A stretch of 64,000 bases of DNA, taken from the IMG/VR virus record IMGVR_UViG_3300044994_000386, positions 1-64,000 of that record, one strand, 5' to 3'. Each line of letters opens with the position of its first letter. The stretch's first letter is position 1. A model generated the notes under the pieces. That model saw only the letters and a program-made list of their open reading frames with translations, made no database searches and was not told where the DNA came from. Made by a program: the position numbers and the translations under genes. Source of the stretch: a virus. Positions 1-64,000 of this stretch are shown here, piece after piece.

Positions 1-66
1 TATACCATATTCCCGGCAAATTTGGTCAATTTGATTAAATTTAGAAGATTCTAGTAAATATTTCAT
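1..66 (-). CDS. LRR-array paralog, N-terminal part only (runs off left edge)
   Basis: ATG at 66 gives MKYLLESSKFNQIDQICREYGI, the same N-cap as the other array members. Confidence 0.85.
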   Translation of the reverse strand, partial: MKYLLESSKFNQIDQICREYGI

Positions 67-96
67 AAACGTATATATTAATTTTTAGAGTATATA

Positions 97-1245
97 TTAG
101 ATATCCCCCATCATTTCCCCGAATCTAAACTCATCTAGGGTTCCGTTTTTTCTCCAAATTGAATAATCTTCTTGATTTTTAATAATTTCGTTAATCTTAG
201 CAATATTATCTAAAATTAGTTGGGGGAGTGGATTATTATGACAGTCGAAATCACCACCCACTTCTCTTGGAGCTCCCATAAGTGAAGTTAATTGACTATT
301 ACTACAATAGAAATTACCACCGACATATCTCGGGGCTCCTTCTAATGAAGTTAATAGATTATTGGAACAGGAGAAATCACCACCGACTTCCCCAGGAGCT
401 CCCTCCAGTGAAGTTAATTGATTATATTGACAGTAGAAATCACCGGGCACTTCTCTCGGAGCCTCCTCCAGTGAAGTTAATTGATTGTTGTCACAGTAAA
501 AATTGGCACCGACTTCTCTAGGAGCTCCCTCTAGTGAAGTTAATTGATTATTATGACAGGAGAAATCACCGGGGACTTCCCTCGGAGCTCCCTCCAGTGT
601 AGTTAATTTATTATAATGACAGTAGAAATTGCCGCCGACTTCCCTCGGAGCTCCCTCTAGTGAAGTTAATTGATTATTATAGCAATAGAAATTATCACCG
701 ACTTCCCTCGGAGATCCCTCTAATGAAGTTAGTTGATTACCACTACAGGAAAAATCACCACCGACTTCCCTCGGAGCTCCCCACAATGAAGTTAATTGAT
801 TATAACGACAGTAAAAACTACCACCAATTTCTATCGGAGATCCCCTTAATGATGTTAATTGATTATCATCACAGTAGAAATGACCATTAACTTCTCTCGG
901 AGCCCCCATCAGTGAAGTTAATTGATTATCACTGCATTCGAAAACACCACCGACTTCCCCCGGAGCCCCCTCCAGTGAAATCAATTGATTGCTACCACAA
1001 TTGAAATCACCACCAACTTTCCACGGAGCCCCCTCCAATGAATTTAATTGATTGCGATGACAGTAGAAATTGCCACTTACTATACCAAACCTAAGGGGTA
1101 ATTTTGATAATCCCCTATCACTTAAATCTACATCACCATCTACATCAATAGATCCATCCCCATTTAGAGTATAGTCCCTTATACCATATTGCTGGCAAAT
1201 CTGATCGATTTTTTTAAATATCGAGGATTCTAGTAGGTATTTCAT
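97..1245 (-). CDS. LRR protein, 13 variable modules
   Basis: 382 aa; N-cap MKYLLESS..DGSIDVDGDVDL, 21-aa repeats, C-cap NPLP..EDYSIWR..DEFRF. Confidence 0.9.
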   Translation of the reverse strand: MKYLLESSIFKKIDQICQQYGIRDYTLNGDGSIDVDGDVDLSDRGLSKLPLRFGIVSGNFYCHRNQLNSLEGAPWKVGGDFNCGSNQLISLEGAPGEVGGVFECSDNQLTSLMGAPREVNGHFYCDDNQLTSLRGSPIEIGGSFYCRYNQLTSLWGAPREVGGDFSCSGNQLTSLEGSPREVGDNFYCYNNQLTSLEGAPREVGGNFYCHYNKLTTLEGAPREVPGDFSCHNNQLTSLEGAPREVGANFYCDNNQLTSLEEAPREVPGDFYCQYNQLTSLEGAPGEVGGDFSCSNNLLTSLEGAPRYVGGNFYCSNSQLTSLMGAPREVGGDFDCHNNPLPQLILDNIAKINEIIKNQEDYSIWRKNGTLDEFRFGEMMGDI

Positions 1246-1256
1246 TAAGTTATATA

Positions 1257-1901
1257 TTAAATATCCCGCATCATTTCCCTAAATCTAAACTCATCTATGG
1301 TTCCGTCCCTTCTCCAGATTGAATAATCTTCTTGATTTTTAATAATTTCCTTAATCTTAGCCATATTATCTAAAATTAGTTTAGGTAGTGGATTATTACT
1401 ACAGTAGAAGCCACCGCCCAATTTTCTCGGAGCTCCTACTAGTGAAGTTAATTGATTACCATAGCAGTAGAAATTGACACCGACTTCCTCCGGAGCTCCC
1501 CGGAGGGAGGTTAATCGATTATTACTACAGTGAAAATTGGCACCCACTTCTCTCGGAGCTCCCACCAGTGAAGTTAATTTATTATTATGACAATAGAAAT
1601 CACCACCCACTTCTTCCGGAGATCCTTCTAATGAAATTAATTGGTTACAATAACAATAGAAATTACCACCTACTTTTTTAGGAGCTCCTTTTAGTGTGTT
1701 CAATTTGTTATGACTACAATAGAATCCACCACTTACTATACCGAACTCCAACGGTAATTCTAATAATTCCCTATCAGTTAAATTTACATCTCCATCTACA
1801 TCAATAGATCCATCCCCATTTACAGTATATTTTTTTATATCAAATTTCTTGCAAATCCGGTCAATTTGGTTAAATTTGGAGGATTCTAGTAAATATTTCA
1901 T
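1257..1901 (-). CDS. LRR protein, 5 modules
   Basis: 214 aa, same caps and repeat. Confidence 0.9.
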   Translation of the reverse strand: MKYLLESSKFNQIDRICKKFDIKKYTVNGDGSIDVDGDVNLTDRELLELPLEFGIVSGGFYCSHNKLNTLKGAPKKVGGNFYCYCNQLISLEGSPEEVGGDFYCHNNKLTSLVGAPREVGANFHCSNNRLTSLRGAPEEVGVNFYCYGNQLTSLVGAPRKLGGGFYCSNNPLPKLILDNMAKIKEIIKNQEDYSIWRRDGTIDEFRFREMMRDI

Positions 1902-1925
1902 AAAGGTATAATTTTAGAGTATATA

Positions 1926-3011
1926 TTAAATCTCCCGCATCATTTCCCTAAATCTAAATTCGTCTAGGGTTCCATCCCTTCTCCAGATTGAATAATCTTC
2001 TTGATTTTTAATAATTTCCTTAATCTTAGACATATTATCTAAAATTAGTTTAGGAAGGGGATTATTATGACAATAAAAACTGCCACCGATTTCTCTAGGA
2101 GCACCCTTTAATGAAGTTAATTGATTATCATTACAATAGAAGTCATAAGTGACTTCTATTGGAGCTCCCACCAATGAAGTTAGTTGATTATTATCACAGT
2201 AAAAACTACCACCGATTTCTCTCGGAGCTCCCTCTAGTGAAGTTAATTGATTATTATCACAGTGGAAACTTTCACCGACTTCCATCGGAGCTCCTTCTAA
2301 TGAATTTAATTCATTATTACTACATTCGAAAACACCATTTACTTCTCTCAGAGCTCCCATCAGTGAAGTTAATTTATTAAAATTGCAGTAGAAACTGGCA
2401 CCTACTTGTTTTGGTGCCCCTTTTAGCGTGATCAATTGATTATTTTGACAGTAGAAACTGACACCGACTTGCATCGGACCTCCCTCTAATGAAGTTAATT
2501 GATTATTACTACATACGAAATCACCACCGACTTGCATCGGACCTCCCTCTAATGAAGTTAATCGATTATCACTACAGTAGAAATGACCATTAACTTCTCT
2601 CGGAGCTCCCATCAGTGAAGTTAATTGATTATTACTACATACGAAAACACCACCGACTTCCCCCGGACCTCCTTCTAATGAAGTTAATCGATTATTACGG
2701 CAGTAGAAATTGGCACCTACTTGCCTTGGGGCTCCTTTTAGCGTGTTCAATTGATTATTTTGACAGTAGAAACTGATACCGACTTCCCTCGGAGCTCCCT
2801 CTAACGAAGTTAATTGATTATTACCACAGTAAAAATCACCACTTACTATACCAAACCTAAGGGGTAATTTTGATAATCCCCTATTATTTAAATACACATC
2901 ACCATCTACATTTATAGACCCATCAGTATTTAGAGTATAGTCCGTTATACCATATTGCTGACAAATCTGATCAATTTCGTTAAATTTAGAGGATTCTAGT
3001 AGGTATTTCAT
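1926..3011 (-). CDS. LRR protein, 12 modules
   Basis: 361 aa, same caps and repeat. Confidence 0.9.
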   Translation of the reverse strand: MKYLLESSKFNEIDQICQQYGITDYTLNTDGSINVDGDVYLNNRGLSKLPLRFGIVSGDFYCGNNQLTSLEGAPREVGISFYCQNNQLNTLKGAPRQVGANFYCRNNRLTSLEGGPGEVGGVFVCSNNQLTSLMGAPREVNGHFYCSDNRLTSLEGGPMQVGGDFVCSNNQLTSLEGGPMQVGVSFYCQNNQLITLKGAPKQVGASFYCNFNKLTSLMGALREVNGVFECSNNELNSLEGAPMEVGESFHCDNNQLTSLEGAPREIGGSFYCDNNQLTSLVGAPIEVTYDFYCNDNQLTSLKGAPREIGGSFYCHNNPLPKLILDNMSKIKEIIKNQEDYSIWRRDGTLDEFRFREMMREI

Positions 3012-3035
3012 TTAAATATAATTTTAGAGTATATA

Positions 3036-3554
3036 TTAAATCTCCCGCATCATTTCCCAAAATCTAAATTCATCTAAGGTTCCATCCCTTCTCCAGATTG
3101 AATAATCTTCTTGATTTTTAATAATTTCCTCAATTATACCTAAATTATCTAAAATTAGTTGCGGTAGTGGATTATTACTACAATAGAAGCCACCACCCAA
3201 TTTTCTCGGAGCTCCTACCAGTGAAGTTAATTGATTACCATAGCAGTAGAAATTGACACCGACTTCCTCCGGAGCTCCCCGGAGGGAGGTTAATCGATTA
3301 TTACTACAGTAGAAATTGGCACCCACTTCTCTCGGAGCTCCCCGGAGGGAAGTTAATTGATTATTATGACAATAAAAATCAACAATTACTATACCGAACT
3401 TAAGGGGCAATTTTGATAGTCCTCTGTTGGTTAAATCCACATCACCATCTACATCGATAGATCCATCCCCATTTAGAGTATAGTTTTCTATACCATATTG
3501 CTGGCAAATCTGATGAATTTCGTTAAATTTAGAGGATTCTAGTAAATATTTCAT
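3036..3554 (-). CDS. LRR protein, 3 modules
   Basis: 172 aa, same caps and repeat. Confidence 0.9.
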   Translation of the reverse strand: MKYLLESSKFNEIHQICQQYGIENYTLNGDGSIDVDGDVDLTNRGLSKLPLKFGIVIVDFYCHNNQLTSLRGAPREVGANFYCSNNRLTSLRGAPEEVGVNFYCYGNQLTSLVGAPRKLGGGFYCSNNPLPQLILDNLGIIEEIIKNQEDYSIWRRDGTLDEFRFWEMMREI

Positions 3555-3579
3555 TTACATATTAAATTTAGAGTATATA

Positions 3580-4054
3580 TTAAATATCCTGCATCATTTC
3601 CCTAAATCTAAATTCATCTAAGGTTCCATCCATTCTCCAGATTGAATAATCTTCTTGATGATTTCCTGAATTATACCTAAATTATCTAAAATTAGTTGCG
3701 GCAGTGGATTATTAATACAGTAGAAGCCACCGCCCAATTTTCTTGGAGCTCCTAACAGTGAAGTTAATTGATTGTAATATCAGTAGAAATTGACACCGAC
3801 TTCCTCCGGAGCTCCCTCTAGTGAAGTTAGTTGATTATCTTGGCAATAGAAATTACCACTTACCATACCAAACTTAAGGGACAATTTCGATAATCCCCTA
3901 TTATATAAATCTACATCACCACTCACATCTATAGATCCGTCAGGATTTAGAGTATACTTTTTTATACCAGTTTTCCAGTTCAATCTCAGTTTCTATTTCC
4001 GGCAAATCTGATCGATTTTTTTTTAAATATCGAGTATTCTAGTATGTATTTCAT
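3580..4054 (-). pseudogene. Degraded LRR paralog
   Basis: Starts MKYILEYSIF; A9 run (A7 in the 97..1245 copy) shifts frame; short foreign insert near 3968-4000; TGA at 3780-3782; deletion in C-cap. Confidence 0.85.
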
Positions 4055-4065
4055 TAGTGTATATA

Positions 4066-5088
4066 TTAAAATTCCGACATCATTTCCCGGAATCTAAATT
4101 CGTCTATGGTTCCATCCCTTCTCCAGATTGAATAATCTTCTTGATTCTTGATGATATATTTAATCACATATAGATTATCTAAAATTAATTTAGGTAGTGG
4201 ATTATTATAGCAGTAGAAATTACCACCCACTTCTGTTGGGGCACCACACAATGAGGTTAATTTATTATAAGTGCAAAAGAAATCACCACCGACTTCTCTA
4301 GGAGCTCCCTCTAATGAAGTTAATTTATTACGATTACAGTAGAAATCACCACCCACTTCTCTCGGAGCTCCCTGGAGTGAAGTTAATTTATTATTACTAC
4401 ATTCAAAGGTGGCACCTACTTTTTCAGGAGCTCCCTCCAGCGAAATTAATTGATTATCATTACAGAGGAAATCAGCACCCACTTCTCTCGGAGCTCCGTC
4501 CAGTGAAGTTAATTGATTATAATAACAGTAGAAATCACCACCCACTTCTCTCGGAGCTCCCTGGAGTGAAGTTAATTTATTATAACTACAGTAGAAATCA
4601 CCGGGGACTTCTCTCGGAGCACCCTCCAATGAAGTTAGTTGATTATTATCACAGTAAAAACTACCACCGACTTCTCTCGGAGCTCCCCGGAGGGAAGTTA
4701 ATTGATTATAAATACAGGAGAAATTATCACCCACTTCCCGAGGAGCTCCCTCCAGTGAAATTAATTGATTATTATAACAGTAGAAATTGGCACCGACTTC
4801 CCTCGGAGCTCCCCGGAGGGAAGTTAATTGGTTATTACCACAGTAGAAATTGGCACCCACTTCCATCGGACTTCCCTCCAGTGAAGTTAATTGATTATTA
4901 TAGCAATAAAAGCTGCCACTTACTATACCAAATCTAACCGGTAATTCTGATAGACTTTTGTAGGCTAAATCTACATCACCATCCACATCGATGGATCCAT
5001 CCCCATTTAGAGTATAGTTTTTTATACCATATTGCTGGCAAATCTGATCAATTTCGTTAAATTTAGAGGATTCTAGTAGGTATTTCAT
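4066..5088 (-). CDS. LRR protein, 11 modules
   Basis: 340 aa, same caps and repeat. Confidence 0.9.
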   Translation of the reverse strand: MKYLLESSKFNEIDQICQQYGIKNYTLNGDGSIDVDGDVDLAYKSLSELPVRFGIVSGSFYCYNNQLTSLEGSPMEVGANFYCGNNQLTSLRGAPREVGANFYCYNNQLISLEGAPREVGDNFSCIYNQLTSLRGAPREVGGSFYCDNNQLTSLEGAPREVPGDFYCSYNKLTSLQGAPREVGGDFYCYYNQLTSLDGAPREVGADFLCNDNQLISLEGAPEKVGATFECSNNKLTSLQGAPREVGGDFYCNRNKLTSLEGAPREVGGDFFCTYNKLTSLCGAPTEVGGNFYCYNNPLPKLILDNLYVIKYIIKNQEDYSIWRRDGTIDEFRFREMMSEF

Positions 5089-5112
5089 TTAAGTATAATT
5101 TTAGAGTATATA

Positions 5113-5883
5113 TTAAATTTCCCGCATCATTTCCCTAAATCTAAACTTATCTAGTGTTCCATCCCTTCTCCAGATTGAATAATCTTCTTGATTTTTGATA
5201 ATTTCCTCAATTATACCTAAATTATATAAAATTAGTTGCGGCAGTGGATTATTACTACAGTAGAAGCCACCACCCAATTTTCTCGGAGCTCCCCTCAATG
5301 AAGTTAATTGATTACCATAGCAGTAGAAATTGGCACCGACTTTCTCCGGAGCTCCCCGGAGGGAGGTTAATCGATTATTACTACAGTAGAAATTGGCACC
5401 CACTTCTCTCGGAGCTCCATCTAATGAAGTTAGTTGATTATTATAGCAATAGAAACTACCACCAACTTCCTTCGGAGCTCCCTCTAATGAAGTTAGCCGA
5501 TTATATTCACAATAGAAGCTACCACCGACTTCTACCGGAGCTCCATCTAATGAAGTTAGTTGATTATTATAACAGTAGAAATCACCGGGTACTTCTCTCG
5601 GAGCCCCTTTTAATGAAGTTAATTGGTTATTATAACAGTGGAAATTGGCACCGACTTCACTCGGAGCTCCCCGGAGGGAAATTAATCGATTATTATGACA
5701 ATAAAAATCACCACTTACTATACCGAACTTAAGGGGTAATTCTGATAATCCCCTATTGATTAAATCCACATCACCATCCACATCAATAGATCCATCTCCA
5801 TTTAGAGTATAGTTTTCTATGTCATATTGCTGACAAATCCGATCAATTTGGTTAAATTTGGAGGATTCTAGTAAATATTTCAT
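5113..5883 (-). CDS. LRR protein, 7 modules
   Basis: 256 aa, same caps and repeat. Confidence 0.9.
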   Translation of the reverse strand: MKYLLESSKFNQIDRICQQYDIENYTLNGDGSIDVDGDVDLINRGLSELPLKFGIVSGDFYCHNNRLISLRGAPSEVGANFHCYNNQLTSLKGAPREVPGDFYCYNNQLTSLDGAPVEVGGSFYCEYNRLTSLEGAPKEVGGSFYCYNNQLTSLDGAPREVGANFYCSNNRLTSLRGAPEKVGANFYCYGNQLTSLRGAPRKLGGGFYCSNNPLPQLILYNLGIIEEIIKNQEDYSIWRRDGTLDKFRFREMMREI

Positions 5884-5908
5884 TTACATATTAAATTTAG
5901 AGTATATA

Positions 5909-6805
5909 TTAAATCTCCCGCATCATTTCCCAAAATCTAAACTCATCTAAGGTTCCATCCCTTCTCCAGATTGAATAATCTTCTTGATACTTGATGATAT
6001 GTTTAATAATATCTAGATTATCTAAAATTAGTTGGGGGAGTGGATTATTAAAACAGTAGAAATCACCACCGATTTCTCTCGGAGCTCCCTCCAGTGAAGT
6101 TAATTGATTATTACTACATACGAAAACACCACCGACTTGCATCGGACCTCCCTCTAATGAAGTTAATTGATTACTACTGCAGTGGAAATTAGCACCTACT
6201 TCTCTTGGGGCTCCTTCCAGTGAAGTTAATTGATTACCATAGCAGTAGAAATTGGCACCGACTTTCTCCGGAGCTCCCCGGAGGGAAGTTAATTGATTAT
6301 TATGGCAGTAGAAATTGGCACCGACTTCTCTCGGACCCCCTTCTAATGAAGTTAAATAATTATTATAGCAATAGAAACTACCACCAACTTCCTTCGGAGC
6401 TACCTCTAATGAAGTTAGCCGATTATATTCACAATAGAAGCTACCACTGACTTCTACCGGAGCTCCCTCTAATGAAGTTAGTTGATTATTATAACAATAG
6501 AAACTACCACCAACTTCCTTCGGAGCCCCTTTTAATGAAGTTAGTTTATTATTGTTGCAGTAGAAATCACCGCGGACTTCTCTCTGAGCTCCCCGGAGGG
6601 AAGTTAATCGATTATTATGACAATAAAAGCTGCCACTTACTATACCAAACTTAAGGGGTAATTCTGATAATCCCATATTGATTAAATCCACATCACCATC
6701 TACATCAATAGACCCATCTCCATTTAGAGTATATTTTTCTATACCATATTGCTGGCAAATCTGATCAATTTGATTAAATTTAGAGGATTCTAGTAGGTAT
6801 TTCAT
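5909..6805 (-). CDS. LRR protein, 9 modules
   Basis: 298 aa, same caps and repeat. Confidence 0.9.
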   Translation of the reverse strand: MKYLLESSKFNQIDQICQQYGIEKYTLNGDGSIDVDGDVDLINMGLSELPLKFGIVSGSFYCHNNRLTSLRGAQREVRGDFYCNNNKLTSLKGAPKEVGGSFYCYNNQLTSLEGAPVEVSGSFYCEYNRLTSLEVAPKEVGGSFYCYNNYLTSLEGGPREVGANFYCHNNQLTSLRGAPEKVGANFYCYGNQLTSLEGAPREVGANFHCSSNQLTSLEGGPMQVGGVFVCSNNQLTSLEGAPREIGGDFYCFNNPLPQLILDNLDIIKHIIKYQEDYSIWRRDGTLDEFRFWEMMREI

Positions 6806-6829
6806 TTAAGTATAATTTTAGACTATATA

Positions 6830-7915
6830 TTAAATATCCCTCATCAATTCACTAAATCTAAATTCATCTAAGGTTCCGTCCCTTCTCCAAATTGAATAAT
6901 CTTCTTGATACTTGATAATTTCCTTAATCTTAGACATATTATCTAAAATTAATCGGGGGAGTGGATTATTAAAACAGTAGAAATCACCACCGATTTCTCT
7001 CGGAGCTCCCTCCAGTGAAGTTAATTGATTATTACTACATACGAAAACACCACCGACTTGCATTGGACCTCCCTCTAATGAAGTTAATTGATTATTATAA
7101 CAGTAGAAATTGGCACCGACTTCTATCGGAGACCCTTCTAATGAAGTTAATTTATTATCATTACAGTATAAATCACTACCGATTTCCCTCGGGGCTCCCC
7201 TCAATGAAGTTAATTGATTATTACCACAGTAAAAATTACCACCCACTTTTTTCGGAGCTCCATCTAATGAAGTTAATTGATTATTATAGCAATAGAAACT
7301 ACCACCAACTTCCTTCGGAGCTCCCTCTAATAAAGTTAGCTGATTATATTCACAATAGAAGCTACCACCGACTTCTACCGGAGCTCCATCTAATGAAGTT
7401 AGTTGATTATTATAACAGTAGAAATCACCGGGCACTTCTCTCGGGGCCCCTTTTAATGAAGTTAATTGGTTATTATAACAGTGGAAATTGGCACCGACTT
7501 CACTCGGAGCTCCCTCCAATGAAGTTAGCTGATTATATTCACAATAGAAGCTACCACCGACTTCTACCGGAGCTCCATCTAATGAAGTTAGTTGATTATT
7601 ATAACAATATAAACCACCACCAACTTCCTTCGGAGCCCCTTTTAATGAGCTTAATTGGTTATTATAACAGTGGAAATTGGCACCGACTTCACTCGGAGCT
7701 CCCCGGAGGGAAGTTAATCGATTATTATGACAATAAAAGTTGCCACTTACTATACCAAATCTAAGGGGTAATTCTGATAGACTTTTGTAGGCTAAATCTA
7801 CATCACCATCCACATCGATAGATCCATCCCCATTTAAAGTATAGTCCCTTATACCATATTGCTGGCAAATCTGATCAATTTCCTTAAATTTGGAAGATTC
7901 TAGTAAGTATTTCAT
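6830..7915 (-). CDS. LRR protein, 12 modules (start corrected to MKYLLESS)
   Basis: 361 aa from ATG at 7915; the 12-aa extension in the ORF track overlaps the upstream cassette. Confidence 0.9.
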   Translation of the reverse strand: MKYLLESSKFKEIDQICQQYGIRDYTLNGDGSIDVDGDVDLAYKSLSELPLRFGIVSGNFYCHNNRLTSLRGAPSEVGANFHCYNNQLSSLKGAPKEVGGGLYCYNNQLTSLDGAPVEVGGSFYCEYNQLTSLEGAPSEVGANFHCYNNQLTSLKGAPREVPGDFYCYNNQLTSLDGAPVEVGGSFYCEYNQLTLLEGAPKEVGGSFYCYNNQLTSLDGAPKKVGGNFYCGNNQLTSLRGAPREIGSDLYCNDNKLTSLEGSPIEVGANFYCYNNQLTSLEGGPMQVGGVFVCSNNQLTSLEGAPREIGGDFYCFNNPLPRLILDNMSKIKEIIKYQEDYSIWRRDGTLDEFRFSELMRDI

Positions 7916-7926
7916 TAGTGTATATA

Positions 7927-8040
7927 TTAAATATCCCGCATCATTTCCCAAAATCTAAACTCATCTAGGGTTCCATCCCTTCTCCAGATTGAATAATCTT
8001 CAATTTGGTTAAATTTGGAGGATTTTATTAGATGTTTCAT
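7927..8040 (-). CDS. Cap-only mini-paralog (37 aa) with no LRR modules
   Basis: Manual translation MKHLIKSSKFNQI-EDYSIWRRDGTLDEFRFWEMMRDI*, an in-frame fusion of N-cap start and C-cap end. Confidence 0.7.
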   Translation of the reverse strand: MKHLIKSSKFNQIEDYSIWRRDGTLDEFRFWEMMRDI

Positions 8041-8069
8041 TAGGATATATATTAAATTTAGAGTATATA

Positions 8070-8714
8070 TTAAATATCCCGCATCAATTCACTAAATCTA
8101 AATTCATCTAGTGTTCCATCTTTTCTCCAGATTGAATAGTCTTTTTGATACTTGATAATATGTTTAATCATATCCATATTATCTAAAATTAATCGGGGGA
8201 GTGGATTAATATAGCAACGGAAATCACCACCGACTTCTCGCGGAGCTCCACGTAATGAAGTTAATTGATTATCAATACAGTTGAAATCACCACCTACTTT
8301 TCGCGGAGCTCCCTCCAATGATGTTAATTGATTATAATAACAGTAGAAACTAGTACCTACTTCCCTTGGAGCTCCTGATAATGAAATCAATTGATTATTA
8401 TTGCAGTAGAAACCGGCACCCACTTCCCTTGGAGCTCCTTCTAGATTAGTCAATTGATTACCATAGCAGTAGAAATTACCACCTACTTCTATAGGAGCTC
8501 CCTTCAGTGTAGTTAATTGATTACGATGACAGTAGAAATTAGCACTTACTATACCAAACTTAAGTGGTAATTCTGATAGACCTTGATAAGACAAATCCAC
8601 ATCACCATCTACATCAATAGATCCATCCCCATTTACAGTATATTTTTTTATATCAAATTTCTTGCAAATCTGATCAATTTGGTTAAATTTAGAGGATTCT
8701 AGTAGGTATTTCAT
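8070..8714 (-). CDS. LRR protein, 5 modules
   Basis: 214 aa, same caps and repeat. Confidence 0.9.
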   Translation of the reverse strand: MKYLLESSKFNQIDQICKKFDIKKYTVNGDGSIDVDGDVDLSYQGLSELPLKFGIVSANFYCHRNQLTTLKGAPIEVGGNFYCYGNQLTNLEGAPREVGAGFYCNNNQLISLSGAPREVGTSFYCYYNQLTSLEGAPRKVGGDFNCIDNQLTSLRGAPREVGGDFRCYINPLPRLILDNMDMIKHIIKYQKDYSIWRKDGTLDEFRFSELMRDI

Positions 8715-8739
8715 TTACATATTAAATTTAGAGTATATA

Positions 8740-9699
8740 TTAAATATCCTGCATCATTTCCCTAAATCTAAACTCATCTAGGGTTCCATCACTTCTCCAG
8801 ATTGAATAATCTTCTTGATTCTTAATGATGTGTTTAATCATAGTCAAATTATCAAAAATTAGTTCAGGAAGTGGATTACCATAGCAGTAGAAGTCACCAC
8901 CAACTTCTCTCGGAGCACCCTTTAATGAAGTTAATTGATTATCATTACAATAGAAGTCATAAGTGACTTCTATTGGAGCTCCCTCTAATGAAGTTAGTTG
9001 ATTATTATTACAGTAAAAACTACCACCGATTTCTCTCGGAGCACCCTCCAATGAAGTTAGCTGATTATTATCACAGTAAAAACTAACACCGATTTCTTTC
9101 GGAGCTCCCCGCAATGAAGTTAGTTGATTATTACTGCAGTGGAAATTGTCACCCACTTCTCTCGGAGCTCCCTCTAGTGAAGTTAATTGATTACTACTAC
9201 AGTGGAAATTACCACCTACTTCTCTTGGGTCTCCTTCCAGTGAAGTTAATTGATTATCATAACAGTAGAAATCGGTACCGACTTCTCTTGGTGATCCCTT
9301 TAATGAAAATAATTGATTACTAATACAAGAGAAACCACCACCCACTTCTTTTGGAGCTCCCTGCAGTGAAGTTAATTTGTTATTACTACAGTAGAAATCA
9401 CCACCCACTTCTTCCGGAGATCCTTCTAATGAAATTAATTGGTTACAATAACAATAGAAATTACCACCTACTTTTTTAGGAGCTCCTTTTAGTGTGGTCA
9501 ATTTGTTATGACTACAATAGAATCCACCACTTACTATACAGAACTCCAACGGTAATTCTAATAATTCCCTATCAGTTAAATTTACATCACCATCTACATC
9601 AATAGATCCATCCACATTTAGAGTATATTTTTCTATACCATATTGCTGGCAAATCTGATGAATTTTGTTAAATTTAGAGGATTCTAGTAAATATTTCAT
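8740..9699 (-). CDS. LRR protein, 10 modules
   Basis: 319 aa, same caps and repeat. Confidence 0.9.
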   Translation of the reverse strand: MKYLLESSKFNKIHQICQQYGIEKYTLNVDGSIDVDGDVNLTDRELLELPLEFCIVSGGFYCSHNKLTTLKGAPKKVGGNFYCYCNQLISLEGSPEEVGGDFYCSNNKLTSLQGAPKEVGGGFSCISNQLFSLKGSPREVGTDFYCYDNQLTSLEGDPREVGGNFHCSSNQLTSLEGAPREVGDNFHCSNNQLTSLRGAPKEIGVSFYCDNNQLTSLEGAPREIGGSFYCNNNQLTSLEGAPIEVTYDFYCNDNQLTSLKGAPREVGGDFYCYGNPLPELIFDNLTMIKHIIKNQEDYSIWRSDGTLDEFRFREMMQDI

Positions 9700-9724
9700 T
9701 TACATATTAAATTTAGAGTATATA

Positions 9725-10684
9725 TTAAATATCCCGCATCATTTCCCTAAATCTAAACTCATCTAGGGTTCCGTCGCTTCTCCAGATTGAATAATCTTCT
9801 TGATTTTTAATGATGTGTTTAATCATAGTCAAATTATCAAAAATTAGTTGAGGAAGTGGATTATCATAGCAGTAGAAGTTACCACCAACTTCTCTCGGAG
9901 CTCCCTCTAGTGAAGTTAATTTATTATCATAACAGTAGAAATTACCACCCACTTCTCTCGGAGCACCCCTCAATGAAGTTAATTGGTTATTATAGCAGTA
10001 GAAGCCACCACTGACTTCCTCCGGAGCCCCTCTCAATGAAGTTAATTTATTATTATGACAGTAGAAATGACCACCCACTTCTATCGGACCTCCCTCCAGT
10101 GAAGTTAATTGATTATAACCACAGTGGAAACTACTACCGACTACCTCTGGAGCTCCCCTCAATGAAGTTAATCGATTATAACAACAATAGAAAACACCAC
10201 CTACTTCTCTAGGAGCTCCCTCCAGTGTAGTTAATTGATTATTATTACAGTAGAAATTACCACCTACTTGTCTTGGAGCTCCCCTTAATGATGTTAATTG
10301 ATTATCATCACAGTAGAAACTACCACCAACTTCTTTCGGAGCCCCCTCCAGCGAAGTTAATTGATTATTACTACAAAAAAAGCCATCACCGACTTCCTCC
10401 GGAGCTCCTTCCAGTGAAATCAATTGATTGCTACCACAGTTGAAATCACCACCGACTTTTCTCGGTGAACATTCTAGTGAAGTTAATTGGTTACCATAGC
10501 AGCGGAAATCACCACTTACTATACCGAACTTAAGGGGTAATTCTGATAATCCCTTATTGGTTAAATTTACATCACCATCTACATCGATAGATCCATCCCC
10601 ATTTACAGTATAGTTTTTTATACCAAATTCCTTACAAATCTGGTCAATTTGGTTAAATATGGAGGATTCTAGTAGGTATTTCAT
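9725..10684 (-). CDS. LRR protein, 10 modules
   Basis: 319 aa, same caps and repeat. Confidence 0.9.
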   Translation of the reverse strand: MKYLLESSIFNQIDQICKEFGIKNYTVNGDGSIDVDGDVNLTNKGLSELPLKFGIVSGDFRCYGNQLTSLECSPRKVGGDFNCGSNQLISLEGAPEEVGDGFFCSNNQLTSLEGAPKEVGGSFYCDDNQLTSLRGAPRQVGGNFYCNNNQLTTLEGAPREVGGVFYCCYNRLTSLRGAPEVVGSSFHCGYNQLTSLEGGPIEVGGHFYCHNNKLTSLRGAPEEVSGGFYCYNNQLTSLRGAPREVGGNFYCYDNKLTSLEGAPREVGGNFYCYDNPLPQLIFDNLTMIKHIIKNQEDYSIWRSDGTLDEFRFREMMRDI

Positions 10685-10713
10685 TAGGATACATATTAAA
10701 TTTATAGTATATA

Positions 10714-10985
10714 TTAAATATCCCGCATCAATTCTACAAATCTAAATCTAAACTCATCTAGGGTTCCATCCTTTCTCCAGATTGAATAATCTTCCTGATT
10801 TTTGATAATTTGTTTAATCATATACAAATTATCTAAAATTAGTTTAAGCAAGGGATTATCATAGCAACGGAAACCACAACAATCTCTTTTGGAGTTTCCT
10901 TTAATTAAGTTAATTTATTAAAATGACATAAGAAATCACCACCGACTTCTCTCGGAGCTCCCCTTAATGAAGTTAATTGATTATG
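10714..10985 (-). pseudogene. 5'-truncated LRR paralog remnant (about 2 modules plus C-cap)
   Basis: Repeat and C-cap DNA (gattgaataatcttc, ggagctcccc) with indels; no N-cap. Confidence 0.8.
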
Positions 10986-10993
10986 TCTCGTCA

Positions 10994-11395
10994 AAATGGA
11001 TAAAAGGTAGAACTAAAAATAAAAAATTTGGCGGTTATAATTTATCCGGTAAGGTTTGTTATTTTAATAAGTTGTTAAATAAAGAAAAATATTTTGAAAA
11101 CAGTGATATAATACCTGACGGGTAGATAAAGGGTAAATTGAAAAAAAAAAGACTTTGTTTTTATAATCCTAAATTAAATATAGAAAAATTATTTACAGAG
11201 GATTCACCAGAATTTAGATCTATTCGAGGTAGGTTACCTAAATTACCTTTTATTGAGGAGATTAAAGACATAAGTGAGTTTATAAGAATTTTTAGAAGTG
11301 ATGTGGATGAGGAATCCTTGATGTGGCATCGTGACCGTGAAGATGAAGCCACACATCAAATGAATCTTGAGATAAAAATTAAAAAATTATTTTAA
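10994..11395 (+). pseudogene. Remnant: homing-endonuclease-type WIKG repeats fused to an internally deleted WHRDRED (cupin-like) phage protein
   Basis: Frame reads KWIKGR..IPDG*IKGK..LMWHRDRED..NLEIKIKKLF; in-frame TAG where W is expected. Confidence 0.45.
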
Positions 11396-11439
11396 TATAT
11401 ACATAAAAAAATCTAAACAAATAAAATTCCATATAAAAT

Positions 11440-12192
11440 ATGAATAGAACATTAGCTGGAAAAAGAATCGAATTAATTAGAATGGAGGACCCATATACAA
11501 ACCTTAAAGAAGGTGATAAGGGTACTATTCAATTTATTGATGATATTGGACAAATTCATGTTAAATGGGATAATGGCTCGACTTTAGCTATCTCACCTGA
11601 GATCGATGAATTCAATATTATTGAAGAGTCTTTAAATAAACTGAGACATGTTAGACTATTTGAAGAGTTTATTTTAGGTTCAGATATTGGTTATATTAAT
11701 ACAAAAATGGAAGAGTTATCTGATCTAGTTGATTCAATTGATGATGAATTTATTTCTTTTGAGTGGTCACTGAATAATAATCTTTTAAATGTAACCCTGG
11801 AGATTAACCAAGAACAAATAATAATTAAATATGATATAGAAACCGGTAAATTAATTAGAAACATCAAAGGAAAACTTGATTCTGACCAATGTGATAATGT
11901 TGAAGAAGCTATGGATATTATTGAAGATTGTATTTACAATTTTTTGGGTGTTTCTGAGAGAGCAAAAACCAAAGGTGAAAAATATAAAGGTAAACACATA
12001 CCCGCTAAATATCTAACTAGTAAAAAAGATGCTATGAAAAAAGAAATTGAAGAGTTTCGCGGTAAGAAAAAATACAAAAAAGACTGGGAAGCTGATATAG
12101 ATAAAAGATCTGGTAAAAGAATTGAAACTAAAAAATCAGCCGCCACTAAAGCATATCATCGAATGTTTGAAAAAAAAAAATTAAAAATATGA
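11440..12192 (+). CDS. DUF4314-like N-terminal domain protein with basic C-terminus
   Basis: RIELIRMEDPY..GDKGTIQFIDDIGQIHVKWDNGSTLAI. Confidence 0.7.
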   Translation: MNRTLAGKRIELIRMEDPYTNLKEGDKGTIQFIDDIGQIHVKWDNGSTLAISPEIDEFNIIEESLNKLRHVRLFEEFILGSDIGYINTKMEELSDLVDSIDDEFISFEWSLNNNLLNVTLEINQEQIIIKYDIETGKLIRNIKGKLDSDQCDNVEEAMDIIEDCIYNFLGVSERAKTKGEKYKGKHIPAKYLTSKKDAMKKEIEEFRGKKKYKKDWEADIDKRSGKRIETKKSAATKAYHRMFEKKKLKI

Positions 12193-12749
12193 AATACTTA
12201 AAATTATTTGAAAACTTTAAACACGAAGACGTTGTTGCCGGTGATGAATATAATGAATTTGACGAAGACTCAAAAATTGATTTAACGATTGAATTAGAGT
12301 ATAAATTAAGGAATATGCCTCATGATTCTAAACTAACAGTAAATGATTTTATACAAGAATTTGGAATAGACCCAAAAGATATGACTAATTTTGGTTGGGC
12401 AGCAATTTTAAAAAATCGTAAAATTTACAAGGATATGTCAGATGAAGAATTTAATAAATTATATAATGAATATAAAAATTCAATGAATGAATCTAAAAAA
12501 TCTAATATAACTACTTCACTTAAAAAGAAATCTAAAGCATCTGGAATACCTATGAAAATTTTAAGAAAAGTATTCAATAAAGGAATGCAAGCTTGGAATG
12601 CTGGTCATAGACCAGGTGTGGCTCAACATCAGTGGGGAATGGGTCGTGTAAACTCATTCATAACTGGTGTTGGTGGTGCTAGAAAAGCCGATGCTGATTT
12701 ATGGGCTAAAGCCAAAGCTGCTAAATCAAGGTATAAGAAAAAGAAATAA
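12189..12749 (+). CDS. DUF5824-like phage protein
   Basis: SGIPMKILRKVFNKGMQAW..GHRPG..QWGMGRVNSF; N-terminal MKYLKLFE. Confidence 0.6.
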   Translation: MKYLKLFENFKHEDVVAGDEYNEFDEDSKIDLTIELEYKLRNMPHDSKLTVNDFIQEFGIDPKDMTNFGWAAILKNRKIYKDMSDEEFNKLYNEYKNSMNESKKSNITTSLKKKSKASGIPMKILRKVFNKGMQAWNAGHRPGVAQHQWGMGRVNSFITGVGGARKADADLWAKAKAAKSRYKKKK

Positions 12750-12844
12750 TATATTAACCATCCTAAAAAAAAAATCAAATAACCTTTACAACAAATGAAA
12801 CAATTAGATTTAACAATTATTTTAATTTTAATTTTGTTCCTTAT

Positions 12845-13714
12845 TTAATAGTTTGTTATTATAAGGTGCTTAACTGAATTATCATATCTATTTTTAATAT
12901 TAGTTGAATACTTCAGATCATATTCATCTTTTATGAAATCTTTATATAATTCTGATGTAAAATCATCTTTGTTTATTATAACCATAACCTTTGCATTTTT
13001 AATACTTTTGAAGGTATTAAATAAATCTATTTGTTGATCTTTACCAAATACATTTTCATGTGAATATTCTTTAAATTCTCTTGTATAAGGTGGGTCTATA
13101 AAAATGAAAGTATTATCATCATCATTTTTAGTCATTACTTCTTTATATGAATCACAAAAAATATCAGTATTTCTTAATTTTTCTATATGCTCCTTTTTTA
13201 TATTTGGATTGAATGATTTATAATTACCATATGGTATATTGAATTCACCTTTTGAATTAAACCTTCTCATTCCATTAAATGCTAACTGATTTACTATTAG
13301 AAATCTAAATGCTCTATCTATATCGGATAGATTTTTCAATCCATCTTTTCTGTCTTTATTTCTCCACTCATAATATATAAGTCCTCTTTCTTTTTTTGCT
13401 TCTGATATAGTTAGTTTTTTCTCTTTTTCTTTTTTTGAGATCTCTGATATTTTATCAGAAAAAATTTTAGACATCTTTAATATTTCATCGGGGTTTTCTT
13501 TAAGAACTTTTAAAAAATTTATAAGTTCAGTGTCTATGTCATTTATAACATTTTTATTAGATTCTAAACTCCAATAAACCGCACCACCACCAAAAAACGG
13601 TTCAACAAATTTATAATCTTCATTATTTTTAACAAAATCTGGATAATATTTTGAAAAATTTTTTATTTCTTTTCGTTTACCACCTGTCCATTTATAAATC
13701 GGATCTAATTTCAT
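12845..13714 (-). CDS. dam: DNA adenine methyltransferase (Dam/D12 class)
   Basis: KWTGGK, EPFFGGGAV, FNIPYG and DPPY motifs. Confidence 0.9.
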   Translation of the reverse strand: MKLDPIYKWTGGKRKEIKNFSKYYPDFVKNNEDYKFVEPFFGGGAVYWSLESNKNVINDIDTELINFLKVLKENPDEILKMSKIFSDKISEISKKEKEKKLTISEAKKERGLIYYEWRNKDRKDGLKNLSDIDRAFRFLIVNQLAFNGMRRFNSKGEFNIPYGNYKSFNPNIKKEHIEKLRNTDIFCDSYKEVMTKNDDDNTFIFIDPPYTREFKEYSHENVFGKDQQIDLFNTFKSIKNAKVMVIINKDDFTSELYKDFIKDEYDLKYSTNIKNRYDNSVKHLIITNY

Positions 13715-13830
13715 AAATATCTTATATTAGTTTTAATTAAATGGTTTTAAAAAAAATAATCTACAAAAAAAAATTATATTATAAAAAATATCAATTATGT
13801 CGGAAGAATTTACCCTTTGAATGATAAAAT

Positions 13831-14976
13831 CTATTCTTTTTTGGAGTCGTAGTTTTCGTCATAGATTCTTACTATTTCATTAAATTCCTGTAGGACACCC
13901 ATTTTAATCTTTTCATCTGGATAACTTTGATTAGAAATATACTCACGAATCACATCTTTATATTCTAGTTCAATCTTTATTGATTGAGACAAATCAGAAG
14001 ATTCTTTGATGATTTCTAAAGTTGAATTAGTTTCTTCATCACTTAAATCTTTTAGTTTTTCATCTCGAATATCATCTATATAGTCAACCGAAGCAAAGTT
14101 ACCAGTCTCCAACATCAACTCCAATTTTCTTCTCAATTTACGATTACCGATAATTAAAGAATTAGAAATAAAAAGATCTATATAGTCTTTAGTAGAAACT
14201 TTGTCTAATTCTTCAATATGTTCTTCTTTAGTGATATAAAGTTTTCTAAATTTAGGTGAAATATTGTTAGGTATAAACTTCTCGGTTTCTTCTATGACAT
14301 CTAAAATGAAAATACCTTTTTGATTATTGATATCATTACGATCCATTTCATGAATAGAACCAACAAATGTAAAATTCTTATTAACTTGTTGAATATGAAT
14401 ATGTCCCGAATAAACGTGTTTATAACCTGAAAAGGCTTCTATATCAATTTTATCGTGATTTTTATGAGCTATTGAATTTAAGTGCATTTTAGCACCATTT
14501 AGATCAGAGTGACAAAAAAGATAATCACAACCTGAATATTTTTTTAAGATTTCAATTTGGTCTTTTCTTTTTTCGACCCAAGGAAGCATTAAGATAGATT
14601 TACCCATAAAATCAATCTTAGTAGGCTCTTCATAAACATTCACGTTAGGAATATACTTATAAAGTTTTACGGTATTGATATCATTAGAGCTTTTATTATA
14701 TAAATCGTGGTTGCCGATAATAACATGTACTTGACAAATTTGAGACATTCTTTCTAAAATAGACTGCGCATAGGTTAATATATTTATAGGCACTACGTTT
14801 CGATTATCAAAAAGGTCACCACAATGAACAATAATATCATTTTTAGTGAGTTCTTTTTTAAGAAGTGGAAATAAGAAATCTTCGAAGTATTCTTGAGAAA
14901 CTTTAAACCATTTATCAACTGAGTTTGGATAACCTAATCCTAAATGTGTATCACCAATAACTAAAATTTTAGACAT
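13831..14976 (-). CDS. Mre11/SbcD-like recombination nuclease (T4 gp47-like)
   Basis: GDTHLG, GDLFD, GNHD and SGHIH metallophosphoesterase motifs. Confidence 0.88.
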   Translation of the reverse strand: MSKILVIGDTHLGLGYPNSVDKWFKVSQEYFEDFLFPLLKKELTKNDIIVHCGDLFDNRNVVPINILTYAQSILERMSQICQVHVIIGNHDLYNKSSNDINTVKLYKYIPNVNVYEEPTKIDFMGKSILMLPWVEKRKDQIEILKKYSGCDYLFCHSDLNGAKMHLNSIAHKNHDKIDIEAFSGYKHVYSGHIHIQQVNKNFTFVGSIHEMDRNDINNQKGIFILDVIEETEKFIPNNISPKFRKLYITKEEHIEELDKVSTKDYIDLFISNSLIIGNRKLRRKLELMLETGNFASVDYIDDIRDEKLKDLSDEETNSTLEIIKESSDLSQSIKIELEYKDVIREYISNQSYPDEKIKMGVLQEFNEIVRIYDENYDSKKE

Positions 14977-15175
14977 TCATAAATATAATTTTTTTATTTA
15001 TATTAAATAAATACTCAAAAGTTATACTACATATTTAATTTCAGCATTTTCTAATAAAGCCCTTTTTTCGTTTCCTTTTGTTAATTTAATAAGTTAAATT
15101 ACAATTAGATTATTCTAAAAGAAAATCATAAAAATTATTATCGATTGAAAACTAATTAAAGTAACACTCAGTGAT

Positions 15176-15394
15176 GTGATGAAACATGTAGATAATTTTA
15201 TTGAAATTGATCCAAATCAAATTAAATATTTATTAATTGATACAAAAAAAGATCCTGTGAGAGTTGAAGCTGCTGATTATAAAAACTATCCAATTGTAAT
15301 AGATTCAAAAGCAGGTAAACCAATATCTATACTAGATGTACAACATCGTTTGGTCAAAGCATTACGTAATGTTAAAATAAAAGATCGAATTTAA
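15176..15394 (+). CDS. Small ORF, possible ParB-like fragment
   Basis: YPIVI..ILDVQHRLVKA resembles the ParB-like DGxHR motif; may be decayed. Confidence 0.3.
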   Translation: MMKHVDNFIEIDPNQIKYLLIDTKKDPVRVEAADYKNYPIVIDSKAGKPISILDVQHRLVKALRNVKIKDRI

Positions 15395-15496
15395 ATTTAG
15401 ATACTGCCCCTGTGAAATTTAAGTCTGTTTTTGATAAATAATTAGAAAAAAGTCAGATTTACTAATTAATATATATATAAAAATAATAAAAAGAAT

Positions 15497-16117
15497 ATGC
15501 CATTACCACATTTTACAAGATTATTAACAACCGGAAGTCCAGGTGGTCCCGGAACTAAGCCTCATGAGGCTGTATATTTGAATTTATTTGAGATTACTTT
15601 CATATTACCTACGATTCTACAAGCTCAGGGTAGAGATCCAATTTTAATGCTACAGAATGCGTTAAAAATTGATATAAGTCTAACAGAAGCAGATATAGGA
15701 GTACAGGAGCAAAGATTTAAGTACTCAACTCGAGCTTTCTTAACTACACCAACTAAGACTACAATTGAATTTAGTATACCATTTAACGTTAATGTTAATG
15801 ATGCTGGTTCAATGGAAATCTGGAACACATTAAAAGCTTGGTATGACTTAGTTTGGAACTCACAAAATGGTTCATTGCATTATAAGAGTGATATAATTGG
15901 CACTATCATCGTTAACCAACATGATAAAAAGGGTATTGTTTTAAGAAGGGTTACTTTCCAAAACTGCCAAATCAAGAAACTTGGTGGTATTTCTTTAGAT
16001 TGGACATCAAATGATATCTGGAAAGATGTTACTGCTGATTTCATAGCTGATTACTGGATTGATGAATACATAGATGGTAACTTCACAATTCAACCTCCTA
16101 TTATACCTGGTTATTAA
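15497..16117 (+). CDS. Tail tube protein (gp19-like)
   Basis: LFEITF..WYDLVWN..YKSDIIGTIIVNQHDKKG..LDW; adjacent to baseplate and sheath genes. Confidence 0.7.
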   Translation: MPLPHFTRLLTTGSPGGPGTKPHEAVYLNLFEITFILPTILQAQGRDPILMLQNALKIDISLTEADIGVQEQRFKYSTRAFLTTPTKTTIEFSIPFNVNVNDAGSMEIWNTLKAWYDLVWNSQNGSLHYKSDIIGTIIVNQHDKKGIVLRRVTFQNCQIKKLGGISLDWTSNDIWKDVTADFIADYWIDEYIDGNFTIQPPIIPGY

Positions 16118-16137
16118 TATTTAAAAAATATAGAATT

Positions 16138-16166
16138 AAAAAACCCACCATATAGTGGGTTTTTTT
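16138..16166. terminator. Bidirectional intrinsic terminator
   Basis: aaaaaacccac-catata-gtgggttttttt between convergent genes. Confidence 0.8.
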
Positions 16167-16413
16167 ATTTGAACTTATTTATCATTCCTGACATCTGATT
16201 CATATAACTTGAAGGATTAAAATTAGGCATTGAACTCATTTGTTTTTCTTCTTCTTTTTTCTTTTGTTTTTCTTCTTCTTCAGCTAATTGATTAACTATT
16301 TTAATGTTTTCTTCTAGCATCCAGAAAGGCCACTCATCCATAGCCCATTCTTGAGTATGGTAATGTTTTTGTAAAAGTAGCTTATTCTTTAATAAACTGG
16401 TCAAAGGCATCAT
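16165..16413 (-). CDS. Small baseplate hub assembly protein (gp51-like)
   Basis: LQKHYH..MDEWPFW..EEEEK, directly downstream of gp26-like gene. Confidence 0.55.
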   Translation of the reverse strand: MMPLTSLLKNKLLLQKHYHTQEWAMDEWPFWMLEENIKIVNQLAEEEEKQKKKEEEKQMSSMPNFNPSSYMNQMSGMINKFK

Positions 16414-17311
16414 GAATAACGAAAATAGCTGACGGTCCGTCGGGAAATATCATATCGCTGTGCACCTCCAAACCACAGCTACAAGTTTTTACTAATTCTT
16501 TTATTCCAAAGGTCATTTTTTCAACTGCTGAATTCAAAAATTGGAAAGAAATGTCATCCATTTTTTGAAATTCATCTAATTTACTTTTAATGCCTTCAAT
16601 AGTAATCGATGTTCTGTCGTATAATAGGAAAGGAATAATCTTTAAAAACGAAAGATTAGGCTTTCTTTTTTCTGAATTTTCTTTAATAATATATTCAGTG
16701 AAACTTTTTTGTATACCTATAGTTGGTGGTGCTAAGTTATAAACTTTACCATTTTTAGTTTCAAATGTAAAGCATCTTAATGTTGGGTTGTAGAATTTAC
16801 TAATTCTCTCATTTGTTTCATAGTATCTGAAATTTTCTCTCTTGAGTTCAATGCTAACTTCTTGTCCACACTTACATTCACACTTAGTTACTAAATTTGT
16901 ACCTTGTTGAAAAGTTAATTCTCTAATTAAGAAAATTAAATAGTATCTATCTGGATCTCTTAAATCTAAATATGAGCCCATTTCACCACCTGTATATTGA
17001 ACACGTACACAGGAAGATAACATATCATTCATCTTTTCAACAATATCATAAAAATTATTATCATCAACCATAGAATAAGCTTGAATTTCCTTAACTTGTG
17101 CTGCTCTTACTTTTACTAAAGTACCAGGGGGATAGAAAATCGAACAAGGAAAATCTTTAATATCGAATGAAAAATATTGTAAATCTGTCAATCTTGAATT
17201 ATCAAACGTTACCTTTGGGTTTAAAGGTTGTTGTTTATAAGTTTGTTTAGAAGCCTCGAGTTCTTCTAGATGTTTCTTTAAATATTCTTCTTCTGATAGA
17301 TTTTGTGACAT
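16382..17311 (-). CDS. Baseplate hub protein (gp26-like)
   Basis: DRYYLIFLIRELT, CxCxCG and CSCG zinc motifs, PPTIG. Confidence 0.6.
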   Translation of the reverse strand: MSQNLSEEEYLKKHLEELEASKQTYKQQPLNPKVTFDNSRLTDLQYFSFDIKDFPCSIFYPPGTLVKVRAAQVKEIQAYSMVDDNNFYDIVEKMNDMLSSCVRVQYTGGEMGSYLDLRDPDRYYLIFLIRELTFQQGTNLVTKCECKCGQEVSIELKRENFRYYETNERISKFYNPTLRCFTFETKNGKVYNLAPPTIGIQKSFTEYIIKENSEKRKPNLSFLKIIPFLLYDRTSITIEGIKSKLDEFQKMDDISFQFLNSAVEKMTFGIKELVKTCSCGLEVHSDMIFPDGPSAIFVIHDAFDQFIKE

Positions 17312-17410
17312 AAAACAGTTTTTTTTTTATTTTTTCTTTTATATATTGAAAGAGATCAATTCTCTCTCTTTTTTTCATTTATATAAAAAAAAATAACAAT
17401 TGTTTAAAAC

Positions 17411-17440
17411 AAAAAAAAAGACCCATGACTGGGTCTTTTT
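17411..17440. terminator. Intrinsic terminator after tail sheath
   Basis: aaaaagaccca-tgac-tgggtcttttt with A/T tracts. Confidence 0.8.
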
Positions 17441-17463
17441 ATTATTTTATTTTATTTTATGAT

Positions 17464-20400
17464 TTAAGAAATAAATCCACCTGATTGAATAGCACCTGTT
17501 CTAAGGATTTTAACGTTATTTACTATAACTCCCATACCCTTGATTGGTTCTACATAAGTATCAAGAACACCAATTTGGTTATCAATTATTTCAGGTGTGT
17601 TATTTTCTTCATCACACTTGTTGAAGTAATTGTATAAACCTTGTCTGTTTACATACTGTTCGCAAATAATATCAGCTCTCAATTTAATCTCAGATCTAAT
17701 CTCAGGGGTGTTAAATTTCCATTGGAAGTCTAACAACATTCTTGAAAGTTCTCTTTCAAGTTCAATTAATACTTCTCTTACGTGAATATAAGATAATGCT
17801 GATTTATAGAGTCTTTGGGCAGTGTTCTCAGTTTCAATTATATATCCACGATTTTTCTTGAATACTATAGGATTCATCTGAGCTTGGTTTAACCACTCAA
17901 TATCTTGGGGTGTGAAATCCATTTCAATTCCAGATATACCAGTGATTCTACCATTTGTAGTACCCGCTGCAATTGTCCAGGGAACAATATTTGTTACATT
18001 GGTAATTTGTTTTCTCATGTAAGTAGTTGCTACAAACATTGCTGGTGGGACATCTGTTGGTCTACCACCATCATTTACAGTTAAGTAAGGAGTAAAGTAA
18101 CCTACAGTTGTTGTACCCCTACCTTCACCGAATGAGTACAAGAAAGCGGGGTTGCTTTCAGGATCACCACCTTTTGAAACAAACTCAATACTCAATACGC
18201 CATTTTTTAAGAAACTTGGAGAAGACGAATTCTTGAATGACTTCATAGAAGGCATATTTATGAATCCAAAAACATCAAGCCTTTCACCGCATATATCAAC
18301 AAGTTGTTGTTTTGATCTTTCAGTTAAGCCTAAACCAAATGAGTCTACTAAGTATCTGAAGTCTAAAGCTTCTTTGTTTGTGATAGCTCTGAATAAAGGA
18401 GTACCTTTACCAACAAGATTTAATATAGCGTTTTGTCTTTCTTCTGTACCATCAGGCATTGAGGCTTCTCTGATTCTAAATCCTTTAAGAGAAATAGCTT
18501 TATATGCAGTAATATAATCTTCAATTGAAGTATATCTTGTAGTTTGTAGATCACCACTTGGACCGTATGATAACTTATTAATTCTAGCATCACAGATAAT
18601 TTCTACCAATGATGTATCAGCAGCATATATTTTTTTACTTAAAATTCTAGTAAGTTTCTTAGGAACCTGACCAGGTACTAATGTTGTAGTATCTACGTAG
18701 GCTTCTAAGAAGTCACCTACTTTAATCTCACTATATCTTGCAGCATTAACTAAAATCTTATTAGGTGCTTGAGTATATCCCAATGGAACTTCAATTTCGA
18801 TAGTTTGTTTGTAATTGGCTCTATTTGAGTGTATATCTATTGTAGTATTTGAGCTCAAATTATCAATTGTTTCGGGTGCACTTAGTGTAGAGTTCATGAA
18901 GGCAACATTTAAAATATTTGAGCTATCAAAGTACATTTGTAAATAGTGCTTCTTTGAACAATTCCATATTACTGAAACATTTTGTAAAACTTCGTTATTT
19001 AAGTTCTGAGCAACTTCAAACCAATATTCACCACCACTTGCGGTAGCAGGTGTGGAATTTGAAATTACGATCATGCCGTTGTTTAAAACTGAATTTGGAA
19101 CAATAAATGAATCACCGAACATTGCTATTGGATTTATTGGCCAACTTGAAGTAACAATTGGTGCATAGAATCTAACATAATTCATGCCATTTGAATTGAT
19201 AAATTCAACTTCGTTAATTTTTTCTGAAAGATAGTTTGAATAGAAGTAATCACCCGTGTTGATAATACCGTCGTTGTATCTTATATAGAACTGTGAGTAT
19301 TTTGCAACAACACCATCTGCTGGGGAACTAGGATTGAAAGCAGAGTTTCTAGTAGTAATGGTTTCTTCACCCAAAATGAACTCATCATCGATTCTGTATA
19401 AAACAAAGTTACCATTTAAAACATCTTGTAATTGCGTAACACTCAATCCGGTGTTTTGAATGATAAACGATTTATTAGCATTTGTTGAAGTTACGATATT
19501 TGTTATTGGCATACCTTCAAGTGAAACCTTCTCAAAAGTCGAGAAGTTATAAACCATAGCCATTTTATCTTTATTACTTGAATTTAATAGTGTAATCAAA
19601 TAGTTGAATAATTTAATTCTTCTGTATCTATGATAATTTGAAGTACTTGGAGTAGAAGCGGTGTCATTAAATTCGAACTTCAATGAAACATTACCAGATG
19701 TACCAACATTTGAAATAAAGTAGTCATTACTTCCTGTACCAAAAGTTAACTCTTTATAACCAGAACTATTAACAGTTACATGGTTAAATGAGTAAGTCAC
19801 AAATGATCCACTACTCACACCAACTGTTAAGTAGCCCAACACAATATCAGTCGGTGTGACTGAAGGATTCGTTGAATTGATAGTATTATCAATTTTAGTA
19901 ATATTACCTGTTGAGTCTAACACAATAACTGAACTAAATGTTCCGTTGTTTGGGTAATTAGATGGAACCAATTCAAATGAAGCTGTACCAGTAACGTTAA
20001 CTCTATTACCACCTATAATAGCATAAGAAGAAGTAGAGCCTACAATCGGGCCACCAACAACATTACTAACACTATATGTGAAGTTAATTGCAGAGGCAGT
20101 AAAAGATAAAGAATCGAATTTAACACCGGCTACAAATCCTTCAGCAAACCAGCCAGTTCTAGAACCATTGTTTACAAACCCACCTCTTACACCAATGGAG
20201 GTGCTGTCAATAGCCGCAACATTACCTGGTCTATCAAGGTATGTATTTGTGAATGATACGGTCTCCATAATAACATCGTTATAAGATAAGAAGTTGATCG
20301 ATGAAGCAGTACTGCCTACTAAATTATTACCAATTAAATCAACTAGTCCGTTAGTATATTCTGTTTCAAACAAATCAGTATTGAAAGCACAGAATAGACC

Positions 20401-21258
20401 TGTTCTGTCGGTGTCTTGGTTAATTACTGTTTCAATAAAAATATTTCTACCGTTAGTATCTCTGAAATAAGGAATTAAAGATAAGCCTTCGTAGAAAGAT
20501 AATAATGTTACATTTCTATCATTAGTAAAGTTATAAATTTGATCTTTTTTCAAACCCTTAGGTGAGAAATATTGAGACCATCTTGGATCAATTGACAATT
20601 CTTGATAATTTGACCAATCACCACCAACAACTATAACATCTACCATATAATCAGAAGCCCAATCAGTTTGATTTACATAATTTGGCATTTTTTCAACAGA
20701 ACCGTACCATTCAATTAAACTTCTATCGAAACCTTTCATTCTAGTTTTGAATATGAATATGGTAATATATCGATCTGATAAATTTGTAAAATTTAAAACT
20801 CTGTTATTATAGCCTACATTTGATTTAGTAATATCAATAAATGACTCAGTATCTCTTTTCCAAAAACCGGTAGTATCAAAAAATCTTCTATAAGCGCCCA
20901 GTTGTTCAACATCGTTAGATTTATCAGTAGCCGATGAAAGAGATCGATATTCAATTTTATCTAAAGTATCATCAGTTAACAACAAGTTGATCGCATAGAC
21001 TGGAGTTGATTCAAGCATTTTACTTATAGTTCTATGGAAGAAGCTGCCTTTTCTCTCAAGGTTTCTATCAATAGAACCGAAGATGGATTCTAAATCATTT
21101 ATGTTTTGTAAAAGTACCGGTGTGTTTACTGGACCTTTTTTTGAAAAACCCAATATCATTGATGTGACACCTTGTACAGTAGGACTGGTAATTACTGAAT
21201 TATCAAACTCCTCTATAAAGATACCTGGTCTCTTGTATTTTCCAATTTGAATTGCCAT
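17464..21258 (-). CDS. Contractile tail sheath protein (gp18-like), enlarged
   Basis: N-terminal RPGIFIEEFDNS..GFSKKGPVNTP; C-terminal sheath motifs SALSYIHVRE, FNTPE, CDEENNTPEIID. Confidence 0.92.
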   Translation of the reverse strand: MAIQIGKYKRPGIFIEEFDNSVITSPTVQGVTSMILGFSKKGPVNTPVLLQNINDLESIFGSIDRNLERKGSFFHRTISKMLESTPVYAINLLLTDDTLDKIEYRSLSSATDKSNDVEQLGAYRRFFDTTGFWKRDTESFIDITKSNVGYNNRVLNFTNLSDRYITIFIFKTRMKGFDRSLIEWYGSVEKMPNYVNQTDWASDYMVDVIVVGGDWSNYQELSIDPRWSQYFSPKGLKKDQIYNFTNDRNVTLLSFYEGLSLIPYFRDTNGRNIFIETVINQDTDRTGLFCAFNTDLFETEYTNGLVDLIGNNLVGSTASSINFLSYNDVIMETVSFTNTYLDRPGNVAAIDSTSIGVRGGFVNNGSRTGWFAEGFVAGVKFDSLSFTASAINFTYSVSNVVGGPIVGSTSSYAIIGGNRVNVTGTASFELVPSNYPNNGTFSSVIVLDSTGNITKIDNTINSTNPSVTPTDIVLGYLTVGVSSGSFVTYSFNHVTVNSSGYKELTFGTGSNDYFISNVGTSGNVSLKFEFNDTASTPSTSNYHRYRRIKLFNYLITLLNSSNKDKMAMVYNFSTFEKVSLEGMPITNIVTSTNANKSFIIQNTGLSVTQLQDVLNGNFVLYRIDDEFILGEETITTRNSAFNPSSPADGVVAKYSQFYIRYNDGIINTGDYFYSNYLSEKINEVEFINSNGMNYVRFYAPIVTSSWPINPIAMFGDSFIVPNSVLNNGMIVISNSTPATASGGEYWFEVAQNLNNEVLQNVSVIWNCSKKHYLQMYFDSSNILNVAFMNSTLSAPETIDNLSSNTTIDIHSNRANYKQTIEIEVPLGYTQAPNKILVNAARYSEIKVGDFLEAYVDTTTLVPGQVPKKLTRILSKKIYAADTSLVEIICDARINKLSYGPSGDLQTTRYTSIEDYITAYKAISLKGFRIREASMPDGTEERQNAILNLVGKGTPLFRAITNKEALDFRYLVDSFGLGLTERSKQQLVDICGERLDVFGFINMPSMKSFKNSSSPSFLKNGVLSIEFVSKGGDPESNPAFLYSFGEGRGTTTVGYFTPYLTVNDGGRPTDVPPAMFVATTYMRKQITNVTNIVPWTIAAGTTNGRITGISGIEMDFTPQDIEWLNQAQMNPIVFKKNRGYIIETENTAQRLYKSALSYIHVREVLIELERELSRMLLDFQWKFNTPEIRSEIKLRADIICEQYVNRQGLYNYFNKCDEENNTPEIIDNQIGVLDTYVEPIKGMGVIVNNVKILRTGAIQSGGFIS

Positions 21259-21327
21259 AATGTATAATTATTTTTGTTTAACATATATATAAAAAAAGAA
21301 AAATCATATTTTTTCTTTTTTTAACAA

Positions 21328-21897
21328 TTATGTTGATTGTTCTTTATTGATTCTTCGTTGAGAGTCAATAAGTTGTTTCTTTATTTTAGCTATTTCCGAG
21401 TCGATCTGTTTTTTCAAGATAATGATTTCAGAATTAAGTTTTTGGATTTCGGTTTTCTTAGATGCTATTTTTTCTTCAATTTCTTTAATTTCTTGTTTCA
21501 AATTATCCATCAGATCCTTGTTCCCTTTTGAAGCATCTTTTTTATTCGTTATTGTTTGTTGATCTGTTTTAATTAACTTCTCAATATCCATTATTTTTCT
21601 CATTTTTCGTGATATCTGAGCATGTATGGCTAGTAGAGGATTTGTAAATTTAATAGTTTTTGTATTACTATTATCTACCTCAATTAGTTTCTGATCTTTT
21701 AACTTATTAATTAAATCTTTATCATCAGTATAAGTCTTATAGATATTATCTAAATTTACTTTTTTAAGATTATACTCAGTGATGTTTTCTTCTAAATCAT
21801 TAAAAGATTTCTTTTGAGAGGCAATCTCAGGATCATCATTTGCGTCTAACTGATATTTCTCAGAAATAAATTTATTATAATTAGATAAATGTTTCAT
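21328..21897 (-). CDS. Coiled-coil hypothetical protein
   Basis: 189-aa ORF; N-terminal MKHLSNYNKFISE. Confidence 0.7.
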   Translation of the reverse strand: MKHLSNYNKFISEKYQLDANDDPEIASQKKSFNDLEENITEYNLKKVNLDNIYKTYTDDKDLINKLKDQKLIEVDNSNTKTIKFTNPLLAIHAQISRKMRKIMDIEKLIKTDQQTITNKKDASKGNKDLMDNLKQEIKEIEEKIASKKTEIQKLNSEIIILKKQIDSEIAKIKKQLIDSQRRINKEQST

Positions 21898-24578
21898 TAT
21901 TTTTTGTTATACTTTTCTTTTATATCACTAAGTCCAATAGACTTATCATACTTAGGTCTCATTTTGTCGGTGATAATATCTTTACCTGGTTCTATTTTAA
22001 CAATCTCCATAACATACTTATTATTTTTATCCTTTGGAATATTTAATATGAATCCTTTAACTATCTTAATCTCTTTATCTTTGAGCTCTACTTTATTAAT
22101 AAATTCATTTAGCTCTTGAGTCTTCATATTAAAGGTTCCTCTTAAAGATTCACCTTCAAAGAATCCTATATTAATTTTACCATTTTCACCAAGTTTATCT
22201 ATAAGATCTTGTTCTGGAGATTTAAATTTCTTAGATAATAAATATTTAAAAAGATCTTTATAACCAATCTGATATTTGAAAGCTACTATTTTTTTATTAT
22301 TATTATCAACAAAGGTACCCATGATATACATTACCATTGTATGCTTTTTACCATCTTCATCATAATTCAGTATCAAATATGAGTGTTTATCAAATTCCGA
22401 TTTAGATATACTAAATGGTCTAAGCTCTGATAATACAGTTTGATTCACTACTACTTCATCTTTAGGAACTTCTTTACCTTCCATTGTAGCCTGAGCTGGT
22501 TTTATGTTAGCTTTATCTTCAGCAATGTTAAAATATTTTGTTAATAATTTTCTTCTAGCGGCATCATAATCCTTCAAAGCGTCATCATCTAACATATCAT
22601 TAATAAAATTAAATAGTACTTGACCTGCACCTGGATTACCATTTATAGATAAGTTAGGATTGGCGAATATTTTACGAAGAGAGGGATTTTGTAAAATTGT
22701 CATAACTCCCTTCTTCCATTTATCAAGAACAACCTTTATTGCAAATGGGCCATTCGGGGCTCTATCTGGTTGCCAATCTCCGGTGCCTTTACCTAAGTAT
22801 TTATATTCTCTCCAAGTTTTCTGTGAAACTCGACCATTTGGACGACCGGACGGTATTTGTGGTGTGACAAAAATATTATAAGCGTCTCCAAAAATATCGA
22901 CTATCTTTATTATCGGATCTACATTTTGAGTAGTATCGATGTTTATCTTTATATTCTTGAATTTAGAATTCATGCTATATTTTTCTTCTTTTGAAGCAAT
23001 CCAGATTGACTCATCTTCTTTGGAAAAATTTTTTCTATATACTTCAAAAACAGGATTTTTATCTCCTTTTTTATCACTATCTGATTCATTTATTCTCATG
23101 AATTCTTTATATGATGATAAGAATTTTTCTTTCTTTGGTTTTTCTTCAGAAATTCTTGGTAATGTTTCTTGCATTGAGTCGAAAGAATCTATGATAGATT
23201 GGATGTCTTCGCTTAGACCTTCCATCATTTTTATTAATTCCGGTGAATTTTTGAAACCTAAAATGGGTTTACAAAACAAAGAAATGGATTTGGCCACATC
23301 ACTAAATTTAACGGCTTCAACAACCAATTCACTTGATTCAAGTGGTTTACCATTAGTTTTAAGATTATTTATTAATTGTTTACCAATATAGATTATTTTT
23401 GAATTTACAGTACCTTCTGTTGGCCAAATTATGCCCGCCCATTCAATGCCGGTTTTTTGTTCTGTTTTTGAACCGTCAATCATATCTTGAATCATTTTTA
23501 CATAATTAGAAATATTAGATGATTTATAATATTTTACTAAATTATTATAAGCGATCTTCGCTTTTGTATCTTCAATTGACTCAAATATAAATTTTTCGTT
23601 TTTATTAAATATTTTTGTTTTTTTAACATCACCTGTACCGCTTGAAGAGCTATCAATTGAAAGATTTTTGATGTCAACTTCCATAGTCGGATTATTTGGC
23701 AACGATTTACCAGAATCGTCTAACAATTCCACAAATACACTATTTGGATTACCAAGCTTTCCTTTCTTAACATCATCTTTTGTAATAAATTGTTTATCAT
23801 TACCAATACCGACTTGATTGGTAAATGAAATTAATTTTGCTTTTTTCTTTTCTCCATTTTTATTTGTGTATGTGTAAATACCACCAATCTTAAATTTATT
23901 CTTTTCTGGTGTGGTCTCTTTTTGTTCGGTTGGTTTATTAAGATTTTTGTTTAATAAATTATGTAATGAAATAACGGACTTAAAAATTTGAACCACTGAA
24001 GTCTTGAATTTTTCTTTTGGTTCATCAACTTCTAAGTCTTCATTTTCTATATCTTCATCATCATCTTCTCTTTCAATTTCAACATTTCCACTTTCTCTAA
24101 GTTCTTCTAAGTCTTTTCTAAATTGTTCAATTTGGTTTTTTAATGCTTCTTTTTCTGGGAACTCATTTATTTCATCTAATTCATTAACTAATTGATCAAT
24201 TAAGCCACCATTTTTCAGAAACAAATCAAGTGGCTCAGGCTTCATAGCGGCCTTTTTAATATTCTCAAATAAAGCATAAATAATCGCTTTTCGAAATATT
24301 TCTTTTTCTTTATTTAAATAATCTACTTCTAAAGACTCGAGTTGATATTTTAGCTTTTTTAATAATGGATTTATTCTAAGTATTTTAGTACCAATAATGA
24401 CTTTGCGAATAGTTGAATTTATTAATCTACCTAACAAAGAACCACCCCAAGTTATATCATTTTCTAAGACTTCTTTAACTAATGCGGAAGACTCTAAGTC
24501 TTGTGATTTATAGTTGTAGAATTCTTTGTATTTTATAAAATCTGTTAAAAATTCTTTTCTATTTTTTAAATACTTCAT
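21897..24578 (-). CDS. Large hypothetical, probable virion/internal protein
   Basis: 893-aa ORF; TAATATATA upstream; MKYLK start. Confidence 0.7.
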   Translation of the reverse strand: MKYLKNRKEFLTDFIKYKEFYNYKSQDLESSALVKEVLENDITWGGSLLGRLINSTIRKVIIGTKILRINPLLKKLKYQLESLEVDYLNKEKEIFRKAIIYALFENIKKAAMKPEPLDLFLKNGGLIDQLVNELDEINEFPEKEALKNQIEQFRKDLEELRESGNVEIEREDDDEDIENEDLEVDEPKEKFKTSVVQIFKSVISLHNLLNKNLNKPTEQKETTPEKNKFKIGGIYTYTNKNGEKKKAKLISFTNQVGIGNDKQFITKDDVKKGKLGNPNSVFVELLDDSGKSLPNNPTMEVDIKNLSIDSSSSGTGDVKKTKIFNKNEKFIFESIEDTKAKIAYNNLVKYYKSSNISNYVKMIQDMIDGSKTEQKTGIEWAGIIWPTEGTVNSKIIYIGKQLINNLKTNGKPLESSELVVEAVKFSDVAKSISLFCKPILGFKNSPELIKMMEGLSEDIQSIIDSFDSMQETLPRISEEKPKKEKFLSSYKEFMRINESDSDKKGDKNPVFEVYRKNFSKEDESIWIASKEEKYSMNSKFKNIKINIDTTQNVDPIIKIVDIFGDAYNIFVTPQIPSGRPNGRVSQKTWREYKYLGKGTGDWQPDRAPNGPFAIKVVLDKWKKGVMTILQNPSLRKIFANPNLSINGNPGAGQVLFNFINDMLDDDALKDYDAARRKLLTKYFNIAEDKANIKPAQATMEGKEVPKDEVVVNQTVLSELRPFSISKSEFDKHSYLILNYDEDGKKHTMVMYIMGTFVDNNNKKIVAFKYQIGYKDLFKYLLSKKFKSPEQDLIDKLGENGKINIGFFEGESLRGTFNMKTQELNEFINKVELKDKEIKIVKGFILNIPKDKNNKYVMEIVKIEPGKDIITDKMRPKYDKSIGLSDIKEKYNKK

Positions 24579-24646
24579 ATATTCGCAATATTTATTTTAG
24601 TTATATATTAATTTTTATACTTCAAAAAAAAAATCATTTAATTTAG

Positions 24647-24677
24647 TTTGGTAAATTCAAAAAACTCCTTATATTTG
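24647..24677 (+). promoter_or_regulatory. Bacteroidota-type housekeeping promoter
   Basis: TTTG (24647-24650), 19-nt spacer, TATATTTG (24670-24677), matching -33 TTTG / -7 TAnnTTTG. Confidence 0.55.
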
Positions 24678-24681
24678 TTAT

Positions 24682-25086
24682 ATGATGTACGACATATTAA
24701 AGAATCTAATTTTAATCGATTTATCTAACATTAAACCAGAGAATATCGAAAAACTTTTGATTGATAACGGTCTTAATGATGAGTTGTGTCATGAGAAATT
24801 AGCTAAAATGAAAGATAAAGGTGTCGATAAGTTGTACTTAGACTCAAAAACTTTTGAAACTGTAGCTGCTGTATATAGTGATAATCCTCTTAGAGTCATG
24901 TGGGAAATAACTTTTTTGGTTGAAGTTCTCGATATGAAGCCCATCAAATTTAAAAGTCAAAAATTAAAGCCTAATAATGCCGGCTTTAATAAACTTGATA
25001 TTGATGCTATCTTAGATAAGATTAATGAAAATGGCATCGATTCTTTAACTGAAGAAGAAAAAAGATATTTGAAAAATAATAACTAA
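24682..25086 (+). CDS. Hypothetical with DUF6576-like C-terminus
   Basis: IDAILDKINENGIDSLTEEEKRYL. Confidence 0.6.
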   Translation: MMYDILKNLILIDLSNIKPENIEKLLIDNGLNDELCHEKLAKMKDKGVDKLYLDSKTFETVAAVYSDNPLRVMWEITFLVEVLDMKPIKFKSQKLKPNNAGFNKLDIDAILDKINENGIDSLTEEEKRYLKNNN

Positions 25087-25259
25087 ATTGGCTGACTTTG
25101 TGTTACTAAATTAAAGAAATCGGCTCCGTATAAACTTAACTTAAACACCAGATCATTTTAGATTCGGTGTTTTTTTTATTTCTGATCCGTAAAAAATCTT
25201 AAAATTTTTAAAATCAAGTTATTTTTTAGCCAGAATAGCGAATATATAAATCATGAATT

Positions 25260-25547
25260 ATGAGATATAGATGTCTTGAATATTCGGGTAAAAGGATTTA
25301 TAACCAAAATAAAATTGAGCAAATCTTAGAGGAGAATAACCTCAGTTGGCTTATCGATTCAGAGTTTGAAGATGCTGATATTGAAATCAAGAATCGGACA
25401 CTAATTTGGAACTCAGGTAATTATTACTCTGGAATCTGGTATTATGGAATTTGGAAATCAGGAACTTTTTATGGCACATGGATGAATGGAATTTTTGAAG
25501 GAGGTATTTTCAAAGGCAAATTCATTAGTGGAATTAAATCTGTTTAA
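25260..25547 (+). CDS. Hypothetical with (W/F)xxG pentapeptide-like repeats
   Basis: WNSGNYYSGIWYYGIWKSGTFYGTWMNGIFEGG. Confidence 0.65.
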   Translation: MRYRCLEYSGKRIYNQNKIEQILEENNLSWLIDSEFEDADIEIKNRTLIWNSGNYYSGIWYYGIWKSGTFYGTWMNGIFEGGIFKGKFISGIKSV

Positions 25548-25573
25548 GATATAAAAAAATCAAATTTTTCTCT

Positions 25574-26029
25574 ATGAAAAGAAAAAAATTAAATACCGAT
25601 TACAATGAAAATTACAAAAATCATCAAAATCAAGTTGTTATTACTACTGAAGTGACCGGTGAAACATTTTTTGAAATTGGTGATCAAGTAACAACAGACA
25701 TAGCTGAAGCAATAGCAATTCTAATGAGATCAAACATTTATGACGAAAAATTATGGAATCAAGAATTCAGTTTTGAATTAATTGAAAATGTTTGTCCTGC
25801 TAAATGTTTATATTGGTTAACCGGTGGTCCAAAAGAATGGAACGTATTAGATAATTATAAAAAACCTTGGTCAGAGTGTAATTTAATTTTTCAAGAAGAG
25901 TTTGGTTTTATGGTTATGAGAGTTCTCAAGAAATCTAAGAGATTAAAAGATATTAGAGATGGATTTAGAAAATATTTAAATTTACCTATTTTATATGATT
26001 TTGCGATAAGTCAAGATTTAATAAAGTGA
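25574..26029 (+). CDS. Hypothetical protein
   Basis: 151-aa ORF followed by terminator. Confidence 0.65.
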   Translation: MKRKKLNTDYNENYKNHQNQVVITTEVTGETFFEIGDQVTTDIAEAIAILMRSNIYDEKLWNQEFSFELIENVCPAKCLYWLTGGPKEWNVLDNYKKPWSECNLIFQEEFGFMVMRVLKKSKRLKDIRDGFRKYLNLPILYDFAISQDLIK

Positions 26030-26042
26030 ATATATTTATTTG

Positions 26043-26068
26043 AAACCCACCAATTTGGTGGGTTTTTT
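26043..26068 (+). terminator. Intrinsic terminator
   Basis: aaacccacca-att-tggtgggtttttt. Confidence 0.8.
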
Positions 26069-26085
26069 ATTTTAATATATAATTT

Positions 26086-26370
26086 ATGGAACAAATGAAA
26101 TCAATTTGTAGAAATCCTTGGTGTAAGTCACATTTTTACTATACTGAGAATGATATGATTATAGTAGGTACAGATAAACTAAATGGTAAAATCGATGATC
26201 AAATTGAAAAAGTACCACCAACTGAATGTCCTAAATGTCGAAGCTTTAATCAAGAGTTGTCCGGAGGTGTTTCTTGGATTGAAAAGAAATATGAAGGCTC
26301 TCGCGATGATGGTTTACCACATACTATTTCAATCAACATTTCAAAATATATATATGGGAGAAAATGGTAA
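26086..26370 (+). CDS. Small zinc-finger protein
   Basis: CRNPWC..CPKC. Confidence 0.65.
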   Translation: MEQMKSICRNPWCKSHFYYTENDMIIVGTDKLNGKIDDQIEKVPPTECPKCRSFNQELSGGVSWIEKKYEGSRDDGLPHTISINISKYIYGRKW

Positions 26371-27227
26371 AAGCAAATTTTTTTGATTTAGACGTAATTG
26401 TTAGTACAGATGCTAAGGCTTGGATTGTTGATAAAAATAATCCTTCGATTCCTATTATGAAAATTTCTAAGTCTGATTTTAATTTATATCAAAACGGCAT
26501 CTTCAGAAAGCAAGGTAACAAAATTGAATTCAATGGTAAAACGTTCTGGTTACCAACAGACATAGTCAATAAATTAAAAATTAAAGTAAAAAACCATAAT
26601 TCTAAATTTACAGATTTGGCCATTTCATTACAAGAATTTTTAAACAAAGATATTATTGATAATTTAAAATTTGAATTGAATATTCAATTATTATCTAAAT
26701 TAAAAAATACCACAGATGATATTTATATTATCTGTTCAAAACAAACTAAGCTTTCACATCAGTCTATTATTGATAAGTTTAAAGAGAAATTAAAAGAACA
26801 AGGATTACAAATTAAAAACTTCTATTTTATATCCGAAACATTCTACAATCAAAATAAAGATGATGTTGAATTTAAAAAAATAAGATTGTTAATTCAACAT
26901 TTGATTGGTTATAAAACTTCCGGAAATAAATTTATTGACGAAGAAATAACTAGATATGACCAAATCGAATACTATGATAATAATTTAGACACTATAGAAG
27001 TTACTAAACAAATTAACGATATTTTGAAAGTTATTTGGCAAAATTCTGATGATGGTTTAAAATCTGTAATCAAAGAAGATATTATTCAATATAAACCTCA
27101 GTTAATTGTTAATCAAGTCAATGATAATAAATTAAATCAGATTTCATCTGAGAAGATACTTCTATCACTTTCAAATTTAATAAAGACATTTGAGAGTTTT
27201 AATTTAGTAAATTACCGTTTTAGGTGA
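26364..27227 (+). CDS. Hypothetical, degenerate HAD-like fold
   Basis: FFDLD near N-terminus, IEYYDN near C-terminus. Confidence 0.5.
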   Translation: MVKANFFDLDVIVSTDAKAWIVDKNNPSIPIMKISKSDFNLYQNGIFRKQGNKIEFNGKTFWLPTDIVNKLKIKVKNHNSKFTDLAISLQEFLNKDIIDNLKFELNIQLLSKLKNTTDDIYIICSKQTKLSHQSIIDKFKEKLKEQGLQIKNFYFISETFYNQNKDDVEFKKIRLLIQHLIGYKTSGNKFIDEEITRYDQIEYYDNNLDTIEVTKQINDILKVIWQNSDDGLKSVIKEDIIQYKPQLIVNQVNDNKLNQISSEKILLSLSNLIKTFESFNLVNYRFR

Positions 27228-27375
27228 ACTAGGATCGACTCTAAATACTTATAGAAAAATCAATCAATTCAATATAATATTACAATTAACTCAAATGTAG
27301 TAGGGTGTTATAGATATAATTAACTGGAAGAGTATTGATTCTAAATTTAAATTAGTTAATTTTCAATGAATCTGA

Positions 27376-27981
27376 TTATTCTTTATTCTTCAAGTACTTA
27401 TCAATCATTTCATTCAAACTACGAGAGTCAGTAATTTGACCAGTTTCAATTTTATTTTCTTCTTCTTCAATTGTTTCAGTTCTTTTTGGCATCTCATTTA
27501 GACCTAAATCTTTACGTATTTCTTTATAAAACTTTTCCAATTCGGTTCTTTGTGTTGTAGCAAACTTTGTGTTTTCGCGTATTTGAGAAATCGTTTGATT
27601 CACAACTTCATGCATACGAGCTGAATTATCACCATTATCTACTTGCCTTAATTGAGTTAAAAAATTTTTACGTGTCATTTTCTGTAAAAAAATAGTTTCA
27701 GCATAAACCATTGCATCTTCTTTCATCTTATTTCTAATATATTGATGTTGTGATACTGGAGAATCACCAAGATATAAATCAACTAAAGACTCGAGAATTT
27801 CATTGGCTTGTGACTTAGCATCTTGAATATCGTTATCATAGTCATAGATTTGAATCTCACCTAAATCTGGTAAATCATCTTTGGTTGCTAAGTATTTAGA
27901 AACGTCTAAATCTTTGTTTTGGTTTTGAATTCTATCAAATTCATCTTGTAGTTCGTTAATCTTTTGTTCTTTCTTGTTCAT
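27376..27981 (-). CDS. Probable terminase small subunit (start corrected to MNKKEQ)
   Basis: SARMHEVVNQTI resembles the PRxxEV motif of T4-like gp16; helical; adjacent to TerL. Confidence 0.5.
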   Translation of the reverse strand: MNKKEQKINELQDEFDRIQNQNKDLDVSKYLATKDDLPDLGEIQIYDYDNDIQDAKSQANEILESLVDLYLGDSPVSQHQYIRNKMKEDAMVYAETIFLQKMTRKNFLTQLRQVDNGDNSARMHEVVNQTISQIRENTKFATTQRTELEKFYKEIRKDLGLNEMPKRTETIEEEENKIETGQITDSRSLNEMIDKYLKNKE

Positions 27982-28030
27982 GATTATAAACGAGAATTTT
28001 AGATATATATTGAAAAATAATAATTCCTTT

Positions 28031-30175
28031 ATGATAAATAAAAAACCACCTGTAATTAAAAAAATTGTTTTTACCACAGATTTAGTTGAAAAAACAACCA
28101 AAAGAATTCATGATGGTGAAAAAGTGCAAAAATTTGAAAATCCGTGGTTTGTAGGTGAAATTGGTGTAAGGAGAGCCGGTATCGCATTTAAGCTAAGTGA
28201 AAATGAGATTCAAGAGTATATTCGTTGTAAATTAGATATTCATTACTTTGCTGAAAAATATTGTAAAGTAAAAACAGAAGATGGATCAATTCAAAATATT
28301 AAGTTAAGAGATTATCAAAAAGATATTTTAGATCTTTATACTAAGAACAGATTTTCAATTTTAATGGGTTCGCGACAGATTGGTAAAACAATTAATGCGG
28401 CAATTACAATGTTACACTTTATTACTTTTAATAATGATAAAAACATTATGATTGTAGCAAATATCCGAGGGACTACAATTGAAATTGTGGATAAAATAAA
28501 ATCGATTTATGTTAATTTACCATTTTTTTTGAAAGTAGGTATTAAAAATTGGAACCAACAATCCATTATCTGCGAAAATGGTTGTCGTATTAAGACTGCT
28601 GCTCGAAGTAAATCACCTGCGATTGGTTTTACAATTGATTTTCTTTACCTAGATGAGTTTGCACATATTCCATCAAATATTATCGAACCTTATTACACTG
28701 CGGCTTTCCCAGTAGTTTCGGCGATTGAAAACTCTAAAATTATTATTACTTCAACCCCAAAAGGTATGAATCTTTTCTATCGATTACTTATGGATGCTGA
28801 AAGACCAGAAGGTGATCCCCAAAAGAATAACTATCGAGCAATGAGAGTTTACTGGTATCAAGTGCCGGGTCGATTTGTAACTTATTATAGATTAAATAAT
28901 CATCGAATGTATGAACATGGGGTTACAAAAGAACAAATATTTGAACAAGTTAAAGAGCACTTTAGTGATTTTACAAAGGTAGAAATGAAATTCAACTCAG
29001 AACTTGTTAAATATGTAATTTATGTTTATAATAATGATACCTGTTCGGAAGAAATGGCTAAGAAATTTGAATTTATAAATTCAAAAGGCGAATCATTGCC
29101 GATACAAAATATCGCAGAAGTAACAACTTGGAAACAAGAAGCGATTAAAGATATCGGTGGTGAAGAAGCATTTAACCAAGAATATGGTCTTAGATTTATA
29201 AATACCACTCGTTCATTATTGAATGAAAGTATTATTGAGTCATTAATTGAGAATAAAAAACATTATGAATATGAAAAGATTTATGAATTCGATAAAAAAT
29301 TAAAATTTAGTTATTCTGACTTGAAATGGATAAAAGATGATGAAGTATTCACACCAGTGATGAGAAATTCGATCAGGGGAGTGATGTCAGTAGATATTTC
29401 TGAAGGTTTAGGTCAGGACTATTCGGTAATTAATATATTCAAAATTGCACCAAAACCAAAAGAAGTAATCGATGTTTTTAAACATACATATACTTCACTT
29501 TCAGATTTCTTTTGTCTGCAACAGATTGGTATGTACCGATCTAATTTTGTTTCAGTAAAACAATTGGCAGAAATTTTTTACCTACTAGTGTTTGAATATT
29601 TTAATTATGAAAATTGGAAAGTAGTACTTGAGGTTAATAACTATGGTAATGAGTTTTTAGCACATTTGCCACACGTTTTTGATGGCAATAATAATTATGG
29701 TTCTTCAATATTTTTTAGGTATAAGCATAGATTAGATGCGGTTGAAGAAAAAATAGGACTCAAAGTCGGTGATAATAAAAATATGTTAGTAAAAGAATAC
29801 CAAGAAGCTATGGAGAAGCGTAATTTTATAATTACACAAGAAGATAACATTCGAGAAATAACTACATTCGTAAAACACATAACTCCGTCTGGAAATGTGA
29901 GATATGCCGCAGATATTGGGAATGATGATACGGTAATGACTTTGGTAAACTTATCATCAGTATTCAGCAAACACGCATTCAAAGAAATGGTAGAAGATTA
30001 TGCTCCACAGATTGTAGATGCCACAACTTTAAATGAATGGAATCAATTCTTGAAAAATATTGAATATATAGAAGGTACTGATTATTCTTCGCTTATAAAT
30101 GTAAATCGCAAACGTAAATTAATAAATCAATATAGGAAAAATTTCAGACCAGGAAATAATTGGTTAGGAATTTAA
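28031..30175 (+). CDS. Terminase large subunit (gp17-like; start corrected)
   Basis: LRDYQ, SRQIGKT Walker A, LYLDEFA Walker B, ITSTPKG, FNQEY, VDISEGLGQDYS, NDDTVM. Confidence 0.93.
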   Translation: MINKKPPVIKKIVFTTDLVEKTTKRIHDGEKVQKFENPWFVGEIGVRRAGIAFKLSENEIQEYIRCKLDIHYFAEKYCKVKTEDGSIQNIKLRDYQKDILDLYTKNRFSILMGSRQIGKTINAAITMLHFITFNNDKNIMIVANIRGTTIEIVDKIKSIYVNLPFFLKVGIKNWNQQSIICENGCRIKTAARSKSPAIGFTIDFLYLDEFAHIPSNIIEPYYTAAFPVVSAIENSKIIITSTPKGMNLFYRLLMDAERPEGDPQKNNYRAMRVYWYQVPGRFVTYYRLNNHRMYEHGVTKEQIFEQVKEHFSDFTKVEMKFNSELVKYVIYVYNNDTCSEEMAKKFEFINSKGESLPIQNIAEVTTWKQEAIKDIGGEEAFNQEYGLRFINTTRSLLNESIIESLIENKKHYEYEKIYEFDKKLKFSYSDLKWIKDDEVFTPVMRNSIRGVMSVDISEGLGQDYSVINIFKIAPKPKEVIDVFKHTYTSLSDFFCLQQIGMYRSNFVSVKQLAEIFYLLVFEYFNYENWKVVLEVNNYGNEFLAHLPHVFDGNNNYGSSIFFRYKHRLDAVEEKIGLKVGDNKNMLVKEYQEAMEKRNFIITQEDNIREITTFVKHITPSGNVRYAADIGNDDTVMTLVNLSSVFSKHAFKEMVEDYAPQIVDATTLNEWNQFLKNIEYIEGTDYSSLINVNRKRKLINQYRKNFRPGNNWLGI

Positions 30176-30187
30176 ATATATATATTT

Positions 30188-30601
30188 ATGAAACATCTAA
30201 AAGATTTTGAAAAATTCAAAGAAAGACTTTTTGATATATTCTCAAGTAGTGAAAAAAATAGAGAAGAAATGAATGTATCAAAAAGACTTAAAGAAAATGA
30301 TATTGTTCAGATATTTGAAACAGATCCTGAAACTAAAAAACAAAATGACACTACTTGTTTTTTAATTTGGAAAGGTGAAGATGGTAAACAAAATAATAAG
30401 GTTGCTAAGATATCACTTGATAAAATGAATGAATATGGTAAACCTATTTTTAAATTAACAATATTCGAAGGTGATAAAGTCAAATCAACTAAATTTTTTC
30501 TAAGTCAAGAGTTAGCAACACATCAGTTCTTAAACTATTGGGAGTCTCAAACTGATGAGGGTAGAAAGAAAAATAAAAGCTACAAGATTAAGAAATTTTA
30601 A
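30188..30601 (+). CDS. Hypothetical protein
   Basis: 137 aa; MKHLKDFEKF start. Confidence 0.65.
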   Translation: MKHLKDFEKFKERLFDIFSSSEKNREEMNVSKRLKENDIVQIFETDPETKKQNDTTCFLIWKGEDGKQNNKVAKISLDKMNEYGKPIFKLTIFEGDKVKSTKFFLSQELATHQFLNYWESQTDEGRKKNKSYKIKKF

Positions 30602-30879
30602 GCAACTTCCATTGTTGCTGATAAGCCTGCTGCTTTCAATTTCTCACACATCTTATTCAATGTTTCTTTATCACCGCGCTTTACTTCACATTTACCCCTG
30701 AAATGAACTATGTGTGCACATTGGCTAGCCTGTTCAAATTCATGTTTGCAAATCTTCATAAGACATTCTATAACCCAATCAAAGGTATTATAGTCGTCAT
30801 TATGTAGAATCAGTACATAAGGCTGACTTAGTATTTCATCTAGTTCGGTTTCTAATTTTTCTTTATAAATAGTTGCCAT
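30598..30879 (-). CDS. clpS: Clp protease adaptor ClpS
   Basis: LILHNDDYNTFDWVIECL..AHIVHFRGKCEVK. Confidence 0.9.
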   Translation of the reverse strand: MATIYKEKLETELDEILSQPYVLILHNDDYNTFDWVIECLMKICKHEFEQASQCAHIVHFRGKCEVKRGDKETLNKMCEKLKAAGLSATMEVA

Positions 30880-30882
30880 TTT

Positions 30883-31437
30883 TTATATAATATTATTTAA
30901 GTTTTTATTTGTTTTAAATTCTTTCTTATTAATTACATCAATAATCCTTACAGTTATTGATTGGTCATTTGCCCAATCTTCAAACATAATTAAATGTTCG
31001 TATCTATCATCGAAAATAATAAACTCTTCAGCCATTGGAAACTGTTTAATTTTTTGTTCAAAAAGGCGAGTTTTGAATTTGTAAGTTTCACCACCGGTAT
31101 TGCAATAAACACCCTTTGAATTATCTTCACTTGGTGTGAAAGTGATACTATGTAAATTCAATACATCTAGAACTTGCTTTTCAAGTTTATGTAGGCGACC
31201 AGTTGCTAAGAAGCAATATGTTTCTAAATCGTTGATGTATTTTTCGTAGAATTTATAAACCCAGCTATTTATTGTTAGATTAAAAACTTTAGTATTAAGC
31301 GATTCAGCATTTCCCCACCATCCTTTACCAGACCATTGCATACCAGTGGTTTTTTCCCACTCGCTTTTACCTAATTCAGGTGTGGGTGTATTAATTAATG
31401 TTTTATCGAAATCAAAGCAAACAATTTTTTTAATCAT
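30883..31437 (-). CDS. HAD phosphatase, Swiss-Army-Knife RNA-repair type
   Basis: FDFDKTLINTP, GWW, LATGR, IFDDRYEH. Confidence 0.7.
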   Translation of the reverse strand: MIKKIVCFDFDKTLINTPTPELGKSEWEKTTGMQWSGKGWWGNAESLNTKVFNLTINSWVYKFYEKYINDLETYCFLATGRLHKLEKQVLDVLNLHSITFTPSEDNSKGVYCNTGGETYKFKTRLFEQKIKQFPMAEEFIIFDDRYEHLIMFEDWANDQSITVRIIDVINKKEFKTNKNLNNII

Positions 31438-31573
31438 TTTTATTATTTTTATTATTTTTATTTATATATATAGCAAATATAGTTAAAAATGTATAAAATA
31501 GAAAATCTTTCAAATGAAAATATATTCTAATATAATTAATAAATTTTAATTATAAAAATAAATATATATATTT

Positions 31574-31984
31574 ATGAAACTAAATCTAAAAACATTAATA
31601 ATAATAGCATTTTTTATATCTTTTGTAATATTTTTTACTAAATGTTACATAGAAGGAGACAATAATCGTAAAGAAAATAAAAAGCTTAAAGAAGAAATAG
31701 AACAAATAAAACATATCAGAGATTCGCTCAGTTCAGAAAGAAGAAAAATAGATCTTAAAGTTGATAGTCTAAATAGAGAATTGTTTGAAACTAAAAAAAG
31801 AATTGATAAATTGGATAATCAACTATTAACCAATAAAATTGAATTACAAATTGCTAAGGATAAGCTCAGTTCTCTACAACATCGCCTGAATGTTACTAAA
31901 AATAAAATTCAAGAATTGAAGGCAAATCCAATAAAAAGAAAAGGTGATGATTTGTTAAATTCTATAAAAGAAAAAACTAAATAA
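31574..31984 (+). CDS. N-anchored membrane coiled-coil protein (i-spanin-like)
   Basis: N-terminal hydrophobic helix followed by heptad coiled coil. Confidence 0.5.
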   Translation: MKLNLKTLIIIAFFISFVIFFTKCYIEGDNNRKENKKLKEEIEQIKHIRDSLSSERRKIDLKVDSLNRELFETKKRIDKLDNQLLTNKIELQIAKDKLSSLQHRLNVTKNKIQELKANPIKRKGDDLLNSIKEKTK

Positions 31985-31989
31985 TTTTT

Positions 31990-32484
31990 ATGAAAATTAT
32001 AATAACAATCATTTTAAGTTGTTTATTAACTATTTCCGTTTTTGGTCAATCAAATGATTCAACATCCTATCCAAAGTATTATGTATTAAACAGTGATACA
32101 CTTGGTGTAATTTTAACTGTAGATCAATTGCAAAAAATAGATAATGATTTAGAGATTAAAAATCTATTAGAAAGTTCTTTAATAGATTGTGATTTATTAT
32201 CTTCACAATATATTATTGTTGTATCAAAACTTGAAAATAGAGTATCAATCTTAGAGTTAAAAAATTCAGAATTATTAAAGGTGACTGATCAACAAGATCA
32301 AATTATTAATCAATTAAATTTAAAATTGGTCAACTATGAAAAAGATTTGAATCTGTGTGATGATCAAAATAAAAAAAAGGACTCTATTATATCTAATCAA
32401 CAAATGACAATTAATAGGCTTTTAATAGGTAATGTTGTCTTGAATTTAGGTCTATTCGCTATAATTGTTGCAATTATTTTATAA
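31990..32484 (+). CDS. Exported coiled-coil protein with C-terminal hydrophobic segment
   Basis: Signal peptide ..SVFG|Q, coiled coil, C-terminal LLIGNVVLNLGLFAIIVAIIL. Confidence 0.5.
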   Translation: MKIIITIILSCLLTISVFGQSNDSTSYPKYYVLNSDTLGVILTVDQLQKIDNDLEIKNLLESSLIDCDLLSSQYIIVVSKLENRVSILELKNSELLKVTDQQDQIINQLNLKLVNYEKDLNLCDDQNKKKDSIISNQQMTINRLLIGNVVLNLGLFAIIVAIIL

Positions 32485-32545
32485 AGTGAAAAAAATGAGT
32501 TTTAATATATAATATATATTATACAAAAAATTATTAAATTTTAAG

Positions 32546-33211
32546 ATGAAACACATCAGAAAGTTTGAAAGTTACAGAATCTATAAAAAAAGAGAAGAAA
32601 TCATAAGAGAATCTGTAATTCAAGTAAATGACACTTACAAAGTAAGAACTATGGTTGATATTCCTCAATCACTAATAAATGCTTATGTAAAGAAAGTAAA
32701 AGACAACACAGGTAAAAATCTTAGACAATTCTTTGGTGATGTTGACATCGCAGAGGAAATTGTAAAATACATCACCTTAAATGGTTTAGATGTTGATAAA
32801 ATTTCAGCAAATGCTCTTATGGGCGGTTCACAAGGACAGTCCCAAGGTCAAGGTCAAATACAGTCTCAATCAGAGACACAGTCGCAAGCTCAAACTCAAG
32901 CACAAAGTCAAGCACAAACTCAAGCACAAAGTCAGGCACAAACTCAAGCACAAAGTCAAGCTCAAACTCAAGCACAAACTCAAGCAAAAAGTCAGGCACA
33001 AAGTCAGGCACAAACACAAGCTCAGGTTCAAGTTCAAGTTGAAGCCGAAACTCAAACACAACCACAAGCTCAAGATCAAGATGAATTTGAAGAAGTTCCT
33101 CAATCTAAACCACAGACTCAAGGCCAGGCACAAGAAGAAACAGAAGAAGATGAAGAAGTAGATCAATCTCAGGAAGAGACAGAAGAAGATGAAGAAGAAC
33201 TTCCTCTATAA
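32546..33211 (+). CDS. Protein with Gln-rich repeat and acidic tail
   Basis: MKHIRKFESY start, (QAQTQAQS)n, EETEEDEE duplicated. Confidence 0.75.
   Translation: MKHIRKFESYRIYKKREEIIRESVIQVNDTYKVRTMVDIPQSLINAYVKKVKDNTGKNLRQFFGDVDIAEEIVKYITLNGLDVDKISANALMGGSQGQSQGQGQIQSQSETQSQAQTQAQSQAQTQAQSQAQTQAQSQAQTQAQTQAKSQAQSQAQTQAQVQVQVEAETQTQPQAQDQDEFEEVPQSKPQTQGQAQEETEEDEEVDQSQEETEEDEEELPL
32885..33025 (+). repeat. Coding 12/24-bp tandem repeat
   Basis: caagcacaaact / caagcacaaagt units. Confidence 0.8.
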
Positions 33212-33408
33212 TACGGGATGATTATTTCGTTTTTTTTTTTTTCTATTAAGTAATACATTTTTAACATAGATCTTATAAAAAAGTATCAATAAATTGGTAC
33301 TTTTTTTATTTTATGTAGGATATTTGAAACAAAATTGCGATATTGATAATGACACAGAATTAATAGAAAAATCATAAAATTACTAAGGTTATTTTAATAT
33401 ATAATCTT

Positions 33409-34131
33409 GTGAAACACTTAAAGCTTTTTGAATCATTTAAGAAATTTTATTTTGATAGTATAGATGAGATGGAAGTCGAGAATCCAATTTACCGTTGGTC
33501 TGTTTTCATTTCACCTAAGATCACGAGAATATCAGAATCAAACCAGAATGATTCAACACTCTTAATTGTTGATGTCCAGAAATCATTCAAGAAATGGTTC
33601 ACTGAAAAGTATGTAAATGAATTAAAGAAATATGCTTCTCAATTTACTAATGTTTATCAAATCTGGGATAACCATGTCGATGGTAAAAATGTAGATAAAG
33701 ATTATCTTTATGATCGAAATCCAAAAGTACCGGTACACAATGATTTATATACTTTTCCGAATCAAAAAGATCTCATTGAAAAAAGATACAACTATAATGT
33801 AAATGCTGATTTTTATAGAAAAATTCTTGATAAAGAAGTTTACCAAGAAATTATTAATAGAGAAAATAGAAAAGAATTAAAAAAAGGTGATATTTTTCCG
33901 ACTAAAGAAGGAACATATATTGTATATGTTGGAAATAATCATAAGTGGCACCATCTTAGTAAGAAATTATATGATCTATTAGTTAGTTTAAAAAATAAAA
34001 CGGTCACTATAGTTGGTGGATCGGACAGTGAGTGTCTAGAAGACATTTACACTGCTGCTTTATCGTTAGGTGTTAAAATAAAAAGAGATTGGAAGTTTAT
34101 ATATACATCCACAAGCTGTCCTATAAAATAA
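33409..34131 (+). CDS. Isochorismatase/cysteine-hydrolase-like protein
   Basis: LLIVDVQ, LIEKRY, VTIVGGSDSECL. Confidence 0.6.
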   Translation: MKHLKLFESFKKFYFDSIDEMEVENPIYRWSVFISPKITRISESNQNDSTLLIVDVQKSFKKWFTEKYVNELKKYASQFTNVYQIWDNHVDGKNVDKDYLYDRNPKVPVHNDLYTFPNQKDLIEKRYNYNVNADFYRKILDKEVYQEIINRENRKELKKGDIFPTKEGTYIVYVGNNHKWHHLSKKLYDLLVSLKNKTVTIVGGSDSECLEDIYTAALSLGVKIKRDWKFIYTSTSCPIK

Positions 34132-34176
34132 ATCTATTAAATAGATTGTCCTTTAAAAGTTTACTTACCCTATAAT

Positions 34177-34566
34177 TTAATTAATCCCGTAAATTGAACC
34201 AATTTGTGCAAATACTTTGTAATCTTGTATTTGAAAGTTAATAAACATGATATCTTGATAATTACCAGGATCTTGAGCAAAAACCACATCTAAGTCATAA
34301 TTAAGGTTAATAATTTCTGGAATGTATCTTTGTATCTGAGCATTCAACTGTCTTTTAACAAAATCGGCAGAAACACTAGTTTCATATAATAGCTCTTCGA
34401 GATTTCCGCCAAAATTTGGTTCACCTAAAACTTCACCTTGGTTTGTAAACAATATCATTTCATATTTTTGTATAATAACACGAATAATATCATCTTCATC
34501 TAATCGGTTAGGATTATAATTTGGATGATTTGGGTATTCGATGTATAAATCTATAAAATCAATCAT
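34177..34566 (-). CDS. Baseplate wedge protein (gp25-like)
   Basis: ILFTNQGEVLGEPNFGGNLEELLYE..QIQRYIP. Confidence 0.8.
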   Translation of the reverse strand: MIDFIDLYIEYPNHPNYNPNRLDEDDIIRVIIQKYEMILFTNQGEVLGEPNFGGNLEELLYETSVSADFVKRQLNAQIQRYIPEIINLNYDLDVVFAQDPGNYQDIMFINFQIQDYKVFAQIGSIYGIN

Positions 34567-34742
34567 AAATTATATATTAACTTTATATATATACATTATA
34601 TGAAGTATTAAAAAATTATTTTTTTAACGACAAATAGTCTTAATTAATAATAGTAATAGTTTTAAAAAAAAATATAAGAGGTCAAGCAGTAAAAACGTTA
34701 AGGTTAAGAATTAATTAATTGGCTACAAAGAGTTAAAGATAT

Positions 34743-35720
34743 CTAAAATAATTCTTTGAATTTACCAATTACTGTCATTCCAAGTACAATAGGGTCTGTA
34801 CTAGTTTCTAATAATCTAGTATGTTCGGTGATGATATAATTAGCTTGAAACAATTTGTCTATATTTTCTCTTTTCTCATTAATTGACCACTCAATAAAAG
34901 GTCGACCTAAAAAAAATAACATTTCATCAATCTTTTCAGCACCAAAATTATTCATTAACCAATGATAACAATATTCATAAGATTTTGATTTATCATAAAT
35001 CAAATTATAAAGATCTAATTTTAATTTAATATTCATGTTTGGAGTTGAGGCACTACTTTCACCAGTTTGTTTAAAATTATCCACTTCAATTAAAATAGCA
35101 CGTATATCAGGAAATTTTTTGTTAATAATCCTGATCAACTCATCCTTTGAAATCTCAAATCCTTCATTCTTAGCGATCACATCTTGTACACGCTTGTAAA
35201 TTCCTATTTTAAGAGCCTTTTCTTCTTCCTGATTCTGGGCATCAAAATTAACCTCAACAAACCTTGAACGAATTCCAGCTGAAACTTTATTGATGTGATT
35301 TGTGTTTAAAATGAATCTTACATTCTTAGCTGAGTACTCTTCAATATAGGCTTTGAGTGCATCTTGATATTGTGCAGATGTTCTTTCAAACTCATCCAAA
35401 AAAACATACTTCATTGAATCAGATGTAATTGTAGATTCAATATCAAAGCCCATATAAACCCTAGAGCAAAAAGAATCAATCTTTTCGCGTAAAGTATCAA
35501 TCGAGGTATAAAACGAAGAATTAATTTCCAAAAAAGGTTTATCTTTAGTATACTTACCTATTAATATTCGAGCTAGTGTGGTTTTACCTGTGCCAAAATG
35601 ACCATATAAAATAACATTTTGTGTTAAACCTTTTTCAAAAATTTTACGGATTCTTGGAAGTAAGATAATTTCATCTAAGGTCTTAGGTCTATATTTTTCA
35701 GAAAGTAATAATTGCTTCAT
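34743..35720 (-). CDS. Sliding-clamp loader AAA+ subunit (gp44/RFC-like)
   Basis: EKYRPKTL, GHFGTGKTT, LDEFE, IRSRF, FPDIR. Confidence 0.9.
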   Translation of the reverse strand: MKQLLLSEKYRPKTLDEIILLPRIRKIFEKGLTQNVILYGHFGTGKTTLARILIGKYTKDKPFLEINSSFYTSIDTLREKIDSFCSRVYMGFDIESTITSDSMKYVFLDEFERTSAQYQDALKAYIEEYSAKNVRFILNTNHINKVSAGIRSRFVEVNFDAQNQEEEKALKIGIYKRVQDVIAKNEGFEISKDELIRIINKKFPDIRAILIEVDNFKQTGESSASTPNMNIKLKLDLYNLIYDKSKSYEYCYHWLMNNFGAEKIDEMLFFLGRPFIEWSINEKRENIDKLFQANYIITEHTRLLETSTDPIVLGMTVIGKFKELF

Positions 35721-35766
35721 ATCATTTATAATTTGTCATGATTATAAGTTGAAGCACATCTGAAGT

Positions 35767-36477
35767 TTATATTTCTTTTAATTGTAAAATAAAGGTATTT
35801 AGGTTTCCTAAATTTGATGAATCGGAAAAACATTCAATTTCTAAATTATGAGATTTGAAATCGATTTTTTTTAATTGTATTTTAATCAAATTTTTGATTC
35901 TAAAAAATTCTTTTTTAATCTCTTTCAATTTCTTTTTAGCATCTATCGAATCATAATGATCAAATTCTTTATATAATTGATCAATCTCATTCTTATCACA
36001 AGATAACTCTTCTTCATTAATGTGAAATTCTATTGAAAAAATGGGTTGTTTTTGCCAATTATAAAATTGATCAATTTCTAAACTATCAATAATTTTACCA
36101 CCTAAAATCTCATATTCTAAAACTGGTTTTAATAATTCTTTAATTTCTGATTTAGTGTGTTTTGCTTTCTTAGTTGTTATAGATAAATAATAAAGATCTT
36201 CAACTATCTGTAATTTTTCTTTTTTTCTGTAATCAGATTTTTCGAGTTCATTGATAAGACAATCTATGTTGAAATTGTATGGCTTTTTACCAGATCTTGA
36301 CCATCCTTTATTCATGTCTAAACAACCGGTAAATAAAGAACTACACTTACCATAAAATCCACCAAATGATTCTGTAGCACCAATTGACCAAAGATAATCA
36401 GACATATCAACTATTATTTCTAGTTTTTGCCTTAAGCTCACTCCGTTCTGTGATTCAAAATATTTTAAATACTTCAT
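35767..36477 (-). CDS. Hypothetical protein
   Basis: 236 aa; MKYLKYFES start. Confidence 0.65.
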   Translation of the reverse strand: MKYLKYFESQNGVSLRQKLEIIVDMSDYLWSIGATESFGGFYGKCSSLFTGCLDMNKGWSRSGKKPYNFNIDCLINELEKSDYRKKEKLQIVEDLYYLSITTKKAKHTKSEIKELLKPVLEYEILGGKIIDSLEIDQFYNWQKQPIFSIEFHINEEELSCDKNEIDQLYKEFDHYDSIDAKKKLKEIKKEFFRIKNLIKIQLKKIDFKSHNLEIECFSDSSNLGNLNTFILQLKEI

Positions 36478-36607
36478 TATTAGATTATATTAGTTTTAAT
36501 AATATCACCGGAATATCACGACTTTTAAGTCTGACATATTCGTTGTTGTATTTTTTTTTATATATTATTTCGAGTAATGGAATTATGATAATTTTATATA
36601 TAACTCT

Positions 36608-37399
36608 ATGATTGGAGAAAGATTTAATTTTGACGACGTATTTTTTAGAGATTTAACTGTATGTGTTTTAGATACATTAGAAGGCCAAATTAAATGGACG
36701 AATCGATTTAGTTCGGGTAACCGAGTAGTTAATGTACCTTTTTATTATTCAATTACTGGTGATGAAAGATTCTTAATGGATTCTTTTTCTGATGACGTGG
36801 TTTCGGAAAATAGATTTGTAGATTTAAACACTGATATCATACCGCGCGGTCATTTGACGTTAACGGGATTTGATATTCGTTCTGATGAGTTTGCGAATCC
36901 GAATGTCTGGCTCAAGATGGTAATTGAAAATGATGCTGAAATTAGAAAAGTGTTAACTAAAATTAGAGCTATTCCTATTTCATGTAAATATGATCTTACT
37001 ATACTTTTAGAATCTGAAATTGATGTTTTTAAATGTAGCCAATCAATTATGGATACCTTGTGGCTCTATAAATTTATGTACTTTGAACATAACTTTATGA
37101 ATATTGATGCCGTGATGCTTTTACCAGATTCAAATCAAATCGAAATTTCAAGAGAAAAAAGCCTGACTTCTGATAATCAAATCAAGTTATCATTATCCCT
37201 TGAAGTTCAAACTTATTATCCAGCATTTAGAAAACCTACAGTAAATCCTGACGGTAGTTTTGACCTAACAAGTCAAGGAAACGGCAGTCCTAAAAATGAT
37301 TTATTTGATATCATGGTATATCCTAAAAAAACAAAGTGGTATACTAATATTTTAGAGGCCAGAAAACGATTCAAAGGGGGACAATCTAACACAAATTGA
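36608..37399 (+). CDS. Tail terminator/sheath stabiliser (gp15-like)
   Basis: VPFYY, IPRGHL, AIPISCKYDLTI, LSLEVQTYYP. Confidence 0.55.
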   Translation: MIGERFNFDDVFFRDLTVCVLDTLEGQIKWTNRFSSGNRVVNVPFYYSITGDERFLMDSFSDDVVSENRFVDLNTDIIPRGHLTLTGFDIRSDEFANPNVWLKMVIENDAEIRKVLTKIRAIPISCKYDLTILLESEIDVFKCSQSIMDTLWLYKFMYFEHNFMNIDAVMLLPDSNQIEISREKSLTSDNQIKLSLSLEVQTYYPAFRKPTVNPDGSFDLTSQGNGSPKNDLFDIMVYPKKTKWYTNILEARKRFKGGQSNTN

Positions 37400-37490
37400 G
37401 ATAATCTAATAAGTTACCAAAATGAGAAAAAATGAGTTTTGGAACTAAATATATAGGTATAATAAACATAAAAAATAACAATTCACAATT

Positions 37491-38774
37491 ATGAAGAATA
37501 TTAAATTGGAGCTATTCAACTTCAGAAAAAAATTAACCGTTGATCAAGAGGAAGTATCTAGAATCATTGAGTCTCATATGAATGCTTGTAATGATTTCTC
37601 TGAGAAACAGATTATCATGTCGTTGAATGAAAAATTAAAGATGTATACTTTTGACAAAAAGGTTAAGTCTTTACTTGAGTCATTGAATAGTGACATGGAA
37701 AACTATAAATTGGTATATGAATTGAAACATTTATATAATGTGTTGAATAGTAAAAATCAAGGTGAACTTTATAGACAACCTATAAACGTACTTTTACAAA
37801 CAATTAATTTAGAAAGTGACCAAGATAGAATGGATAAGGTTCTTAATGAACTTGCTGTTTATGATTGGGTTCCTGAAATTAAATTATTTGTTCATAATTT
37901 AACTAAATCTCCAGAACAAAAAGCTAACTTACTTTCTGGTGGTAAAGGTGAATCAGTTTATACAATTGTTGAACAAGTTGAAAATGGATACTTATGTATG
38001 GTTAGCGACTCTTGGTTCTTACTTTCCGAAAATAATATCGAAAAGACTCTTTTAGATACTCATATTAAAGATGAAAATCAATTAAAAGTTCTTAATAACT
38101 TATCAACAGCAATGAAGTTTGCTTCAATTGATGAAGATAGAATAAACTTTAGAATTTCTGAGAACTTAACTATCGGTTTATCAGTTTCTAAAAAAGGTAT
38201 TATTTACATTAACGATGATGAGATGAACAAAGAAACTACATTAGAATCTTTATTCTCATCTCCTATTATCCCAATTGTAAACAAAAACTTTTATCCGTTG
38301 TTACTTGAAACATCAAATAACTTAGATAAATTTGTAGAGTTAGATGTTGTTAAAAGAGTTTCTAACTTAGTCAATCCTTACTTAGAGGTATACGCTTTTA
38401 ATTATAAAAATTCTATTTATCTTTATAGATGTGATGAGAGATATGGCAATTCATTTTTCAAATATGATTCGGCTCTTGAGTTAGTAAATGAAGTTAAAAG
38501 CGAATTAAATTATGATTTGACTTATTTTTATGAAAATAAATTAAGTGAAGAATTGATTGTTAAAAGAAAACTTGAAGATAAAGAAAGAGAAATTACTTTG
38601 AAACTCGAAGATGTTAATTTCAATATTTCAAAAATTAAATCATCAGTTCAATTTTTAGGCGAATCAGAAGTATTAAAAAAAGCTTTAAGTAACTTAGAAA
38701 AAAGAAAATCGGCTCTTGAGGTTGAATTACAATCAATAAAAGAAAGTCAATATAAAGAAAGAGTAAAAATTTAA
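37491..38774 (+). CDS. Hypothetical, probable structural protein
   Basis: 427-aa ORF with extended late-type promoter and downstream terminator. Confidence 0.65.
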   Translation: MKNIKLELFNFRKKLTVDQEEVSRIIESHMNACNDFSEKQIIMSLNEKLKMYTFDKKVKSLLESLNSDMENYKLVYELKHLYNVLNSKNQGELYRQPINVLLQTINLESDQDRMDKVLNELAVYDWVPEIKLFVHNLTKSPEQKANLLSGGKGESVYTIVEQVENGYLCMVSDSWFLLSENNIEKTLLDTHIKDENQLKVLNNLSTAMKFASIDEDRINFRISENLTIGLSVSKKGIIYINDDEMNKETTLESLFSSPIIPIVNKNFYPLLLETSNNLDKFVELDVVKRVSNLVNPYLEVYAFNYKNSIYLYRCDERYGNSFFKYDSALELVNEVKSELNYDLTYFYENKLSEELIVKRKLEDKEREITLKLEDVNFNISKIKSSVQFLGESEVLKKALSNLEKRKSALEVELQSIKESQYKERVKI

Positions 38775-38784
38775 TCATAAAATT

Positions 38785-38816
38785 AAAAAAAAAGCTTCAT
38801 TGAAGCTTTTTTTTTT
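38785..38816 (+). terminator. Intrinsic terminator
   Basis: aaaagcttca-t-tgaagctttt plus T tract. Confidence 0.7.
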
Positions 38817-38914
38817 GTTTTTTAAAATAAACAATACGATTATATATAATATAACATGAAAGCATGAAATTTTTAAGGGCTAATTGCTCTACAAAAAAAA
38901 ATAAATGCTTAATT

Positions 38915-39280
38915 ATGTACCTACACAACAAAGATCTCTATGTAGAAATTATTGTATCGAAGGCACAAGGAAAATTGACGAACAAATCGAAATTAATGTT
39001 GGAAATCTTAGCAAAGCGGACTATTAAAAAAATGAGATATTGGAATAATGATGATAAGATGGATTGCTATCAAAGTGGTTTATTAGATATGTTTTCTAAT
39101 TGGTATAACTTCAATGAGGAAAAAAGTGACAATGCTTTTGCATACTTCACTGAAATCTTTAAACGGGGAATCGCCAAAGGTTACAACGAACTCTACAAAA
39201 AGAAAGGTGATAATGATCATCAAATTAAATTGATAAGTTTAGATTCTTCAAACGATGGAATGGGACTTCACTCAATTTAA
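38915..39280 (+). CDS. Late-transcription sigma factor (T4 gp55-like; start corrected to MYLHN)
   Basis: YLHNKDL..FNEEKSDNAFAYFTEI matches the gp55-family N(P/A)FAYFTxI motif. Confidence 0.7.
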   Translation: MYLHNKDLYVEIIVSKAQGKLTNKSKLMLEILAKRTIKKMRYWNNDDKMDCYQSGLLDMFSNWYNFNEEKSDNAFAYFTEIFKRGIAKGYNELYKKKGDNDHQIKLISLDSSNDGMGLHSI

Positions 39281-39282
39281 AC

Positions 39283-39313
39283 AAAAAAAAACCACCATAT
39301 GAGTGGTTTTTTT
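39283..39313. terminator. Bidirectional intrinsic terminator
   Basis: aaaaaaaccac..gtggttttttt between convergent genes. Confidence 0.75.
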
Positions 39314-39341
39314 GTTTACTAAAATTTAAGCATATATTTTA

Positions 39342-40448
39342 TTAAGCTTCGGTTTCTATTTCGACTTCACTATAAACAGTTTTGATCATTCTTTCAGATA
39401 CTAAATAAGGATCACAATTTGATGCTGGTCTTCTATCTTCAAAATAACCTCTACCTTCAACTAATGCTTGAGCTGGTATTCTAATCGAAGTATCACGTGT
39501 ACTATAACCAAAACTAAACTCATGTATACCAGATGTCTCATGAGCCCCAGTCAATCTCTTTTCATTGTGTAGACCATATACTTCAATATGGGCCATGTGA
39601 TTTTTTTCTAATTTACGCATTGTTTGTTTAATTATTTCAAATCCACCTTCTTGTCTCATTTCTTTACTTGAAAAATTAACGTGACAACCGGTTCCATTCC
39701 AATCCCCCTCTATTGGCTTTGGATGTAATGAAACATTAACGTTGTGTTTTTCAGCTACCCTTTGTAGAATATATCTTGCGACCCAAAGTTGATCAGAACC
39801 ATTTAGTGCGGTTACTGGACCAATTTGAAATTCCCATTGACCAAGCAAAACCTCGGCATTAATACCCGAAATATCTAAACCAATTTGTATACACATGTTC
39901 ATGTGCTCTTCAGCGATTTCTCTACCAACAACTGTATCCGCGCCAATGCCACAATAATAATCACCTTGTGGTCGAGGTTGACCAGATTTTCCTGACTTAA
40001 ATCCTAAAGGTAGACCAATTCCTTCACCAAAAGGCATTTCTGGCTTATGTGTTAAAGTATATTCCTGTTCCCAGCCAAACCAGGGTAGATCTGATTTATT
40101 ATTATAACCATTTGTATTCTCTTTTAATCCAAGTTTTTCTATAATTTCTTGTAATTTTCTACGGTGATTGGTTTTATGTGGATTGCCTTCTGGATCTAAT
40201 ACTTCACATAACACTAATTTATCCATTTTTCCTCTAAAAGGATCATTTGTTATAAAAACTGGTTTTAATAGACAGTCTGTGTTTTTATTTTTTCCAGATT
40301 TGGCTTGTTTGGTTGAACTACCATCAAACGACCAAATTGGATAATCTTCAGGATTTGTGGAATCAATCGATTCGGAAATTTTAGTTTTACTTCTTAATTG
40401 TTGTGGATTTGATCCATCTAACCAAATGTATTCTAGTTTAACTTTCAT
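39342..40448 (-). CDS. glnII: Glutamine synthetase type II
   Basis: LEYIWLDG, LRSKT, WSFDGSST, QGDYYCG, NAEV..QWEFQ, DWNGTGCH, RLTGAHET, EDRRPASNCDPY. Confidence 0.93.
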   Translation of the reverse strand: MKVKLEYIWLDGSNPQQLRSKTKISESIDSTNPEDYPIWSFDGSSTKQAKSGKNKNTDCLLKPVFITNDPFRGKMDKLVLCEVLDPEGNPHKTNHRRKLQEIIEKLGLKENTNGYNNKSDLPWFGWEQEYTLTHKPEMPFGEGIGLPLGFKSGKSGQPRPQGDYYCGIGADTVVGREIAEEHMNMCIQIGLDISGINAEVLLGQWEFQIGPVTALNGSDQLWVARYILQRVAEKHNVNVSLHPKPIEGDWNGTGCHVNFSSKEMRQEGGFEIIKQTMRKLEKNHMAHIEVYGLHNEKRLTGAHETSGIHEFSFGYSTRDTSIRIPAQALVEGRGYFEDRRPASNCDPYLVSERMIKTVYSEVEIETEA

Positions 40449-40533
40449 ATATTTTTTTATTTTTATTATTTATACAATGACCTAAAAAACTAGTTTTGAT
40501 TTTTAAGATATAAACTAAAAAAATTTATAAGAC

Positions 40534-40836
40534 ATGAAAGTATACTTACAATATTGGGAAGAATCTGAAAGAGATTGGGGTGTTAGACCTGATGGCTGTT
40601 CTATTCATTTAGATTTAGAATCTCATGCAAATTACATTGATGAAGTTTATAGGGATAGAACATTTCATCAACATGTTCCTAATGAGTATGATAGAATCGT
40701 TGGTGATCCAATTAAAGTTAGGGTGTCTGAAAAATTATACGAGGATTTATTAAAAAAGAAGAGCCTCAGGTTATCTGAAGTTGAGACAAACAACTTAATA
40801 AAATTTAATGAAATAATTTTAAATGATCTGGCTTAA
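40534..40836 (+). CDS. Hypothetical phage protein
   Basis: WEESERDWGVRPDGCSIH. Confidence 0.65.
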   Translation: MKVYLQYWEESERDWGVRPDGCSIHLDLESHANYIDEVYRDRTFHQHVPNEYDRIVGDPIKVRVSEKLYEDLLKKKSLRLSEVETNNLIKFNEIILNDLA

Positions 40837-41161
40837 AATATTATTTTATTCACTTAGTTTTTTATTTGTATGGGTTGAGTTTTATCATATGATAAACAAA
40901 CACCTAATTTATGATAATAATCACCAAAAGTCTTTATTAGATAGGCTATTCTTTTTTTCAAAATTTATTTATGCTATTTGGATAATCGTGGGTTTATTTT
41001 CTAACTTATGGATTTATTTTCTTTGCATATTGATGATTTCTATTTTGAGATATCCTATACTATGGTTTAGTAACTCTAAAATGTTATTTCTTTATGAATT
41101 AGTAAATACACCAACATCAGTATTATTTTTGATGGTGATTTTTGGATTTGGATTATTTTAA
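40823..41161 (+). CDS. Small multi-pass membrane protein
   Basis: 3-4 hydrophobic segments. Confidence 0.6.
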   Translation: MIWLKILFYSLSFLFVWVEFYHMINKHLIYDNNHQKSLLDRLFFFSKFIYAIWIIVGLFSNLWIYFLCILMISILRYPILWFSNSKMLFLYELVNTPTSVLFLMVIFGFGLF

Positions 41162-41656
41162 CCTTTCCTCAGTTATAATAATAAACTCAAATCCTTTTCT
41201 TTCACACCATTCAATCATATATTTCCATTTACTCAAGTTCTTATTCCACATTTTGAGTGCATACTCGAAATTTTTTAACTGTTTGGCTGTTGGATTATGT
41301 GGTATCTTAGGTTCTTTTGTTTCCGAGCTATGTTTAACTTCGGCTACTACTTTAGCGATTGATCCATCGCTTCTTACAAGTTCATAGTAAAAATCGGGAT
41401 AATAGGTGTGTTTTGTAGTTTCCCACGTCTCTTTTTCATTCACATATTCTGTTTTTTCATATGGAATTTTAATATATTCTGAAGACCAAAATTTAATATT
41501 TTCATTATTATCTAAATAAATCATCATTTTATGTTCAAGACTTGAACGATAGTAGACACCACCTTTACTATTCGCTTTTATTAGCTTTTCTTTGTTTTTA
41601 GGAATAAATAATCCTTGTTTATATAGACCGCCAGAACGAGGAGCAATATTCAACAT
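41153..41656 (-). CDS. Head completion nuclease (gp4/TnsA-like)
   Basis: YRSSLE, WSSE, HTYYPDF, EVK, NLSKW, FIIITE. Confidence 0.85.
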   Translation of the reverse strand: MLNIAPRSGGLYKQGLFIPKNKEKLIKANSKGGVYYRSSLEHKMMIYLDNNENIKFWSSEYIKIPYEKTEYVNEKETWETTKHTYYPDFYYELVRSDGSIAKVVAEVKHSSETKEPKIPHNPTAKQLKNFEYALKMWNKNLSKWKYMIEWCERKGFEFIIITEERLK

Positions 41657-41705
41657 AACTTATAGATTTAATTATTATATATATGTATAATATATATATT
41701 TATTT

Positions 41706-42383
41706 ATGAAGCATCTAAATAAATTTAATGAAATTTGGAAACAAGAACCAGAAGAACGTTACATAATAAATAAATATTTAGATATTTTAAAGGATGGTAA
41801 AGAATTAAATCAAAATCAAAAAGATTTTATTAATAGGTATTTCGAATATCCGGATCTTTATGACATCACATCTAAATGGCTTCAAAATAAATTTGATACT
41901 TTTTCAAAATATAATATCGAAGAAATCGAAGATAGATTGGTAGAATTCTTTGATCAAATTATTCATTGGGATCCATATTTGATGTTTTCATTATATATGA
42001 AATACTCAGGCGGTGAAAGCTGGCTTAGTATATATCCAGAAAAATTAAATGACCCAAAATATTTACTAACCGAACTATCATATGTTTTTTCAGATTTACT
42101 ATTCCACACAAAGACTAGAAAATATTCTAAACCAGAATTCACAATAGATTATTATTTAGAAAATAAAAGACCAGCCATAAGCATCCATTTCAATAGAGCC
42201 TATCAAAGTCGAGAGTCTTACAACTTGTTGTTTTTAGAAGATTTAAGTGATAAAATTGTTAATCGCCTTTCTCAGTTGTATAAAATAGTCGATGTCATGT
42301 CAGATAATAACAGACATAACAGTAGATTATATGATCCGGAAACTGATGTAAACGATTATATTTTGACTTTAATCATTGAATAA
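41706..42383 (+). CDS. Hypothetical protein
   Basis: 225 aa; MKHLNKFNE start. Confidence 0.65.
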   Translation: MKHLNKFNEIWKQEPEERYIINKYLDILKDGKELNQNQKDFINRYFEYPDLYDITSKWLQNKFDTFSKYNIEEIEDRLVEFFDQIIHWDPYLMFSLYMKYSGGESWLSIYPEKLNDPKYLLTELSYVFSDLLFHTKTRKYSKPEFTIDYYLENKRPAISIHFNRAYQSRESYNLLFLEDLSDKIVNRLSQLYKIVDVMSDNNRHNSRLYDPETDVNDYILTLIIE

Positions 42384-42436
42384 TTCATTTAGGGGTTTTG
42401 AGATTTAATATATAAATCAAAATTGATTAATATTTA

Positions 42437-44011
42437 ATGTCAACTTATAGCTATAGTACACCACCAACTGATGCAACTAATCTAAACGACATTACTGCGA
42501 TACTGAATCAGTTACCAGATAATACATCTAAGCAAATCACACCAAAGGATGTAAGAGATGCCATTTTTTCTACTTGGGAAAATATTATTTTCAAACCGAC
42601 TGGATTGACATCTGGACACGGCTATATCGGATTAGATTCAGGTATCAATGGCTTAACACAGAGTAAAGTTTATTTTGGTAAAAGACGAGCTTCTGGTAAA
42701 GATGTTATGAATCCTACACTTTTGGGTAGTAATACTGATTTTTTCTTTTTCAATAACAAAAGTGATACAGCTACACAAAACACTAAAATTTCTATTTTAT
42801 CAGGTACTAATTCATCATTATATAGTTTGGCTCCCTATCTGGAATCTAAAATTGTAAACGGACTCTCTTATTCCTATATAGACTTAAATATTATAAATAA
42901 CTCGACTGATAGTAATGGCTTGTATGGTGGAAATATCAATATAGGTACTGATGGAGTAAGAGGCTACACAGCGGGTGGAAACGTCTCTATTAATGGAATG
43001 ATATTTCCAAAATATATTGCTCCAAATTCACCTGAAGCAAATGCCATAGATGGTTATGTTTTAAAGTATAACAGTAATGGGTATTTGACTTGGGAAAGTT
43101 CAGCGGGTACTATTGATAATATCACATCATCTGGTACCGTTTCAATTATTGGAAGTCCTGTTTTAATTAACAACCAAGAGACTAATTTTTTAACAGACGC
43201 AACCCCTGTTGTTCAAGCGATTGGCTCTATTCCAGTAGGCTACACGTTTAGCAATGAAAATATCGTTGAGGTTGTTAGAAAAATAATTTATCCTTATTTA
43301 TCTCCTCAAGTTTCAATGGTTTTAAATGCAACACCAATTGGAACAAATCCGCCATCATACACGACATCAGGAACAAATAATTTGATAGTTGAAATGGGTA
43401 ACGTTGCTACGTTTACTTATACATATACCATAACAAAGAGGAGTAATAATATAACATCTGTAACATCAGTAAATCTTTGGAACTTACCCGGTGTTCCAAT
43501 TACATCAACAGTCACCTCAACTCGAACAAATAACCCATCAGCAGCAGAAGTTTCTATATTTGGAACCAAAACCTTCACTTTAACTGTAAGTGACGGTACA
43601 TCAAGTGATTCTTCAAGTGCTACTATTAGAAAAATATTACCTTTCTTTTATGGCACCAGTACTACGGTAGTTAATTTTAATTCTTTTCAAAGTATTGTTT
43701 CAAGTTTGACAAAAAACGTTAAGGATAAAAGTGACACAACTGTACCATTATCAGGTAACAATGTTTGTATTTATTTTGCTTATCCTTCTTTACATGGAAC
43801 ATTAAGTGCCATAATAGATAATAATGGGTTTGATATCACATCATCGTTTTCGACTAGTCTAATTTCGATTAATTCACCTGAGGGCTATTGGTCATTGCAA
43901 AATTATAGAGTTTATATATACACAAGTGGTGGGACATCACCCGCTACAACATCTGTTGGTTTACCACCAACATATTTAAATCCGGTAAACTATCAATTTA
44001 AGTTTTTTTAA
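42437..44011 (+). CDS. Virion structural protein (fibre/decoration-like)
   Basis: S/T/G/N-rich beta composition, LPDNTSKQITPKDVRD, YFAYP..GTLSAIID. Confidence 0.55.
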   Translation: MSTYSYSTPPTDATNLNDITAILNQLPDNTSKQITPKDVRDAIFSTWENIIFKPTGLTSGHGYIGLDSGINGLTQSKVYFGKRRASGKDVMNPTLLGSNTDFFFFNNKSDTATQNTKISILSGTNSSLYSLAPYLESKIVNGLSYSYIDLNIINNSTDSNGLYGGNINIGTDGVRGYTAGGNVSINGMIFPKYIAPNSPEANAIDGYVLKYNSNGYLTWESSAGTIDNITSSGTVSIIGSPVLINNQETNFLTDATPVVQAIGSIPVGYTFSNENIVEVVRKIIYPYLSPQVSMVLNATPIGTNPPSYTTSGTNNLIVEMGNVATFTYTYTITKRSNNITSVTSVNLWNLPGVPITSTVTSTRTNNPSAAEVSIFGTKTFTLTVSDGTSSDSSSATIRKILPFFYGTSTTVVNFNSFQSIVSSLTKNVKDKSDTTVPLSGNNVCIYFAYPSLHGTLSAIIDNNGFDITSSFSTSLISINSPEGYWSLQNYRVYIYTSGGTSPATTSVGLPPTYLNPVNYQFKFF

Positions 44012-44030
44012 AAATTAAAAAAAAAATAAT

Positions 44031-45566
44031 ATGCCAATATCAATAATAGATAATTTTCAAGTAAATAAATTGGGACCAATTGATGTAAGAATGATTGCGA
44101 CCAATTCAGCCGCAAGAGACGCAATTACATTTAAGTATGATGGTTTGAAAGTTTTTCAAACTGATAATCGTATCACATATACTTGGAACGCCAGTGCATC
44201 ATCATGGGATGTCGATCCAGTCGGTTCTATATCTGGAACCGGTAGTGCTGGTTTTATTTCAAGGTGGACTGCACAATCATCACTTGGTAATTCACCTATC
44301 TATACAAATGTCACTGGATCTCTAAATGGATCACCTGTTGGGACTGTTGGTATAAACACACCGCCAATAGGGTCACTTTCACCAAAAGGTATTTTTCAAA
44401 TTAATGCACCATTTATTGGCGGTGCTGCACCTACCGTAATTACAAAAGGTACAACTACAACAATATCTGAAAATTGGTATAATAATAATGGAGATCAGGT
44501 TTTTAATTCGGCACTTGCTTCAAATAAAATCGTCTTTAATAACGGACACTTAGATTTTTTTGTAAGACAACCTGGTGCTCTTTCTAACTCTTTTGCTCTA
44601 CGAGCCAGAATAGGTTTAACGAATAGTGTTTTCTTAGGAGGCATTAATGTATTCTCTGGTAACCTTGTGCTGAGTGATAGTGATGGTAGAATTAGCGCAC
44701 CATTTGGTATATTTCAAAAGGGACTGACCACCAATGATATATTTATTCAATCAAAAGGAACAAACACATCACCGAATAATATAGGGGTTGTTAATATTAA
44801 TTATTGGGCAAATAATTTCACATCTGGTGGTAATTTGATAGATTTAAATTGTTCTTCTAGTCAAGTCAGATATATAAGGGCAATATCACCGGGCACAAGT
44901 ATTAAATTTAACATAATCAATGGAACCGCTAGTTTTATACATTTAACAGCTACGGCTCCTGGTGATCCAGCTTCTGGATACAAAAAAGTTTGGACACCCT
45001 GGGGTATTAATGTTTGGAATTTATTTCCGGGATCAATAGTAGAATTGACTGAAGATACAACTTATTGGAAGATAACAAATGTTAGGCAAAATAATCAACC
45101 ATTTATTGACATCAACATCAACAATGCATTAGCAGATGGTTGGACTGTCACTAATTTCCCATTACCAAATCCTGGTTATAGAGTGATTTATGAACAATCG
45201 AATGCTTATATAGAAATGAGAGGTTCTGTGTCATATAATGGTTCAATACCGCTGAATAATATACCATTTTATCAATTTCCTTCTCAGTTTGGTTCATTCC
45301 CAACACCACATATGTTTAGTACCGTTTGTTTTGCTTCTACTAACGCAGATATAAATGCATTTAATTCGTCGAAATATCTAACACAAGCACAAAATACTTG
45401 GATATACGTAGATACTAATAGAAATATGTATGCTGATCCGGTATCTTGTTTCCAAAAAGACCTATCACTTTTTGGAGTTAGAATAAGATTAAACAACACT
45501 AATGATATAACAATAAATACTACAACTACAACAACCGGAGGTGGAGGCGGTGGTGGATCATCATAA
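44031..45566 (+). CDS. Tail-fibre-like virion protein
   Basis: PIDVR..YDGLKVF, ISGTGSAGFISRWT, VGINT motif. Confidence 0.55.
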   Translation: MPISIIDNFQVNKLGPIDVRMIATNSAARDAITFKYDGLKVFQTDNRITYTWNASASSWDVDPVGSISGTGSAGFISRWTAQSSLGNSPIYTNVTGSLNGSPVGTVGINTPPIGSLSPKGIFQINAPFIGGAAPTVITKGTTTTISENWYNNNGDQVFNSALASNKIVFNNGHLDFFVRQPGALSNSFALRARIGLTNSVFLGGINVFSGNLVLSDSDGRISAPFGIFQKGLTTNDIFIQSKGTNTSPNNIGVVNINYWANNFTSGGNLIDLNCSSSQVRYIRAISPGTSIKFNIINGTASFIHLTATAPGDPASGYKKVWTPWGINVWNLFPGSIVELTEDTTYWKITNVRQNNQPFIDININNALADGWTVTNFPLPNPGYRVIYEQSNAYIEMRGSVSYNGSIPLNNIPFYQFPSQFGSFPTPHMFSTVCFASTNADINAFNSSKYLTQAQNTWIYVDTNRNMYADPVSCFQKDLSLFGVRIRLNNTNDITINTTTTTTGGGGGGGSS

Positions 45567-45568
45567 TA

Positions 45569-46207
45569 ATGATTTTTGATAGTTCAGTGTGGCAATCAAC
45601 CACCTCATCATCGGAATTTTTTGAATATCAAGTTGGTCCAATAATAACTAAAAATCCATGGGGTAGACCATCTTATGATAAATTGAAATCGATTTTAATA
45701 GATGCTTATCAAAATACTATGCTTGGTGAGTATGATGTTGATATCTATGGTGGTGTCTTATTTAGTTGGAATGAAACTTGGGATGTCGATATATCAATCA
45801 GAAACGGGTTACAAGACTATGAATTAATTGAAAGTTTGATGAATTATATAACAGATATATCACTCAATAAATATTCAACATTAGTTGATGTCAAATATAA
45901 TTATCATAAATTCACTGAAGGTAAAAATTATTACGAAGAAGGGAAACCACATTTGAAGTATTTCTACTATAGAAAACAATGCGGTGATAGATGGCATGAG
46001 TTATACTTGGATCGAGAAGATACAATTAAGGTTACAAAAAATTTAATTAAGTCTGGTTGGAGATCACAAAAAGAATCTCAGGCTACTAAGTTATTAAATA
46101 GACTATTAAAATATGGTCCAAATATGGTCACAACATTTGATGCAAAAATATTTATTGAGAAAGACGAAGAATATTTTAATAGTCACACAAATAGAAATTT
46201 ATTCTAA
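45569..46207 (+). CDS. Putative nucleotidyltransferase-fold protein
   Basis: IYGG..TWDVDI resembles the pol-beta G[GS]..DxD motif. Confidence 0.4.
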   Translation: MIFDSSVWQSTTSSSEFFEYQVGPIITKNPWGRPSYDKLKSILIDAYQNTMLGEYDVDIYGGVLFSWNETWDVDISIRNGLQDYELIESLMNYITDISLNKYSTLVDVKYNYHKFTEGKNYYEEGKPHLKYFYYRKQCGDRWHELYLDREDTIKVTKNLIKSGWRSQKESQATKLLNRLLKYGPNMVTTFDAKIFIEKDEEYFNSHTNRNLF

Positions 46208-46882
46208 TCTCTTAAACCACCAATTAAAATAAATATAATTGTCACCCACCATATGATAATAATCGTTTGAGTATTTGATTAAGATTTTATTCTCAAATGA
46301 TCTAATAACTTCAACTTCTGTATTTTTTTCGAGTTTTAATAATCTACCAGTTTCAACAGAAAAACAGAATGCTTCATCATTTAAAAGTTTGTAATTACCT
46401 TTTTCTGGATTTAACCACTCTTTAACTGCTTTGATAATCAATCCTTTGATTTTTATTACCCACTCTTTAGATTGAACTAAATCATAATCTTTGAATATTT
46501 CTGAAGTAAAAGATGGATTTTTATCTAAGATATTTTTTATTTGACCCCAATACTCTTTATCAGCAACATTAAAACTAATATAAACATCATAATTAATATT
46601 ATTTGATTTGACAATTCGTAAGACTCTCATCGATTGAATGTTTTGATCTTCTAGAGTCAAATTTGATTTTAATTGTTTAAAAGAGGTCGAATTAGATAAG
46701 GTTTGTAAAATACTATTGATTCGAGCTATTCCCATTCTAATGGCATCTTGGTGCTTATCAAACGCATTTATTGAAAGTTGTGGGTTGTCTACGTTTGGCA
46801 TCGGATAATTAACCGAATCTGGATTCATTCTATTTAAGTTAAATTCGGTAAACTCTAAAATTAATCTATTTCTCTTTTTCAT
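46199..46882 (-). CDS. Hypothetical protein (start corrected to MKKRNR)
   Basis: ORF; TTAATATATA upstream on minus strand. Confidence 0.65.
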   Translation of the reverse strand: MKKRNRLILEFTEFNLNRMNPDSVNYPMPNVDNPQLSINAFDKHQDAIRMGIARINSILQTLSNSTSFKQLKSNLTLEDQNIQSMRVLRIVKSNNINYDVYISFNVADKEYWGQIKNILDKNPSFTSEIFKDYDLVQSKEWVIKIKGLIIKAVKEWLNPEKGNYKLLNDEAFCFSVETGRLLKLEKNTEVEVIRSFENKILIKYSNDYYHMVGDNYIYFNWWFKRLE

Positions 46883-46924
46883 AATTAAATATATACTATA
46901 TATTAAAAACAAAAAAACATGATA

Positions 46925-47236
46925 ATGAAAATTAAAAGATTCCAAGAAGCACTCGATGAAAAAATTGAAATTTCTCTGGAAAGAATTGAAGAGATAATAT
47001 CAGAATTGACTAATATTTCAACTAATTTAGACGCATCAAGAGAAAGAATTGAATCATTTTCTAATGAATTATCAAACTACCAATCTAAATCAAAAAATTA
47101 CAATGACCAGATCGATGATTCTGTAATTAATTTAGATATAGTGAAATCAAATTTTGATCAAATAATTTCTTCGATTGATACGGTTGTTACTAATCTTAAA
47201 GACTATAAAGATAAAGGTCGTAACTTCTTATACTAA
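46925..47236 (+). CDS. Small coiled-coil protein
   Basis: MKIKRFQE start. Confidence 0.6.
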   Translation: MKIKRFQEALDEKIEISLERIEEIISELTNISTNLDASRERIESFSNELSNYQSKSKNYNDQIDDSVINLDIVKSNFDQIISSIDTVVTNLKDYKDKGRNFLY

Positions 47237-47340
47237 TGTCAATATAATTCTTTGATATACATTATTTAAATCCAAAGACTGATTTATTTTTGTAATTAAA
47301 AGTGTTTTCTTTTCAAACGTTTCAAAGCTTTTGCCTTATA

Positions 47341-47853
47341 TTATTTATTAAATTTCAATTTATAAAGTAAGATATAAATCAAAGATAAAATTTCATCTAC
47401 AATATTTAATAGATGTGAGTCTTCAACATCAATACACTTCCTTTCAGTTTTAACAAAGTTTGCTAATTCTTCAAAGTATTGCACTTTATCTTTTGAAGTG
47501 GCTTCTTTGGTATCTATTGGCGTATATTGCTCAATCAAACCATACTGACCTTGATAAACTTCAATTAATTTATCGATAAAGTCTAATAAATCATCATAGA
47601 AGTCACTTAATGCGATGTGTGCTGCATATGATCCCATATCACCTTTAACTTGTAGGTGATATACATGTGCCATCTGACGAGCTTCAAATAATTTAGAAAA
47701 GAAAGCACTTATATTAGTATTGTTTTTAGGTTTTTGTTGTTCAATGTATTGATTTTTATCTTGATTATCAGTTTTTTGTTCTGATTGTTCAGGTTGTTCA
47801 GTAGTTTGTAGATTATTCTTTTGTTTAAATAATTTAAATTTTTTAATTTCCAT
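47341..47853 (-). CDS. Ferritin/Dps-like protein (DUF5856-like)
   Basis: AHVYHLQ..SYAAHIAL..FYD..DKLIEVYQG..LLNIVDEI..YKL. Confidence 0.7.
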   Translation of the reverse strand: MEIKKFKLFKQKNNLQTTEQPEQSEQKTDNQDKNQYIEQQKPKNNTNISAFFSKLFEARQMAHVYHLQVKGDMGSYAAHIALSDFYDDLLDFIDKLIEVYQGQYGLIEQYTPIDTKEATSKDKVQYFEELANFVKTERKCIDVEDSHLLNIVDEILSLIYILLYKLKFNK

Positions 47854-47862
47854 ATCAATATA

Positions 47863-48252
47863 TTATATTTTTCCTTTTAATGCATTGAAAATAACCATAC
47901 CATCAAATCCAGCATTTCTAAGTTGATGATAAAATTCCATTTTTTCAGTTTTATTTGGTGTTTTATCTGCAAAAGTATTATTCCATGCAGTTTTAATTTT
48001 ATCCTCGGGTGTTAAATCATTTGGTAGATTATCTAGATCTAAGTCTAAAGATTCTTGAATTTTCATTTCAGACATTTTCTCAACCGAATTTATAGTATAT
48101 CCGGATTGATTCTTAACAGCTGCTAATATCGAGTCAGCTAAATAAGAAGCCTCGCCTTGATTCTTAGCCTTTAAATTCAATTCAATATCAGCTCGAATTT
48201 TATAAAGAGAATCAAATTTATTAGATTCAACTAATTTTGAGAATAGTTTCAT
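47863..48252 (-). CDS. Hypothetical protein
   Basis: 129-aa ORF. Confidence 0.6.
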   Translation of the reverse strand: MKLFSKLVESNKFDSLYKIRADIELNLKAKNQGEASYLADSILAAVKNQSGYTINSVEKMSEMKIQESLDLDLDNLPNDLTPEDKIKTAWNNTFADKTPNKTEKMEFYHQLRNAGFDGMVIFNALKGKI

Positions 48253-48300
48253 ATAAATATATATATTAAAATTTAAATTTAAATTTTAATATATAAATCA

Positions 48301-49344
48301 ATGAATTATTTAAAAAATTTCTATATGTTTGAGGAAGTTAGGGGTGTTGCTGAAGCTACGCTTTACCTATCTGATTTTCTATGTCAATTTATCACAAAAG
48401 AATCAATTGAGTTTCAAAAAGAAAATGAAGATAAAGAATCAGCAGAATCAACTGAAGAATATATTTTCAATTACAACGATTTAAAACCATATCTTCCAAA
48501 AAAATCAATCTATGCTTACTTCCCAGTTTCAAGGATCAATCTCACACTTTTATTAAAGAAGGAAGTTAAATCGGATACATATCCTTTCAAAATAGGTGGT
48601 TGGGCCGTAAGATTTGGAAAAAAGAAAAAAGGTTATTCTTATTTTAAAAAAGGTGTAAAAAAAAATAAAGATCATTCAATATCTATTTCTATGGGTATAG
48701 AAGTATATGTTGGTAATCTTGACTTAGAGTTGGATACTGATAATAGTTTTCAGATAAAACTCGAAGCTGTAATTTTACATGAATTAAATCACTTCTATGA
48801 ACATTATAATAGAAGTTGGGATCCATATGGTAGAGAAATTGAAACAAGTGTAACTTGGGCGTCTATTGGTGATATACCAAAAAATGTGAATGAAAAAGTA
48901 TATATTTTCTGGCAAGATAATTTTACTTATTATATTTATCAATCTGAACCTCATGAAGTAAATGCTCAAATTCAAGAAGCTAAGCCATATGTTGATAAAT
49001 TAAGTTTTAAAGAACTTAAAAAAACAAACTTTTGGAAAAATATTAAGGCTATGCAGAATTACGATGAACAAAAGTTTTTACAGAAATTTCATGAGGAAGT
49101 ATTAATTCATGATCCTACTTTAATTGAATCAGAAGTGCTTTCACAATATATAAATATTTGGAAAAAAGAATATAAAAAATTATATAAATTACAAAAAGAT
49201 AAAAATAGTCCAAGACCAGAATTCTTCGAAAAAATGTCAGATAGTCAATTTATGAATTACTGGGGTAAAAAAATCAGAGAGGCTGGTGGTAAAATAGTAA
49301 GAAAAATTATTAAACAATATTCAAATAAACAAAAAGAGGACTAA
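48301..49344 (+). CDS. Putative zincin metallopeptidase
   Basis: VILHELNHFYE and downstream EVNA. Confidence 0.5.
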   Translation: MNYLKNFYMFEEVRGVAEATLYLSDFLCQFITKESIEFQKENEDKESAESTEEYIFNYNDLKPYLPKKSIYAYFPVSRINLTLLLKKEVKSDTYPFKIGGWAVRFGKKKKGYSYFKKGVKKNKDHSISISMGIEVYVGNLDLELDTDNSFQIKLEAVILHELNHFYEHYNRSWDPYGREIETSVTWASIGDIPKNVNEKVYIFWQDNFTYYIYQSEPHEVNAQIQEAKPYVDKLSFKELKKTNFWKNIKAMQNYDEQKFLQKFHEEVLIHDPTLIESEVLSQYINIWKKEYKKLYKLQKDKNSPRPEFFEKMSDSQFMNYWGKKIREAGGKIVRKIIKQYSNKQKED

Positions 49345-49358
49345 AAGTCCTCTTTTTT
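49331..49358. terminator. Bidirectional intrinsic terminator
   Basis: aaaaagaggact-aaa-agtcctcttttt. Confidence 0.8.
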
Positions 49359-49433
49359 ACACTGACCATCAAGAAAAAAAAAACAGAATTTGATGAATTT
49401 GAACTTTAGTGACTCAAAACACTAATGTGTAGT

Positions 49434-50156
49434 TCATATTAATTGATTTTGCTTTTTGTAGTATTCATCGAATCCTTCAAGAAGTTTAGACATTGTAGGT
49501 GATTTTTCAGTGCCAATAATTTCATCAATGATTCCAAATTCAAGAGCTTCGTCAGAATTATACCACTTATCACGTTTAGAAAATTCAAGTATTTGATCAA
49601 AAGTTTTACCACAATTTTGAGCTAAAATTTTTAATAGAATGTAATTATATTTTTCGGCTTCCATTTGATTGATACGGGTATCTTGAATGTTACCTTGTGT
49701 ACCATGTGAAACCTGGTGTGTCATTACTTTTGAGAATATCAAAGATGATCGTTTACCTTTTGTTCCTGATGAAAGAAGTACAGACCCCATAGAGGCACAA
49801 ATACCTGTGTTTATAGTGGCTACATCAGAATTGATATAATTCATCACGTCTATAATACCTAATCCTGATTTAACAGAACCACCGGGCGAGTCAATGTGCA
49901 TTGTGATATCTTTTTTCTCAACTGAATCAAGATAAATTAATTGTGCTTGAATGATAGTAGACATATTATCATCCACAACACCAGTTGCCCAGATTAATCT
50001 TTCTCTCATTAAACGAGAAAAAACATCCATTTGAGTTACATTCATTTGTCTTTCTTCAAGAATGTAGGGAGTTAAAGCGTTTTCAAAATAGTCCATCTTT
50101 AATGATGAGATACCTCTGCTTTGTGAGAATTTTCTGAAATCCTTTGCGTAATCCAT
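49434..50156 (-). CDS. clpP: ClpP protease proteolytic subunit
   Basis: DVFSRLMRERLI, IDSPGGSV, CASMG (Ser), MTHQ (His), RDKW (Asp), FGIIDEI. Confidence 0.93.
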   Translation of the reverse strand: MDYAKDFRKFSQSRGISSLKMDYFENALTPYILEERQMNVTQMDVFSRLMRERLIWATGVVDDNMSTIIQAQLIYLDSVEKKDITMHIDSPGGSVKSGLGIIDVMNYINSDVATINTGICASMGSVLLSSGTKGKRSSLIFSKVMTHQVSHGTQGNIQDTRINQMEAEKYNYILLKILAQNCGKTFDQILEFSKRDKWYNSDEALEFGIIDEIIGTEKSPTMSKLLEGFDEYYKKQNQLI

Positions 50157-50447
50157 TTTTTTTTATTTTAATATAGTTTAACCATTATTTATTTGTTTCT
50201 CTGGCATAACGACTATTTGATCATTTATAAATCAAAGACTAATGATTTTGATATTGTTATCTGATCGACCTATTCAGTTACTAATTTTTTGGCTAATACA
50301 AATTTTACCAGTGCCAGTAAGGTTGTAAAATTTATCATGAAATATATACTCTTGGTAATCTTTTTTGTTATGTATTGGTTTTATTTTCATAAAATATAAT
50401 TTTTGAGTTAAAAAAATTAATATATATTACAAATATAATATTTCTAT

Positions 50448-50705
50448 ATGAAACCAATTAAAAAGTTTGAAGAGTTTATTTATAGCGGTGGTGATACTCA
50501 ACCATCACCAGGTACAAAACCTATCGAGACACCAACAAGACCAAGTACTAAACCTTCACAAAAACCAAACAAGCCTTCGCCTATTAGAAGAGATAAACCA
50601 GCCGTAGTACCAGCCCCAAAAGCTAAAAAAGAAAATGAGTTACCAACCGCTACGGTTGATGATGTAATTCAAAAATTTGCAAAATTGACAAATCAAAAAA
50701 AATAA
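50448..50705 (+). CDS. Small Pro-rich protein
   Basis: MKPIKKFEEF start; P/K/T-rich. Confidence 0.65.
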   Translation: MKPIKKFEEFIYSGGDTQPSPGTKPIETPTRPSTKPSQKPNKPSPIRRDKPAVVPAPKAKKENELPTATVDDVIQKFAKLTNQKK

Positions 50706-50715
50706 TCATTATGTA

Positions 50716-52200
50716 ATGAAAAGCTTCCAAAAATTTTTAGAAGAAGTAACAATAAAAGGTAATCCTGCTATACCAGGTGAAAATGGAAAAAAACCTGGTG
50801 ATAAAGACTATTTAAGAGACATTGAGTCTAGAGCAAAAGCTAGATTGGGCATTTCAGGAAGAGAAAATCCTATGCAGTTTGGTGGAAGAATTATGCAATT
50901 ATTATCTCTATCACAAAGAATGACTCGTGGTCATGAAAAAGAGTTAGAGAAATTAGCAAAAGAAATCATACTTAAAAACTATGGAGAAATCTTAGATGGT
51001 GTTGAATTAGATATAAAACTTTTTGGTTCTGGTCAACAAATTGCTAAATTTATGAAAAATGTTAGTAAAGAACAAAAAGAACAACAAGAAGTTGAAAATA
51101 ACAAAAATTATCCGGTTATGAGACAGATTAAAGATCCGGATACCATCAATAAAATTCACAAAGCAAAAATAGGAAATAATATTATTCAAGGTGAAGCTAA
51201 AAACACAAAACATATTATCGCAACCGAAGAAGTTAAAAATGGCTTGATTAAAATTTTTGGAGATAAAGCTGAACAATTATTAAATATATGGAAAGAAATA
51301 AGTAATTTGGCTGATAAAATGGATTGGATTATTCCAATTGATAATAAAGCCGAAATGATGGAACGTGTCCCTGATGGAATGGCAGGAGCTGTTTCGATAG
51401 ATTGGAAACCTAAAGAAGACCAATCTAAGGAGGATGAAAATAAAGATTTCGCTACAAAAATATTGAATGATTTAGCAAATGAAATAGAGCCTGAAGAAAA
51501 AGATATAGAAAAATTACAAGACGAGTTTGAATTGATGCAGCCTCGAATTAGAGCAAGAGGCATAGATTTCCCTATGTTGATTCATGAAACTGTTAAAGGT
51601 ATTTACGAATTAATCGCTTCAGTTCAATTTCCAAGTAAAAATGCTTCAGAGGATGAAATTAAAAAAGCACAAACTGTTGAATTAAACGTAAGTTCTTTTA
51701 TGGATGAAGCAGAAGATTTTAGAACAGGTCCAGAAATTGCTGCTGATTTTAGAGATTTCATTAATGCTAATCCAAAAGCAACTCATCCAAATATGAGAGC
51801 ATTTATATTTGGGATGTTAATGGATTCAAATTATATCTCAGATGAAGAATTTTTAAAACTATTTAGAGGTATATTGAATGGCACACAAGAGGCTCGTAAA
51901 AAAATCGATGAAATGATAGATGAGGTAAATAAAAAATTAAACCAATATGAACTGAGTCAAGTTATTGATATTGAAGAACCAGAGATCGAAATTCCTCAAA
52001 ATTCGAATCAGAAAAAAGATTATTCAGAAATGTCACAAAAACAAATTCAAGAGTTAATTGATGACGCTTTAGATGCAGGTGATATGGATAAAGTAAAAAT
52101 ACTTTCTCAATATTTAAAAGAAGGTGCTAAAATTTACCTATCAGAATTAAAAAAATTAAATGAAGGTTATATACCTCATAATAAATTAAAAAAAAAATAA
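50716..52200 (+). CDS. Hypothetical, probable virion/internal protein
   Basis: MKSFQKFLEE start; FPMLIHETVKGIYE. Confidence 0.65.
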   Translation: MKSFQKFLEEVTIKGNPAIPGENGKKPGDKDYLRDIESRAKARLGISGRENPMQFGGRIMQLLSLSQRMTRGHEKELEKLAKEIILKNYGEILDGVELDIKLFGSGQQIAKFMKNVSKEQKEQQEVENNKNYPVMRQIKDPDTINKIHKAKIGNNIIQGEAKNTKHIIATEEVKNGLIKIFGDKAEQLLNIWKEISNLADKMDWIIPIDNKAEMMERVPDGMAGAVSIDWKPKEDQSKEDENKDFATKILNDLANEIEPEEKDIEKLQDEFELMQPRIRARGIDFPMLIHETVKGIYELIASVQFPSKNASEDEIKKAQTVELNVSSFMDEAEDFRTGPEIAADFRDFINANPKATHPNMRAFIFGMLMDSNYISDEEFLKLFRGILNGTQEARKKIDEMIDEVNKKLNQYELSQVIDIEEPEIEIPQNSNQKKDYSEMSQKQIQELIDDALDAGDMDKVKILSQYLKEGAKIYLSELKKLNEGYIPHNKLKKK

Positions 52201-52208
52201 ATAGGTAT

Positions 52209-53960
52209 ATGTTAATCATAAAATATAATGATTTCTTAGATATAAGATTAAATGAGAATGTTCAAGCAGCAAAGGCTTACTTGAGAGATTTAGCTTTGGC
52301 CAAAAAGAAAAATATAGATAAAAATGCAGAGCTAACTCCTGAAGAAGTACGTAGAGTAGAAAACAATCCAGATTTCTTAAAAATAAAAGAAATGCTGAAA
52401 GATAACCCAGGATACACCTATGCTTTCACAAGGTTTTTCTTTGATGAGGGAATTGATATTAATGAGTTGCAAAGAGTCTATAACAAGCTTAAAGAATTAA
52501 GACAATCTCTTAATTTATTATCAATGCCCATTGATAAGTTTGCTGATGTAAAACCATCGAATGAAGATCCACGTAAAGGTTTTGAAAGATTACTTGATGA
52601 TATTGCTAAAATTGAGATTTCTCGTACTGTTAAGAAATGGGTAAATCAATTACCAAGTGATTTAAAACGCGAATACCAAAATGCTTCAGTTGTTCAAAAA
52701 GAAAAAATTAAAGGTATTGCAATAGCATTTGATGAATTTGGTAAAGAACTAGACGGTACTAAAAATTGGGAAAAAAATAAAGAATTACAGGATTTATTTT
52801 TCTTAAAAGTTAAAAGATATAAAAATATATCCGACTTAATTATAGCTGCAAATAATTATATTAAGGCCGCAAATAATGCTCAAATTTCTAAATTCTTACA
52901 AGCTATTCAAAAAGTTAATGTTAAATATGGCCAGATGAATGGTGTTGAAATCATTTTTGATGAGAATAGAATTTTGATTATTGAGGTTAAATCTTTTTTT
53001 GCTAACAGAGAATTAAACTCTAATACAGCACATTGTATTGCTTCTTCTCATAGTCAGTGGGATAATTACGTCGGTGCTGATAATATATATAACAAGCAAT
53101 ATTATATTTACAATTTTAATTTACCACCATCTGATAACTATTCAGTTATTGGTATTACAATTGGACCTGGAAATAAAATCACTGCATGTCATGCTAAAGA
53201 TGATAGAAATATATCCGGTTCAATTAAAACTATCCTAAAACAATGGCAGAATAATTATAATATAAATGTTAATATATTAGAATTATTAGCTGCAATGACA
53301 CCAGACGAAATTGAAGCCAAAAAGAAAAGAATTGCTGCAAATAAAGAAATTGTTAAACCTGGTCTTTCTATTGATAAAATTAAACATTATCTTGAAGAAG
53401 GTGCTGATCCAAATGCTCAACAAGGTAAGCCTTTAAATAATGCGGTTAAAGAAGATGATTATGATAAGGCTAAACTTTTATTGGAAAAAGGTGCCTCACC
53501 AAATATTGGTAATTCAATTAAATATGCCAAAAACCTTGATATGATTAAGTTACTAGTTGACTATGGTTCTGAAATCAATAATGATGTTTTCCTCAATATT
53601 ATCAATGATTATGACGCAGTTGAGTATGTATTAAAAGCAGGAATTGATCCAAACTTTGAAAAAGGTCTTCCATTAAGAAATGCTGCTAAATTAGGTAGAA
53701 CTGATATTATGAAGCTTCTTATCAAATATGGTGCTAGAATTTCTGAAAGAAGATATATGGTTGTTAAATGGGCACTTGAATGGGCACAGATTGATGCGAT
53801 TAAACTATTATTTCAAGAACTTGAAAAATCAGGTAATAGTGTTGATAAAGAATTCTTAGAAAAATCACAATTCAAACATTGGGTACAAACTTCTGATAAA
53901 GTATCTGAAGATAAAATTAAAAAAGTTCTAGACTTCTTAGATCAATATGGAACTAATTAA
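52209..53960 (+). CDS. Ankyrin-repeat protein
   Basis: LEEGADPN..PLNNAV..LLEKGASPN, PLRNAAKLGRTDIMKLLIKYGA. Confidence 0.8.
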   Translation: MLIIKYNDFLDIRLNENVQAAKAYLRDLALAKKKNIDKNAELTPEEVRRVENNPDFLKIKEMLKDNPGYTYAFTRFFFDEGIDINELQRVYNKLKELRQSLNLLSMPIDKFADVKPSNEDPRKGFERLLDDIAKIEISRTVKKWVNQLPSDLKREYQNASVVQKEKIKGIAIAFDEFGKELDGTKNWEKNKELQDLFFLKVKRYKNISDLIIAANNYIKAANNAQISKFLQAIQKVNVKYGQMNGVEIIFDENRILIIEVKSFFANRELNSNTAHCIASSHSQWDNYVGADNIYNKQYYIYNFNLPPSDNYSVIGITIGPGNKITACHAKDDRNISGSIKTILKQWQNNYNINVNILELLAAMTPDEIEAKKKRIAANKEIVKPGLSIDKIKHYLEEGADPNAQQGKPLNNAVKEDDYDKAKLLLEKGASPNIGNSIKYAKNLDMIKLLVDYGSEINNDVFLNIINDYDAVEYVLKAGIDPNFEKGLPLRNAAKLGRTDIMKLLIKYGARISERRYMVVKWALEWAQIDAIKLLFQELEKSGNSVDKEFLEKSQFKHWVQTSDKVSEDKIKKVLDFLDQYGTN

Positions 53961-53963
53961 AAT

Positions 53964-53994
53964 AAAAAACCCACTAAAATTAGTGGGTTTTTTT
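53964..53994. terminator. Bidirectional intrinsic terminator
   Basis: aaaaaacccactaa-aa-ttagtgggttttttt. Confidence 0.85.
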
Positions 53995-55441
53995 ATAACT
54001 CAATTGAGTTGATTCGGTTGTATAAGGCTCGTTTGTCTTCCTCCATCATTTTCATGATGTCAAAGACTCTATCAGAGAAACCAGCTAAAGCAAATACTTT
54101 AGGCTCTGGGAATTGAAGAGTTCCATATCCTTGTAAGTCCCAAGAGTAAACATAAGGATTACAGTTGAACTTCTTCTTGTAGTCGGCAAACTGAGCAGTG
54201 GGTGTATTGTAGCCAATCCAGCCCTGCATATCTGATAAGATAATTACTCTATCATAAGATTTATTAGCCTTAATGAATATATCTTTGAAGTTAGTTCCAC
54301 CACCTGAAAAATTGAACTTACTACGGATAGTAAAAATAGAATCCATTGGATTATATTCAATGTAGCTAGCATAATTCGCAAAAGTCATAACATCACAGCT
54401 ATTAGCTTTAGCAATCATAGCACCAAATAGAGATGCAATTTCAGAAGGACGACCACTCATAGAACCAGATACGTCAATGACAACCAAAGTTTCGCCATTA
54501 AATCTTGGAACATTTACTACCGAAAAATCTAAAGCTTTATTGATGGCAACCAATACTTTACGAACTTCAGATGAAGAGCCAAGTTTTGAGACTTCTTCAT
54601 AAGCAGTCGAAAAACGGAAAGGTAGAACTTTAGATTTTCGAATCATTGATTCGTCAATTAAAAGAGTACAAGCTGCATCTACCACTGATGGTGCCTGAGA
54701 AATAATATTTCTCAAGTTTTTCAAAAGAGCAAAGTAACCAATCTTACGAGTTTGAATTAACTCAGACCATGCATCGGCTTTAAGTTGACTTAATTCTTCT
54801 TCGTTAGAAGCATTTTGACCAGCCTGAGAAAGCATAGCCTCCCAAGTATCAGTGTTTTTTAATTTACCGCTGATCAAGGCTTTCAAAGCTTCGGAATTTT
54901 TCTCGGTAGGAACCGGATGAACCAAGTTTACCACGTCAACTAATTTGAATTTTTTAGATTCACCTTTGTACTTAGCCAATTGATAAGTATCAAACTTATC
55001 GAAAGCTTTAGCAAATCCTTTTTTTAAAGAATTTGGAAATTTAGGTTTATTCTTATCGGTTTTGTAGTTAACATAGTAAGACATAATTTCAGTCATATCA
55101 TCAACACGACTAACAACCTTATTATAAAAATTTTTAGACCATTCTTGACCAGAGATATATAATGCTAATTCAGCGGCAAGTACATGAGTAATACTTCTCA
55201 TTCCGAATTCATCACGAGCAAAAATAGCAGCTTTAGCCGCAAATTTAGGATCAACTTTAGATAAGAGAGCCTTTAAATCGTCAATTGATTGGTCAGCCGA
55301 TCGGTAAAACTGGTTGTTAACAAATGATGTCAACAACAAAGAAACAAGAGACAGTTCATCAGTTTTGCGATAGGCTTCACCACCAGCAAGATTAATTGTT
55401 TTTGTTTTTGGTTTTGATTCTGTTTTGTTAAACTTTGACAT
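53993..55441 (-). CDS. Ro60/Rsr TROVE-vWA RNA-binding protein (start corrected to MSKFN)
   Basis: NLAGGEAY, FDTYQLAKY, LVHP, TWE, ALLKNLRN, LPFRF, vWA MIDAS DVSGSM, GGTNF, ILSDMQ. Confidence 0.92.
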   Translation of the reverse strand: MSKFNKTESKPKTKTINLAGGEAYRKTDELSLVSLLLTSFVNNQFYRSADQSIDDLKALLSKVDPKFAAKAAIFARDEFGMRSITHVLAAELALYISGQEWSKNFYNKVVSRVDDMTEIMSYYVNYKTDKNKPKFPNSLKKGFAKAFDKFDTYQLAKYKGESKKFKLVDVVNLVHPVPTEKNSEALKALISGKLKNTDTWEAMLSQAGQNASNEEELSQLKADAWSELIQTRKIGYFALLKNLRNIISQAPSVVDAACTLLIDESMIRKSKVLPFRFSTAYEEVSKLGSSSEVRKVLVAINKALDFSVVNVPRFNGETLVVIDVSGSMSGRPSEIASLFGAMIAKANSCDVMTFANYASYIEYNPMDSIFTIRSKFNFSGGGTNFKDIFIKANKSYDRVIILSDMQGWIGYNTPTAQFADYKKKFNCNPYVYSWDLQGYGTLQFPEPKVFALAGFSDRVFDIMKMMEEDKRALYNRINSIEL

Positions 55442-55535
55442 ACTATATAAATTTATTTTGTTTTCTATAGACAAGGACTCGTAGAAATCATTATTGGCTT
55501 TTGAATCATGCGAGTGTATAAAACTCAATCTATAC

Positions 55536-55576
55536 AAAAAAAAAATCAGAGTTACTTAAACTAAATAACTCTGATT
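55536..55576 (-). terminator. Intrinsic terminator between the Y-RNA-like elements and Ro60
   Basis: Minus strand AATCAGAGTTA-11 nt-TAACTCTGATT followed by a T run. Confidence 0.7.
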
Positions 55577-55596
55577 ACAAATATATATATAAAATT

Positions 55597-55889
55597 AGAC
55601 AAATAGGAAAAGCTAGTTGAGCTTTTTTTTATATTTAACTTTATCTAAATAAAAGTTAAAAAATAGTTGATTGATTTTTAGGTCTATCATCAAAACCCCA
55701 ATCTTTGGTTCATTTTGGTCAGAACTGCTATTCGTAGCAAACGTCTATTTTTTTTTAATCTTCCTCTCCAAAGTATTAAGTTTTTTTTTGGATATAGAAG
55801 CATCTAAAACCATAGATAGTTTTTAGAACTTTCATGATAGTTTTGAATTTTTCTTATCGAAGTAACTCATCCTATCACCATATTTGTCT
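55597..55889 (-). ncRNA. Long Y-RNA-like element (about 293 nt)
   Basis: Ends pair (AGACAAATA/TATTTGTCT); 5' GTGATAGGATGAGTTACTTCG and 3' GCTCAACTAGCTTTTCC form an inner stem; next to Ro60. Confidence 0.65.
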
Positions 55890-55905
55890 AATAATTTTAA
55901 CATGT

Positions 55906-55973
55906 AATCAGAGTAAGTTTTAGAAAAGTATTTTTCTATGCACGCGAAGTAACTTTTCTAATCACTACTGATT
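55906..55973 (-). ncRNA. Short Y-RNA-like element (about 68 nt)
   Basis: AATCAG/CTGATT closing stem, TTAGAAAAGT/ACTTTTCTAA inner stem, same GTGAT..AGTTACTTCG motif. Confidence 0.65.
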
Positions 55974-56111
55974 TTATTGTTATACATAAGGTTTTTAAAA
56001 AGTTTACAAAAATAATAATTTTTTTTAATAATTTGTACATATATATATGAACATATAAAATTTAATTTTTTTTAAAGTGGATTTTTTATAGTCCATTTTC
56101 TATATACTTTA

Positions 56112-58670
56112 TTAAGATCCACATGCTAAACATTCTCCAGGTTCCGAATCTAAGCTACAAGCAATTTCCGACATTTGATCTTCTACTGACTTAGGCTTTT
56201 CTTCTTTTTGTACAGTAAACTTAACAGCATCAGCAGCACTCTTAGTTCTGAAATAATACATACCGGTTTTTAGATTGGTTCTTTTGTCGCGATAAAATTT
56301 TGGATTACCGGATTTATCATAAACTACTTCAATGGTCGGATCTTTAGGAATGACAACTTGGCCTTTTTCATCAGTGATTAGATTTCTACGTCCCCAACCA
56401 TAAAAATGCATTGATGTTAGCTTTCCGAAGTTAGCATTATCCATAAATATATTCATTGATTGTGTTTGGTCAATAAAAGCACCTCTATCAGCCGCCATAT
56501 CAATAACATCTTTTTGTTTAATTTCCCAAACTGTCTTGAATATTTCTTTAAGATTAACTGGAATTTCAGGTACATTTTGAACAGAACCGTTAGAAGCAAT
56601 GATTTTATTCCTAACCGAATCTGACCAGATTCCAAGTTTAACTAATTCTTTCACAAGATATTTGTTTACATTTATAAACTCACCTGAAAGTACACGTCTT
56701 ACATAAAGGTTTGAAGTTTGTGCTTCACAGGATGCTTCATTTCCTAAAATAGAAGCGGTTGATGCAGTTGGCATAATACATGTTGTTAAAGAGTTTCTAA
56801 CGCCAAATTTTTTAATATCTTCTCTTAATTTTTTCCAATCCCATCTATCTGTTGGTGTGACACCCCATAAATCAAATTGGAATTTACCTTTAGAAATAGG
56901 GGATCCCTCATATGAAGCATAAGGACCCTTTTCTTTAGCTAAGTCACAAGAAGCCCTCATCGCTGAATAATAGATAGTTTCAAATATCTCTTTATTCAAC
57001 TTTTTAGCTTCATCAGAATCATAAGGTAAATTTAATAAGAAGAAAACATCGGCTAATCCTTGAACACCTAAACCAATTGGTCTGTGTAAGAAGTTTGAGA
57101 ATTTAGCAGAAGGCGATGGATAATAATTAACATCGATTACATTATTCAAGTTAATTGTTGCCGAGTAAGCCACTTCATATAATTTCTTGAAGTTATAAGT
57201 TTTGTTTTTATTAACAAATTTAGACAAAGAAATTGATGCTAAGTTACATACAGCAGTTTCATTTACATATTCTTTACCATAAAATTCACCTAAGCCTAAA
57301 GATTCAAGTAAAGATTTATTCTGAAGAACTTTACTTTGAAATTTAGTAACACCAGTTGCTTCTACAATTTCAGCACAAAGATTTGAACTACGTATAATAC
57401 CAATATTTGATTGATTTGATTTTTCATTGATAGCATCTTTATATAAGATATATGGTGTACCGGTCTCAACTTGTGATTCAAGAATTTTGTTCCATAATTC
57501 ACGAGCTTTAATAGTCTTTTTGCCACGACCTTCAGACTCATATTTTAAGTAAAGTTTTCTAAACTCTTGACCATAAGTCTCGGTCAAACCTGTACATTCG
57601 TGTGGACACATCAAAGTCCAATCTTCGTCTAAGTCAACTCTTTCCATGAAAAGATCATTCATCCAAATAGCTAAGAAAAGGTCACGAGCACGTAATTCCT
57701 CTTTACCTTGATTTTTTCTTAAATCTAAAAATTCGAAGATGTCGGAGTGCCAAGGTTCAATATAAATAGCAATTGATCCTTTACGTTTTCCACCACCTTG
57801 GTCTACCGCACGAGCCGTCTCGTTGTAGATTTTCAAAAATGGAATAATACCATTGGAAGTCCCATTTGTACCAGCAATGTAAGATCCTTTGGCTCTAACT
57901 TTAGAGAATGAAATACCAATACCACCAGCATTTTTTGAAATCTGTGCTGACTCTTTTAAGGTGTTAAAGATTCCTTCAATTGAATCTTGTTCAACATCTA
58001 ATAAGAAACAAGATGATAATTGTGGCCTGATAGTGCCTGAGTTGAATAAAGTAGGTGTCGCGTGAGTATAATATCCTTCCGATAGTAAATTATAAGTTTC
58101 AATTACCTTAGGAATATTTTCGCCCCATATCTGAATTGCGGTTCTCATGTACATATATTGAGGTCTCTCTGCGACTTTACCATTGATTTTCAATAAGTAA
58201 GATTTTTCCAAAACTTTATATCCAAAATACTCAAAGTTATGATCTCTCGAGTGGACTATTGCTGAATCTAACTCATCAGCATGTTTTTGTACTATTTTGT
58301 AAAAACTTTCTGAAATTATGGGTGAGTGTTTACCAGTTTTCGGATTCACATAATTATATAAATCTCCCATTGTTTCGGAGAAACTTTTTTTAGTTTCTTT
58401 GTGTAGACTAGTTATTGCTAATCTAGATGCTAAAATTGCATAATCTGGATGTTTTGTTGTTAGTGATGCCGCAGTCTCCATTGCAAGTTTGTCTAGAACC
58501 CTTGTTTCAACATCAGGAGTAATTCCTTCGATTACTTTTTGTGCAACTTCAAAAGGAACGATCCATTTTGTGTCCAAACCATATGTCTGTTGATTAATGC
58601 GTTCTAAGATTTTATCTAACATCAAGGGTTCTTTTTTACCATTTCGTTTTGTTACTTTTATCATACTCAT
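56112..58670 (-). CDS. nrdA: Ribonucleotide reductase class Ia alpha subunit
   Basis: ATP cone VTKRNG, ATPTLFN, QLSSCF, SNLCAEI, VCNLAS, MPTAST, LKTGMYY, C-terminal CLACGS. Confidence 0.95.
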   Translation of the reverse strand: MSMIKVTKRNGKKEPLMLDKILERINQQTYGLDTKWIVPFEVAQKVIEGITPDVETRVLDKLAMETAASLTTKHPDYAILASRLAITSLHKETKKSFSETMGDLYNYVNPKTGKHSPIISESFYKIVQKHADELDSAIVHSRDHNFEYFGYKVLEKSYLLKINGKVAERPQYMYMRTAIQIWGENIPKVIETYNLLSEGYYTHATPTLFNSGTIRPQLSSCFLLDVEQDSIEGIFNTLKESAQISKNAGGIGISFSKVRAKGSYIAGTNGTSNGIIPFLKIYNETARAVDQGGGKRKGSIAIYIEPWHSDIFEFLDLRKNQGKEELRARDLFLAIWMNDLFMERVDLDEDWTLMCPHECTGLTETYGQEFRKLYLKYESEGRGKKTIKARELWNKILESQVETGTPYILYKDAINEKSNQSNIGIIRSSNLCAEIVEATGVTKFQSKVLQNKSLLESLGLGEFYGKEYVNETAVCNLASISLSKFVNKNKTYNFKKLYEVAYSATINLNNVIDVNYYPSPSAKFSNFLHRPIGLGVQGLADVFFLLNLPYDSDEAKKLNKEIFETIYYSAMRASCDLAKEKGPYASYEGSPISKGKFQFDLWGVTPTDRWDWKKLREDIKKFGVRNSLTTCIMPTASTASILGNEASCEAQTSNLYVRRVLSGEFINVNKYLVKELVKLGIWSDSVRNKIIASNGSVQNVPEIPVNLKEIFKTVWEIKQKDVIDMAADRGAFIDQTQSMNIFMDNANFGKLTSMHFYGWGRRNLITDEKGQVVIPKDPTIEVVYDKSGNPKFYRDKRTNLKTGMYYFRTKSAADAVKFTVQKEEKPKSVEDQMSEIACSLDSEPGECLACGS

Positions 58671-58765
58671 AATTTTCTATTTTTGTGTTTTTATATATCG
58701 CCTATATTTGTTAATTTTTTACTCGATTTTGATTTTTTTTAAGATTTTTTATAGTGTCATTTTTT

Positions 58766-59695
58766 TTATAAAAAATCGATGTTATTTAGCTTATTTAAAT
58801 TATGTTTAAACTTAGTGTTATTAAGGATTTTAGTGATATCTGACAATTTTACATAATAAATATTTTCAAAAGAATCTACTTTATACATTGATTCTTCATA
58901 ATTAGTTTCTAACACAACGCCAGTAACATGAATAGGATTACCTTCAATATCTTTAGATAAGAACTCAATTTCAGTACCTTCAAAAATATTACGGTTCATA
59001 ACTTCTTTCGAATATGATTGTTTACCGATGTGATCTTGTAATTCTGCTATGATCATCATACGCCATTTATTATCTAAAAGTTTAAACATATTAAATAAAT
59101 TGTCAGAAAAATAAACCGCCAATTCATTAAATAATTCTACATTACTAAAATTTTCAGATTTTAGATGTGTCTTTAGAAGGTAGTAATAATTGTTAAAGTC
59201 TGTTTTAGAAGGCTTTCTCCTATTATTTGTAAAATTCAAATCAGTATGTGTAGATAAAACTTCATAGACTTTTTCTTTAACTCTTTTTTGTTTAATGTAG
59301 TTTTCGTTATCTACAGATTCAAACCAATAATTAGAAGATTTATCTACTTCAAATGTCTCATTGAAGTACATTGAGGATCCTTCACCCTCACCTTCTTGTA
59401 TTGGTTCTTCTTTTCTTCCTTTAAATATTGAATCATACTTTAACGAGTGTTTACCCTCAAGAGAGTGTTTTGATAAAATAATGTCATTACTTTCGGTTTC
59501 AAGTTCATCTTCTTTGCTCAGATCAAATTCTAAATCATCCTCATCAATTTCAATAACCAAATCACTTGATTCATCATCCGAATCTATAAAATCATGAATA
59601 ACATTATCAATTTGGTCTTCATATGATTCTTGATTATCATTTTCATCCGGAGTAAAGTCTAACTCCTTTTCAATGTTATTTTTCTTTTTAGTCAT
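58766..59695 (-). CDS. Hypothetical protein with acidic N-terminus
   Basis: 309-aa ORF between helicase and nrdA. Confidence 0.65.
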   Translation of the reverse strand: MTKKKNNIEKELDFTPDENDNQESYEDQIDNVIHDFIDSDDESSDLVIEIDEDDLEFDLSKEDELETESNDIILSKHSLEGKHSLKYDSIFKGRKEEPIQEGEGEGSSMYFNETFEVDKSSNYWFESVDNENYIKQKRVKEKVYEVLSTHTDLNFTNNRRKPSKTDFNNYYYLLKTHLKSENFSNVELFNELAVYFSDNLFNMFKLLDNKWRMMIIAELQDHIGKQSYSKEVMNRNIFEGTEIEFLSKDIEGNPIHVTGVVLETNYEESMYKVDSFENIYYVKLSDITKILNNTKFKHNLNKLNNIDFL

Positions 59696-59718
59696 AAACG
59701 ATTTATTATTTTTTTTTA

Positions 59719-61059
59719 TTAAACGATATCTAAAAAGACATCGTTTTCAAGTGTGAGATAAGTAGGATTTAAATTCAATCTAACTTGTGATTTTAAAAAA
59801 TCACCATCTCTTTGTTTTAGTAATTTAAAACGATAGAGATTTTGTCTTTTCATCTCTTCAGTTCTTATTATAGCAAAAAATGTATCTGCTGTTTCGGCAA
59901 TCGCTTTAGATTCCGGTACTTGTTCAAGTGTGATATTATTAGAGTTCCAAGCATCTTTCGAAACTTGTACTCCAGTAATTACCGGACACTTATATTTAGC
60001 ACCAATTGCGCGAAGCCCTTCGGCTAATGATTTGCCTTTAGAATAAAGATTATCACTAGCAATACCCTTTGATGATGCGATTAATGTAATATAATCTACA
60101 ATAACCAAATCGATTTTAATTCCTTTTTTATCCTTTAGCTTTGTTAAGTAGTTATCAAAATCATTTATGGTTGCGGTACCAGCTGCCCAAAACTTAGTGA
60201 TAATTTTCCCAACTTTTTTCTCAAAAAGGTCACCACCAAAACCAGAAGATTGATTTTTGAGAGCTTCAATTTTCTTTTTAATAAGTTCTGTGTCTTTAGA
60301 AACCTTGTCATATTCATTAATTGGAATTTTAAGTCTCATGGAACCAATTCTTTTCATTACTTTACGCTCACTCATCTCAAGTGTTATGTAGAGAACATTA
60401 TAGCCTAAATCAGCAGATCTGGTGGCAAAGTTTTGCATCCAAAGTGATTTACCATTATTAGTTTCAGCCATGATTACATTTAGTGTCATTATATCCCAAC
60501 CCCCGCCTAATATATGGTCTAGAGTTTCGAAGCCAGACCTAACCTTATATTTAGCACTATCTTGAACATGTGATTCTGGATCATCAAAATCGGCTCCTAA
60601 GTCATCTTCTTTAATGAAGTTTATATTAGCCATATTATCAACAATTTCTTTAATTTTATTAGCTGATACAACAATTGATTCGAAGTCAGTGATTTGATCT
60701 AAATTTCTTATTTCATCAATGATATTAACTGTACCGCTTTTAAGTCTATTGGCTAAAATCCAAGCATTAAGTTTCGGAACAATAAAATTTTCTTCGTGGT
60801 ATTTGGATAAATTAACACTCAACATTGCTTTTAAAATACTTGGAGTGATGATTCCATCCTTATCTTCCAAAGAAACCATTTCTAAAATTTGTTTTGGCGA
60901 GGGTACATCCACATCTGAATTTTTTAACATATATTTGCGAATGATATTATAAACCAATTCGATTTCTTTATTTTTGAAAAAATAAGATTCTACGATTTCA
61001 AAATATCTTTTATTTTCAATGATGTAATTAAAAAAAATCTTTTCAAGTGAAACTGTCAT
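59719..61059 (-). CDS. Replicative DnaB-like helicase (gp41-like)
   Basis: SGFETLD, AETNNGKS, ITLEMSE, VDYI, ESKAIAETAD, LKQRDG. Confidence 0.9.
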   Translation of the reverse strand: MTVSLEKIFFNYIIENKRYFEIVESYFFKNKEIELVYNIIRKYMLKNSDVDVPSPKQILEMVSLEDKDGIITPSILKAMLSVNLSKYHEENFIVPKLNAWILANRLKSGTVNIIDEIRNLDQITDFESIVVSANKIKEIVDNMANINFIKEDDLGADFDDPESHVQDSAKYKVRSGFETLDHILGGGWDIMTLNVIMAETNNGKSLWMQNFATRSADLGYNVLYITLEMSERKVMKRIGSMRLKIPINEYDKVSKDTELIKKKIEALKNQSSGFGGDLFEKKVGKIITKFWAAGTATINDFDNYLTKLKDKKGIKIDLVIVDYITLIASSKGIASDNLYSKGKSLAEGLRAIGAKYKCPVITGVQVSKDAWNSNNITLEQVPESKAIAETADTFFAIIRTEEMKRQNLYRFKLLKQRDGDFLKSQVRLNLNPTYLTLENDVFLDIV

Positions 61060-61181
61060 GTGGTATGTTTATTTTTATACTTAATTATATTATTAAGTAA
61101 ATTTAAGTTTATTATATATACTTCACCAAAATCATGACTTCTTCTACATCTTATAAAATTTTAGAGAATTATTGAATCAAT

Positions 61182-64000
61182 TTAAATTATTTTTATTAAA
61201 AATTGTGACAAGAATTTAATCTTATATGAATCGAGTGGATTTTCACAAAGATCTGACCAAACAATCTCTTTTATATAATTTTTTAAATAATATCCATCAA
61301 TTCTATTCTTTGATGCGAATTCATATATATATTCTGCTACTTTAGATTTGATTTGATCACCAGCATCGTATCTCAAAAATTGTTTTATTAGATAGAAACC
61401 GTTATCTGTATAACCATTTATGTAACTTTTAAGTGATTGATAGTCTTCTTGATCATATTCTTTAACAAAGTCTTTTAAAATTAATAAAGAGTCAAAAATA
61501 GAACCACATAAGCTATAGAAGAACATACACAATTTAAAGTATTTTATTATAGTCATAATCTCAATTGAATTAGTATCTATACTTGAATATAAACCTTTAG
61601 CGCAAGATAAGATAAAATCTATTATATTTGAAGTATTACCTCTATAATTCCAACTAGAACTAGACTCTAATTCTTCAAATGCCTTATTAAATATTTCACT
61701 ATAAAATTCCATGTAATTTTCATCTGGTATCTTTTCTGCGACATCATTAATAAAGACATATCGACTACTTTTTTCTTTTTGCAAGTTGTGAATAGTCTCT
61801 GCTAACTTAATTCTTTTGGATTTCAGATCCTGTGGCGCATTTGATTTATTAATTAGATTTAATATTCTTTTGAAAATAGAAGATTTAAAATTTTCCAAGT
61901 AATCGAAAGCACAGACCCAAGAGGTGGATTCTTTGTCGACATTGATATCAAATACTTCTGCGTCAAGTTGTGTTACCCATATTTTATTATTATATTGAAA
62001 AAATATTGAAGATAAGTCTGAATTTTGAGATGGTGATACTACTTGATACATAGGGTAAGAAATAAAATCTACTTGATTATCTCCTCTATAATCTATTACT
62101 TTTAATTCATTCGAGAATGAACCTATAATTATAATTGGTGATGTATCAGGTGTAAAAGTTTCTGATTTCAAACCTTTAACTAATTTAAGGACGCTTGATT
62201 TATAAGATTTAATATCAATCCACTTATCTAACGGATCTATTTTATCACCTGTGTAGGCAACTATTACATCGACTACCATGCCGCTTAATATTGGACCAAA
62301 AGTTTCATGATTCTCCATTTTAGATTTAGGTATCCAGTCTTTAACAATATCGTTATAAACACAATTTGATTTCAAAAATCTTTCTGATAAATGATTACAA
62401 ATTACAGTTAGTTCTTCATTTACCCAAGAATCAACATCAATTGCCCAAACCGCTTTGTTTTTTGGTATCCATTTCTTTAAGTAATCTGACCACGTATAAT
62501 TTTTTATATCACTCCCACCTTTTGTATCTTGTATAAACCTAACTAGATACCCATTATAAGAATCCATATCATCTTTATTATATTTATTTGAGACAAAGCC
62601 TGAACCAGTTAATTGACCATTTTCATCAAGTTCTTGATATAGATAACACATCGTATCGGCATACGGATATAGATTTTCTACCGCCTTTTTAAGACTACAT
62701 CTCATAACACTACTATTACCTTTGTAGTGTGATGGCATATTATTTGGATTATCATTACCAATATTTTTCAAAGCCCAATTATAAACAAAATCAAAATCAG
62801 AATCTTGAATTGTATAAATTCTATCTAGATAAATTCTACCATCATCTAATTCCCAAAATAGGGCTCTCGCAATTAATTTATCAAATTGCTTTAAAATTAT
62901 CATTGATATCTTGTCTGGATTGTCTGCATATATTCTCAAAAATTCAGACCTCTTAGCATGTCTCATGCAAGAGTTACCTAATGTACCACTATTTTTGAAA
63001 TAGTTACTTTCATTATACCAATATATAATATCATCACCTTTAACAATCTCAATTTCTCTACCCACACCATGTTTCATATCCCAAATTGCCTTGAATTGAT
63101 TAACAAATGTTTCAATATCCGATTCGGTAAAAGAATAACCATTATCTTTAAGAATCTGACGAATCATTCTACCAATCTTTGCTTTACTCTTAGTTTTTGA
63201 TTCTAAATTTTCTCCCTTTTCTATGAATCTTAGGTACTGATTATCTGGAATGAATGATATTTCATCATTTTTATCGGATTGATCTATATAGTTATATTTA
63301 GTCTTGATATCTTTTTTGTAATCAATAATATTATATATCTCATCAGCAATTTTATTGTCCGATGGCATATCATTTATTATATCTTTAAATTCCTTACTAG
63401 TAACTAACAATGATTCGATGAGTAAATCTAGCGAATAATTTTTATCTAAAGAATGAGTATATTTTTTTATTTGTGATTTATCTAAGTCTTGTGTAATTTT
63501 ATCTTTTTTAAGATTGAATTTATCACCTAACTTTTTTATCATGTAATCAATTCCTTTTTTTGTAATTATAGTCAAAACACCAACTCCTATAGATAAAAAG
63601 TTGCTTTGTAAAGTATCTAGATTTAAGTTATACTTATCTACAAATAAAGCAATTACATTCATAGATGGAACTAATAAAGAAGTATAAGCAAATATATCGA
63701 TGAACCCATTGATGGTATTATACACATTTTTGAAGATAATTTTAATTAAGTTACCAATAGCTATTAGAGATTTAACAACCTTTTTTACAATACCATTGCC
63801 AATACCCCTTAGTTTTAATTCCATTAATAAAGACTGAGCATTTTCTTTAATTTCTTGATCTGATATATCAAGATTCATTTTAGTGCTCTTATTTTTTCTT
63901 TCTTCTAAATAAGAAATCACAACAGCTGTGATGGTAAGTAACACGATATTTTCCTTTCTGGGTTCTATACTTAGATTACTATTATCGATTAACTCATTTA
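61182..64000 (-). CDS. Large hypothetical phage protein, 5' end beyond right edge
   Basis: Frame stays open upstream of the GTG at 63944 to the edge; LGNSCMR..IARALFW..YLDRIY and YPYADT motifs. Confidence 0.7.
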   Translation of the reverse strand, partial: NELIDNSNLSIEPRKENIVLLTITAVVISYLEERKNKSTKMNLDISDQEIKENAQSLLMELKLRGIGNGIVKKVVKSLIAIGNLIKIIFKNVYNTINGFIDIFAYTSLLVPSMNVIALFVDKYNLNLDTLQSNFLSIGVGVLTIITKKGIDYMIKKLGDKFNLKKDKITQDLDKSQIKKYTHSLDKNYSLDLLIESLLVTSKEFKDIINDMPSDNKIADEIYNIIDYKKDIKTKYNYIDQSDKNDEISFIPDNQYLRFIEKGENLESKTKSKAKIGRMIRQILKDNGYSFTESDIETFVNQFKAIWDMKHGVGREIEIVKGDDIIYWYNESNYFKNSGTLGNSCMRHAKRSEFLRIYADNPDKISMIILKQFDKLIARALFWELDDGRIYLDRIYTIQDSDFDFVYNWALKNIGNDNPNNMPSHYKGNSSVMRCSLKKAVENLYPYADTMCYLYQELDENGQLTGSGFVSNKYNKDDMDSYNGYLVRFIQDTKGGSDIKNYTWSDYLKKWIPKNKAVWAIDVDSWVNEELTVICNHLSERFLKSNCVYNDIVKDWIPKSKMENHETFGPILSGMVVDVIVAYTGDKIDPLDKWIDIKSYKSSVLKLVKGLKSETFTPDTSPIIIIGSFSNELKVIDYRGDNQVDFISYPMYQVVSPSQNSDLSSIFFQYNNKIWVTQLDAEVFDINVDKESTSWVCAFDYLENFKSSIFKRILNLINKSNAPQDLKSKRIKLAETIHNLQKEKSSRYVFINDVAEKIPDENYMEFYSEIFNKAFEELESSSSWNYRGNTSNIIDFILSCAKGLYSSIDTNSIEIMTIIKYFKLCMFFYSLCGSIFDSLLILKDFVKEYDQEDYQSLKSYINGYTDNGFYLIKQFLRYDAGDQIKSKVAEYIYEFASKNRIDGYYLKNYIKEIVWSDLCENPLDSYKIKFLSQFLIKII

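What the first reader, a model, noticed from the sequence alone, without database searches (positions are those of the whole stretch)
1..10985. VLR-like variable LRR receptor array in a phage
Seen: at least 15 head-to-tail paralogous units share a constant N-cap and C-cap around exact 21-aa modules. Intact lengths are 172, 214, 214, 256, 298, 319, 319, 340, 361, 361 and 382 aa, all 109+21n (n=3-13, 97 modules in total). The scaffold NxLTSLxGxP..V...F.C is almost invariant, while residues around FxCxxN vary strongly. Known: that segment corresponds to the LRR beta strand forming the concave ligand-binding face, and lamprey VLRs use constant caps plus a variable number of LRR cassettes. Inference: this is a diversifying binder repertoire, e.g. 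against host defence proteins, receptors or competing phages.
Basis: partly seen in the sequence, partly recalled or inferred. Interest (0 to 1): 0.92.

Follow-up and report, generated by a model that had tools for sequence, protein, structure and literature searches.

The report
Phage tandem array of variable LRR binders
A fragment of a very large uncultured phage from hot-spring microbial mats carries at least a dozen back-to-back genes for small leucine-rich-repeat proteins with fixed ends and a fixed scaffold but different repeat numbers and binding-face residues, which looks like an inherited, recombining panel of binding proteins whose targets are unknown.

Summary
Window 97-10684 (minus strand) carries 11 intact genes of 172-382 aa. 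Each has a 64-aa N-cap, n x 21 aa (n=3-13, 97 modules) and a 45-aa C-cap. A twelfth copy is cut by the contig end, and there are three decayed or deleted copies. The fold is a high-confidence LRR solenoid (pLDDT 96). It is closest to the IpaH/SspH/YopM substrate-binding LRRs and to the 21-residue cysteine-ladder LRR of internalin J; lamprey VLRs are much more distant.

Variation is enriched at the canonical concave positions, with pN/pS about 0.9 against 0.18 on the scaffold. Positive selection is not demonstrated, and two convex positions vary just as much. Paralogs are mosaics of shared module blocks in shifted register.

The proteins are acidic and have no signal peptide or membrane segment, so they are not receptors. 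Every copy is a complete gene, and no reverse transcriptase or deaminase was found. This is therefore an inherited multigene family, not a VLR-like assembly system.

The family is widespread in huge-phage contigs; a 597-kb relative has 114 N-cap matches. Targets, expression and delivery are unknown. This scan has already found the same family on other DNA, in at least 24 genomes. I found no published description.

The parts
1..66 (-). 5' end (first 22 codons, MKYLLESSKFNQIDQICREYGI) of a further family member that runs off the left end of the contig
97..1245 (-). LRR gene, 382 aa, 13 modules
1257..1901 (-). LRR gene, 214 aa, 5 modules. Its N-cap is closest to gene 8740 (93% nt) and its C-cap to gene 1926 (94%).
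1926..3011 (-). LRR gene, 361 aa, 12 modules
3036..3554 (-). LRR gene, 172 aa, 3 modules (the shortest). Its modules 1-3 share a 91-nt exact tract with modules 3-5 of gene 1257.
3555..4065 (-). Decayed copy. The leader region is broken by stops, there is an in-frame stop after the first module, and the C-cap is frameshifted.
4066..5088 (-). LRR gene, 340 aa, 11 modules
5113..5883 (-). LRR gene, 256 aa, 7 modules. This is the member that was folded (pLDDT 96.3, pTM 0.90).
5909..6805 (-). LRR gene, 298 aa, 9 modules. It shares a 109-nt exact tract (module 8 to C-cap) with gene 6830 (module 11 to C-cap).
6830..7915 (-). LRR gene, 361 aa from the MKYLL start, 12 modules. The ORF list extends it to a TTG at 7951.
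7927..8040 (-). 37-codon ORF that joins N-cap residues 1-13 directly to the last 24 residues of the C-cap, with no solenoid. The simplest reading is a deletion product.
8070..8714 (-). LRR gene, 214 aa, 5 modules. All five are singletons at the 90% nt identity threshold.
8740..9699 (-). LRR gene, 319 aa, 10 modules
9725..10684 (-). LRR gene, 319 aa, 10 modules
10685..11137 (-). Decayed copy: 2-3 modules and a C-cap spread over two frames with stops, and no N-cap.
5884..5908 (-). Representative 24-25-nt intergenic spacer (TATATACTCTAAATTTAATATGTAA). With the stop codon of the upstream gene it forms TTTAATATATAC. The same spacer occurs at 1902-1925, 3012-3035, 5089-5112, 6806-6829, 8715-8739 and 9700-9724. 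It contains no Shine-Dalgarno sequence.

Best explanation
The region is an inherited multigene family of small, soluble, acidic LRR proteins encoded by a megaphage.

Shown:
- Each gene encodes a conserved 64-aa N-cap (a helix plus a short beta unit), 3-13 copies of a 21-residue module N-x-L-T-S-L-x-G-A-P-x-E-V-G-G-x-F-x-C-x-x, and a conserved 45-aa helical C-cap.
- The fold is an LRR solenoid of the bacterial short-repeat type.
- The scaffold is under strong purifying selection.
- The x positions of the beta-strand and ascending loop (module positions 2, 15, 16, 18, 20, 21) change at about the neutral rate or faster. They are dominated by Tyr, Ser, Asn, Asp, His and Gly.

Shown as pattern, inferred as mechanism:
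- The family grows and diversifies by ordinary homologous recombination on two nested substrates. The first is the roughly 350-nt C-cap/spacer/N-cap junction, which changes gene number and produces dead copies. The second is the 63-nt module framework, which adds, removes and shuffles modules in register. That would explain why every length is 109+21n and why paralogs share module blocks at shifted positions.

Inferred:
- Each paralog presents a different concave surface and binds a different protein target inside the infected cell. Most plausibly these are host proteins such as defence or takeover targets. The analogy is to the IpaH/SspH LRR domains that recognise host substrates, and to the diverse T-even internal proteins that block host restriction enzymes.
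For: - Architecture and counts.
- Fold: AF2 pLDDT 96.3, pTM 0.90. Foldseek PDB top hits are IpaH3, SspH1-LRR, IpaH7.8-LRR and YopM. phmmer against the PDB gives SspH2 at 7.6e-15 and InlJ at 1.2e-14, with the Cys in register.
- Selection, close pairs: in 33 independent close module pairs, pN/pS is 0.88 at concave positions and 0.18 on the scaffold (odds ratio 9, p=4e-9).
- Selection, tree-based counts: significant purifying selection at N1, L3, L6, G8, P10, V13, F17 and C19, and omega 1.0-2.4 at positions 2, 15, 16, 20 and 21.
- Mosaicism: shared module strings. Shifted-register exact tracts up to 109 nt, and discordant nearest neighbours for the N-cap and C-cap.
- Birth and death: three decayed or deleted copies.
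- Soluble and cytoplasmic: maximum 19-residue Kyte-Doolittle hydropathy is 1.0 or less, and pI is 4.5-6.8.
- The family is real and general. 39 IMG/VR loci carry relatives, many as tandem arrays whose gene lengths differ by multiples of 21. There are 114 N-cap matches in a 98%-complete 596,785-bp relative whose terminase is 63% identical. The N-cap alone hits 518 clusters at 50% identity.
- Unique stretches of the array recur exactly in runs from several samples.
- The longest exact repeat between paralogs is 109 nt, shorter than a typical read.
Against: - No target, binding or expression data exist; no RNA run holds the stretch.
- Positive selection is not demonstrated. No site is significantly above omega=1 (best is position 20, p=0.08), so relaxed constraint on exposed residues would give the same picture.
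- Two convex-side positions (7 and 11) are as variable as the concave ones.
- I had no model coordinates, so 'concave' rests on the canonical LRR register plus the DSSP strand positions, not on measured solvent exposure.
- Gene order and module counts come from a short-read metagenome assembly and could not be checked with long reads. Both contig ends break inside family members.
Confidence: 0.6

Rival explanations
1. The LRR proteins are loaded into the capsid through a T4-like N-terminal capsid-targeting leader and injected with the DNA. They would act as pre-made counter-defence binders, like T4 IPI*. This concerns the delivery route and is compatible with the binder reading.
For: - 10 of 74 unrelated ORFs on the contig begin with M-[KN]-x-[LIF]-x-x-[FY], against 0 of 418 internal Met positions.
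- T4 IpII and IpIII start MKTYQEFIAE, and IpI starts MKTFKEFTST. Residues 4 and 7 of the T4 leader carry the targeting function (PMC9026906).
- T-even internal proteins are a diverse set of defence blockers that share only this leader (PMC3012670).
- Family members in other phages begin MKYLKLFENF, MKHIKPYKIFES or MKSYKQFINES.
- All LRR genes carry TAATATATA 14-32 nt upstream, a motif also found upstream of the sheath and tube genes. It is one letter away from the T4 late promoter TATAAATA.
Against: - In this window the LRR leader is MKYLLESSKF, with Ser rather than Phe/Tyr at position 7, so the fit is only partial.
- The leader is part of the predicted N-cap helix, residues 2-19.
- The proteins are acidic, whereas (from my own knowledge, not checked here) the DNA-embedded T4 internal proteins are basic.
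- No prohead protease above threshold was found here or in the relatives.
- The leader-bearing ORFs have no annotation that would mark them as head proteins.
- There is no virion proteome.
Confidence: 0.3
2. The constant caps dock the variable LRR onto one shared partner, such as a protease, a ligase-like enzyme or another phage effector. The family would then act as interchangeable substrate adaptors (F-box or IpaH logic) rather than as stand-alone inhibitors.
For: - Caps are under purifying selection (pN/pS about 0.3).
- The N-cap is conserved across many phage lineages (169 N-cap hits in 39 loci; 518 clusters).
- The closest folds are the substrate-recognition domains of IpaH/SspH ligases.
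Against: - No catalytic domain is fused to the phage forms.
- The C-cap is not conserved outside this clade, which fits a structural cap better than a docking site.
- Caps are needed in any case to seal an LRR hydrophobic core.
- No candidate partner was identified.
Confidence: 0.15
3. The proteins are virion-surface adhesins or host-range determinants, with LRRs used for receptor binding as in some phage fibres.
For: - LRR or beta-helix domains occur in putative host-recognition proteins of the chimallivirus Goslar (bioRxiv 10.64898/2026.04.21.720040).
- The upstream motif is shared with tail genes.
Against: - No known fibre or baseplate attachment domain is present.
- The proteins are only 172-382 aa.
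- One free Cys per repeat suits a reducing cytoplasm.
- A relative has more than 100 paralogs, far more than a virion could plausibly display.
Confidence: 0.07
4. This is a programmed diversification system: VLR-like assembly of cassettes into an incomplete gene, or DGR-type mutagenic retrohoming.
For: - The caps-plus-cassette architecture resembles it.
- A cap-only mini-ORF at 7927-8040 superficially resembles an incomplete germline VLR gene.
- Contigs of the same samples contain module junctions not present in the window.
Against: - Every copy is a complete gene with its own start and upstream motif.
- No RVT_1 and no cytidine/dCMP deaminase was found in this contig or in the 98%-complete relative.
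- Differences between copies include many synonymous changes (pS 0.14-0.47), which indicates old inherited divergence.
- The extra junctions are explained by further paralogs outside the window. The contig is estimated at only 15% of the genome, and k-mer depth over the array is 5-25 times that of the flank.
Confidence: 0.03
5. The array, or its gene order and module counts, is an artefact of short-read assembly of a repeat family.
For: - Both contig ends break inside family members.
- Public contigs of the source samples are fragmented across the array and show alternative joints.
- In-register chimeras would still give intact ORFs of 109+21n.
Against: - The longest exact tract shared by two paralogs is 109 nt.
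- Unique segments recur exactly in several runs and samples.
- About 30 independent contigs from other samples carry comparable arrays.
Confidence: 0.08

Closest known systems
Listeria internalin J (PDB 3bz5), the 21-residue 'cysteine-ladder' LRR
   Same: Both have a 21-residue repeat with Cys at the sixth position of the conserved LRR segment. phmmer gives E=1.2e-14 with the Cys aligned in register, and there is an NCBIfam hit.
   Different: InlJ is a secreted, cell-wall-anchored adhesin with an internalin cap and an inter-repeat domain. The phage proteins have no signal peptide or anchor and have their own caps.
LRR substrate-recognition domains of the IpaH/SspH/SlrP effectors and YopM
   Same: These are the best structural matches (IpaH3 3cvr, SspH1 4nkg, IpaH7.8 7wjq, YopM 4ow2) and the best sequence match (SspH2, 7.6e-15). 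They share the short N-x-L-t-s-L-P...P type repeat. They also form paralogous families in which the LRR decides which host protein is bound.
   Different: The phage proteins have no NEL ubiquitin-ligase domain and no type III secretion signal. The repeat is 21 residues rather than 20, it has a Cys ladder, and it is encoded by a phage.
Lamprey/hagfish variable lymphocyte receptors
   Same: Both have constant N- and C-caps around a variable number of LRR modules, with variation concentrated at the x positions of the beta-strand.
   Different: VLRs are only distant fold matches (ranks 28 and 34). They have 24-residue modules, disulphide-knot caps and a signal peptide with membrane anchoring. They are assembled somatically from incomplete cassettes with a deaminase. 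Here there are complete inherited genes and no deaminase.
T-even phage internal proteins (IPI, IPII, IPIII) with a capsid-targeting sequence
   Same: Both are diverse phage proteins sharing a short MK-x-(Y/F/L)-x-x-F type N-terminal leader. IPI* is an injected inhibitor of a host restriction enzyme (PMC3012670, PMC9026906).
   Different: The folds are unrelated. The leader of this window's LRR genes fits only partly. Packaging was not tested.
Lineage-specific expansions in large viruses: about 35 zinc-ribbon genes in Bacillus phage G (PMC7824862), and the LRR proteins annotated in giant eukaryotic viruses and in uncultured Caudovirales (BFVD)
   Same: Both are large paralogous families in very large viral genomes. 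BFVD lists LRR proteins from klosneuviruses, marseilleviruses, pithoviruses and uncultured phages as fold neighbours.
   Different: The phage G expansion is a different fold and was called unprecedented at about 35 copies. Here a relative has about 114 copies. The two jumbo-phage reviews I searched do not mention LRR.
Tandem LRR gene clusters that evolve by unequal crossing-over, such as plant NLR clusters and the Tetrahymena 90-bp-exon LRR genes (PMC6564038)
   Same: Both add, lose and shuffle fixed-length LRR units in register among tandem paralogs, and both show birth-and-death with pseudogenes.
   Different: Those are cellular eukaryotic genomes with introns or NB-ARC domains. This is a phage, and the proteins are free-standing LRRs.

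Membership tests
LRR superfamily | Repeats carrying the conserved segment LxxLxLxxNxL that form a curved solenoid with a parallel beta-sheet | tested here: met
   The module reads V-x-G-x-F-x-C-x-x-N-x-L. The AF2 solenoid has pLDDT 96.3 with one strand per repeat at positions 17-18. Foldseek matches LRR structures with probability 1.00. Pfam LRR_4 is just at threshold for the 382-aa member (27.6 against 27 bits) and below it for shorter members.
InlJ-type cysteine-ladder LRR / internalins | A 21-residue repeat with Cys replacing the hydrophobic residue at position 6 of the conserved segment | tested here: met
   The period is exactly 21 and C19 is invariant in 97 of 97 modules. The alignment to 3bz5 keeps the Cys in register.
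InlJ-type cysteine-ladder LRR / internalins | Signal peptide, internalin N-cap, inter-repeat domain and cell-wall anchor | tested here: not met
   No hydrophobic N-terminus (N-terminal 20-residue hydropathy -0.03 to -0.69; maximum 19-residue window 1.0 or less). No internalin or anchor domains in Pfam or NCBIfam beyond the LRR region.
IpaH/SspH NEL E3 ligases | A C-terminal NEL ubiquitin-ligase domain following the LRR | tested here: not met
   Only a 45-aa helical C-cap follows the repeats. The matches to SspH2, SspH1 and IpaH cover the LRR region only.
Lamprey VLR system | An incomplete germline gene completed by copying from flanking partial cassettes, with an AID/APOBEC-like deaminase | tested here: not met
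   All 11 copies are complete ORFs with a start codon, both caps and an upstream motif. No dCMP/cytidine deaminase domain was found in the contig or in a 98%-complete relative. Caveat: the contig is about 15% of the genome, and PF00383 may miss divergent deaminases.
Lamprey VLR system | Cysteine-knot LRRNT/LRRCT caps, 24-residue LRRV modules, secretion or membrane anchoring | tested here: not met
   Modules are 21 residues. The caps carry at most one or two Cys and give only a sub-threshold LRRNT hit inside the repeats. There is no signal peptide.
Diversity-generating retroelement targets | A nearby reverse transcriptase with a template/variable repeat pair and adenine-specific changes | tested here: not met
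   No RVT_1 match in the contig or in the complete relative. Differences between copies are spread over synonymous and non-synonymous sites.
T4-type capsid-targeted internal proteins | A 10-19-residue N-terminal propeptide that targets the protein to the prohead core (residues 4 and 7 critical) and is removed by the prohead protease at (L/I)xE | tested here: inconclusive
   A shared leader exists on 10 of 74 unrelated ORFs and resembles T4 MKTYQEFIAE / MKTFKEFTST (PMC9026906). The window's LRR leader MKYLLESSKF keeps L4 and an LLE triplet but has S7. A prohead protease was seen only sub-threshold, in one relative. Packaging and cleavage cannot be tested with these tools.
   The module fits that pattern letter for letter. 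The paper is not held. I confirmed only that it exists, through reference lists, so the class definition is unverified here.

The most novel reading that the evidence does not exclude
Megaphages of this clade carry an inherited repertoire of tens to more than a hundred different LRR binders. The binders are made late, loaded into the capsid through a T4-like leader and co-injected with the DNA. The infecting genome would then arrive with a ready-made, combinatorially diversified set of inhibitors against whatever defence or takeover targets the host happens to have. This would be a viral counterpart of an innate immune receptor repertoire, kept diverse by in-register module shuffling.
Probability: 0.2. 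Interest if true: 0.9.

Novelty: new variant of a known kind. Interest (0 to 1): 0.6.

Why it matters
LRR multigene families that recognise many targets are a hallmark of cellular immunity (NLRs, TLRs, VLRs) and of bacterial effectors (IpaH, internalins). Finding the same design as one of the largest gene families in phages suggests that very large phages solve the many-possible-targets problem in the same way. The family takes 11% of this contig, and a 597-kb relative has about 114 copies.

If the targets are host defence proteins, the family would be a rich source of natural inhibitors and of compact, Cys-ladder LRR binder scaffolds. It would also help explain what megaphages do with their extra coding capacity. 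The two jumbo-phage reviews I could search (2021 and 2026) do not mention it.

Tried and rejected
- Expression: no RNA holder is listed for the stretch, so nothing can be said about expression.
- Assembly check: only short Logan contigs of DNA runs were available. They cannot bridge the array, and their alternative joints cannot separate other paralogs from strain variants.
- The sigma-70 promoter and terminator scan found no more than shuffles give (35 against 49.7 expected).
- Pfam on ten leader-bearing ORFs and PHROGs on neighbouring ORFs gave no functional names. The leader class therefore could not be tied to head proteins.
- Peptidase_S77 (T4 gp21): nothing on this contig, and one sub-threshold hit in a relative.
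- RVT_1 and dCMP/cytidine deaminase: none.
- Literature: searches for LRR expansions in huge, jumbo or mega phages found nothing relevant. The 841-kb phage preprint does not mention them.
- Miyashita et al. 2014 is not held.
- The long plus-strand ORFs inside the array (for example 4314-4937 and 7015-7764) are rejected as genes. They are the stop-free antisense frame of a periodic sequence, repeated module by module.
- Longer homologues fuse this LRR type to a PcfJ-like domain in bacterial or plasmid proteins. They match the modules only, not the caps, and PcfJ has no known function, so this gives no functional lead.

Full report
**What the window is.** The window is the first 64 kb of an 86,435-bp linear IMG/VR virus contig that CheckV rates about 15% complete. 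It is a tailed phage. It has a T4-type large terminase at 27974-30175, a sheath-like protein at 17464-21258 and a tail-tube protein at 15497-16117. It also has a ribonucleotide reductase, a Ro60/TROVE protein, an ankyrin protein, a Dam-type methylase and an Mre11-like nuclease. Its terminase is 61-66% identical to those of three IMG/VR contigs, one of which is 596,785 bp and 98% complete. The phage therefore belongs to a clade of roughly 570-600-kb megaphages. Public runs that hold the stretch are hot-spring and microbial-mat metagenomes.

**Check of the observation.** On the minus strand between 97 and 10684 there are eleven intact ORFs of 382, 214, 361, 172, 340, 256, 298, 361, 214, 319 and 319 aa. 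Each splits exactly into a 64-aa N-cap, n x 21 aa and a 45-aa C-cap, with n=3-13 and 97 modules in total.
- A twelfth gene starts at position 66 and runs off the left end. A thirteenth starts at 86211 on the plus strand and runs off the right end of the contig. Both contig ends therefore break inside the family.
- Three relics complete the region. One is a copy with stops and a frameshift (3555-4065). One is a 37-codon ORF joining the first 13 N-cap residues to the last 24 C-cap residues (7927-8040). One is a degraded copy without an N-cap (10685-11137).
- Intact genes fill 89% of 1-10985 and 11% of the contig.
- Genes are separated by a nearly identical 24-25-nt spacer (11 nt in one case) with no Shine-Dalgarno sequence.
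'At least 15 units' is correct if relics are counted.

**Where the variation lies.**
- Over 97 modules, L3, L6 and C19 are invariant. N1, G8, P10 and F17 are nearly so.
- Entropy is highest at position 20 (2.99 bits). It is followed by 7 and 11 (2.33 each), 16 (2.29), 21 (2.06), 15 (1.74), 18 (1.72) and 2 (1.31).
- In the canonical register (V13=L1, F17=L4, C19=L6, N1=N9, L3=L11), positions 15, 16, 18, 20, 21 and 2 are the x2, x3, x5, x7, x8 and x10 residues. Those residues line the concave face and the ascending loop.
- The concave positions average 2.02 bits. That is p=0.0013 against all 6-position subsets, and p=0.038 against subsets of the 13 non-core positions only.
- Positions 7 and 11 flank the G-A-P turn on the convex side and mostly swap charged residues. 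The variation is therefore enriched on the concave face but not confined to it.
- Residues at the hypervariable sites are mainly Tyr, Ser, Asn, Asp, His and Gly.

**Selection.**
- Among all unique modules, pN/pS is 0.72 for the eight variable positions and 0.17 for the scaffold.
- In 33 independent close module pairs (84-98% nt identity), pN/pS is 0.88 at the six concave positions, 0.81 at positions 7 and 11, and 0.18 elsewhere. The non-synonymous/synonymous odds ratio for concave against scaffold is 9 (p=4e-9).
- I made a counting test on a module tree with parsimony ancestors. It gives significant purifying selection at N1, L3, L6, G8, P10, V13, F17 and C19.
- The same test gives omega of 1.0-2.4 at positions 2, 15, 16, 20 and 21. 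None is significantly above 1; the best is position 20 (52 non-synonymous against 3 synonymous changes, p=0.08).
- Position 18 is constrained towards Tyr, with omega 0.35.
- The honest statement is a very strong contrast between scaffold and binding-face sites, with face sites evolving at about the neutral rate or faster. Diversifying selection is plausible but not shown in this window.
- The caps are moderately constrained (pN/pS about 0.3).

**How the family diversifies.**
- Clustering modules at 90% nt identity gives shared strings in different genes and at different positions.
- Shifted-register examples: modules 2-4 of gene 5113 match modules 5-7 of gene 6830. Modules 3-5 of gene 1257 match modules 1-3 of gene 3036. 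Module 8 to the C-cap of gene 5909 matches module 11 to the C-cap of gene 6830.
- N-cap and C-cap relationships disagree. The N-cap of gene 1257 is closest to gene 8740 (93%), but its C-cap is closest to gene 1926 (94%).
- With the relics, this is the signature of birth-and-death evolution. It fits unequal, in-register homologous recombination and gene conversion.
- The C-cap/spacer/N-cap junction (about 350 nt at 80-96% identity) is a substrate for changing gene number. The 63-nt framework is a substrate for changing module number.
- Nothing indicates a dedicated mechanism. There is no reverse transcriptase and no cytidine/dCMP deaminase in this contig or in the complete relative. Copies also differ at many synonymous sites.

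**Fold and nearest relatives.**
- AlphaFold2 on the 256-aa member, with a 44-sequence alignment, gives pLDDT 96.3 and pTM 0.90. The model has an N-terminal helix (residues 2-19), two short strands, one strand pair per repeat and three C-terminal helices.
- Foldseek against the PDB ranks IpaH3, SspH1-LRR (in complex with PKN1), IpaH7.8-LRR (in complex with GSDMB) and YopM first. VLRs appear only at ranks 28 and 34.
- Sequence search of the PDB finds SspH2 (7.6e-15) and internalin J (1.2e-14), the latter with the Cys column in register. NCBIfam gives the same two.
- Pfam sees only a threshold-level LRR_4 hit, and PHROGs gives two families of unknown function.
The module fits it, but the paper is not held and I could not verify the definition.
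- The proteins have no signal peptide or membrane segment. Ten of the eleven have pI 4.5-5.8 and one has pI 6.8. Each carries one Cys per repeat. That points to a soluble cytoplasmic protein, not a receptor.

**How general it is.**
- The 172-aa member has 1,642 homologues of similar length and 2,288 longer ones in the 5.8-billion-protein collection. All carry only generic or uninformative names. Many lie on contigs of 267-597 kb.
- The first 45 residues of the N-cap alone hit 518 clusters at 50% identity.
- In IMG/VR, 39 loci encode relatives. Many are tandem arrays in which gene lengths share the same remainder modulo 21 (for example L017, L018, L021, L026, L029), so the 'caps + n x 21' rule holds elsewhere.
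- The 596,785-bp relative has 114 N-cap matches, mostly between 98 and 180 kb. It is the only one that shares this window's C-cap.
- The cultured Vibrio phages VB_VaC_SRILMA and TDDLMA have 8 matching places. The 735-kb uncultured phages LR756501 and LR756503 have 20.
- BFVD lists LRR proteins of giant eukaryotic viruses and of uncultured Caudovirales as fold neighbours.
- This scan has noted the same family in at least 24 other genomes, with similar conclusions from other follow-ups.

**Delivery and timing (inferred).**
- Ten of 74 non-LRR ORFs on the contig begin M-[KN]-x-[LIF]-x-x-[FY], against none of 418 internal Met positions.
- T4 IpII and IpIII begin MKTYQEFIAE, and IpI begins MKTFKEFTST. 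In T4, residues 4 and 7 of this capsid-targeting sequence carry the targeting function and residues 8 and 10 the processing (PMC9026906).
- T-even internal proteins are described as a diverse set of anti-restriction proteins that share only this leader (PMC3012670).
- Family members in other phages start MKYLKLFENF, MKHIKPYKIFES or MKSYKQFINES. In this window the LRR leader is MKYLLESSKF, with Ser at position 7. It lies inside the predicted N-cap helix, and the proteins are acidic.
- TAATATATA occurs 44 times on the contig. Twenty-nine of these occurrences lie within 60 nt upstream of 28 ORF starts, a space that is 3% of the sequence. They include all 11 LRR genes and the tube gene.
- Close variants precede the sheath gene and its neighbours. 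DNA-metabolism enzymes carry TATAAATA instead.
- This suggests that each LRR gene is its own transcription unit in the same class as the tail genes. Without a transcriptome it remains a suggestion.
- I put capsid packaging and injection at about 0.3.

**Reliability of the assembly.**
- The longest exact tract shared by two paralogs is 109 nt.
- Unique pieces of the array recur exactly in contigs from several runs and samples.
- K-mer depth over the array is 5-25 times that of the unique flank. Alternative module junctions exist in the same samples, as expected if many more paralogs lie outside the window.
- Without long reads, the exact order and module counts cannot be certified.

**Verdict.** The 'VLR-like receptor' label is right only as an architectural analogy. 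The best-supported description is an inherited, recombining multigene family of soluble short-repeat LRR binders in a megaphage. It is closest in fold to bacterial effector LRR domains and in repeat type to internalin J. Targets are unknown, and the delivery route is open. I found no published account of such phage LRR repertoires in the jumbo-phage literature available here.

Noticed in passing
window 12189, 21897(-), 30188, 32546, 36477(-), 41706, 48301, 50448, 50716; contig 67378: Ten otherwise unrelated ORFs start with a common leader (MKHLKDFEKF, MKYLKLFENF, MKSFQKFLEE and similar). It matches M[KN]x[LIF]xx[FY] in 10 of 74 ORFs against 0 of 418 internal Met positions, and it resembles the T4 internal-protein leader MKTYQEFIAE / MKTFKEFTST. 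None of the ten has a Pfam annotation apart from DUF5824.
   Followed up: partly
whole contig; for example window 15467, 21283(-), 24610(-), 42406 and upstream of every LRR gene: TAATATATA is strongly start-associated. Twenty-nine of its 44 occurrences lie within 60 nt upstream of 28 ORF starts. It precedes the LRR genes, the tube gene, the sheath-region genes (the sheath gene itself carries a close variant) and many ORFans. Mre11-like, glutamine synthetase, HAD and a second Dam-type methylase carry TATAAATA at about -26 instead. This suggests two promoter-like classes.
   Followed up: partly
whole window: No gene has a recognisable Shine-Dalgarno sequence; upstream regions are A/T runs. The array has 34-37% GC against 26-30% for the rest of the window.
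   Followed up: no
window 7927-8040 (-): A 37-codon ORF fuses the start of the N-cap to the end of the C-cap in frame and keeps the spacer upstream. It is probably a deletion product of recombination within the array.
   Followed up: partly
window 282-521, 4314-4937, 5244-5732, 7015-7764 (+): Long plus-strand ORFs (up to 249 aa, MKLIDYY... repeats) lie antisense to the LRR genes. They are the stop-free mirror frame of a periodic sequence, not evidence of genes.
   Followed up: yes
window 53993-55537 (-) and upstream to about 56000: There is a phage Ro60/TROVE protein with a vWA domain. Earlier notes of the scan propose Y-RNA-like elements upstream of it. I did not examine this.
   Followed up: no
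window 39342-40448 (-): A glutamine-synthetase-like gene (Gln-synt_C 2e-18, Gln-synt_N 1e-8) in a phage.
   Followed up: no
relatives G001 377278-379995, G002 31240-34985, G003 167976-171615: In the three related megaphage contigs the terminase match is split into two pieces 0.6-1.6 kb apart, in separate ORFs. In this window it is one ORF. This may be an intron, intein or homing-endonuclease insertion in the relatives.
   Followed up: no
proteins P0122-P0133 and others: In bacterial, plasmid or MAG proteins of 500-800 aa, the same 21-residue LRR module type is fused to a PcfJ-like domain (PF14284). A few are fused to 2',5' RNA ligase-type domains.
   Followed up: no
window 3036-3554 (-), residues 5-26: The N-cap helix gives a weak Rho_N (helix-extended-helix) hit (E=0.0075, below threshold). 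This is probably only a helix resemblance.
   Followed up: no

What the first reader, a model, noticed from the sequence alone, without database searches (positions are those of the whole stretch)
97..10684. Paralogs are mosaics of shared multi-module blocks
Seen: 1257 shares ICKKFDIKKYTVNG with 8070 but VNLTDRELLELPLEF..KKVGGNFYCYCNQLISLEGSPEEVGGDFYC with 8740. It also shares its last two modules (EEVGVNFYCYG..RKLGGGFYCSN) with 3036. IEVTYDFYCND is shared by 1926 and 8740, GGPMQVGGVFVCSN..REIGGDFYCFN by 5909 and 6830, SEVGANFHCYN..VPGDF..VEVGGSFYCEY by 5113 and 6830, and REVNGHFYC by 97 and 1926. Inference: in-register recombination or gene conversion between non-adjacent genes shuffles modules combinatorially, possibly using the phage's own recombination machinery (a gp47-like nuclease lies about 3 kb away).
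Basis: partly seen in the sequence, partly recalled or inferred. Interest (0 to 1): 0.8.

Follow-up and report, generated by a model that had tools for sequence, protein, structure and literature searches.

The report
Recombining LRR gene array in phage
A fragment of a giant uncultured phage from a hot-spring mat carries at least eleven back-to-back genes for small leucine-rich-repeat binding proteins that are patchworks of one another, made by ordinary homologous recombination between copies; the way of evolving is familiar, but I found no paper describing this phage protein family, and what it binds is unknown.

Summary
Observation confirmed. All seven shared motifs are present, and they hold at DNA level. 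Window 97-10684 (- strand) holds 11 intact tandem paralogs. Each has a 50-aa N cap, 4-14 strictly in-register 21-aa (63-nt) LRR modules and a 38-aa C cap. There are also two pseudogenes and a 37-aa cap-only relic, and further copies cut by both contig ends.

Of 108 modules, 53 fall into 19 types shared at 92% nt identity or more, against a background near 75%. Among internal modules that is 40 such pairs versus 1.4 expected. A whole-gene duplication history is rejected (PHI p<=0.0005; gene 1257 triplet p=2e-20).

Tracts that cross gene borders point to unequal crossing-over. Single-module patches look like gene conversion.

The predicted fold is a capped cysteine-ladder LRR solenoid (pLDDT 95.5), closest to Listeria InlJ and the IpaH/SspH LRR domains. 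Variation sits at the canonical concave-face positions.

Independent arrays of the family show the same mosaicism but assemble identically across samples. This is therefore evolutionary recombination, not programmed shuffling. No DGR signature was found, and a role for gp47 is untested.

This scan has already reported the same thing in ten or more other phage genomes. Function is unknown.

The parts
1..66 (-). First 22 codons (MKYLLESSKFNQIDQICREYGI) of a further family member that runs off the contig's left end
97..1245 (-). LRR paralog, 382 aa, 14 modules; mostly unique modules, with shared types at m3 and m4
1257..1901 (-). LRR paralog, 214 aa, 6 modules. It is the clearest mosaic: 8070-like (N cap nt 0-115), then 8740-like (to m3), then 3036/5113-like (m4-m6), then a 1926-like tail
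1926..3011 (-). LRR paralog, 361 aa, 13 modules; internal duplicates (m2~m7, m4~m6); m11-m12 shared with 8740.m9-m10
3036..3554 (-). LRR paralog, 172 aa, 4 modules; equals 5113 without its m2-m5. The similarity runs on into both neighbouring genes, so it is a segmental duplicate
3580..4054 (-). Pseudogene of the family, about 3 modules, with frameshifts in the N cap and tail and an in-frame stop in place of the ladder Cys
4066..5088 (-). LRR paralog, 340 aa, 12 modules; mostly unique. The single-module patch m5 matches 1926.m11 at 97%, with flanks at 76%
5113..5883 (-). LRR paralog, 256 aa, 8 modules; a 3036-type backbone carrying a 4-module block shared with 6830.m5-m8 (5 differences in 252 nt)
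5909..6805 (-). LRR paralog, 298 aa, 10 modules; shares pieces with 6830, 5113, 3036, 8740 and 1926
6830..7915 (-). LRR paralog, 361 aa from the ATG at 7915, 13 modules; internal 3-module (189-nt) tandem duplication, m2-m4 ~ m5-m7
7927..8040 (-). 37-codon cap-only ORF: the first 13 codons of the N cap fused in frame to the last 24 codons of the tail. It is a deletion relic with a microhomology junction and a diverged N terminus (MKHLIKSS)
8070..8714 (-). LRR paralog, 214 aa, 6 modules, all unique; its N cap is shared with 1257
8740..9699 (-). LRR paralog, 319 aa, 11 modules; a mosaic of 3036-, 1257-, 5909-, 1926- and 9725-like tracts. This is the protein that was folded
9725..10684 (-). LRR paralog, 319 aa, 11 modules; mostly unique. 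Its last module, tail and spacer, together with the next gene's N cap, repeat one gene further on (347 nt, 93.7%)
10714..10990 (-). 5'-truncated, frameshifted pseudogene at the upstream edge of the array
13831..14976 (-). gp47/SbcD-like recombination nuclease. It belongs to the phage's general recombination machinery and is not shown to act on the array

Best explanation
The array is a tandem multigene family of small capped leucine-rich-repeat (LRR) proteins in a fragment of a huge T4-like myovirus. It evolves by ordinary homologous recombination between copies.

Two kinds of conserved sequence let misaligned copies pair in register. One is the conserved segment of tail, 24-25-nt spacer and next N cap. 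The other is the roughly 19-nt conserved core of every 63-nt module (the NQLTSL codons).

Unequal crossing-over then duplicates or deletes whole genes, blocks of modules and chimeric gene junctions. Short conversion-like patches copy one or two modules into an otherwise unrelated paralog. Point mutations retained at the concave-face residues (module positions 9, 11, 13 and 14, also 4, 8 and 21) add further diversity. Pseudogenes and a cap-only relic show birth and death of copies.

The result is an inherited panel of binders with a fixed scaffold and differing binding faces.

Shown here: the mosaic structure, the rejection of a tree-like history, the fold, and where the variation lies.

Inferred: which enzymes act, the selective cause, and that the proteins bind variable host molecules.
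For: Anatomy: there are 11 intact genes with no indels off the 63-nt register.

Module identities are bimodal. 53 of 108 modules fall into 19 shared types that recur in different contexts, far above the shuffle expectation.

Recombination tests: PHI p<=0.0005, and triplet Fisher tests of 2e-20 and 1e-7.

Tracts crossing gene borders, for example 9930-9584 ~ 8945-8599, 5988-5635 ~ 3659-3306 and 5292-5005 ~ 3215-2928, indicate unequal crossover or segmental duplication. Single-module patches at 92-97% identity, flanked by 65-83%, look like conversion.

Exact in-register matches between unrelated modules concentrate at module nt 41-59.

The AF2 model has pLDDT 95.5 and pTM 0.88 and shows a capped solenoid. 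Foldseek hits are the LRR domains of IpaH, YopM and SspH. The sequence profile hits InlJ at E 5e-26 with the Cys ladder in register.

Hypervariable codons carry 45 nonsynonymous to 2 synonymous differences in recent copies, against 46:46 elsewhere.

In related phage contigs, six other arrays show the same mosaic type-sharing. One gene-copy variant (L054/L055) and one in-register two-module variant (L057/L030) separate close relatives.

T4-type recombination genes are present here (gp47-like) and beside a related array (UvsX, RuvC).
Against: The contig comes from a metagenome assembly whose method I do not know. Exact repeats reach 109 nt, and both contig ends break inside family members. Some joins could therefore be wrong, and I could not check them against raw reads, because only fragmented k=31 contigs were served.

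Crossing-over and gene conversion cannot be cleanly told apart from one genome.

The selection signal rests on non-independent pairs and few synonymous changes. Overall omega at the hypervariable codons among old pairs is 0.6, not above 1.

There are no expression, virion or binding data, so 'binder panel' is an inference from fold and variation pattern alone.
Confidence: 0.85

Rival explanations
1. Assembly artefact. The short-read assembler switched between near-identical paralogs at exact repeats, turning whole-gene duplicates into apparent mosaics.
For: Exact repeats of 109, 105, 91, 91 and 85 nt exist. Both contig ends break inside family members. Logan contigs of the source-like runs fragment to about 200 nt here and show many 'joints'.
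Against: Shared tracts are 92-98% identical rather than 100%, so they are diverged copies that are both present in the assembly. No exact repeat of 40 nt or more spans the best-supported switch in 1257 (about 1541-1563). All exact repeats are shorter than a typical 150-nt read; that read length is my assumption. Swapping at the 105-nt repeat would leave the mosaic pattern unchanged. Six independent arrays from other metagenomes show the same pattern. Related arrays assemble identically in separate samples: 100% over 9-12 kb and 99.98% over 4.4 kb.
Confidence: 0.06
2. There was no exchange between copies. Simple whole-gene duplications were followed by module loss, and selection or convergence keeps certain module types alike.
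For: Some pairs do look like whole-gene duplicates that differ by a block indel, for example 3036 versus 5113.
Against: The nearest paralog switches along genes with p=2e-20. PHI is significant even in the indel-free N cap. Shared modules are 94-100% identical at synonymous sites too, while neighbouring modules are 65-83% identical. Selection on protein sequence does not explain that.
Confidence: 0.03
3. Programmed diversification: a VLR-like copy-choice assembly into an acceptor gene, a DGR, or a site-specific shuffling system acting at high frequency.
For: The layout looks superficially like lamprey VLR cassettes. There is a cap-only ORF at 7927-8040. The variable codons are mostly NAT/NGT.
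Against: Every copy is a complete gene with a start, both caps and the same upstream motif, so there are no silent cassettes. The cap-only ORF has a microhomology junction and a diverged N terminus, as a relic would. No reverse transcriptase is in the contig, although only about 15% of the genome is held. Differences between recent copies are mainly transitions, with no adenine bias. Related arrays are identical across samples.
Confidence: 0.03

Closest known systems
Listeria internalin J (InlJ, PDB 3bz5), the 21-residue 'cysteine ladder' LRR
   Same: Same 21-residue period and the same core register, (L/F)-x-C-x-x-N-x-L-T-x-L, with an invariant Cys in place of a core Leu. It is the best sequence match among solved structures (profile E 4.9e-26; single sequence E 1.3e-12).
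   Different: There is no signal peptide, internalin N-cap domain or cell-wall anchor. The NCBIfam InlJ model scores 14-50 bits against a cut-off of 1700. The phage proteins are 172-382 aa, made only of caps and repeats, with their own conserved N and C caps.
LRR domains of type III secretion effectors (IpaH, SspH1/2, SlrP, YopM)
   Same: Best structural matches (Foldseek prob 1.0, TM about 0.5-0.6, 19-31% identity). They are short 'bacterial-type' LRRs with a helical N cap, used as target-binding modules inside another cell.
   Different: There is no NEL E3-ligase domain or any other effector domain. The SspH2 model scores 82 bits against a cut-off of 1243. The repeat is 21 residues and carries the Cys ladder.
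Tandem LRR protein locus of Flavobacterium psychrophilum (Altae-Tran et al. 2020, PMC10392669)
   Same: Up to 19 tandem LRR genes, each with 2-14 repeats. [quoted passage not shown] It is the nearest prokaryotic parallel in architecture and mode of evolution.
   Different: That locus is bacterial, encodes putative cell-surface proteins and has a repeat of about 22 residues. The array here is encoded by a phage and has no export signal I could see. Homology between the two was not tested.
Plant NLR/R-gene clusters (e.g. RPP8, PMC6771003) and other tandem LRR families that evolve by unequal crossing-over and gene conversion
   Same: Tandem paralogs, exchange between genes, changes in repeat number, and variation concentrated on solvent-exposed LRR residues (paper found; general knowledge).
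   Different: Those are eukaryotic immune receptors with signalling domains. Here the proteins are virus-encoded and consist of LRRs only.
PeSL-mediated modular shuffling in hyperplastic regions of T4-type phages (PMC2839356, PMC4122927)
   Same: In T4-like phages, short conserved intergenic sequences serve as crossover points for gain, loss and swapping of genes. Here a conserved spacer motif, TTAATATATAC..., with its flanking caps recurs 12 times in the array.
   Different: PeSLs are promoter plus stem-loop cassettes between unrelated genes. No stem-loop or terminator was found in these spacers. Here the homology also lies inside the coding repeats.

Membership tests
LRR superfamily, cysteine-ladder 21-residue class (InlJ-like) | Tandem repeats carrying the conserved LxxLxLxxNxL-type segment | tested here: met
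   108 modules share the core F10-x-C12-x-x-N15-x-L17-x-x-L20. C12, L17 and L20 are invariant in the 86 internal modules.
LRR superfamily, cysteine-ladder 21-residue class (InlJ-like) | 21-residue period with Cys at the third core position, in register with InlJ | tested here: met
   All spacings are exactly 21 aa. The HMMER alignment to 3bz5 puts Cys on Cys and N-x-L-T-x-L on N-x-L-T-x-L.
LRR superfamily, cysteine-ladder 21-residue class (InlJ-like) | Curved solenoid fold, one turn per repeat | tested here: met
   AF2 gives pLDDT 95.5 and pTM 0.88. All top Foldseek hits are LRR domains with prob 1.0. This is a prediction, not an experimental structure.
LRR superfamily, cysteine-ladder 21-residue class (InlJ-like) | Pfam LRR model above its gathering score | tested here: inconclusive
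   LRR_4 scores 44.6, 39.8 and 27.6 bits (cut-off 27) for 8740, 9725 and 97. It scores 19.8 and 19.4 bits for the short genes 1257 and 3036.
Internalins (Listeria) | Signal peptide, internalin N-cap, inter-repeat domain, surface anchor; NCBIfam InlJ cut-off | tested here: not met
   NF033187 scores 14-50 bits against a cut-off of 1700. The proteins end 38 aa after the last repeat.
IpaH/SspH NEL E3-ligase effectors | C-terminal NEL ubiquitin-ligase domain | tested here: not met
   No residues remain for such a domain. NF011917 scores 82 bits against a cut-off of 1243, and the match covers the LRR part only.
Tandem multigene family evolving by unequal crossing-over and gene conversion | Same-strand tandem paralogs with conserved junctions | tested here: met
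   11 intact genes lie on the - strand with spacers of 11-25 nt. The tail, spacer and N-cap junctions are 92-97% alike.
Tandem multigene family evolving by unequal crossing-over and gene conversion | Mosaic tracts, meaning the phylogeny is incongruent along the gene | tested here: met
   PHI p<=0.0005. Triplet Fisher p values are 2e-20 and 1e-7. See also the module-type map.
Tandem multigene family evolving by unequal crossing-over and gene conversion | Copy-number and repeat-number variation between close relatives | tested here: inconclusive
   This could not be tested for this phage, because only fragmented contigs of runs were served. In related phages, L055 has one more gene than L054, and L030 has two more modules than L057 at 97.6-98.2% identity. 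Assembly collapse is not excluded for the latter.
Tandem multigene family evolving by unequal crossing-over and gene conversion | Birth and death: pseudogenes and relics in the array | tested here: met
   Pseudogenes at about 3580-4054 and about 10714-10990, and a cap-only ORF at 7927-8040.
Diversity-generating retroelement (DGR) | Reverse transcriptase, a template/variable repeat pair, adenine-specific changes | tested here: not met
   No RVT_1 match in the 86-kb contig, which is about 15% of the genome. Differences between recent copies are mostly transitions (AG 58, CT 34 of 139).
VLR-like somatic cassette assembly | One incomplete expressed gene plus silent, promoterless partial cassettes | tested here: not met
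   All copies are complete genes with the same upstream motif. The cap-only ORF looks like a decayed deletion product. A cytidine deaminase was not searched for.
PeSL (promoter-early stem-loop) cassettes of T4-type phages | Conserved intergenic promoter plus stem-loop/terminator at exchange points | tested here: not met
   A conserved spacer motif is present (13 copies against 0.25 expected). No terminator-like stem-loop lies in the spacers, and the sigma-70-like hits do not exceed shuffles.

The most novel reading that the evidence does not exclude
The arrays are a virus-encoded, inherited repertoire of intracellular binders. The LRR proteins would be made early or carried in the head and injected, and each concave face would neutralise a different variable host defence or surface-remodelling protein. 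On that reading huge phages keep a recombination-diversified 'counter-immune' library that mirrors the LRR repertoires hosts use in immunity. The conserved caps would dock all members to one common partner or packaging route. Nothing here tests targets, timing or packaging. The resemblance of the MKYLLES start to other N termini in this genome is weak, and no prohead protease lies in the fragment.
Probability: 0.25. Interest if true: 0.8.

Novelty: new variant of a known kind. Interest (0 to 1): 0.5.

Why it matters
Tandem LRR families that diversify by recombination are a hallmark of host immunity (plant NLRs, lamprey VLR cassettes) and of one bacterial surface-protein locus.

Here the same architecture sits in a giant phage. 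The family has thousands of unnamed members: at least 7,798 homologs in the protein database, found on contigs up to 597 kb, and the nearest ESM Atlas clusters are 100% viral. Five full-text searches for phage LRR arrays found no paper describing it.

If the proteins bind host factors, they would be a large untapped set of natural binders and a marker of phage-host arms races in huge phages.

The specific claim checked here, that recombination makes the mosaics, is mechanistically ordinary. Its value is in documenting the process cleanly and in excluding a programmed mechanism.

Tried and rejected
1. Population variants in reads. The only runs holding the stretch are hot-spring or mat metagenomes served as k=31 Logan contigs. 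These break into pieces of about 200 nt here. The 'joints' have sides of 21-48 nt and most likely come from family copies outside this contig. They are no test of order variants.

2. Near-identical phage records. Megablast found none.

3. DGR. No RT was found and there is no adenine bias.

4. VLR-like acceptor reading of the cap-only ORF. Rejected as a relic.

5. Capsid-targeting leader idea, taken from earlier notes. About a dozen unrelated ORFs do start MK[YH][LI]K.F.., but the LRR genes share only MKYL and F10 with them. AF2 puts residues 2-19 in the N-cap helix. The prohead protease search was uninformative, because nothing matched in the control genomes either. This is left as an untested lead.

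6. Breakpoint phase analysis. Tract ends are set by where the variable codons lie, so they say nothing about hot spots.

7. Cellular homologs. The only hits in species-representative genomes are two MAGs whose contigs carry phage genes (UvsX, RuvC-like, Dda-like). They look like phage contigs binned with cells.

9. Mapping variable residues onto model coordinates. Coordinates are not exposed, so the concave-face assignment rests on the InlJ register and standard LRR geometry.


Full report
WHAT IS THERE

The window is the first 64 kb of an 86,435-bp IMG/VR virus record with an estimated completeness of 15%. That implies a genome of roughly half a megabase.

The contig is a phage fragment. It carries tail sheath and tail tube, large terminase, clamp loader, DnaB-like helicase, ribonucleotide reductase, a DNA methyltransferase and an SbcD/gp47-like nuclease. 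By gp47, its nearest relatives among deposited phages are uncultured 634-642-kb phages, at 48-51% identity. Runs that hold the stretch are hot-spring or microbial-mat metagenomes.

On the minus strand of 97-10684 lie 11 intact paralogs, separated by spacers of 11-25 nt. Each has:
- a 50-aa N domain;
- 4 to 14 modules of exactly 21 aa (63 nt), with no indel anywhere;
- a 38-aa tail.

The array also holds:
- a pseudogene at about 3580-4054, with frameshifts and a stop at the ladder Cys;
- a 5'-truncated pseudogene at about 10714-10990;
- a 37-codon ORF at 7927-8040, which fuses 13 N-cap codons to 24 tail codons.

A twelfth copy starts at 66(-) and runs off the contig. Another starts at contig position 86211 on the opposite strand and runs off the other end. 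The family is therefore larger than the window shows, and the assembly broke inside it.

CHECK OF THE OBSERVATION

Module-to-module nucleotide identity is mostly 0.6-0.8, with a separate tail at 0.92 and above. Among the 86 internal modules there are 40 such pairs. Shuffling codon columns among modules gives 1.4 on average and never more than 6.

At the 92% threshold, 53 of 108 modules fall into 19 types. In the map below, dots are unique modules:
- 97: ..AI..........
- 1257: JK.FCG
- 1926: .L.A.AL...DM.
- 3036: NFCG
- 4066: ....D.......
- 5113: NHOEBFCG
- 5909: P.BEB.CQAR
- 6830: PHBEHOEB...AR
- 8070: ......
- 8740: JK...Q.DDMS
- 9725: ...I......S

The same type occurs at different positions and with different neighbours.

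IS IT RECOMBINATION?

A tree-like history of whole-gene duplications with module loss is rejected on three grounds.

1. PHI test. It gives p<=0.0005 (0 of 2000 permutations) for the 5'-anchored and 3'-anchored alignments. It gives the same for the gap-free 150-nt N domain alone.

2. Gene 1257. Informative sites favour 8740 over 3036 by 67:6 up to module 3, and 3036 over 8740 by 54:11 afterwards (Fisher p=2e-20). Inside the N domain there is a further switch from 8070 to 8740 (p=1e-7).

3. Synonymous sites. Shared modules are alike at synonymous sites too, so selection on the protein does not explain them.

Two kinds of event can be seen.

Unequal crossing-over or segmental duplication. Several tracts run from the end of one gene, through tail and spacer, into the N domain of the next gene, and recur one or more genes away:
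- 9930-9584 ~ 8945-8599 (347 nt, 93.7%);
- 5988-5635 ~ 3659-3306;
- 5292-5005 ~ 3215-2928.

Gene 3036 equals 5113 without four modules. Gene 6830 carries an internal 189-nt, three-module tandem duplication.

Conversion-like patches. Single modules at 92-97% identity sit between neighbours at 65-83% identity. Examples are 4066.m5 with 1926.m11, 5909.m8 with 8740.m6, and 97.m4 with 9725.m4.

The substrate is plausible. Tail, spacer and N-cap junctions are 92-97% alike across units. Exact in-register matches between otherwise unrelated modules concentrate on module nt 41-59, the NQLTSL codons.

MISASSEMBLY

I cannot exclude misassembly, because raw reads were not available. I rate it as unlikely, for these reasons:
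- The shared tracts are diverged copies, not identical ones.
- The longest exact repeat is 109 nt.
- No exact repeat of 40 nt or more spans the best-supported switch in 1257.
- Six independent arrays of the family from other metagenomes show the same type-sharing.
- Related arrays assemble identically in different samples: 100% over 9-12 kb and 99.98% over 4.4 kb.

NOT A PROGRAMMED DIVERSIFIER

- All copies are complete genes behind the same spacer motif. TTAATATATAC occurs 13 times in the window against 0.25 expected: 12 in the array and one before the gene at 11440.
- No reverse transcriptase is in the fragment.
- Differences between recent copies are mainly transitions, with no adenine bias.
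- The cap-only ORF has a microhomology junction and a diverged N terminus, as a decayed deletion product would.
- Related arrays are stable between samples. In one pair of contigs the array differs at only a handful of bases while the flank diverges by several per cent.
- Rare structural variants do exist between close relatives. One is an extra gene (L055 versus L054). The other is an in-register two-module tandem duplication (L030 versus L057, 97.6-98.2% identity). An assembler collapse cannot be excluded for the second.

WHAT THE PROTEINS ARE

AlphaFold2 on the 319-aa protein of 8740, using an alignment of paralogs and homologs, gives pLDDT 95.5 and pTM 0.88. The model has an N-terminal helix (residues 2-19), one solenoid turn per module and C-terminal helices.

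Foldseek finds the LRR domains of IpaH7.8, YopM, SspH1/2, SDS22 and SlrP. By sequence, the closest solved structure is Listeria InlJ, the 21-residue cysteine-ladder LRR (profile E 4.9e-26), in the same register.

The proteins are not internalins and not NEL effectors. They have no further domain, and the curated models score far below their cut-offs.

Variation is concentrated at module positions 4, 8, 9, 11, 13, 14 and 21. In the LRR register, positions 9, 11, 13 and 14 flank the core F and C on the concave strand. This placement rests on established LRR geometry, not on measured coordinates.

Selection signals:
- At hypervariable codons 13 and 14, pN exceeds pS (0.53 versus 0.20, and 0.34 versus 0.18).
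- Between recent copies, hypervariable codons carry 45 nonsynonymous to 2 synonymous differences, against 46:46 elsewhere.
- This is consistent with diversifying selection but does not prove it. The pairs are not independent, and omega over all hypervariable codons in old pairs is 0.6.

SPREAD AND PRIOR KNOWLEDGE

- The family has at least 7,798 homologs in the large protein database. All are unnamed, and they lie on contigs up to 597 kb.
- 140 related stretches were found in the JGI metagenome collection, many of them in tandem arrays with the same 21-aa period.
- The nearest ESM Atlas clusters are 100% viral.
- The only hits in species-representative genomes are two MAGs whose contigs carry phage genes.
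- PHROG families 21719 and 7816 are of unknown function.
- Literature searches found no description of LRR arrays in phages.
- The nearest published parallels are the tandem LRR locus of Flavobacterium psychrophilum (PMC10392669), plant NLR clusters (PMC6771003) and PeSL-mediated shuffling in T4-type phages (PMC2839356 and PMC4122927).
- This scan has already reported the same phenomenon in ten or more other phage genomes. I list those notes but did not rely on them as evidence.

VERDICT

The words 'combinatorial shuffling' overstate a process that mostly moves blocks and whole junctions and leaves half of the modules unique. The link to gp47 is untested.

The mechanism is familiar. Its setting is a huge-phage family of capped cysteine-ladder LRR proteins with unknown targets, which I could not find described in the literature.

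Noticed in passing
window 282-9323, + strand (e.g. 4314-4937, 5244-5732, 7015-7764): Long ORFs of up to 249 aa lie antisense to the LRR genes, with their own 21-aa repeat (MKLIDYY.SRN.HRLLSELP...). They most likely exist only because one antisense frame of the 63-nt repeat has no stop codon. I saw no evidence that they are genes.
   Followed up: no
window 11392-11402 (+), upstream of the ORF at 11440-12192: The only copy of the array's spacer motif TTAATATATAC outside the array lies 38 nt before a non-family gene that is transcribed divergently from the array. The motif may be a phage-specific promoter or regulatory element.
   Followed up: partly
window 1-10000 versus the rest: The array is 34-37% G+C with strongly negative GC skew, while the rest of the window is 26-33%. 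This probably reflects the Gly/Ala/Pro/Arg-rich repeat rather than foreign origin.
   Followed up: no
window 12189, 21328, 21897, 30188, 32546, 35767, 41706, 48301, 50448; contig 67378: About a dozen unrelated ORFs start with MK[YH][LI]K.F[EN].[FY]-like peptides. The LRR genes (MKYLLESSKF) share only part of this. Whether it is a packaging or processing signal or a translation-start preference is open.
   Followed up: partly
contig position 86211-86435 (+), outside the window: A further family member on the opposite strand is cut by the right end of the contig. The phage therefore has at least two arrays about 75 kb apart, in opposite orientation.
   Followed up: partly
L084 (JALOAD010000014.1, 'Ca. 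Muiribacterium halophilum' MAG) and L088 (Flavobacterium sp. MAG): These MAG contigs carry the LRR family next to UvsX-like recombinase, RuvC-like resolvase and Dda-like helicase genes. They look like phage contigs binned into bacterial MAGs. The Flavobacterium bin may be a hint to a Bacteroidota host.
   Followed up: partly
L044 versus L046 (related freshwater contigs): The LRR array is almost identical between the two contigs (5 mismatches in about 6 kb). The sequence just downstream diverges by several per cent, which marks a recombination boundary at the edge of the array.
   Followed up: partly
window 53993-55537 (-): A Ro60/TROVE-like RNA-binding protein gene (phrog_850, E 8e-45) lies in this phage fragment. 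Other first-reader notes discuss Y-RNA-like elements next to it.
   Followed up: no

What the first reader, a model, noticed from the sequence alone, without database searches (positions are those of the whole stretch)
55536..55973. Candidate Ro60-sensing attenuator built from a Y-RNA-like stem
Seen on the minus transcript: the 3' arm of the short element, ACUCUGAUUACA (55914-55903), is perfectly complementary over 12 nt to UGUAAUCAGAGU (55579-55568). That second segment overlaps the 5' arm of the intrinsic terminator just before the Ro60 gene. The two pairings are mutually exclusive, and the long Y-like RNA folds as a closed domain between them, bringing them together. Inference: without Ro60 the antiterminator forms and ro60 is transcribed; Ro60 binding locks the short stem, frees the terminator and yields Y RNA only. 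This would be a protein-responsive negative-feedback switch that I do not recognise as described.
Basis: partly seen in the sequence, partly recalled or inferred. Interest (0 to 1): 0.82.

Follow-up and report, generated by a model that had tools for sequence, protein, structure and literature searches.

The report
Y-RNA hairpin wired to Ro60 terminator
In front of a huge phage's Ro60 gene, a small Y-RNA hairpin can swap pairing partners with the transcription stop signal; about 60 related phages keep this arrangement, so it probably lets the phage balance Ro60 protein against its partner RNAs, though no experiment has tested this.

Summary
On the minus strand, 55914-55903 is perfectly complementary over 12 nt to 55579-55568. 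That second segment covers the lowest 9 nt of the 5' arm of a canonical intrinsic terminator (55576-55544 plus eight T), 102 nt before the Ro60/TROVE start codon (55441).

The window is a fragment of a huge uncultured phage. The locus reads: promoter-like motif, short "handle-only" Y RNA (Y1), long closed Y RNA (Y2), terminator, ro60.

I fetched 160 related loci. The pairing between the Y1 3' arm and the terminator 5' arm is kept while its sequence changes:
- Own partners pair better than permuted ones: -11.5 against -6.9 kcal/mol, with 0 of 20000 permutations reaching the observed value.
- 7 of 12 pairs show changes on both sides.
- More distant clades use unrelated sequences for the same pairing.

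Folding gives the energy order of a classic attenuator. Before the terminator 3' arm exists, the long-range pairing is in the minimum-energy fold in 60 of 67 variants. Afterwards the terminator wins.

So a conserved anti-antiterminator / antiterminator / terminator layout is well supported. That Ro60 is the signal, and that feedback is negative, remains inference. The mechanism type is known (B. subtilis rplJL and infC leaders). Using a Y RNA as sensor is not described in the papers I could search. Earlier notes of this scan reported the same idea on other phage DNA.

The parts
55979..56005 (-). Promoter-like motif: AAACTTTTT, about 12 nt, then TATAAC, just upstream of Y1.
   Evidence: The same motif (AAACTTTTT, 10-12 nt, TATAAAA) lies about 20-25 nt before Y1 in most related loci. 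The exact motif occurs once in the window. The sigma-70-type scan also calls a site at 55999-55971. No activity was tested.
55898..55982 (-). Y1: a short, handle-only Y-RNA-type hairpin, proposed as the anti-antiterminator. The core stem is 55973-55906.
   Evidence: Present in the fold. In the family alignment 10 of 15 pairs show compensatory changes, and GUAG, G.UACUUCG and CUC.G are invariant. The covariance model R1 scores it at 70.8 bits and also finds untrained copies in distant Ro60 loci, one of which overlaps an Rfam YrlA match.
55962..55973 (-). Segment a: the 5' basal strand of Y1 (AAUCAG, bulged U, AGUGA).
   Evidence: It pairs with 55916-55906 in the fold. These basal pairs covary in the family.
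55903..55914 (-). Segment b: the 3' basal strand of Y1 plus 3 nt beyond it. It can pair with either a or c.
   Evidence: I3. The last three bases (ACA) are unpaired in the Y1 fold and could serve as a toehold.
55594..55892 (-). Y2: a long Y-like RNA with the same handle motif (55878-55858) and a closed multi-hairpin domain. No tRNA-like arms were found.
   Evidence: Perfect 12-bp closing stem (I20) and the shared 21-nt motif (D2). Fold. ARAGORN finds no tRNA-like gene. No Rfam match. R1 gives only a weak match at 55887-55813.
55568..55579 (-). Segment c: 3 nt upstream of the terminator plus the basal 9 nt of its 5' arm. It can pair with either b (antiterminator) or d (terminator).
   Evidence: It pairs with b over 12 of 12 positions in the fold of the nascent transcript.
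55536..55576 (-). Intrinsic terminator: a 15-bp hairpin (55576-55544) followed by eight U (55543-55536).
   Evidence: Called by the scan. In the family the lower stem is 94.8% paired, with changes on both sides at 8 of 9 pairs.
55442..55535 (-). Leader between terminator and start codon. It is about 70 nt longer here than in relatives and holds a 14-codon open frame out of frame with ro60.
   Evidence: Sequence. Terminator-to-ATG distances in relatives. No sigma-70-like promoter is called here.
53993..55441 (-). Ro60 (TROVE plus vWA) gene, 482 aa.
   Evidence: Pfam TROVE 1.1e-19 and vWA_Ro60 5e-4. It is 70% identical to the protein of a 634-kb uncultured phage record. The start aligns with MSKFN in the homologues.

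Best explanation
The locus is one transcription unit that makes the two halves of a Ro60 ribonucleoprotein. A four-segment attenuator sets their ratio. Transcription starts just upstream of Y1 and produces Y1 and Y2. The Y1 basal stem (a:b) acts as an anti-antiterminator. Its 3' strand b can instead pair with c, the base of the terminator's 5' arm, and this helix continues outward from the Y2 closing stem. If b:c is in place when the polymerase reaches the U tract, the lower terminator stem cannot form and transcription runs on into ro60. If Y1 stays closed, the terminator forms and only Y RNAs are released. The proposed signal is Ro60 itself: Ro60 bound to the conserved Y1 handle locks a:b, favours termination and so limits its own synthesis. 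Shown here: the elements, their mutual exclusivity, their conservation with compensatory change, and the energy order. Inferred: that the switch acts during transcription, that Ro60 binds Y1, and the direction of the effect.
For: Anatomy and the 12-bp complement.

The layout of Y1, Y2, terminator and ro60 recurs in 160 fetched loci. Most have the terminator 26-40 nt before the ATG.

Among 79 loci, the best partner of the terminator 5'-arm window in about 580 nt upstream falls on the Y1 3' arm or spacer in 70. Shuffled windows land there 7.8% of the time, and the mean energy is -15.9 against -10.9 kcal/mol.

b and c co-evolve:
- 67 variants: own partners -14.4 against permuted -10.6 kcal/mol, 0 of 5000 permutations.
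- 21 representatives with clearly different c cores: -11.5 against -6.9, 0 of 20000; the own partner ranks first or second in 14.
- Fixed-register count: 7 of 12 pairs changed on both sides, 74.9% of cells paired against at most 41.5% when slid, 0 of 500 shuffles. This includes b positions that are not paired inside Y1.
- Variant duplexes are listed.
- Distant clades keep the principle with unrelated sequences: L069 10 bp, L044 7+6 bp, L038 10 bp, L042 10 bp.

Energies: in the nascent transcript, b:c is in the minimum-energy fold in 60 of 67 variants (median gain -6.5 kcal/mol). Once the 3' arm exists, the terminator state is favoured by a median -11.9.

Y1 is a true member of the Y-RNA handle family.

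Precedent for the mechanism: PMC4538822 and PMC1865079.
Against: There are no RNA data and no binding or termination data. Y1 is transcribed about 300 nt before c, so a:b forms first and c must displace it. By analogy with the trp leader without a ribosome, the default could simply be termination whatever the Ro60 level. In most relatives the perfect core of b:c is only 7-8 bp, not significant per locus, and much weaker than the 12-20-bp terminator. The loop between c and d is 3-10 nt, so the time window is short. [quoted passage not shown] If phage Ro60 does the same to Y1, binding could free b and reverse the sign. In this window 102 nt separate terminator and ATG, and an unrecognised promoter type there cannot be excluded.
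Confidence: 0.4

Rival explanations
1. The long-range helix is structural or a processing stem. Either b:c plus the two AU-rich spacers extend the Y2 terminal stem as a site for RNase III-type excision of Y2, or they shape a single RNA of about 430 nt with two handles through a four-way junction. On this reading the terminator is just a terminator.
For: In many relatives the spacer between Y1 and Y2 also pairs with the spacer between Y2 and the terminator. This gives a long interrupted helix continuous with the Y2 stem. In the window, the full-length conformer with b:c enforced is a four-way junction (a:d, b:c, upper terminator hairpin) only 2.5 kcal/mol above the minimum. An earlier scan note on another phage (e1-5336084) reads the whole gap as one RNA of about 390 nt; I did not check it.
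Against: Across the family the b:c conformer of the full-length RNA lies a median 6.4 kcal/mol above the minimum. It would therefore be rare once the terminator 3' arm exists. Cleavage within b:c would destroy the conserved Y1 handle. In the window an 11 x 15-nt internal loop separates b:c from the Y2 stem. The helix always takes the base of the terminator arm, which is the position that matters for termination.
Confidence: 0.25
2. It is an attenuator, but it does not sense Ro60. Either b:c is a built-in partial antiterminator that fixes a constant ratio of Y RNA to ro60 mRNA, or it responds to another input such as correct folding of Y2, temperature, polymerase speed or a host factor.
For: All the conservation and energy evidence for the switch applies equally and says nothing about the ligand. 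Closure of Y2 is what brings b and c together.
Against: Segment b lies inside the invariant part of the handle shared by Y1, Y2 and YrlA-type RNAs. That handle is the likeliest docking site for Ro60, so occupancy by Ro60 should affect the choice of partner. A fixed leak could be had from a weaker terminator without three-way covariation.
Confidence: 0.2
3. Positive feedback. Ro60 bound to the Y1 handle pries the basal stem open, frees b for c and promotes read-through, so Ro60 is made once Y RNPs start to form.
For: [quoted passage not shown] The basal Y1 stem is weak and bulged.
Against: It needs an initial leak to start. Autogenous control of RNA-binding proteins is usually negative (PMC4538822, PMC1865079). 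No data bear on phage Ro60.
Confidence: 0.07
4. No function. The complementarity is a by-product of two hairpins that happen to share similar basal stems, or is chance.
For: In most loci the terminator 3' arm and the Y1 3' arm share the same 7-nt core. Any strand complementary to one is then complementary to the other (D4, 35). Per-locus significance of 7-8-nt cores is nil.
Against: The pairing includes bases outside both hairpins: ACA/UGU in the window, and AUU/AAU in the L119 group, where the two 3' arms differ. It persists in clades with unrelated sequences. Permutation, shuffle and slide controls are all exceeded.
Confidence: 0.08

Closest known systems
B. subtilis rplJL leader: autogenous attenuation by L10(L12)4 (Yakhnin et al. 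2015, PMC4538822)
   Same: Three overlapping structures in a leader: anti-antiterminator, antiterminator and intrinsic terminator. The encoded RNA-binding protein stabilises the anti-antiterminator and so promotes termination. This is exactly the logic proposed here.
   Different: There the protein-binding element mimics an rRNA site and has no other role, and the spacing is short. Here the element is itself a member of the protein's partner-RNA family. A whole second Y RNA of about 300 nt sits between segments 2 and 3. The terminated leader would be a functional product. Nothing has been tested here.
B. subtilis infC-rpmI-rplT leader: attenuation by L20 (Choonee et al. 2007, PMC1865079)
   Same: The protein binds a conserved leader domain and provokes premature termination at a leader terminator. 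An antiterminator is needed for expression.
   Different: It relies on molecular mimicry of 23S rRNA, with a ribosomal protein, in a bacterial chromosome.
Bacterial and phage Y RNAs next to rsr: YrlA/YrlB, Yrn1/Yrn2, Rfam RF02553 (Chen et al. 2014, PMC4201824); Thermus phage phiLo Yrl1/Yrl2 upstream of its Ro60 (PMC12135203)
   Same: Two Y-like RNAs encoded just upstream of Ro60 on the same strand. In M. smegmatis the two are processed from one precursor. The end-to-end stem carries a conserved handle, and relatives of this locus carry the tRNA-like T and D arms.
   Different: The window's two RNAs lack the tRNA-like domain and give no RF02553 match. These papers do not mention a terminator; the word does not occur in either text. 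They also describe no cis-regulatory role for a Y RNA.
E. coli trp leader (established textbook knowledge)
   Same: Four segments with 1:2 and 3:4 against 2:3, and 3:4 the most stable helix.
   Different: In trp the ribosome on a leader peptide opens 1:2. Here no conserved leader peptide exists.

Membership tests
Y RNA, YrlA/YrlB type (Rfam RF02553) | Encoded beside a Ro60/rsr gene | tested here: met
   Y1 and Y2 lie 95-540 nt upstream of the TROVE gene on the same strand. The same holds in the related loci.
Y RNA, YrlA/YrlB type (Rfam RF02553) | Terminal stem formed by the 5' and 3' ends, carrying the conserved handle | tested here: met
   10 of 15 Y1 pairs have compensatory changes, and GUAG, G.UACUUCG and CUC.G are invariant. 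Model R1 built from Y1 hits untrained relatives, including L045 821-957, which coincides with an RF02553 match at 828-953. The RF02553 consensus aligns over the same UACUUC region in L005.
Y RNA, YrlA/YrlB type (Rfam RF02553) | tRNA-like domain (T and D arms), and a score above the Rfam gathering threshold | tested here: not met
   No RF02553 match in the window even at E up to 10. ARAGORN finds nothing. Relatives reach only 33-42 bits against a threshold of 69. The window's RNAs are handle-bearing Y-like RNAs, not YrlA proper.
Y RNA, YrlA/YrlB type (Rfam RF02553) | Binds Ro60 | not testable with these tools
   Needs a gel shift or co-purification.
Intrinsic (Rho-independent) terminator | G+C-containing hairpin immediately followed by a U tract | tested here: met
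   15-bp stem, loop of 3, eight T. Conserved in the family with 8 of 9 lower-stem pairs covarying.
Protein-dependent attenuator with anti-antiterminator, antiterminator and terminator (rplJL type) | An antiterminator helix that excludes the terminator and is conserved | tested here: met
   b:c covers the basal 9 nt of the terminator 5' arm. Conservation and covariation. It is in the minimum-energy fold of the nascent RNA in 60 of 67 variants.
Protein-dependent attenuator with anti-antiterminator, antiterminator and terminator (rplJL type) | An anti-antiterminator that excludes the antiterminator | tested here: met
   The Y1 basal stem uses 9 of the 12 b positions and is supported by covariation.
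Protein-dependent attenuator with anti-antiterminator, antiterminator and terminator (rplJL type) | The regulated gene has no promoter of its own after the terminator | tested here: inconclusive
   No sigma-70-like site between 55535 and 55441. Relatives have only 26-40 nt there. Phage-specific promoter types cannot be scanned.
Protein-dependent attenuator with anti-antiterminator, antiterminator and terminator (rplJL type) | The encoded protein binds the anti-antiterminator and changes termination | not testable with these tools
   Needs in vitro transcription with and without Ro60. No RNA sequencing run holds this DNA.
Leader-peptide (trp-type) attenuator | A conserved short ORF whose translation covers segment 1 | tested here: not met
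   The window has a 9-codon frame at 55987-55958 overlapping segment a, but relatives lack it. Its ATG lies at the predicted -10 element.
RNase III processing stalk | About 20 bp or more of near-continuous duplex formed by sequences flanking the excised RNA | tested here: inconclusive
   Window: 12 bp, then an 11 x 15-nt internal loop, then a 12-bp Y2 stem. Some relatives have 7 bp, a small loop and 6-12 AU pairs. No cleavage data.

The most novel reading that the evidence does not exclude
A Y RNA serves both as product and as sensor. One promoter makes the partner RNAs of Ro60, and the free or occupied state of the first Y RNA's handle on the nascent transcript decides whether the polymerase continues into ro60. 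The phage thereby matches protein to RNA in its Ro60 particle. This would be the first cis-regulatory role for a Y RNA and the first described control of Ro60 synthesis by its own RNP partner. It would be conserved across several clades of huge phages.
Probability: 0.35. Interest if true: 0.8.

Novelty: new variant of a known kind. Interest (0 to 1): 0.66.

Why it matters
Ro60 and Y RNAs occur from bacteria to humans, yet how cells or viruses balance the protein against its RNA partners is not described in the papers I could search. If this leader works as proposed, it gives Y RNAs a new job as a cis-acting sensor. It would also show that huge phages regulate an RNA-quality-control particle with the same logic bacteria use for ribosomal proteins. 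It would provide a compact, testable, protein-responsive RNA switch with many natural sequence variants already at hand. Even if Ro60 is not the signal, a long-range helix that covaries with both a Y-RNA stem and a terminator in about 60 phage lineages needs an explanation.

Tried and rejected
- Rfam search of the window: no Y RNA or YrlA match even at E up to 10. ARAGORN: no tRNA-like gene.
- RNA evidence: no RNA holder listed for this DNA. Only DNA runs from hot-spring and microbial-mat metagenomes hold it.
- Longest perfect complement per locus: only 7-8 nt in most relatives and not significant on its own, p about 0.3-0.8. The signal lies in the constant location and the co-variation.
- Reversed c-window as a control: invalid, because the common core AGACCAGA reads the same backwards, and the control landed on the same site in 49 of 79 loci. 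Replaced by shuffled windows and partner permutation.
- Leader-peptide attenuation: a 9-codon frame overlaps segment a in the window but is not conserved.
- A separate ro60 promoter after the terminator: none of sigma-70 type. I looked by eye for other promoter-like boxes around the terminator and found nothing consistent across relatives.
- Looking for loci where the Y1-Y2-terminator cassette is detached from ro60, which would have argued against autoregulation: none found. In L027, L126 and L114 a small ORF is merely inserted between terminator and ro60, and L027 keeps a (mismatched) b:c complement by eye.
- The promoter-like motif AAACTTTTTWRAAA is not a general motif of this phage: 9 matches at one mismatch against 7.6 expected.
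- The review PMC10870794 is not held in the library.

Full report
**What the window is**

The window is the first 64 kb of an 86-kb IMG/VR virus record, judged 15% complete. It has about 29% G+C. It encodes a T4-type large terminase, a 1264-aa protein with a weak sub-threshold match to a phage tail-sheath domain, and a DnaB-type helicase. Its Ro60 protein is 70% identical to that of a 634,780-bp uncultured phage record, LR745206.1. It is therefore a fragment of a huge phage. DNA runs that hold it come from hot-spring and microbial-mat metagenomes.

**The observation**

On the minus strand a class I ribonucleotide reductase gene ends at 56112. A 670-nt non-coding stretch follows, and then a TROVE/Ro60 gene starting at 55441.

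The downstream one overlaps the 5' arm of a canonical intrinsic terminator: 15-bp stem at 55576-55544, then eight T. The upstream one is the 3' strand of a short hairpin at 55973-55906.

Between them lies a 299-nt element closed by a perfect 12-bp stem (I20). The minimum-energy fold of the whole region is short hairpin, closed long domain and terminator, with z = -6.6 against shuffles. A 12-nt complement was not reached in 200 shuffles.

**What the elements are**

The short and long elements share a 21-nt motif (D2).

I fetched 160 related Ro60 loci from viral and metagenome collections. Nearly all close relatives (65-75% protein identity) carry the same order:
1. a promoter-like motif (AAACTTTTT, 10-12 nt, TATAAAA);
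2. a short hairpin, Y1;
3. a long element, Y2;
4. a hairpin with a U tract;
5. the ATG, usually only 26-40 nt further on.

An alignment of 50 Y1 copies shows invariant GUAG, G.UACUUCG and CUC.G. Compensatory changes occur in 10 of 15 stem pairs.

More distant relatives carry the same 5' motif on RNAs that also have tRNA-like T and D arms. These match Rfam YrlA (RF02553) at E of 1e-5 to 1e-7, although below the gathering score. A covariance model built from Y1 alone finds untrained copies in those distant loci. One of them is an RNA that coincides with a YrlA match.

So Y1 and Y2 are Y-RNA-type partner RNAs that share the YrlA handle but lack the tRNA mimic. They are not members of RF02553 by its threshold. 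Two Y-like RNAs upstream of a phage Ro60 gene are already known from Thermus phage phiLo (PMC12135203). In Mycobacterium smegmatis two are processed from a single precursor upstream of rsr (PMC4201824).

**Is the long-range complementarity more than chance?**

In most relatives the perfect core is only 7-8 nt (UCUGGUC with GACCAGA), which is not significant per locus. Four lines of evidence show it is nevertheless selected.

1. *Location.* In 70 of 79 loci the best partner of the terminator 5'-arm window, anywhere in about 580 nt upstream, is the Y1 3' arm or the spacer after it. Shuffled windows land there 7.8% of the time. Mean energy is -15.9 against -10.9 kcal/mol.

2. *Co-variation.*
   - Among 67 distinct variants, own partners pair at -14.4 kcal/mol and permuted partners at -10.6 (0 of 5000 permutations).
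   - Among 21 representatives whose c cores differ at 5 or more of 15 positions, the values are -11.5 and -6.9 (0 of 20000). The own partner ranks first or second of 21 in 14 cases.
   - In a fixed-register alignment, 7 of 12 pairs show changes on both sides. 74.9% of cells are paired, against at most 41.5% when the partner is slid. No shuffle reaches the observed covariation score.
   - Several of the covarying b positions are bulged or unpaired within Y1, so the Y1 stem cannot explain them.

3. *Bases outside both hairpins take part.*
   - In the window these are ACA with UGU.
   - In the L119 group they are AUU with AAU, although there the two 3' arms differ.
   - In L118, by my reading of the sequences, the helix spans 15 positions with one mismatch and one G-U.
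   - In many loci the Y1-Y2 spacer pairs with the Y2-terminator spacer.

4. *Unrelated sequences in distant clades.* Clades with Ro60 at only 45-58% identity keep the principle. These are my readings of the sequences:
   - L069: 10 bp.
   - L044: 7+6 bp.
   - L038: 10 bp with two G-U pairs.
   - L042: 10 bp with one G-U.
   - L005: 7+4 bp.
   - In each case one structured element is enclosed between the two strands.

The terminator itself covaries strongly. The base of its stem therefore changes together with both its own 3' arm and the Y1 3' arm.

**Energetics**

I folded the transcript from Y1 to the end of the terminator 5' arm, that is, before the 3' arm exists. The b:c helix is in the minimum-energy structure in 60 of 67 variants, including all 12 pairs in the window. 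The median gain is 6.5 kcal/mol over leaving c unpaired.

Once the 3' arm and U tract are added, every variant tested switches to closed Y1 plus terminator. This state is favoured by a median 11.9 kcal/mol. The order, with 1:2 weaker than 2:3 and 2:3 weaker than 3:4, is that of classical attenuators.

In the full-length RNA the b:c conformer lies a median 6.4 kcal/mol above the minimum. In the window it lies only 2.5 above, where it forms a four-way junction.

**Most likely mechanism**

The best-supported reading is an attenuator with three parts: the Y1 stem as anti-antiterminator, b:c as antiterminator, and the terminator. It decides how often transcription that has made the Y RNAs continues into ro60.

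Segment b lies in the invariant part of the handle, which is the likeliest Ro60 docking site. The natural signal is therefore Ro60 occupancy of Y1 on the nascent RNA. Bound Ro60 would lock Y1, let the terminator form and limit Ro60 synthesis. It is also exactly the logic shown experimentally for L10(L12)4 on the B. subtilis rplJL leader (PMC4538822), and it resembles L20 on the infC leader (PMC1865079).

I put the full model at about 0.4. The sub-claims rank higher:
- the b:c pairing is functional: about 0.75;
- it modulates read-through: about 0.55.

**Weak points**

- Y1 forms about 300 nt before c is made, so c must displace a strand already paired.
- The window of time before the terminator 3' arm appears is short.
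- The core helix is short in most relatives.
- The sign of any Ro60 effect is unknown. The introduction of PMC12135203 notes that frog Ro60 separates the Y RNA helix, and that could free b instead.
- No RNA run holds this DNA, so there is no expression evidence.

**Rivals**

- A structural or processing helix flanking Y2 (0.25).
- A switch that does not sense Ro60 (0.2).
- Positive feedback (0.07).
- No function (0.08).

**Comparison with the known, and novelty**

The mechanism type is established. The elements (Ro60, Y-like RNAs upstream of it, a terminator) are individually ordinary.

I found no description of a Y RNA acting in cis on the terminator before ro60, nor any autoregulation of Ro60 synthesis. 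I therefore class this as a new variant of a known kind.

Earlier AI notes of this scan reported the same idea on other phage genomes. One was supported (e1-5870457). In another genome the proposed switch failed in folding (e1-6024869). These were leads only; everything above was tested here on this window and its relatives.

Noticed in passing
window 56070-56085 (minus strand), and L003-L036 just after the upstream gene's stop codon: A conserved AAAAAATCCAC motif follows the stop codon of whatever gene lies upstream of the Y-RNA cassette (ribonucleotide reductase here, a coiled-coil protein in L003, L004 and L006). In many relatives it is the 5' half of a hairpin (TCCACCTT ... AGGTGGAT) followed by ATATATAC. 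It may be a terminator or a phage regulatory site.
   Followed up: partly
window 55442-55535 (minus strand): The leader between terminator and ro60 start is about 70 nt longer here than in relatives. It holds a 14-codon ATG-started frame (about 55509-55465) that ends about 25 nt before the ro60 ATG. Relatives L027, L114 and L126 instead have a 50-110-aa ORF inserted at this place.
   Followed up: partly
window 55958-55987 (minus strand): A 9-codon ATG...TAG frame overlaps the 5' strand of Y1. Translation would open Y1 as in the trp leader. It is not conserved (a few relatives have 3-5-codon versions ending at the invariant TAG), and its ATG lies at the predicted -10 box.
   Followed up: yes
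L013, L014, L029, L118, L123, L027 (Y1 3' end): In some lineages the Y1 hairpin is itself followed by a U-rich run (seven U in L027). There Y1 may act as a terminator of its own.
   Followed up: no
window 55594-55892 (minus strand); alignment A4 columns 300-560: The inner domain of Y2 (about 230 nt) has conserved blocks across relatives, for example GGTGAAAAAGTCCG and CAAAGTTTCGGGAGAATTCTTTG, but no T or D arm. It is an undescribed payload where YrlA has its tRNA mimic. The window's own version is among the most divergent.
   Followed up: partly
window 52209-53960 (+) and 53964-53993: A 583-aa ankyrin-repeat protein converges on ro60. The two genes share one hairpin with runs of A and T on either side, read as a terminator on both strands.
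   Followed up: no
window 97-10684 (minus strand): A tandem run of about ten ORFs of 170-380 aa lies in a stretch of higher G+C (33-37% against about 29%). The one tested has leucine-rich repeats.
   Followed up: no
window 39342-40448 (minus strand): A phage-encoded glutamine synthetase-like protein (Gln-synt_C 2e-18, Gln-synt_N 1e-8).
   Followed up: no
L045, L051, L054, L056, L080: In more distant phages the Ro60 gene sits beside arrays of true tRNA genes (up to eight in L054) as well as YrlA-like RNAs.
   Followed up: no
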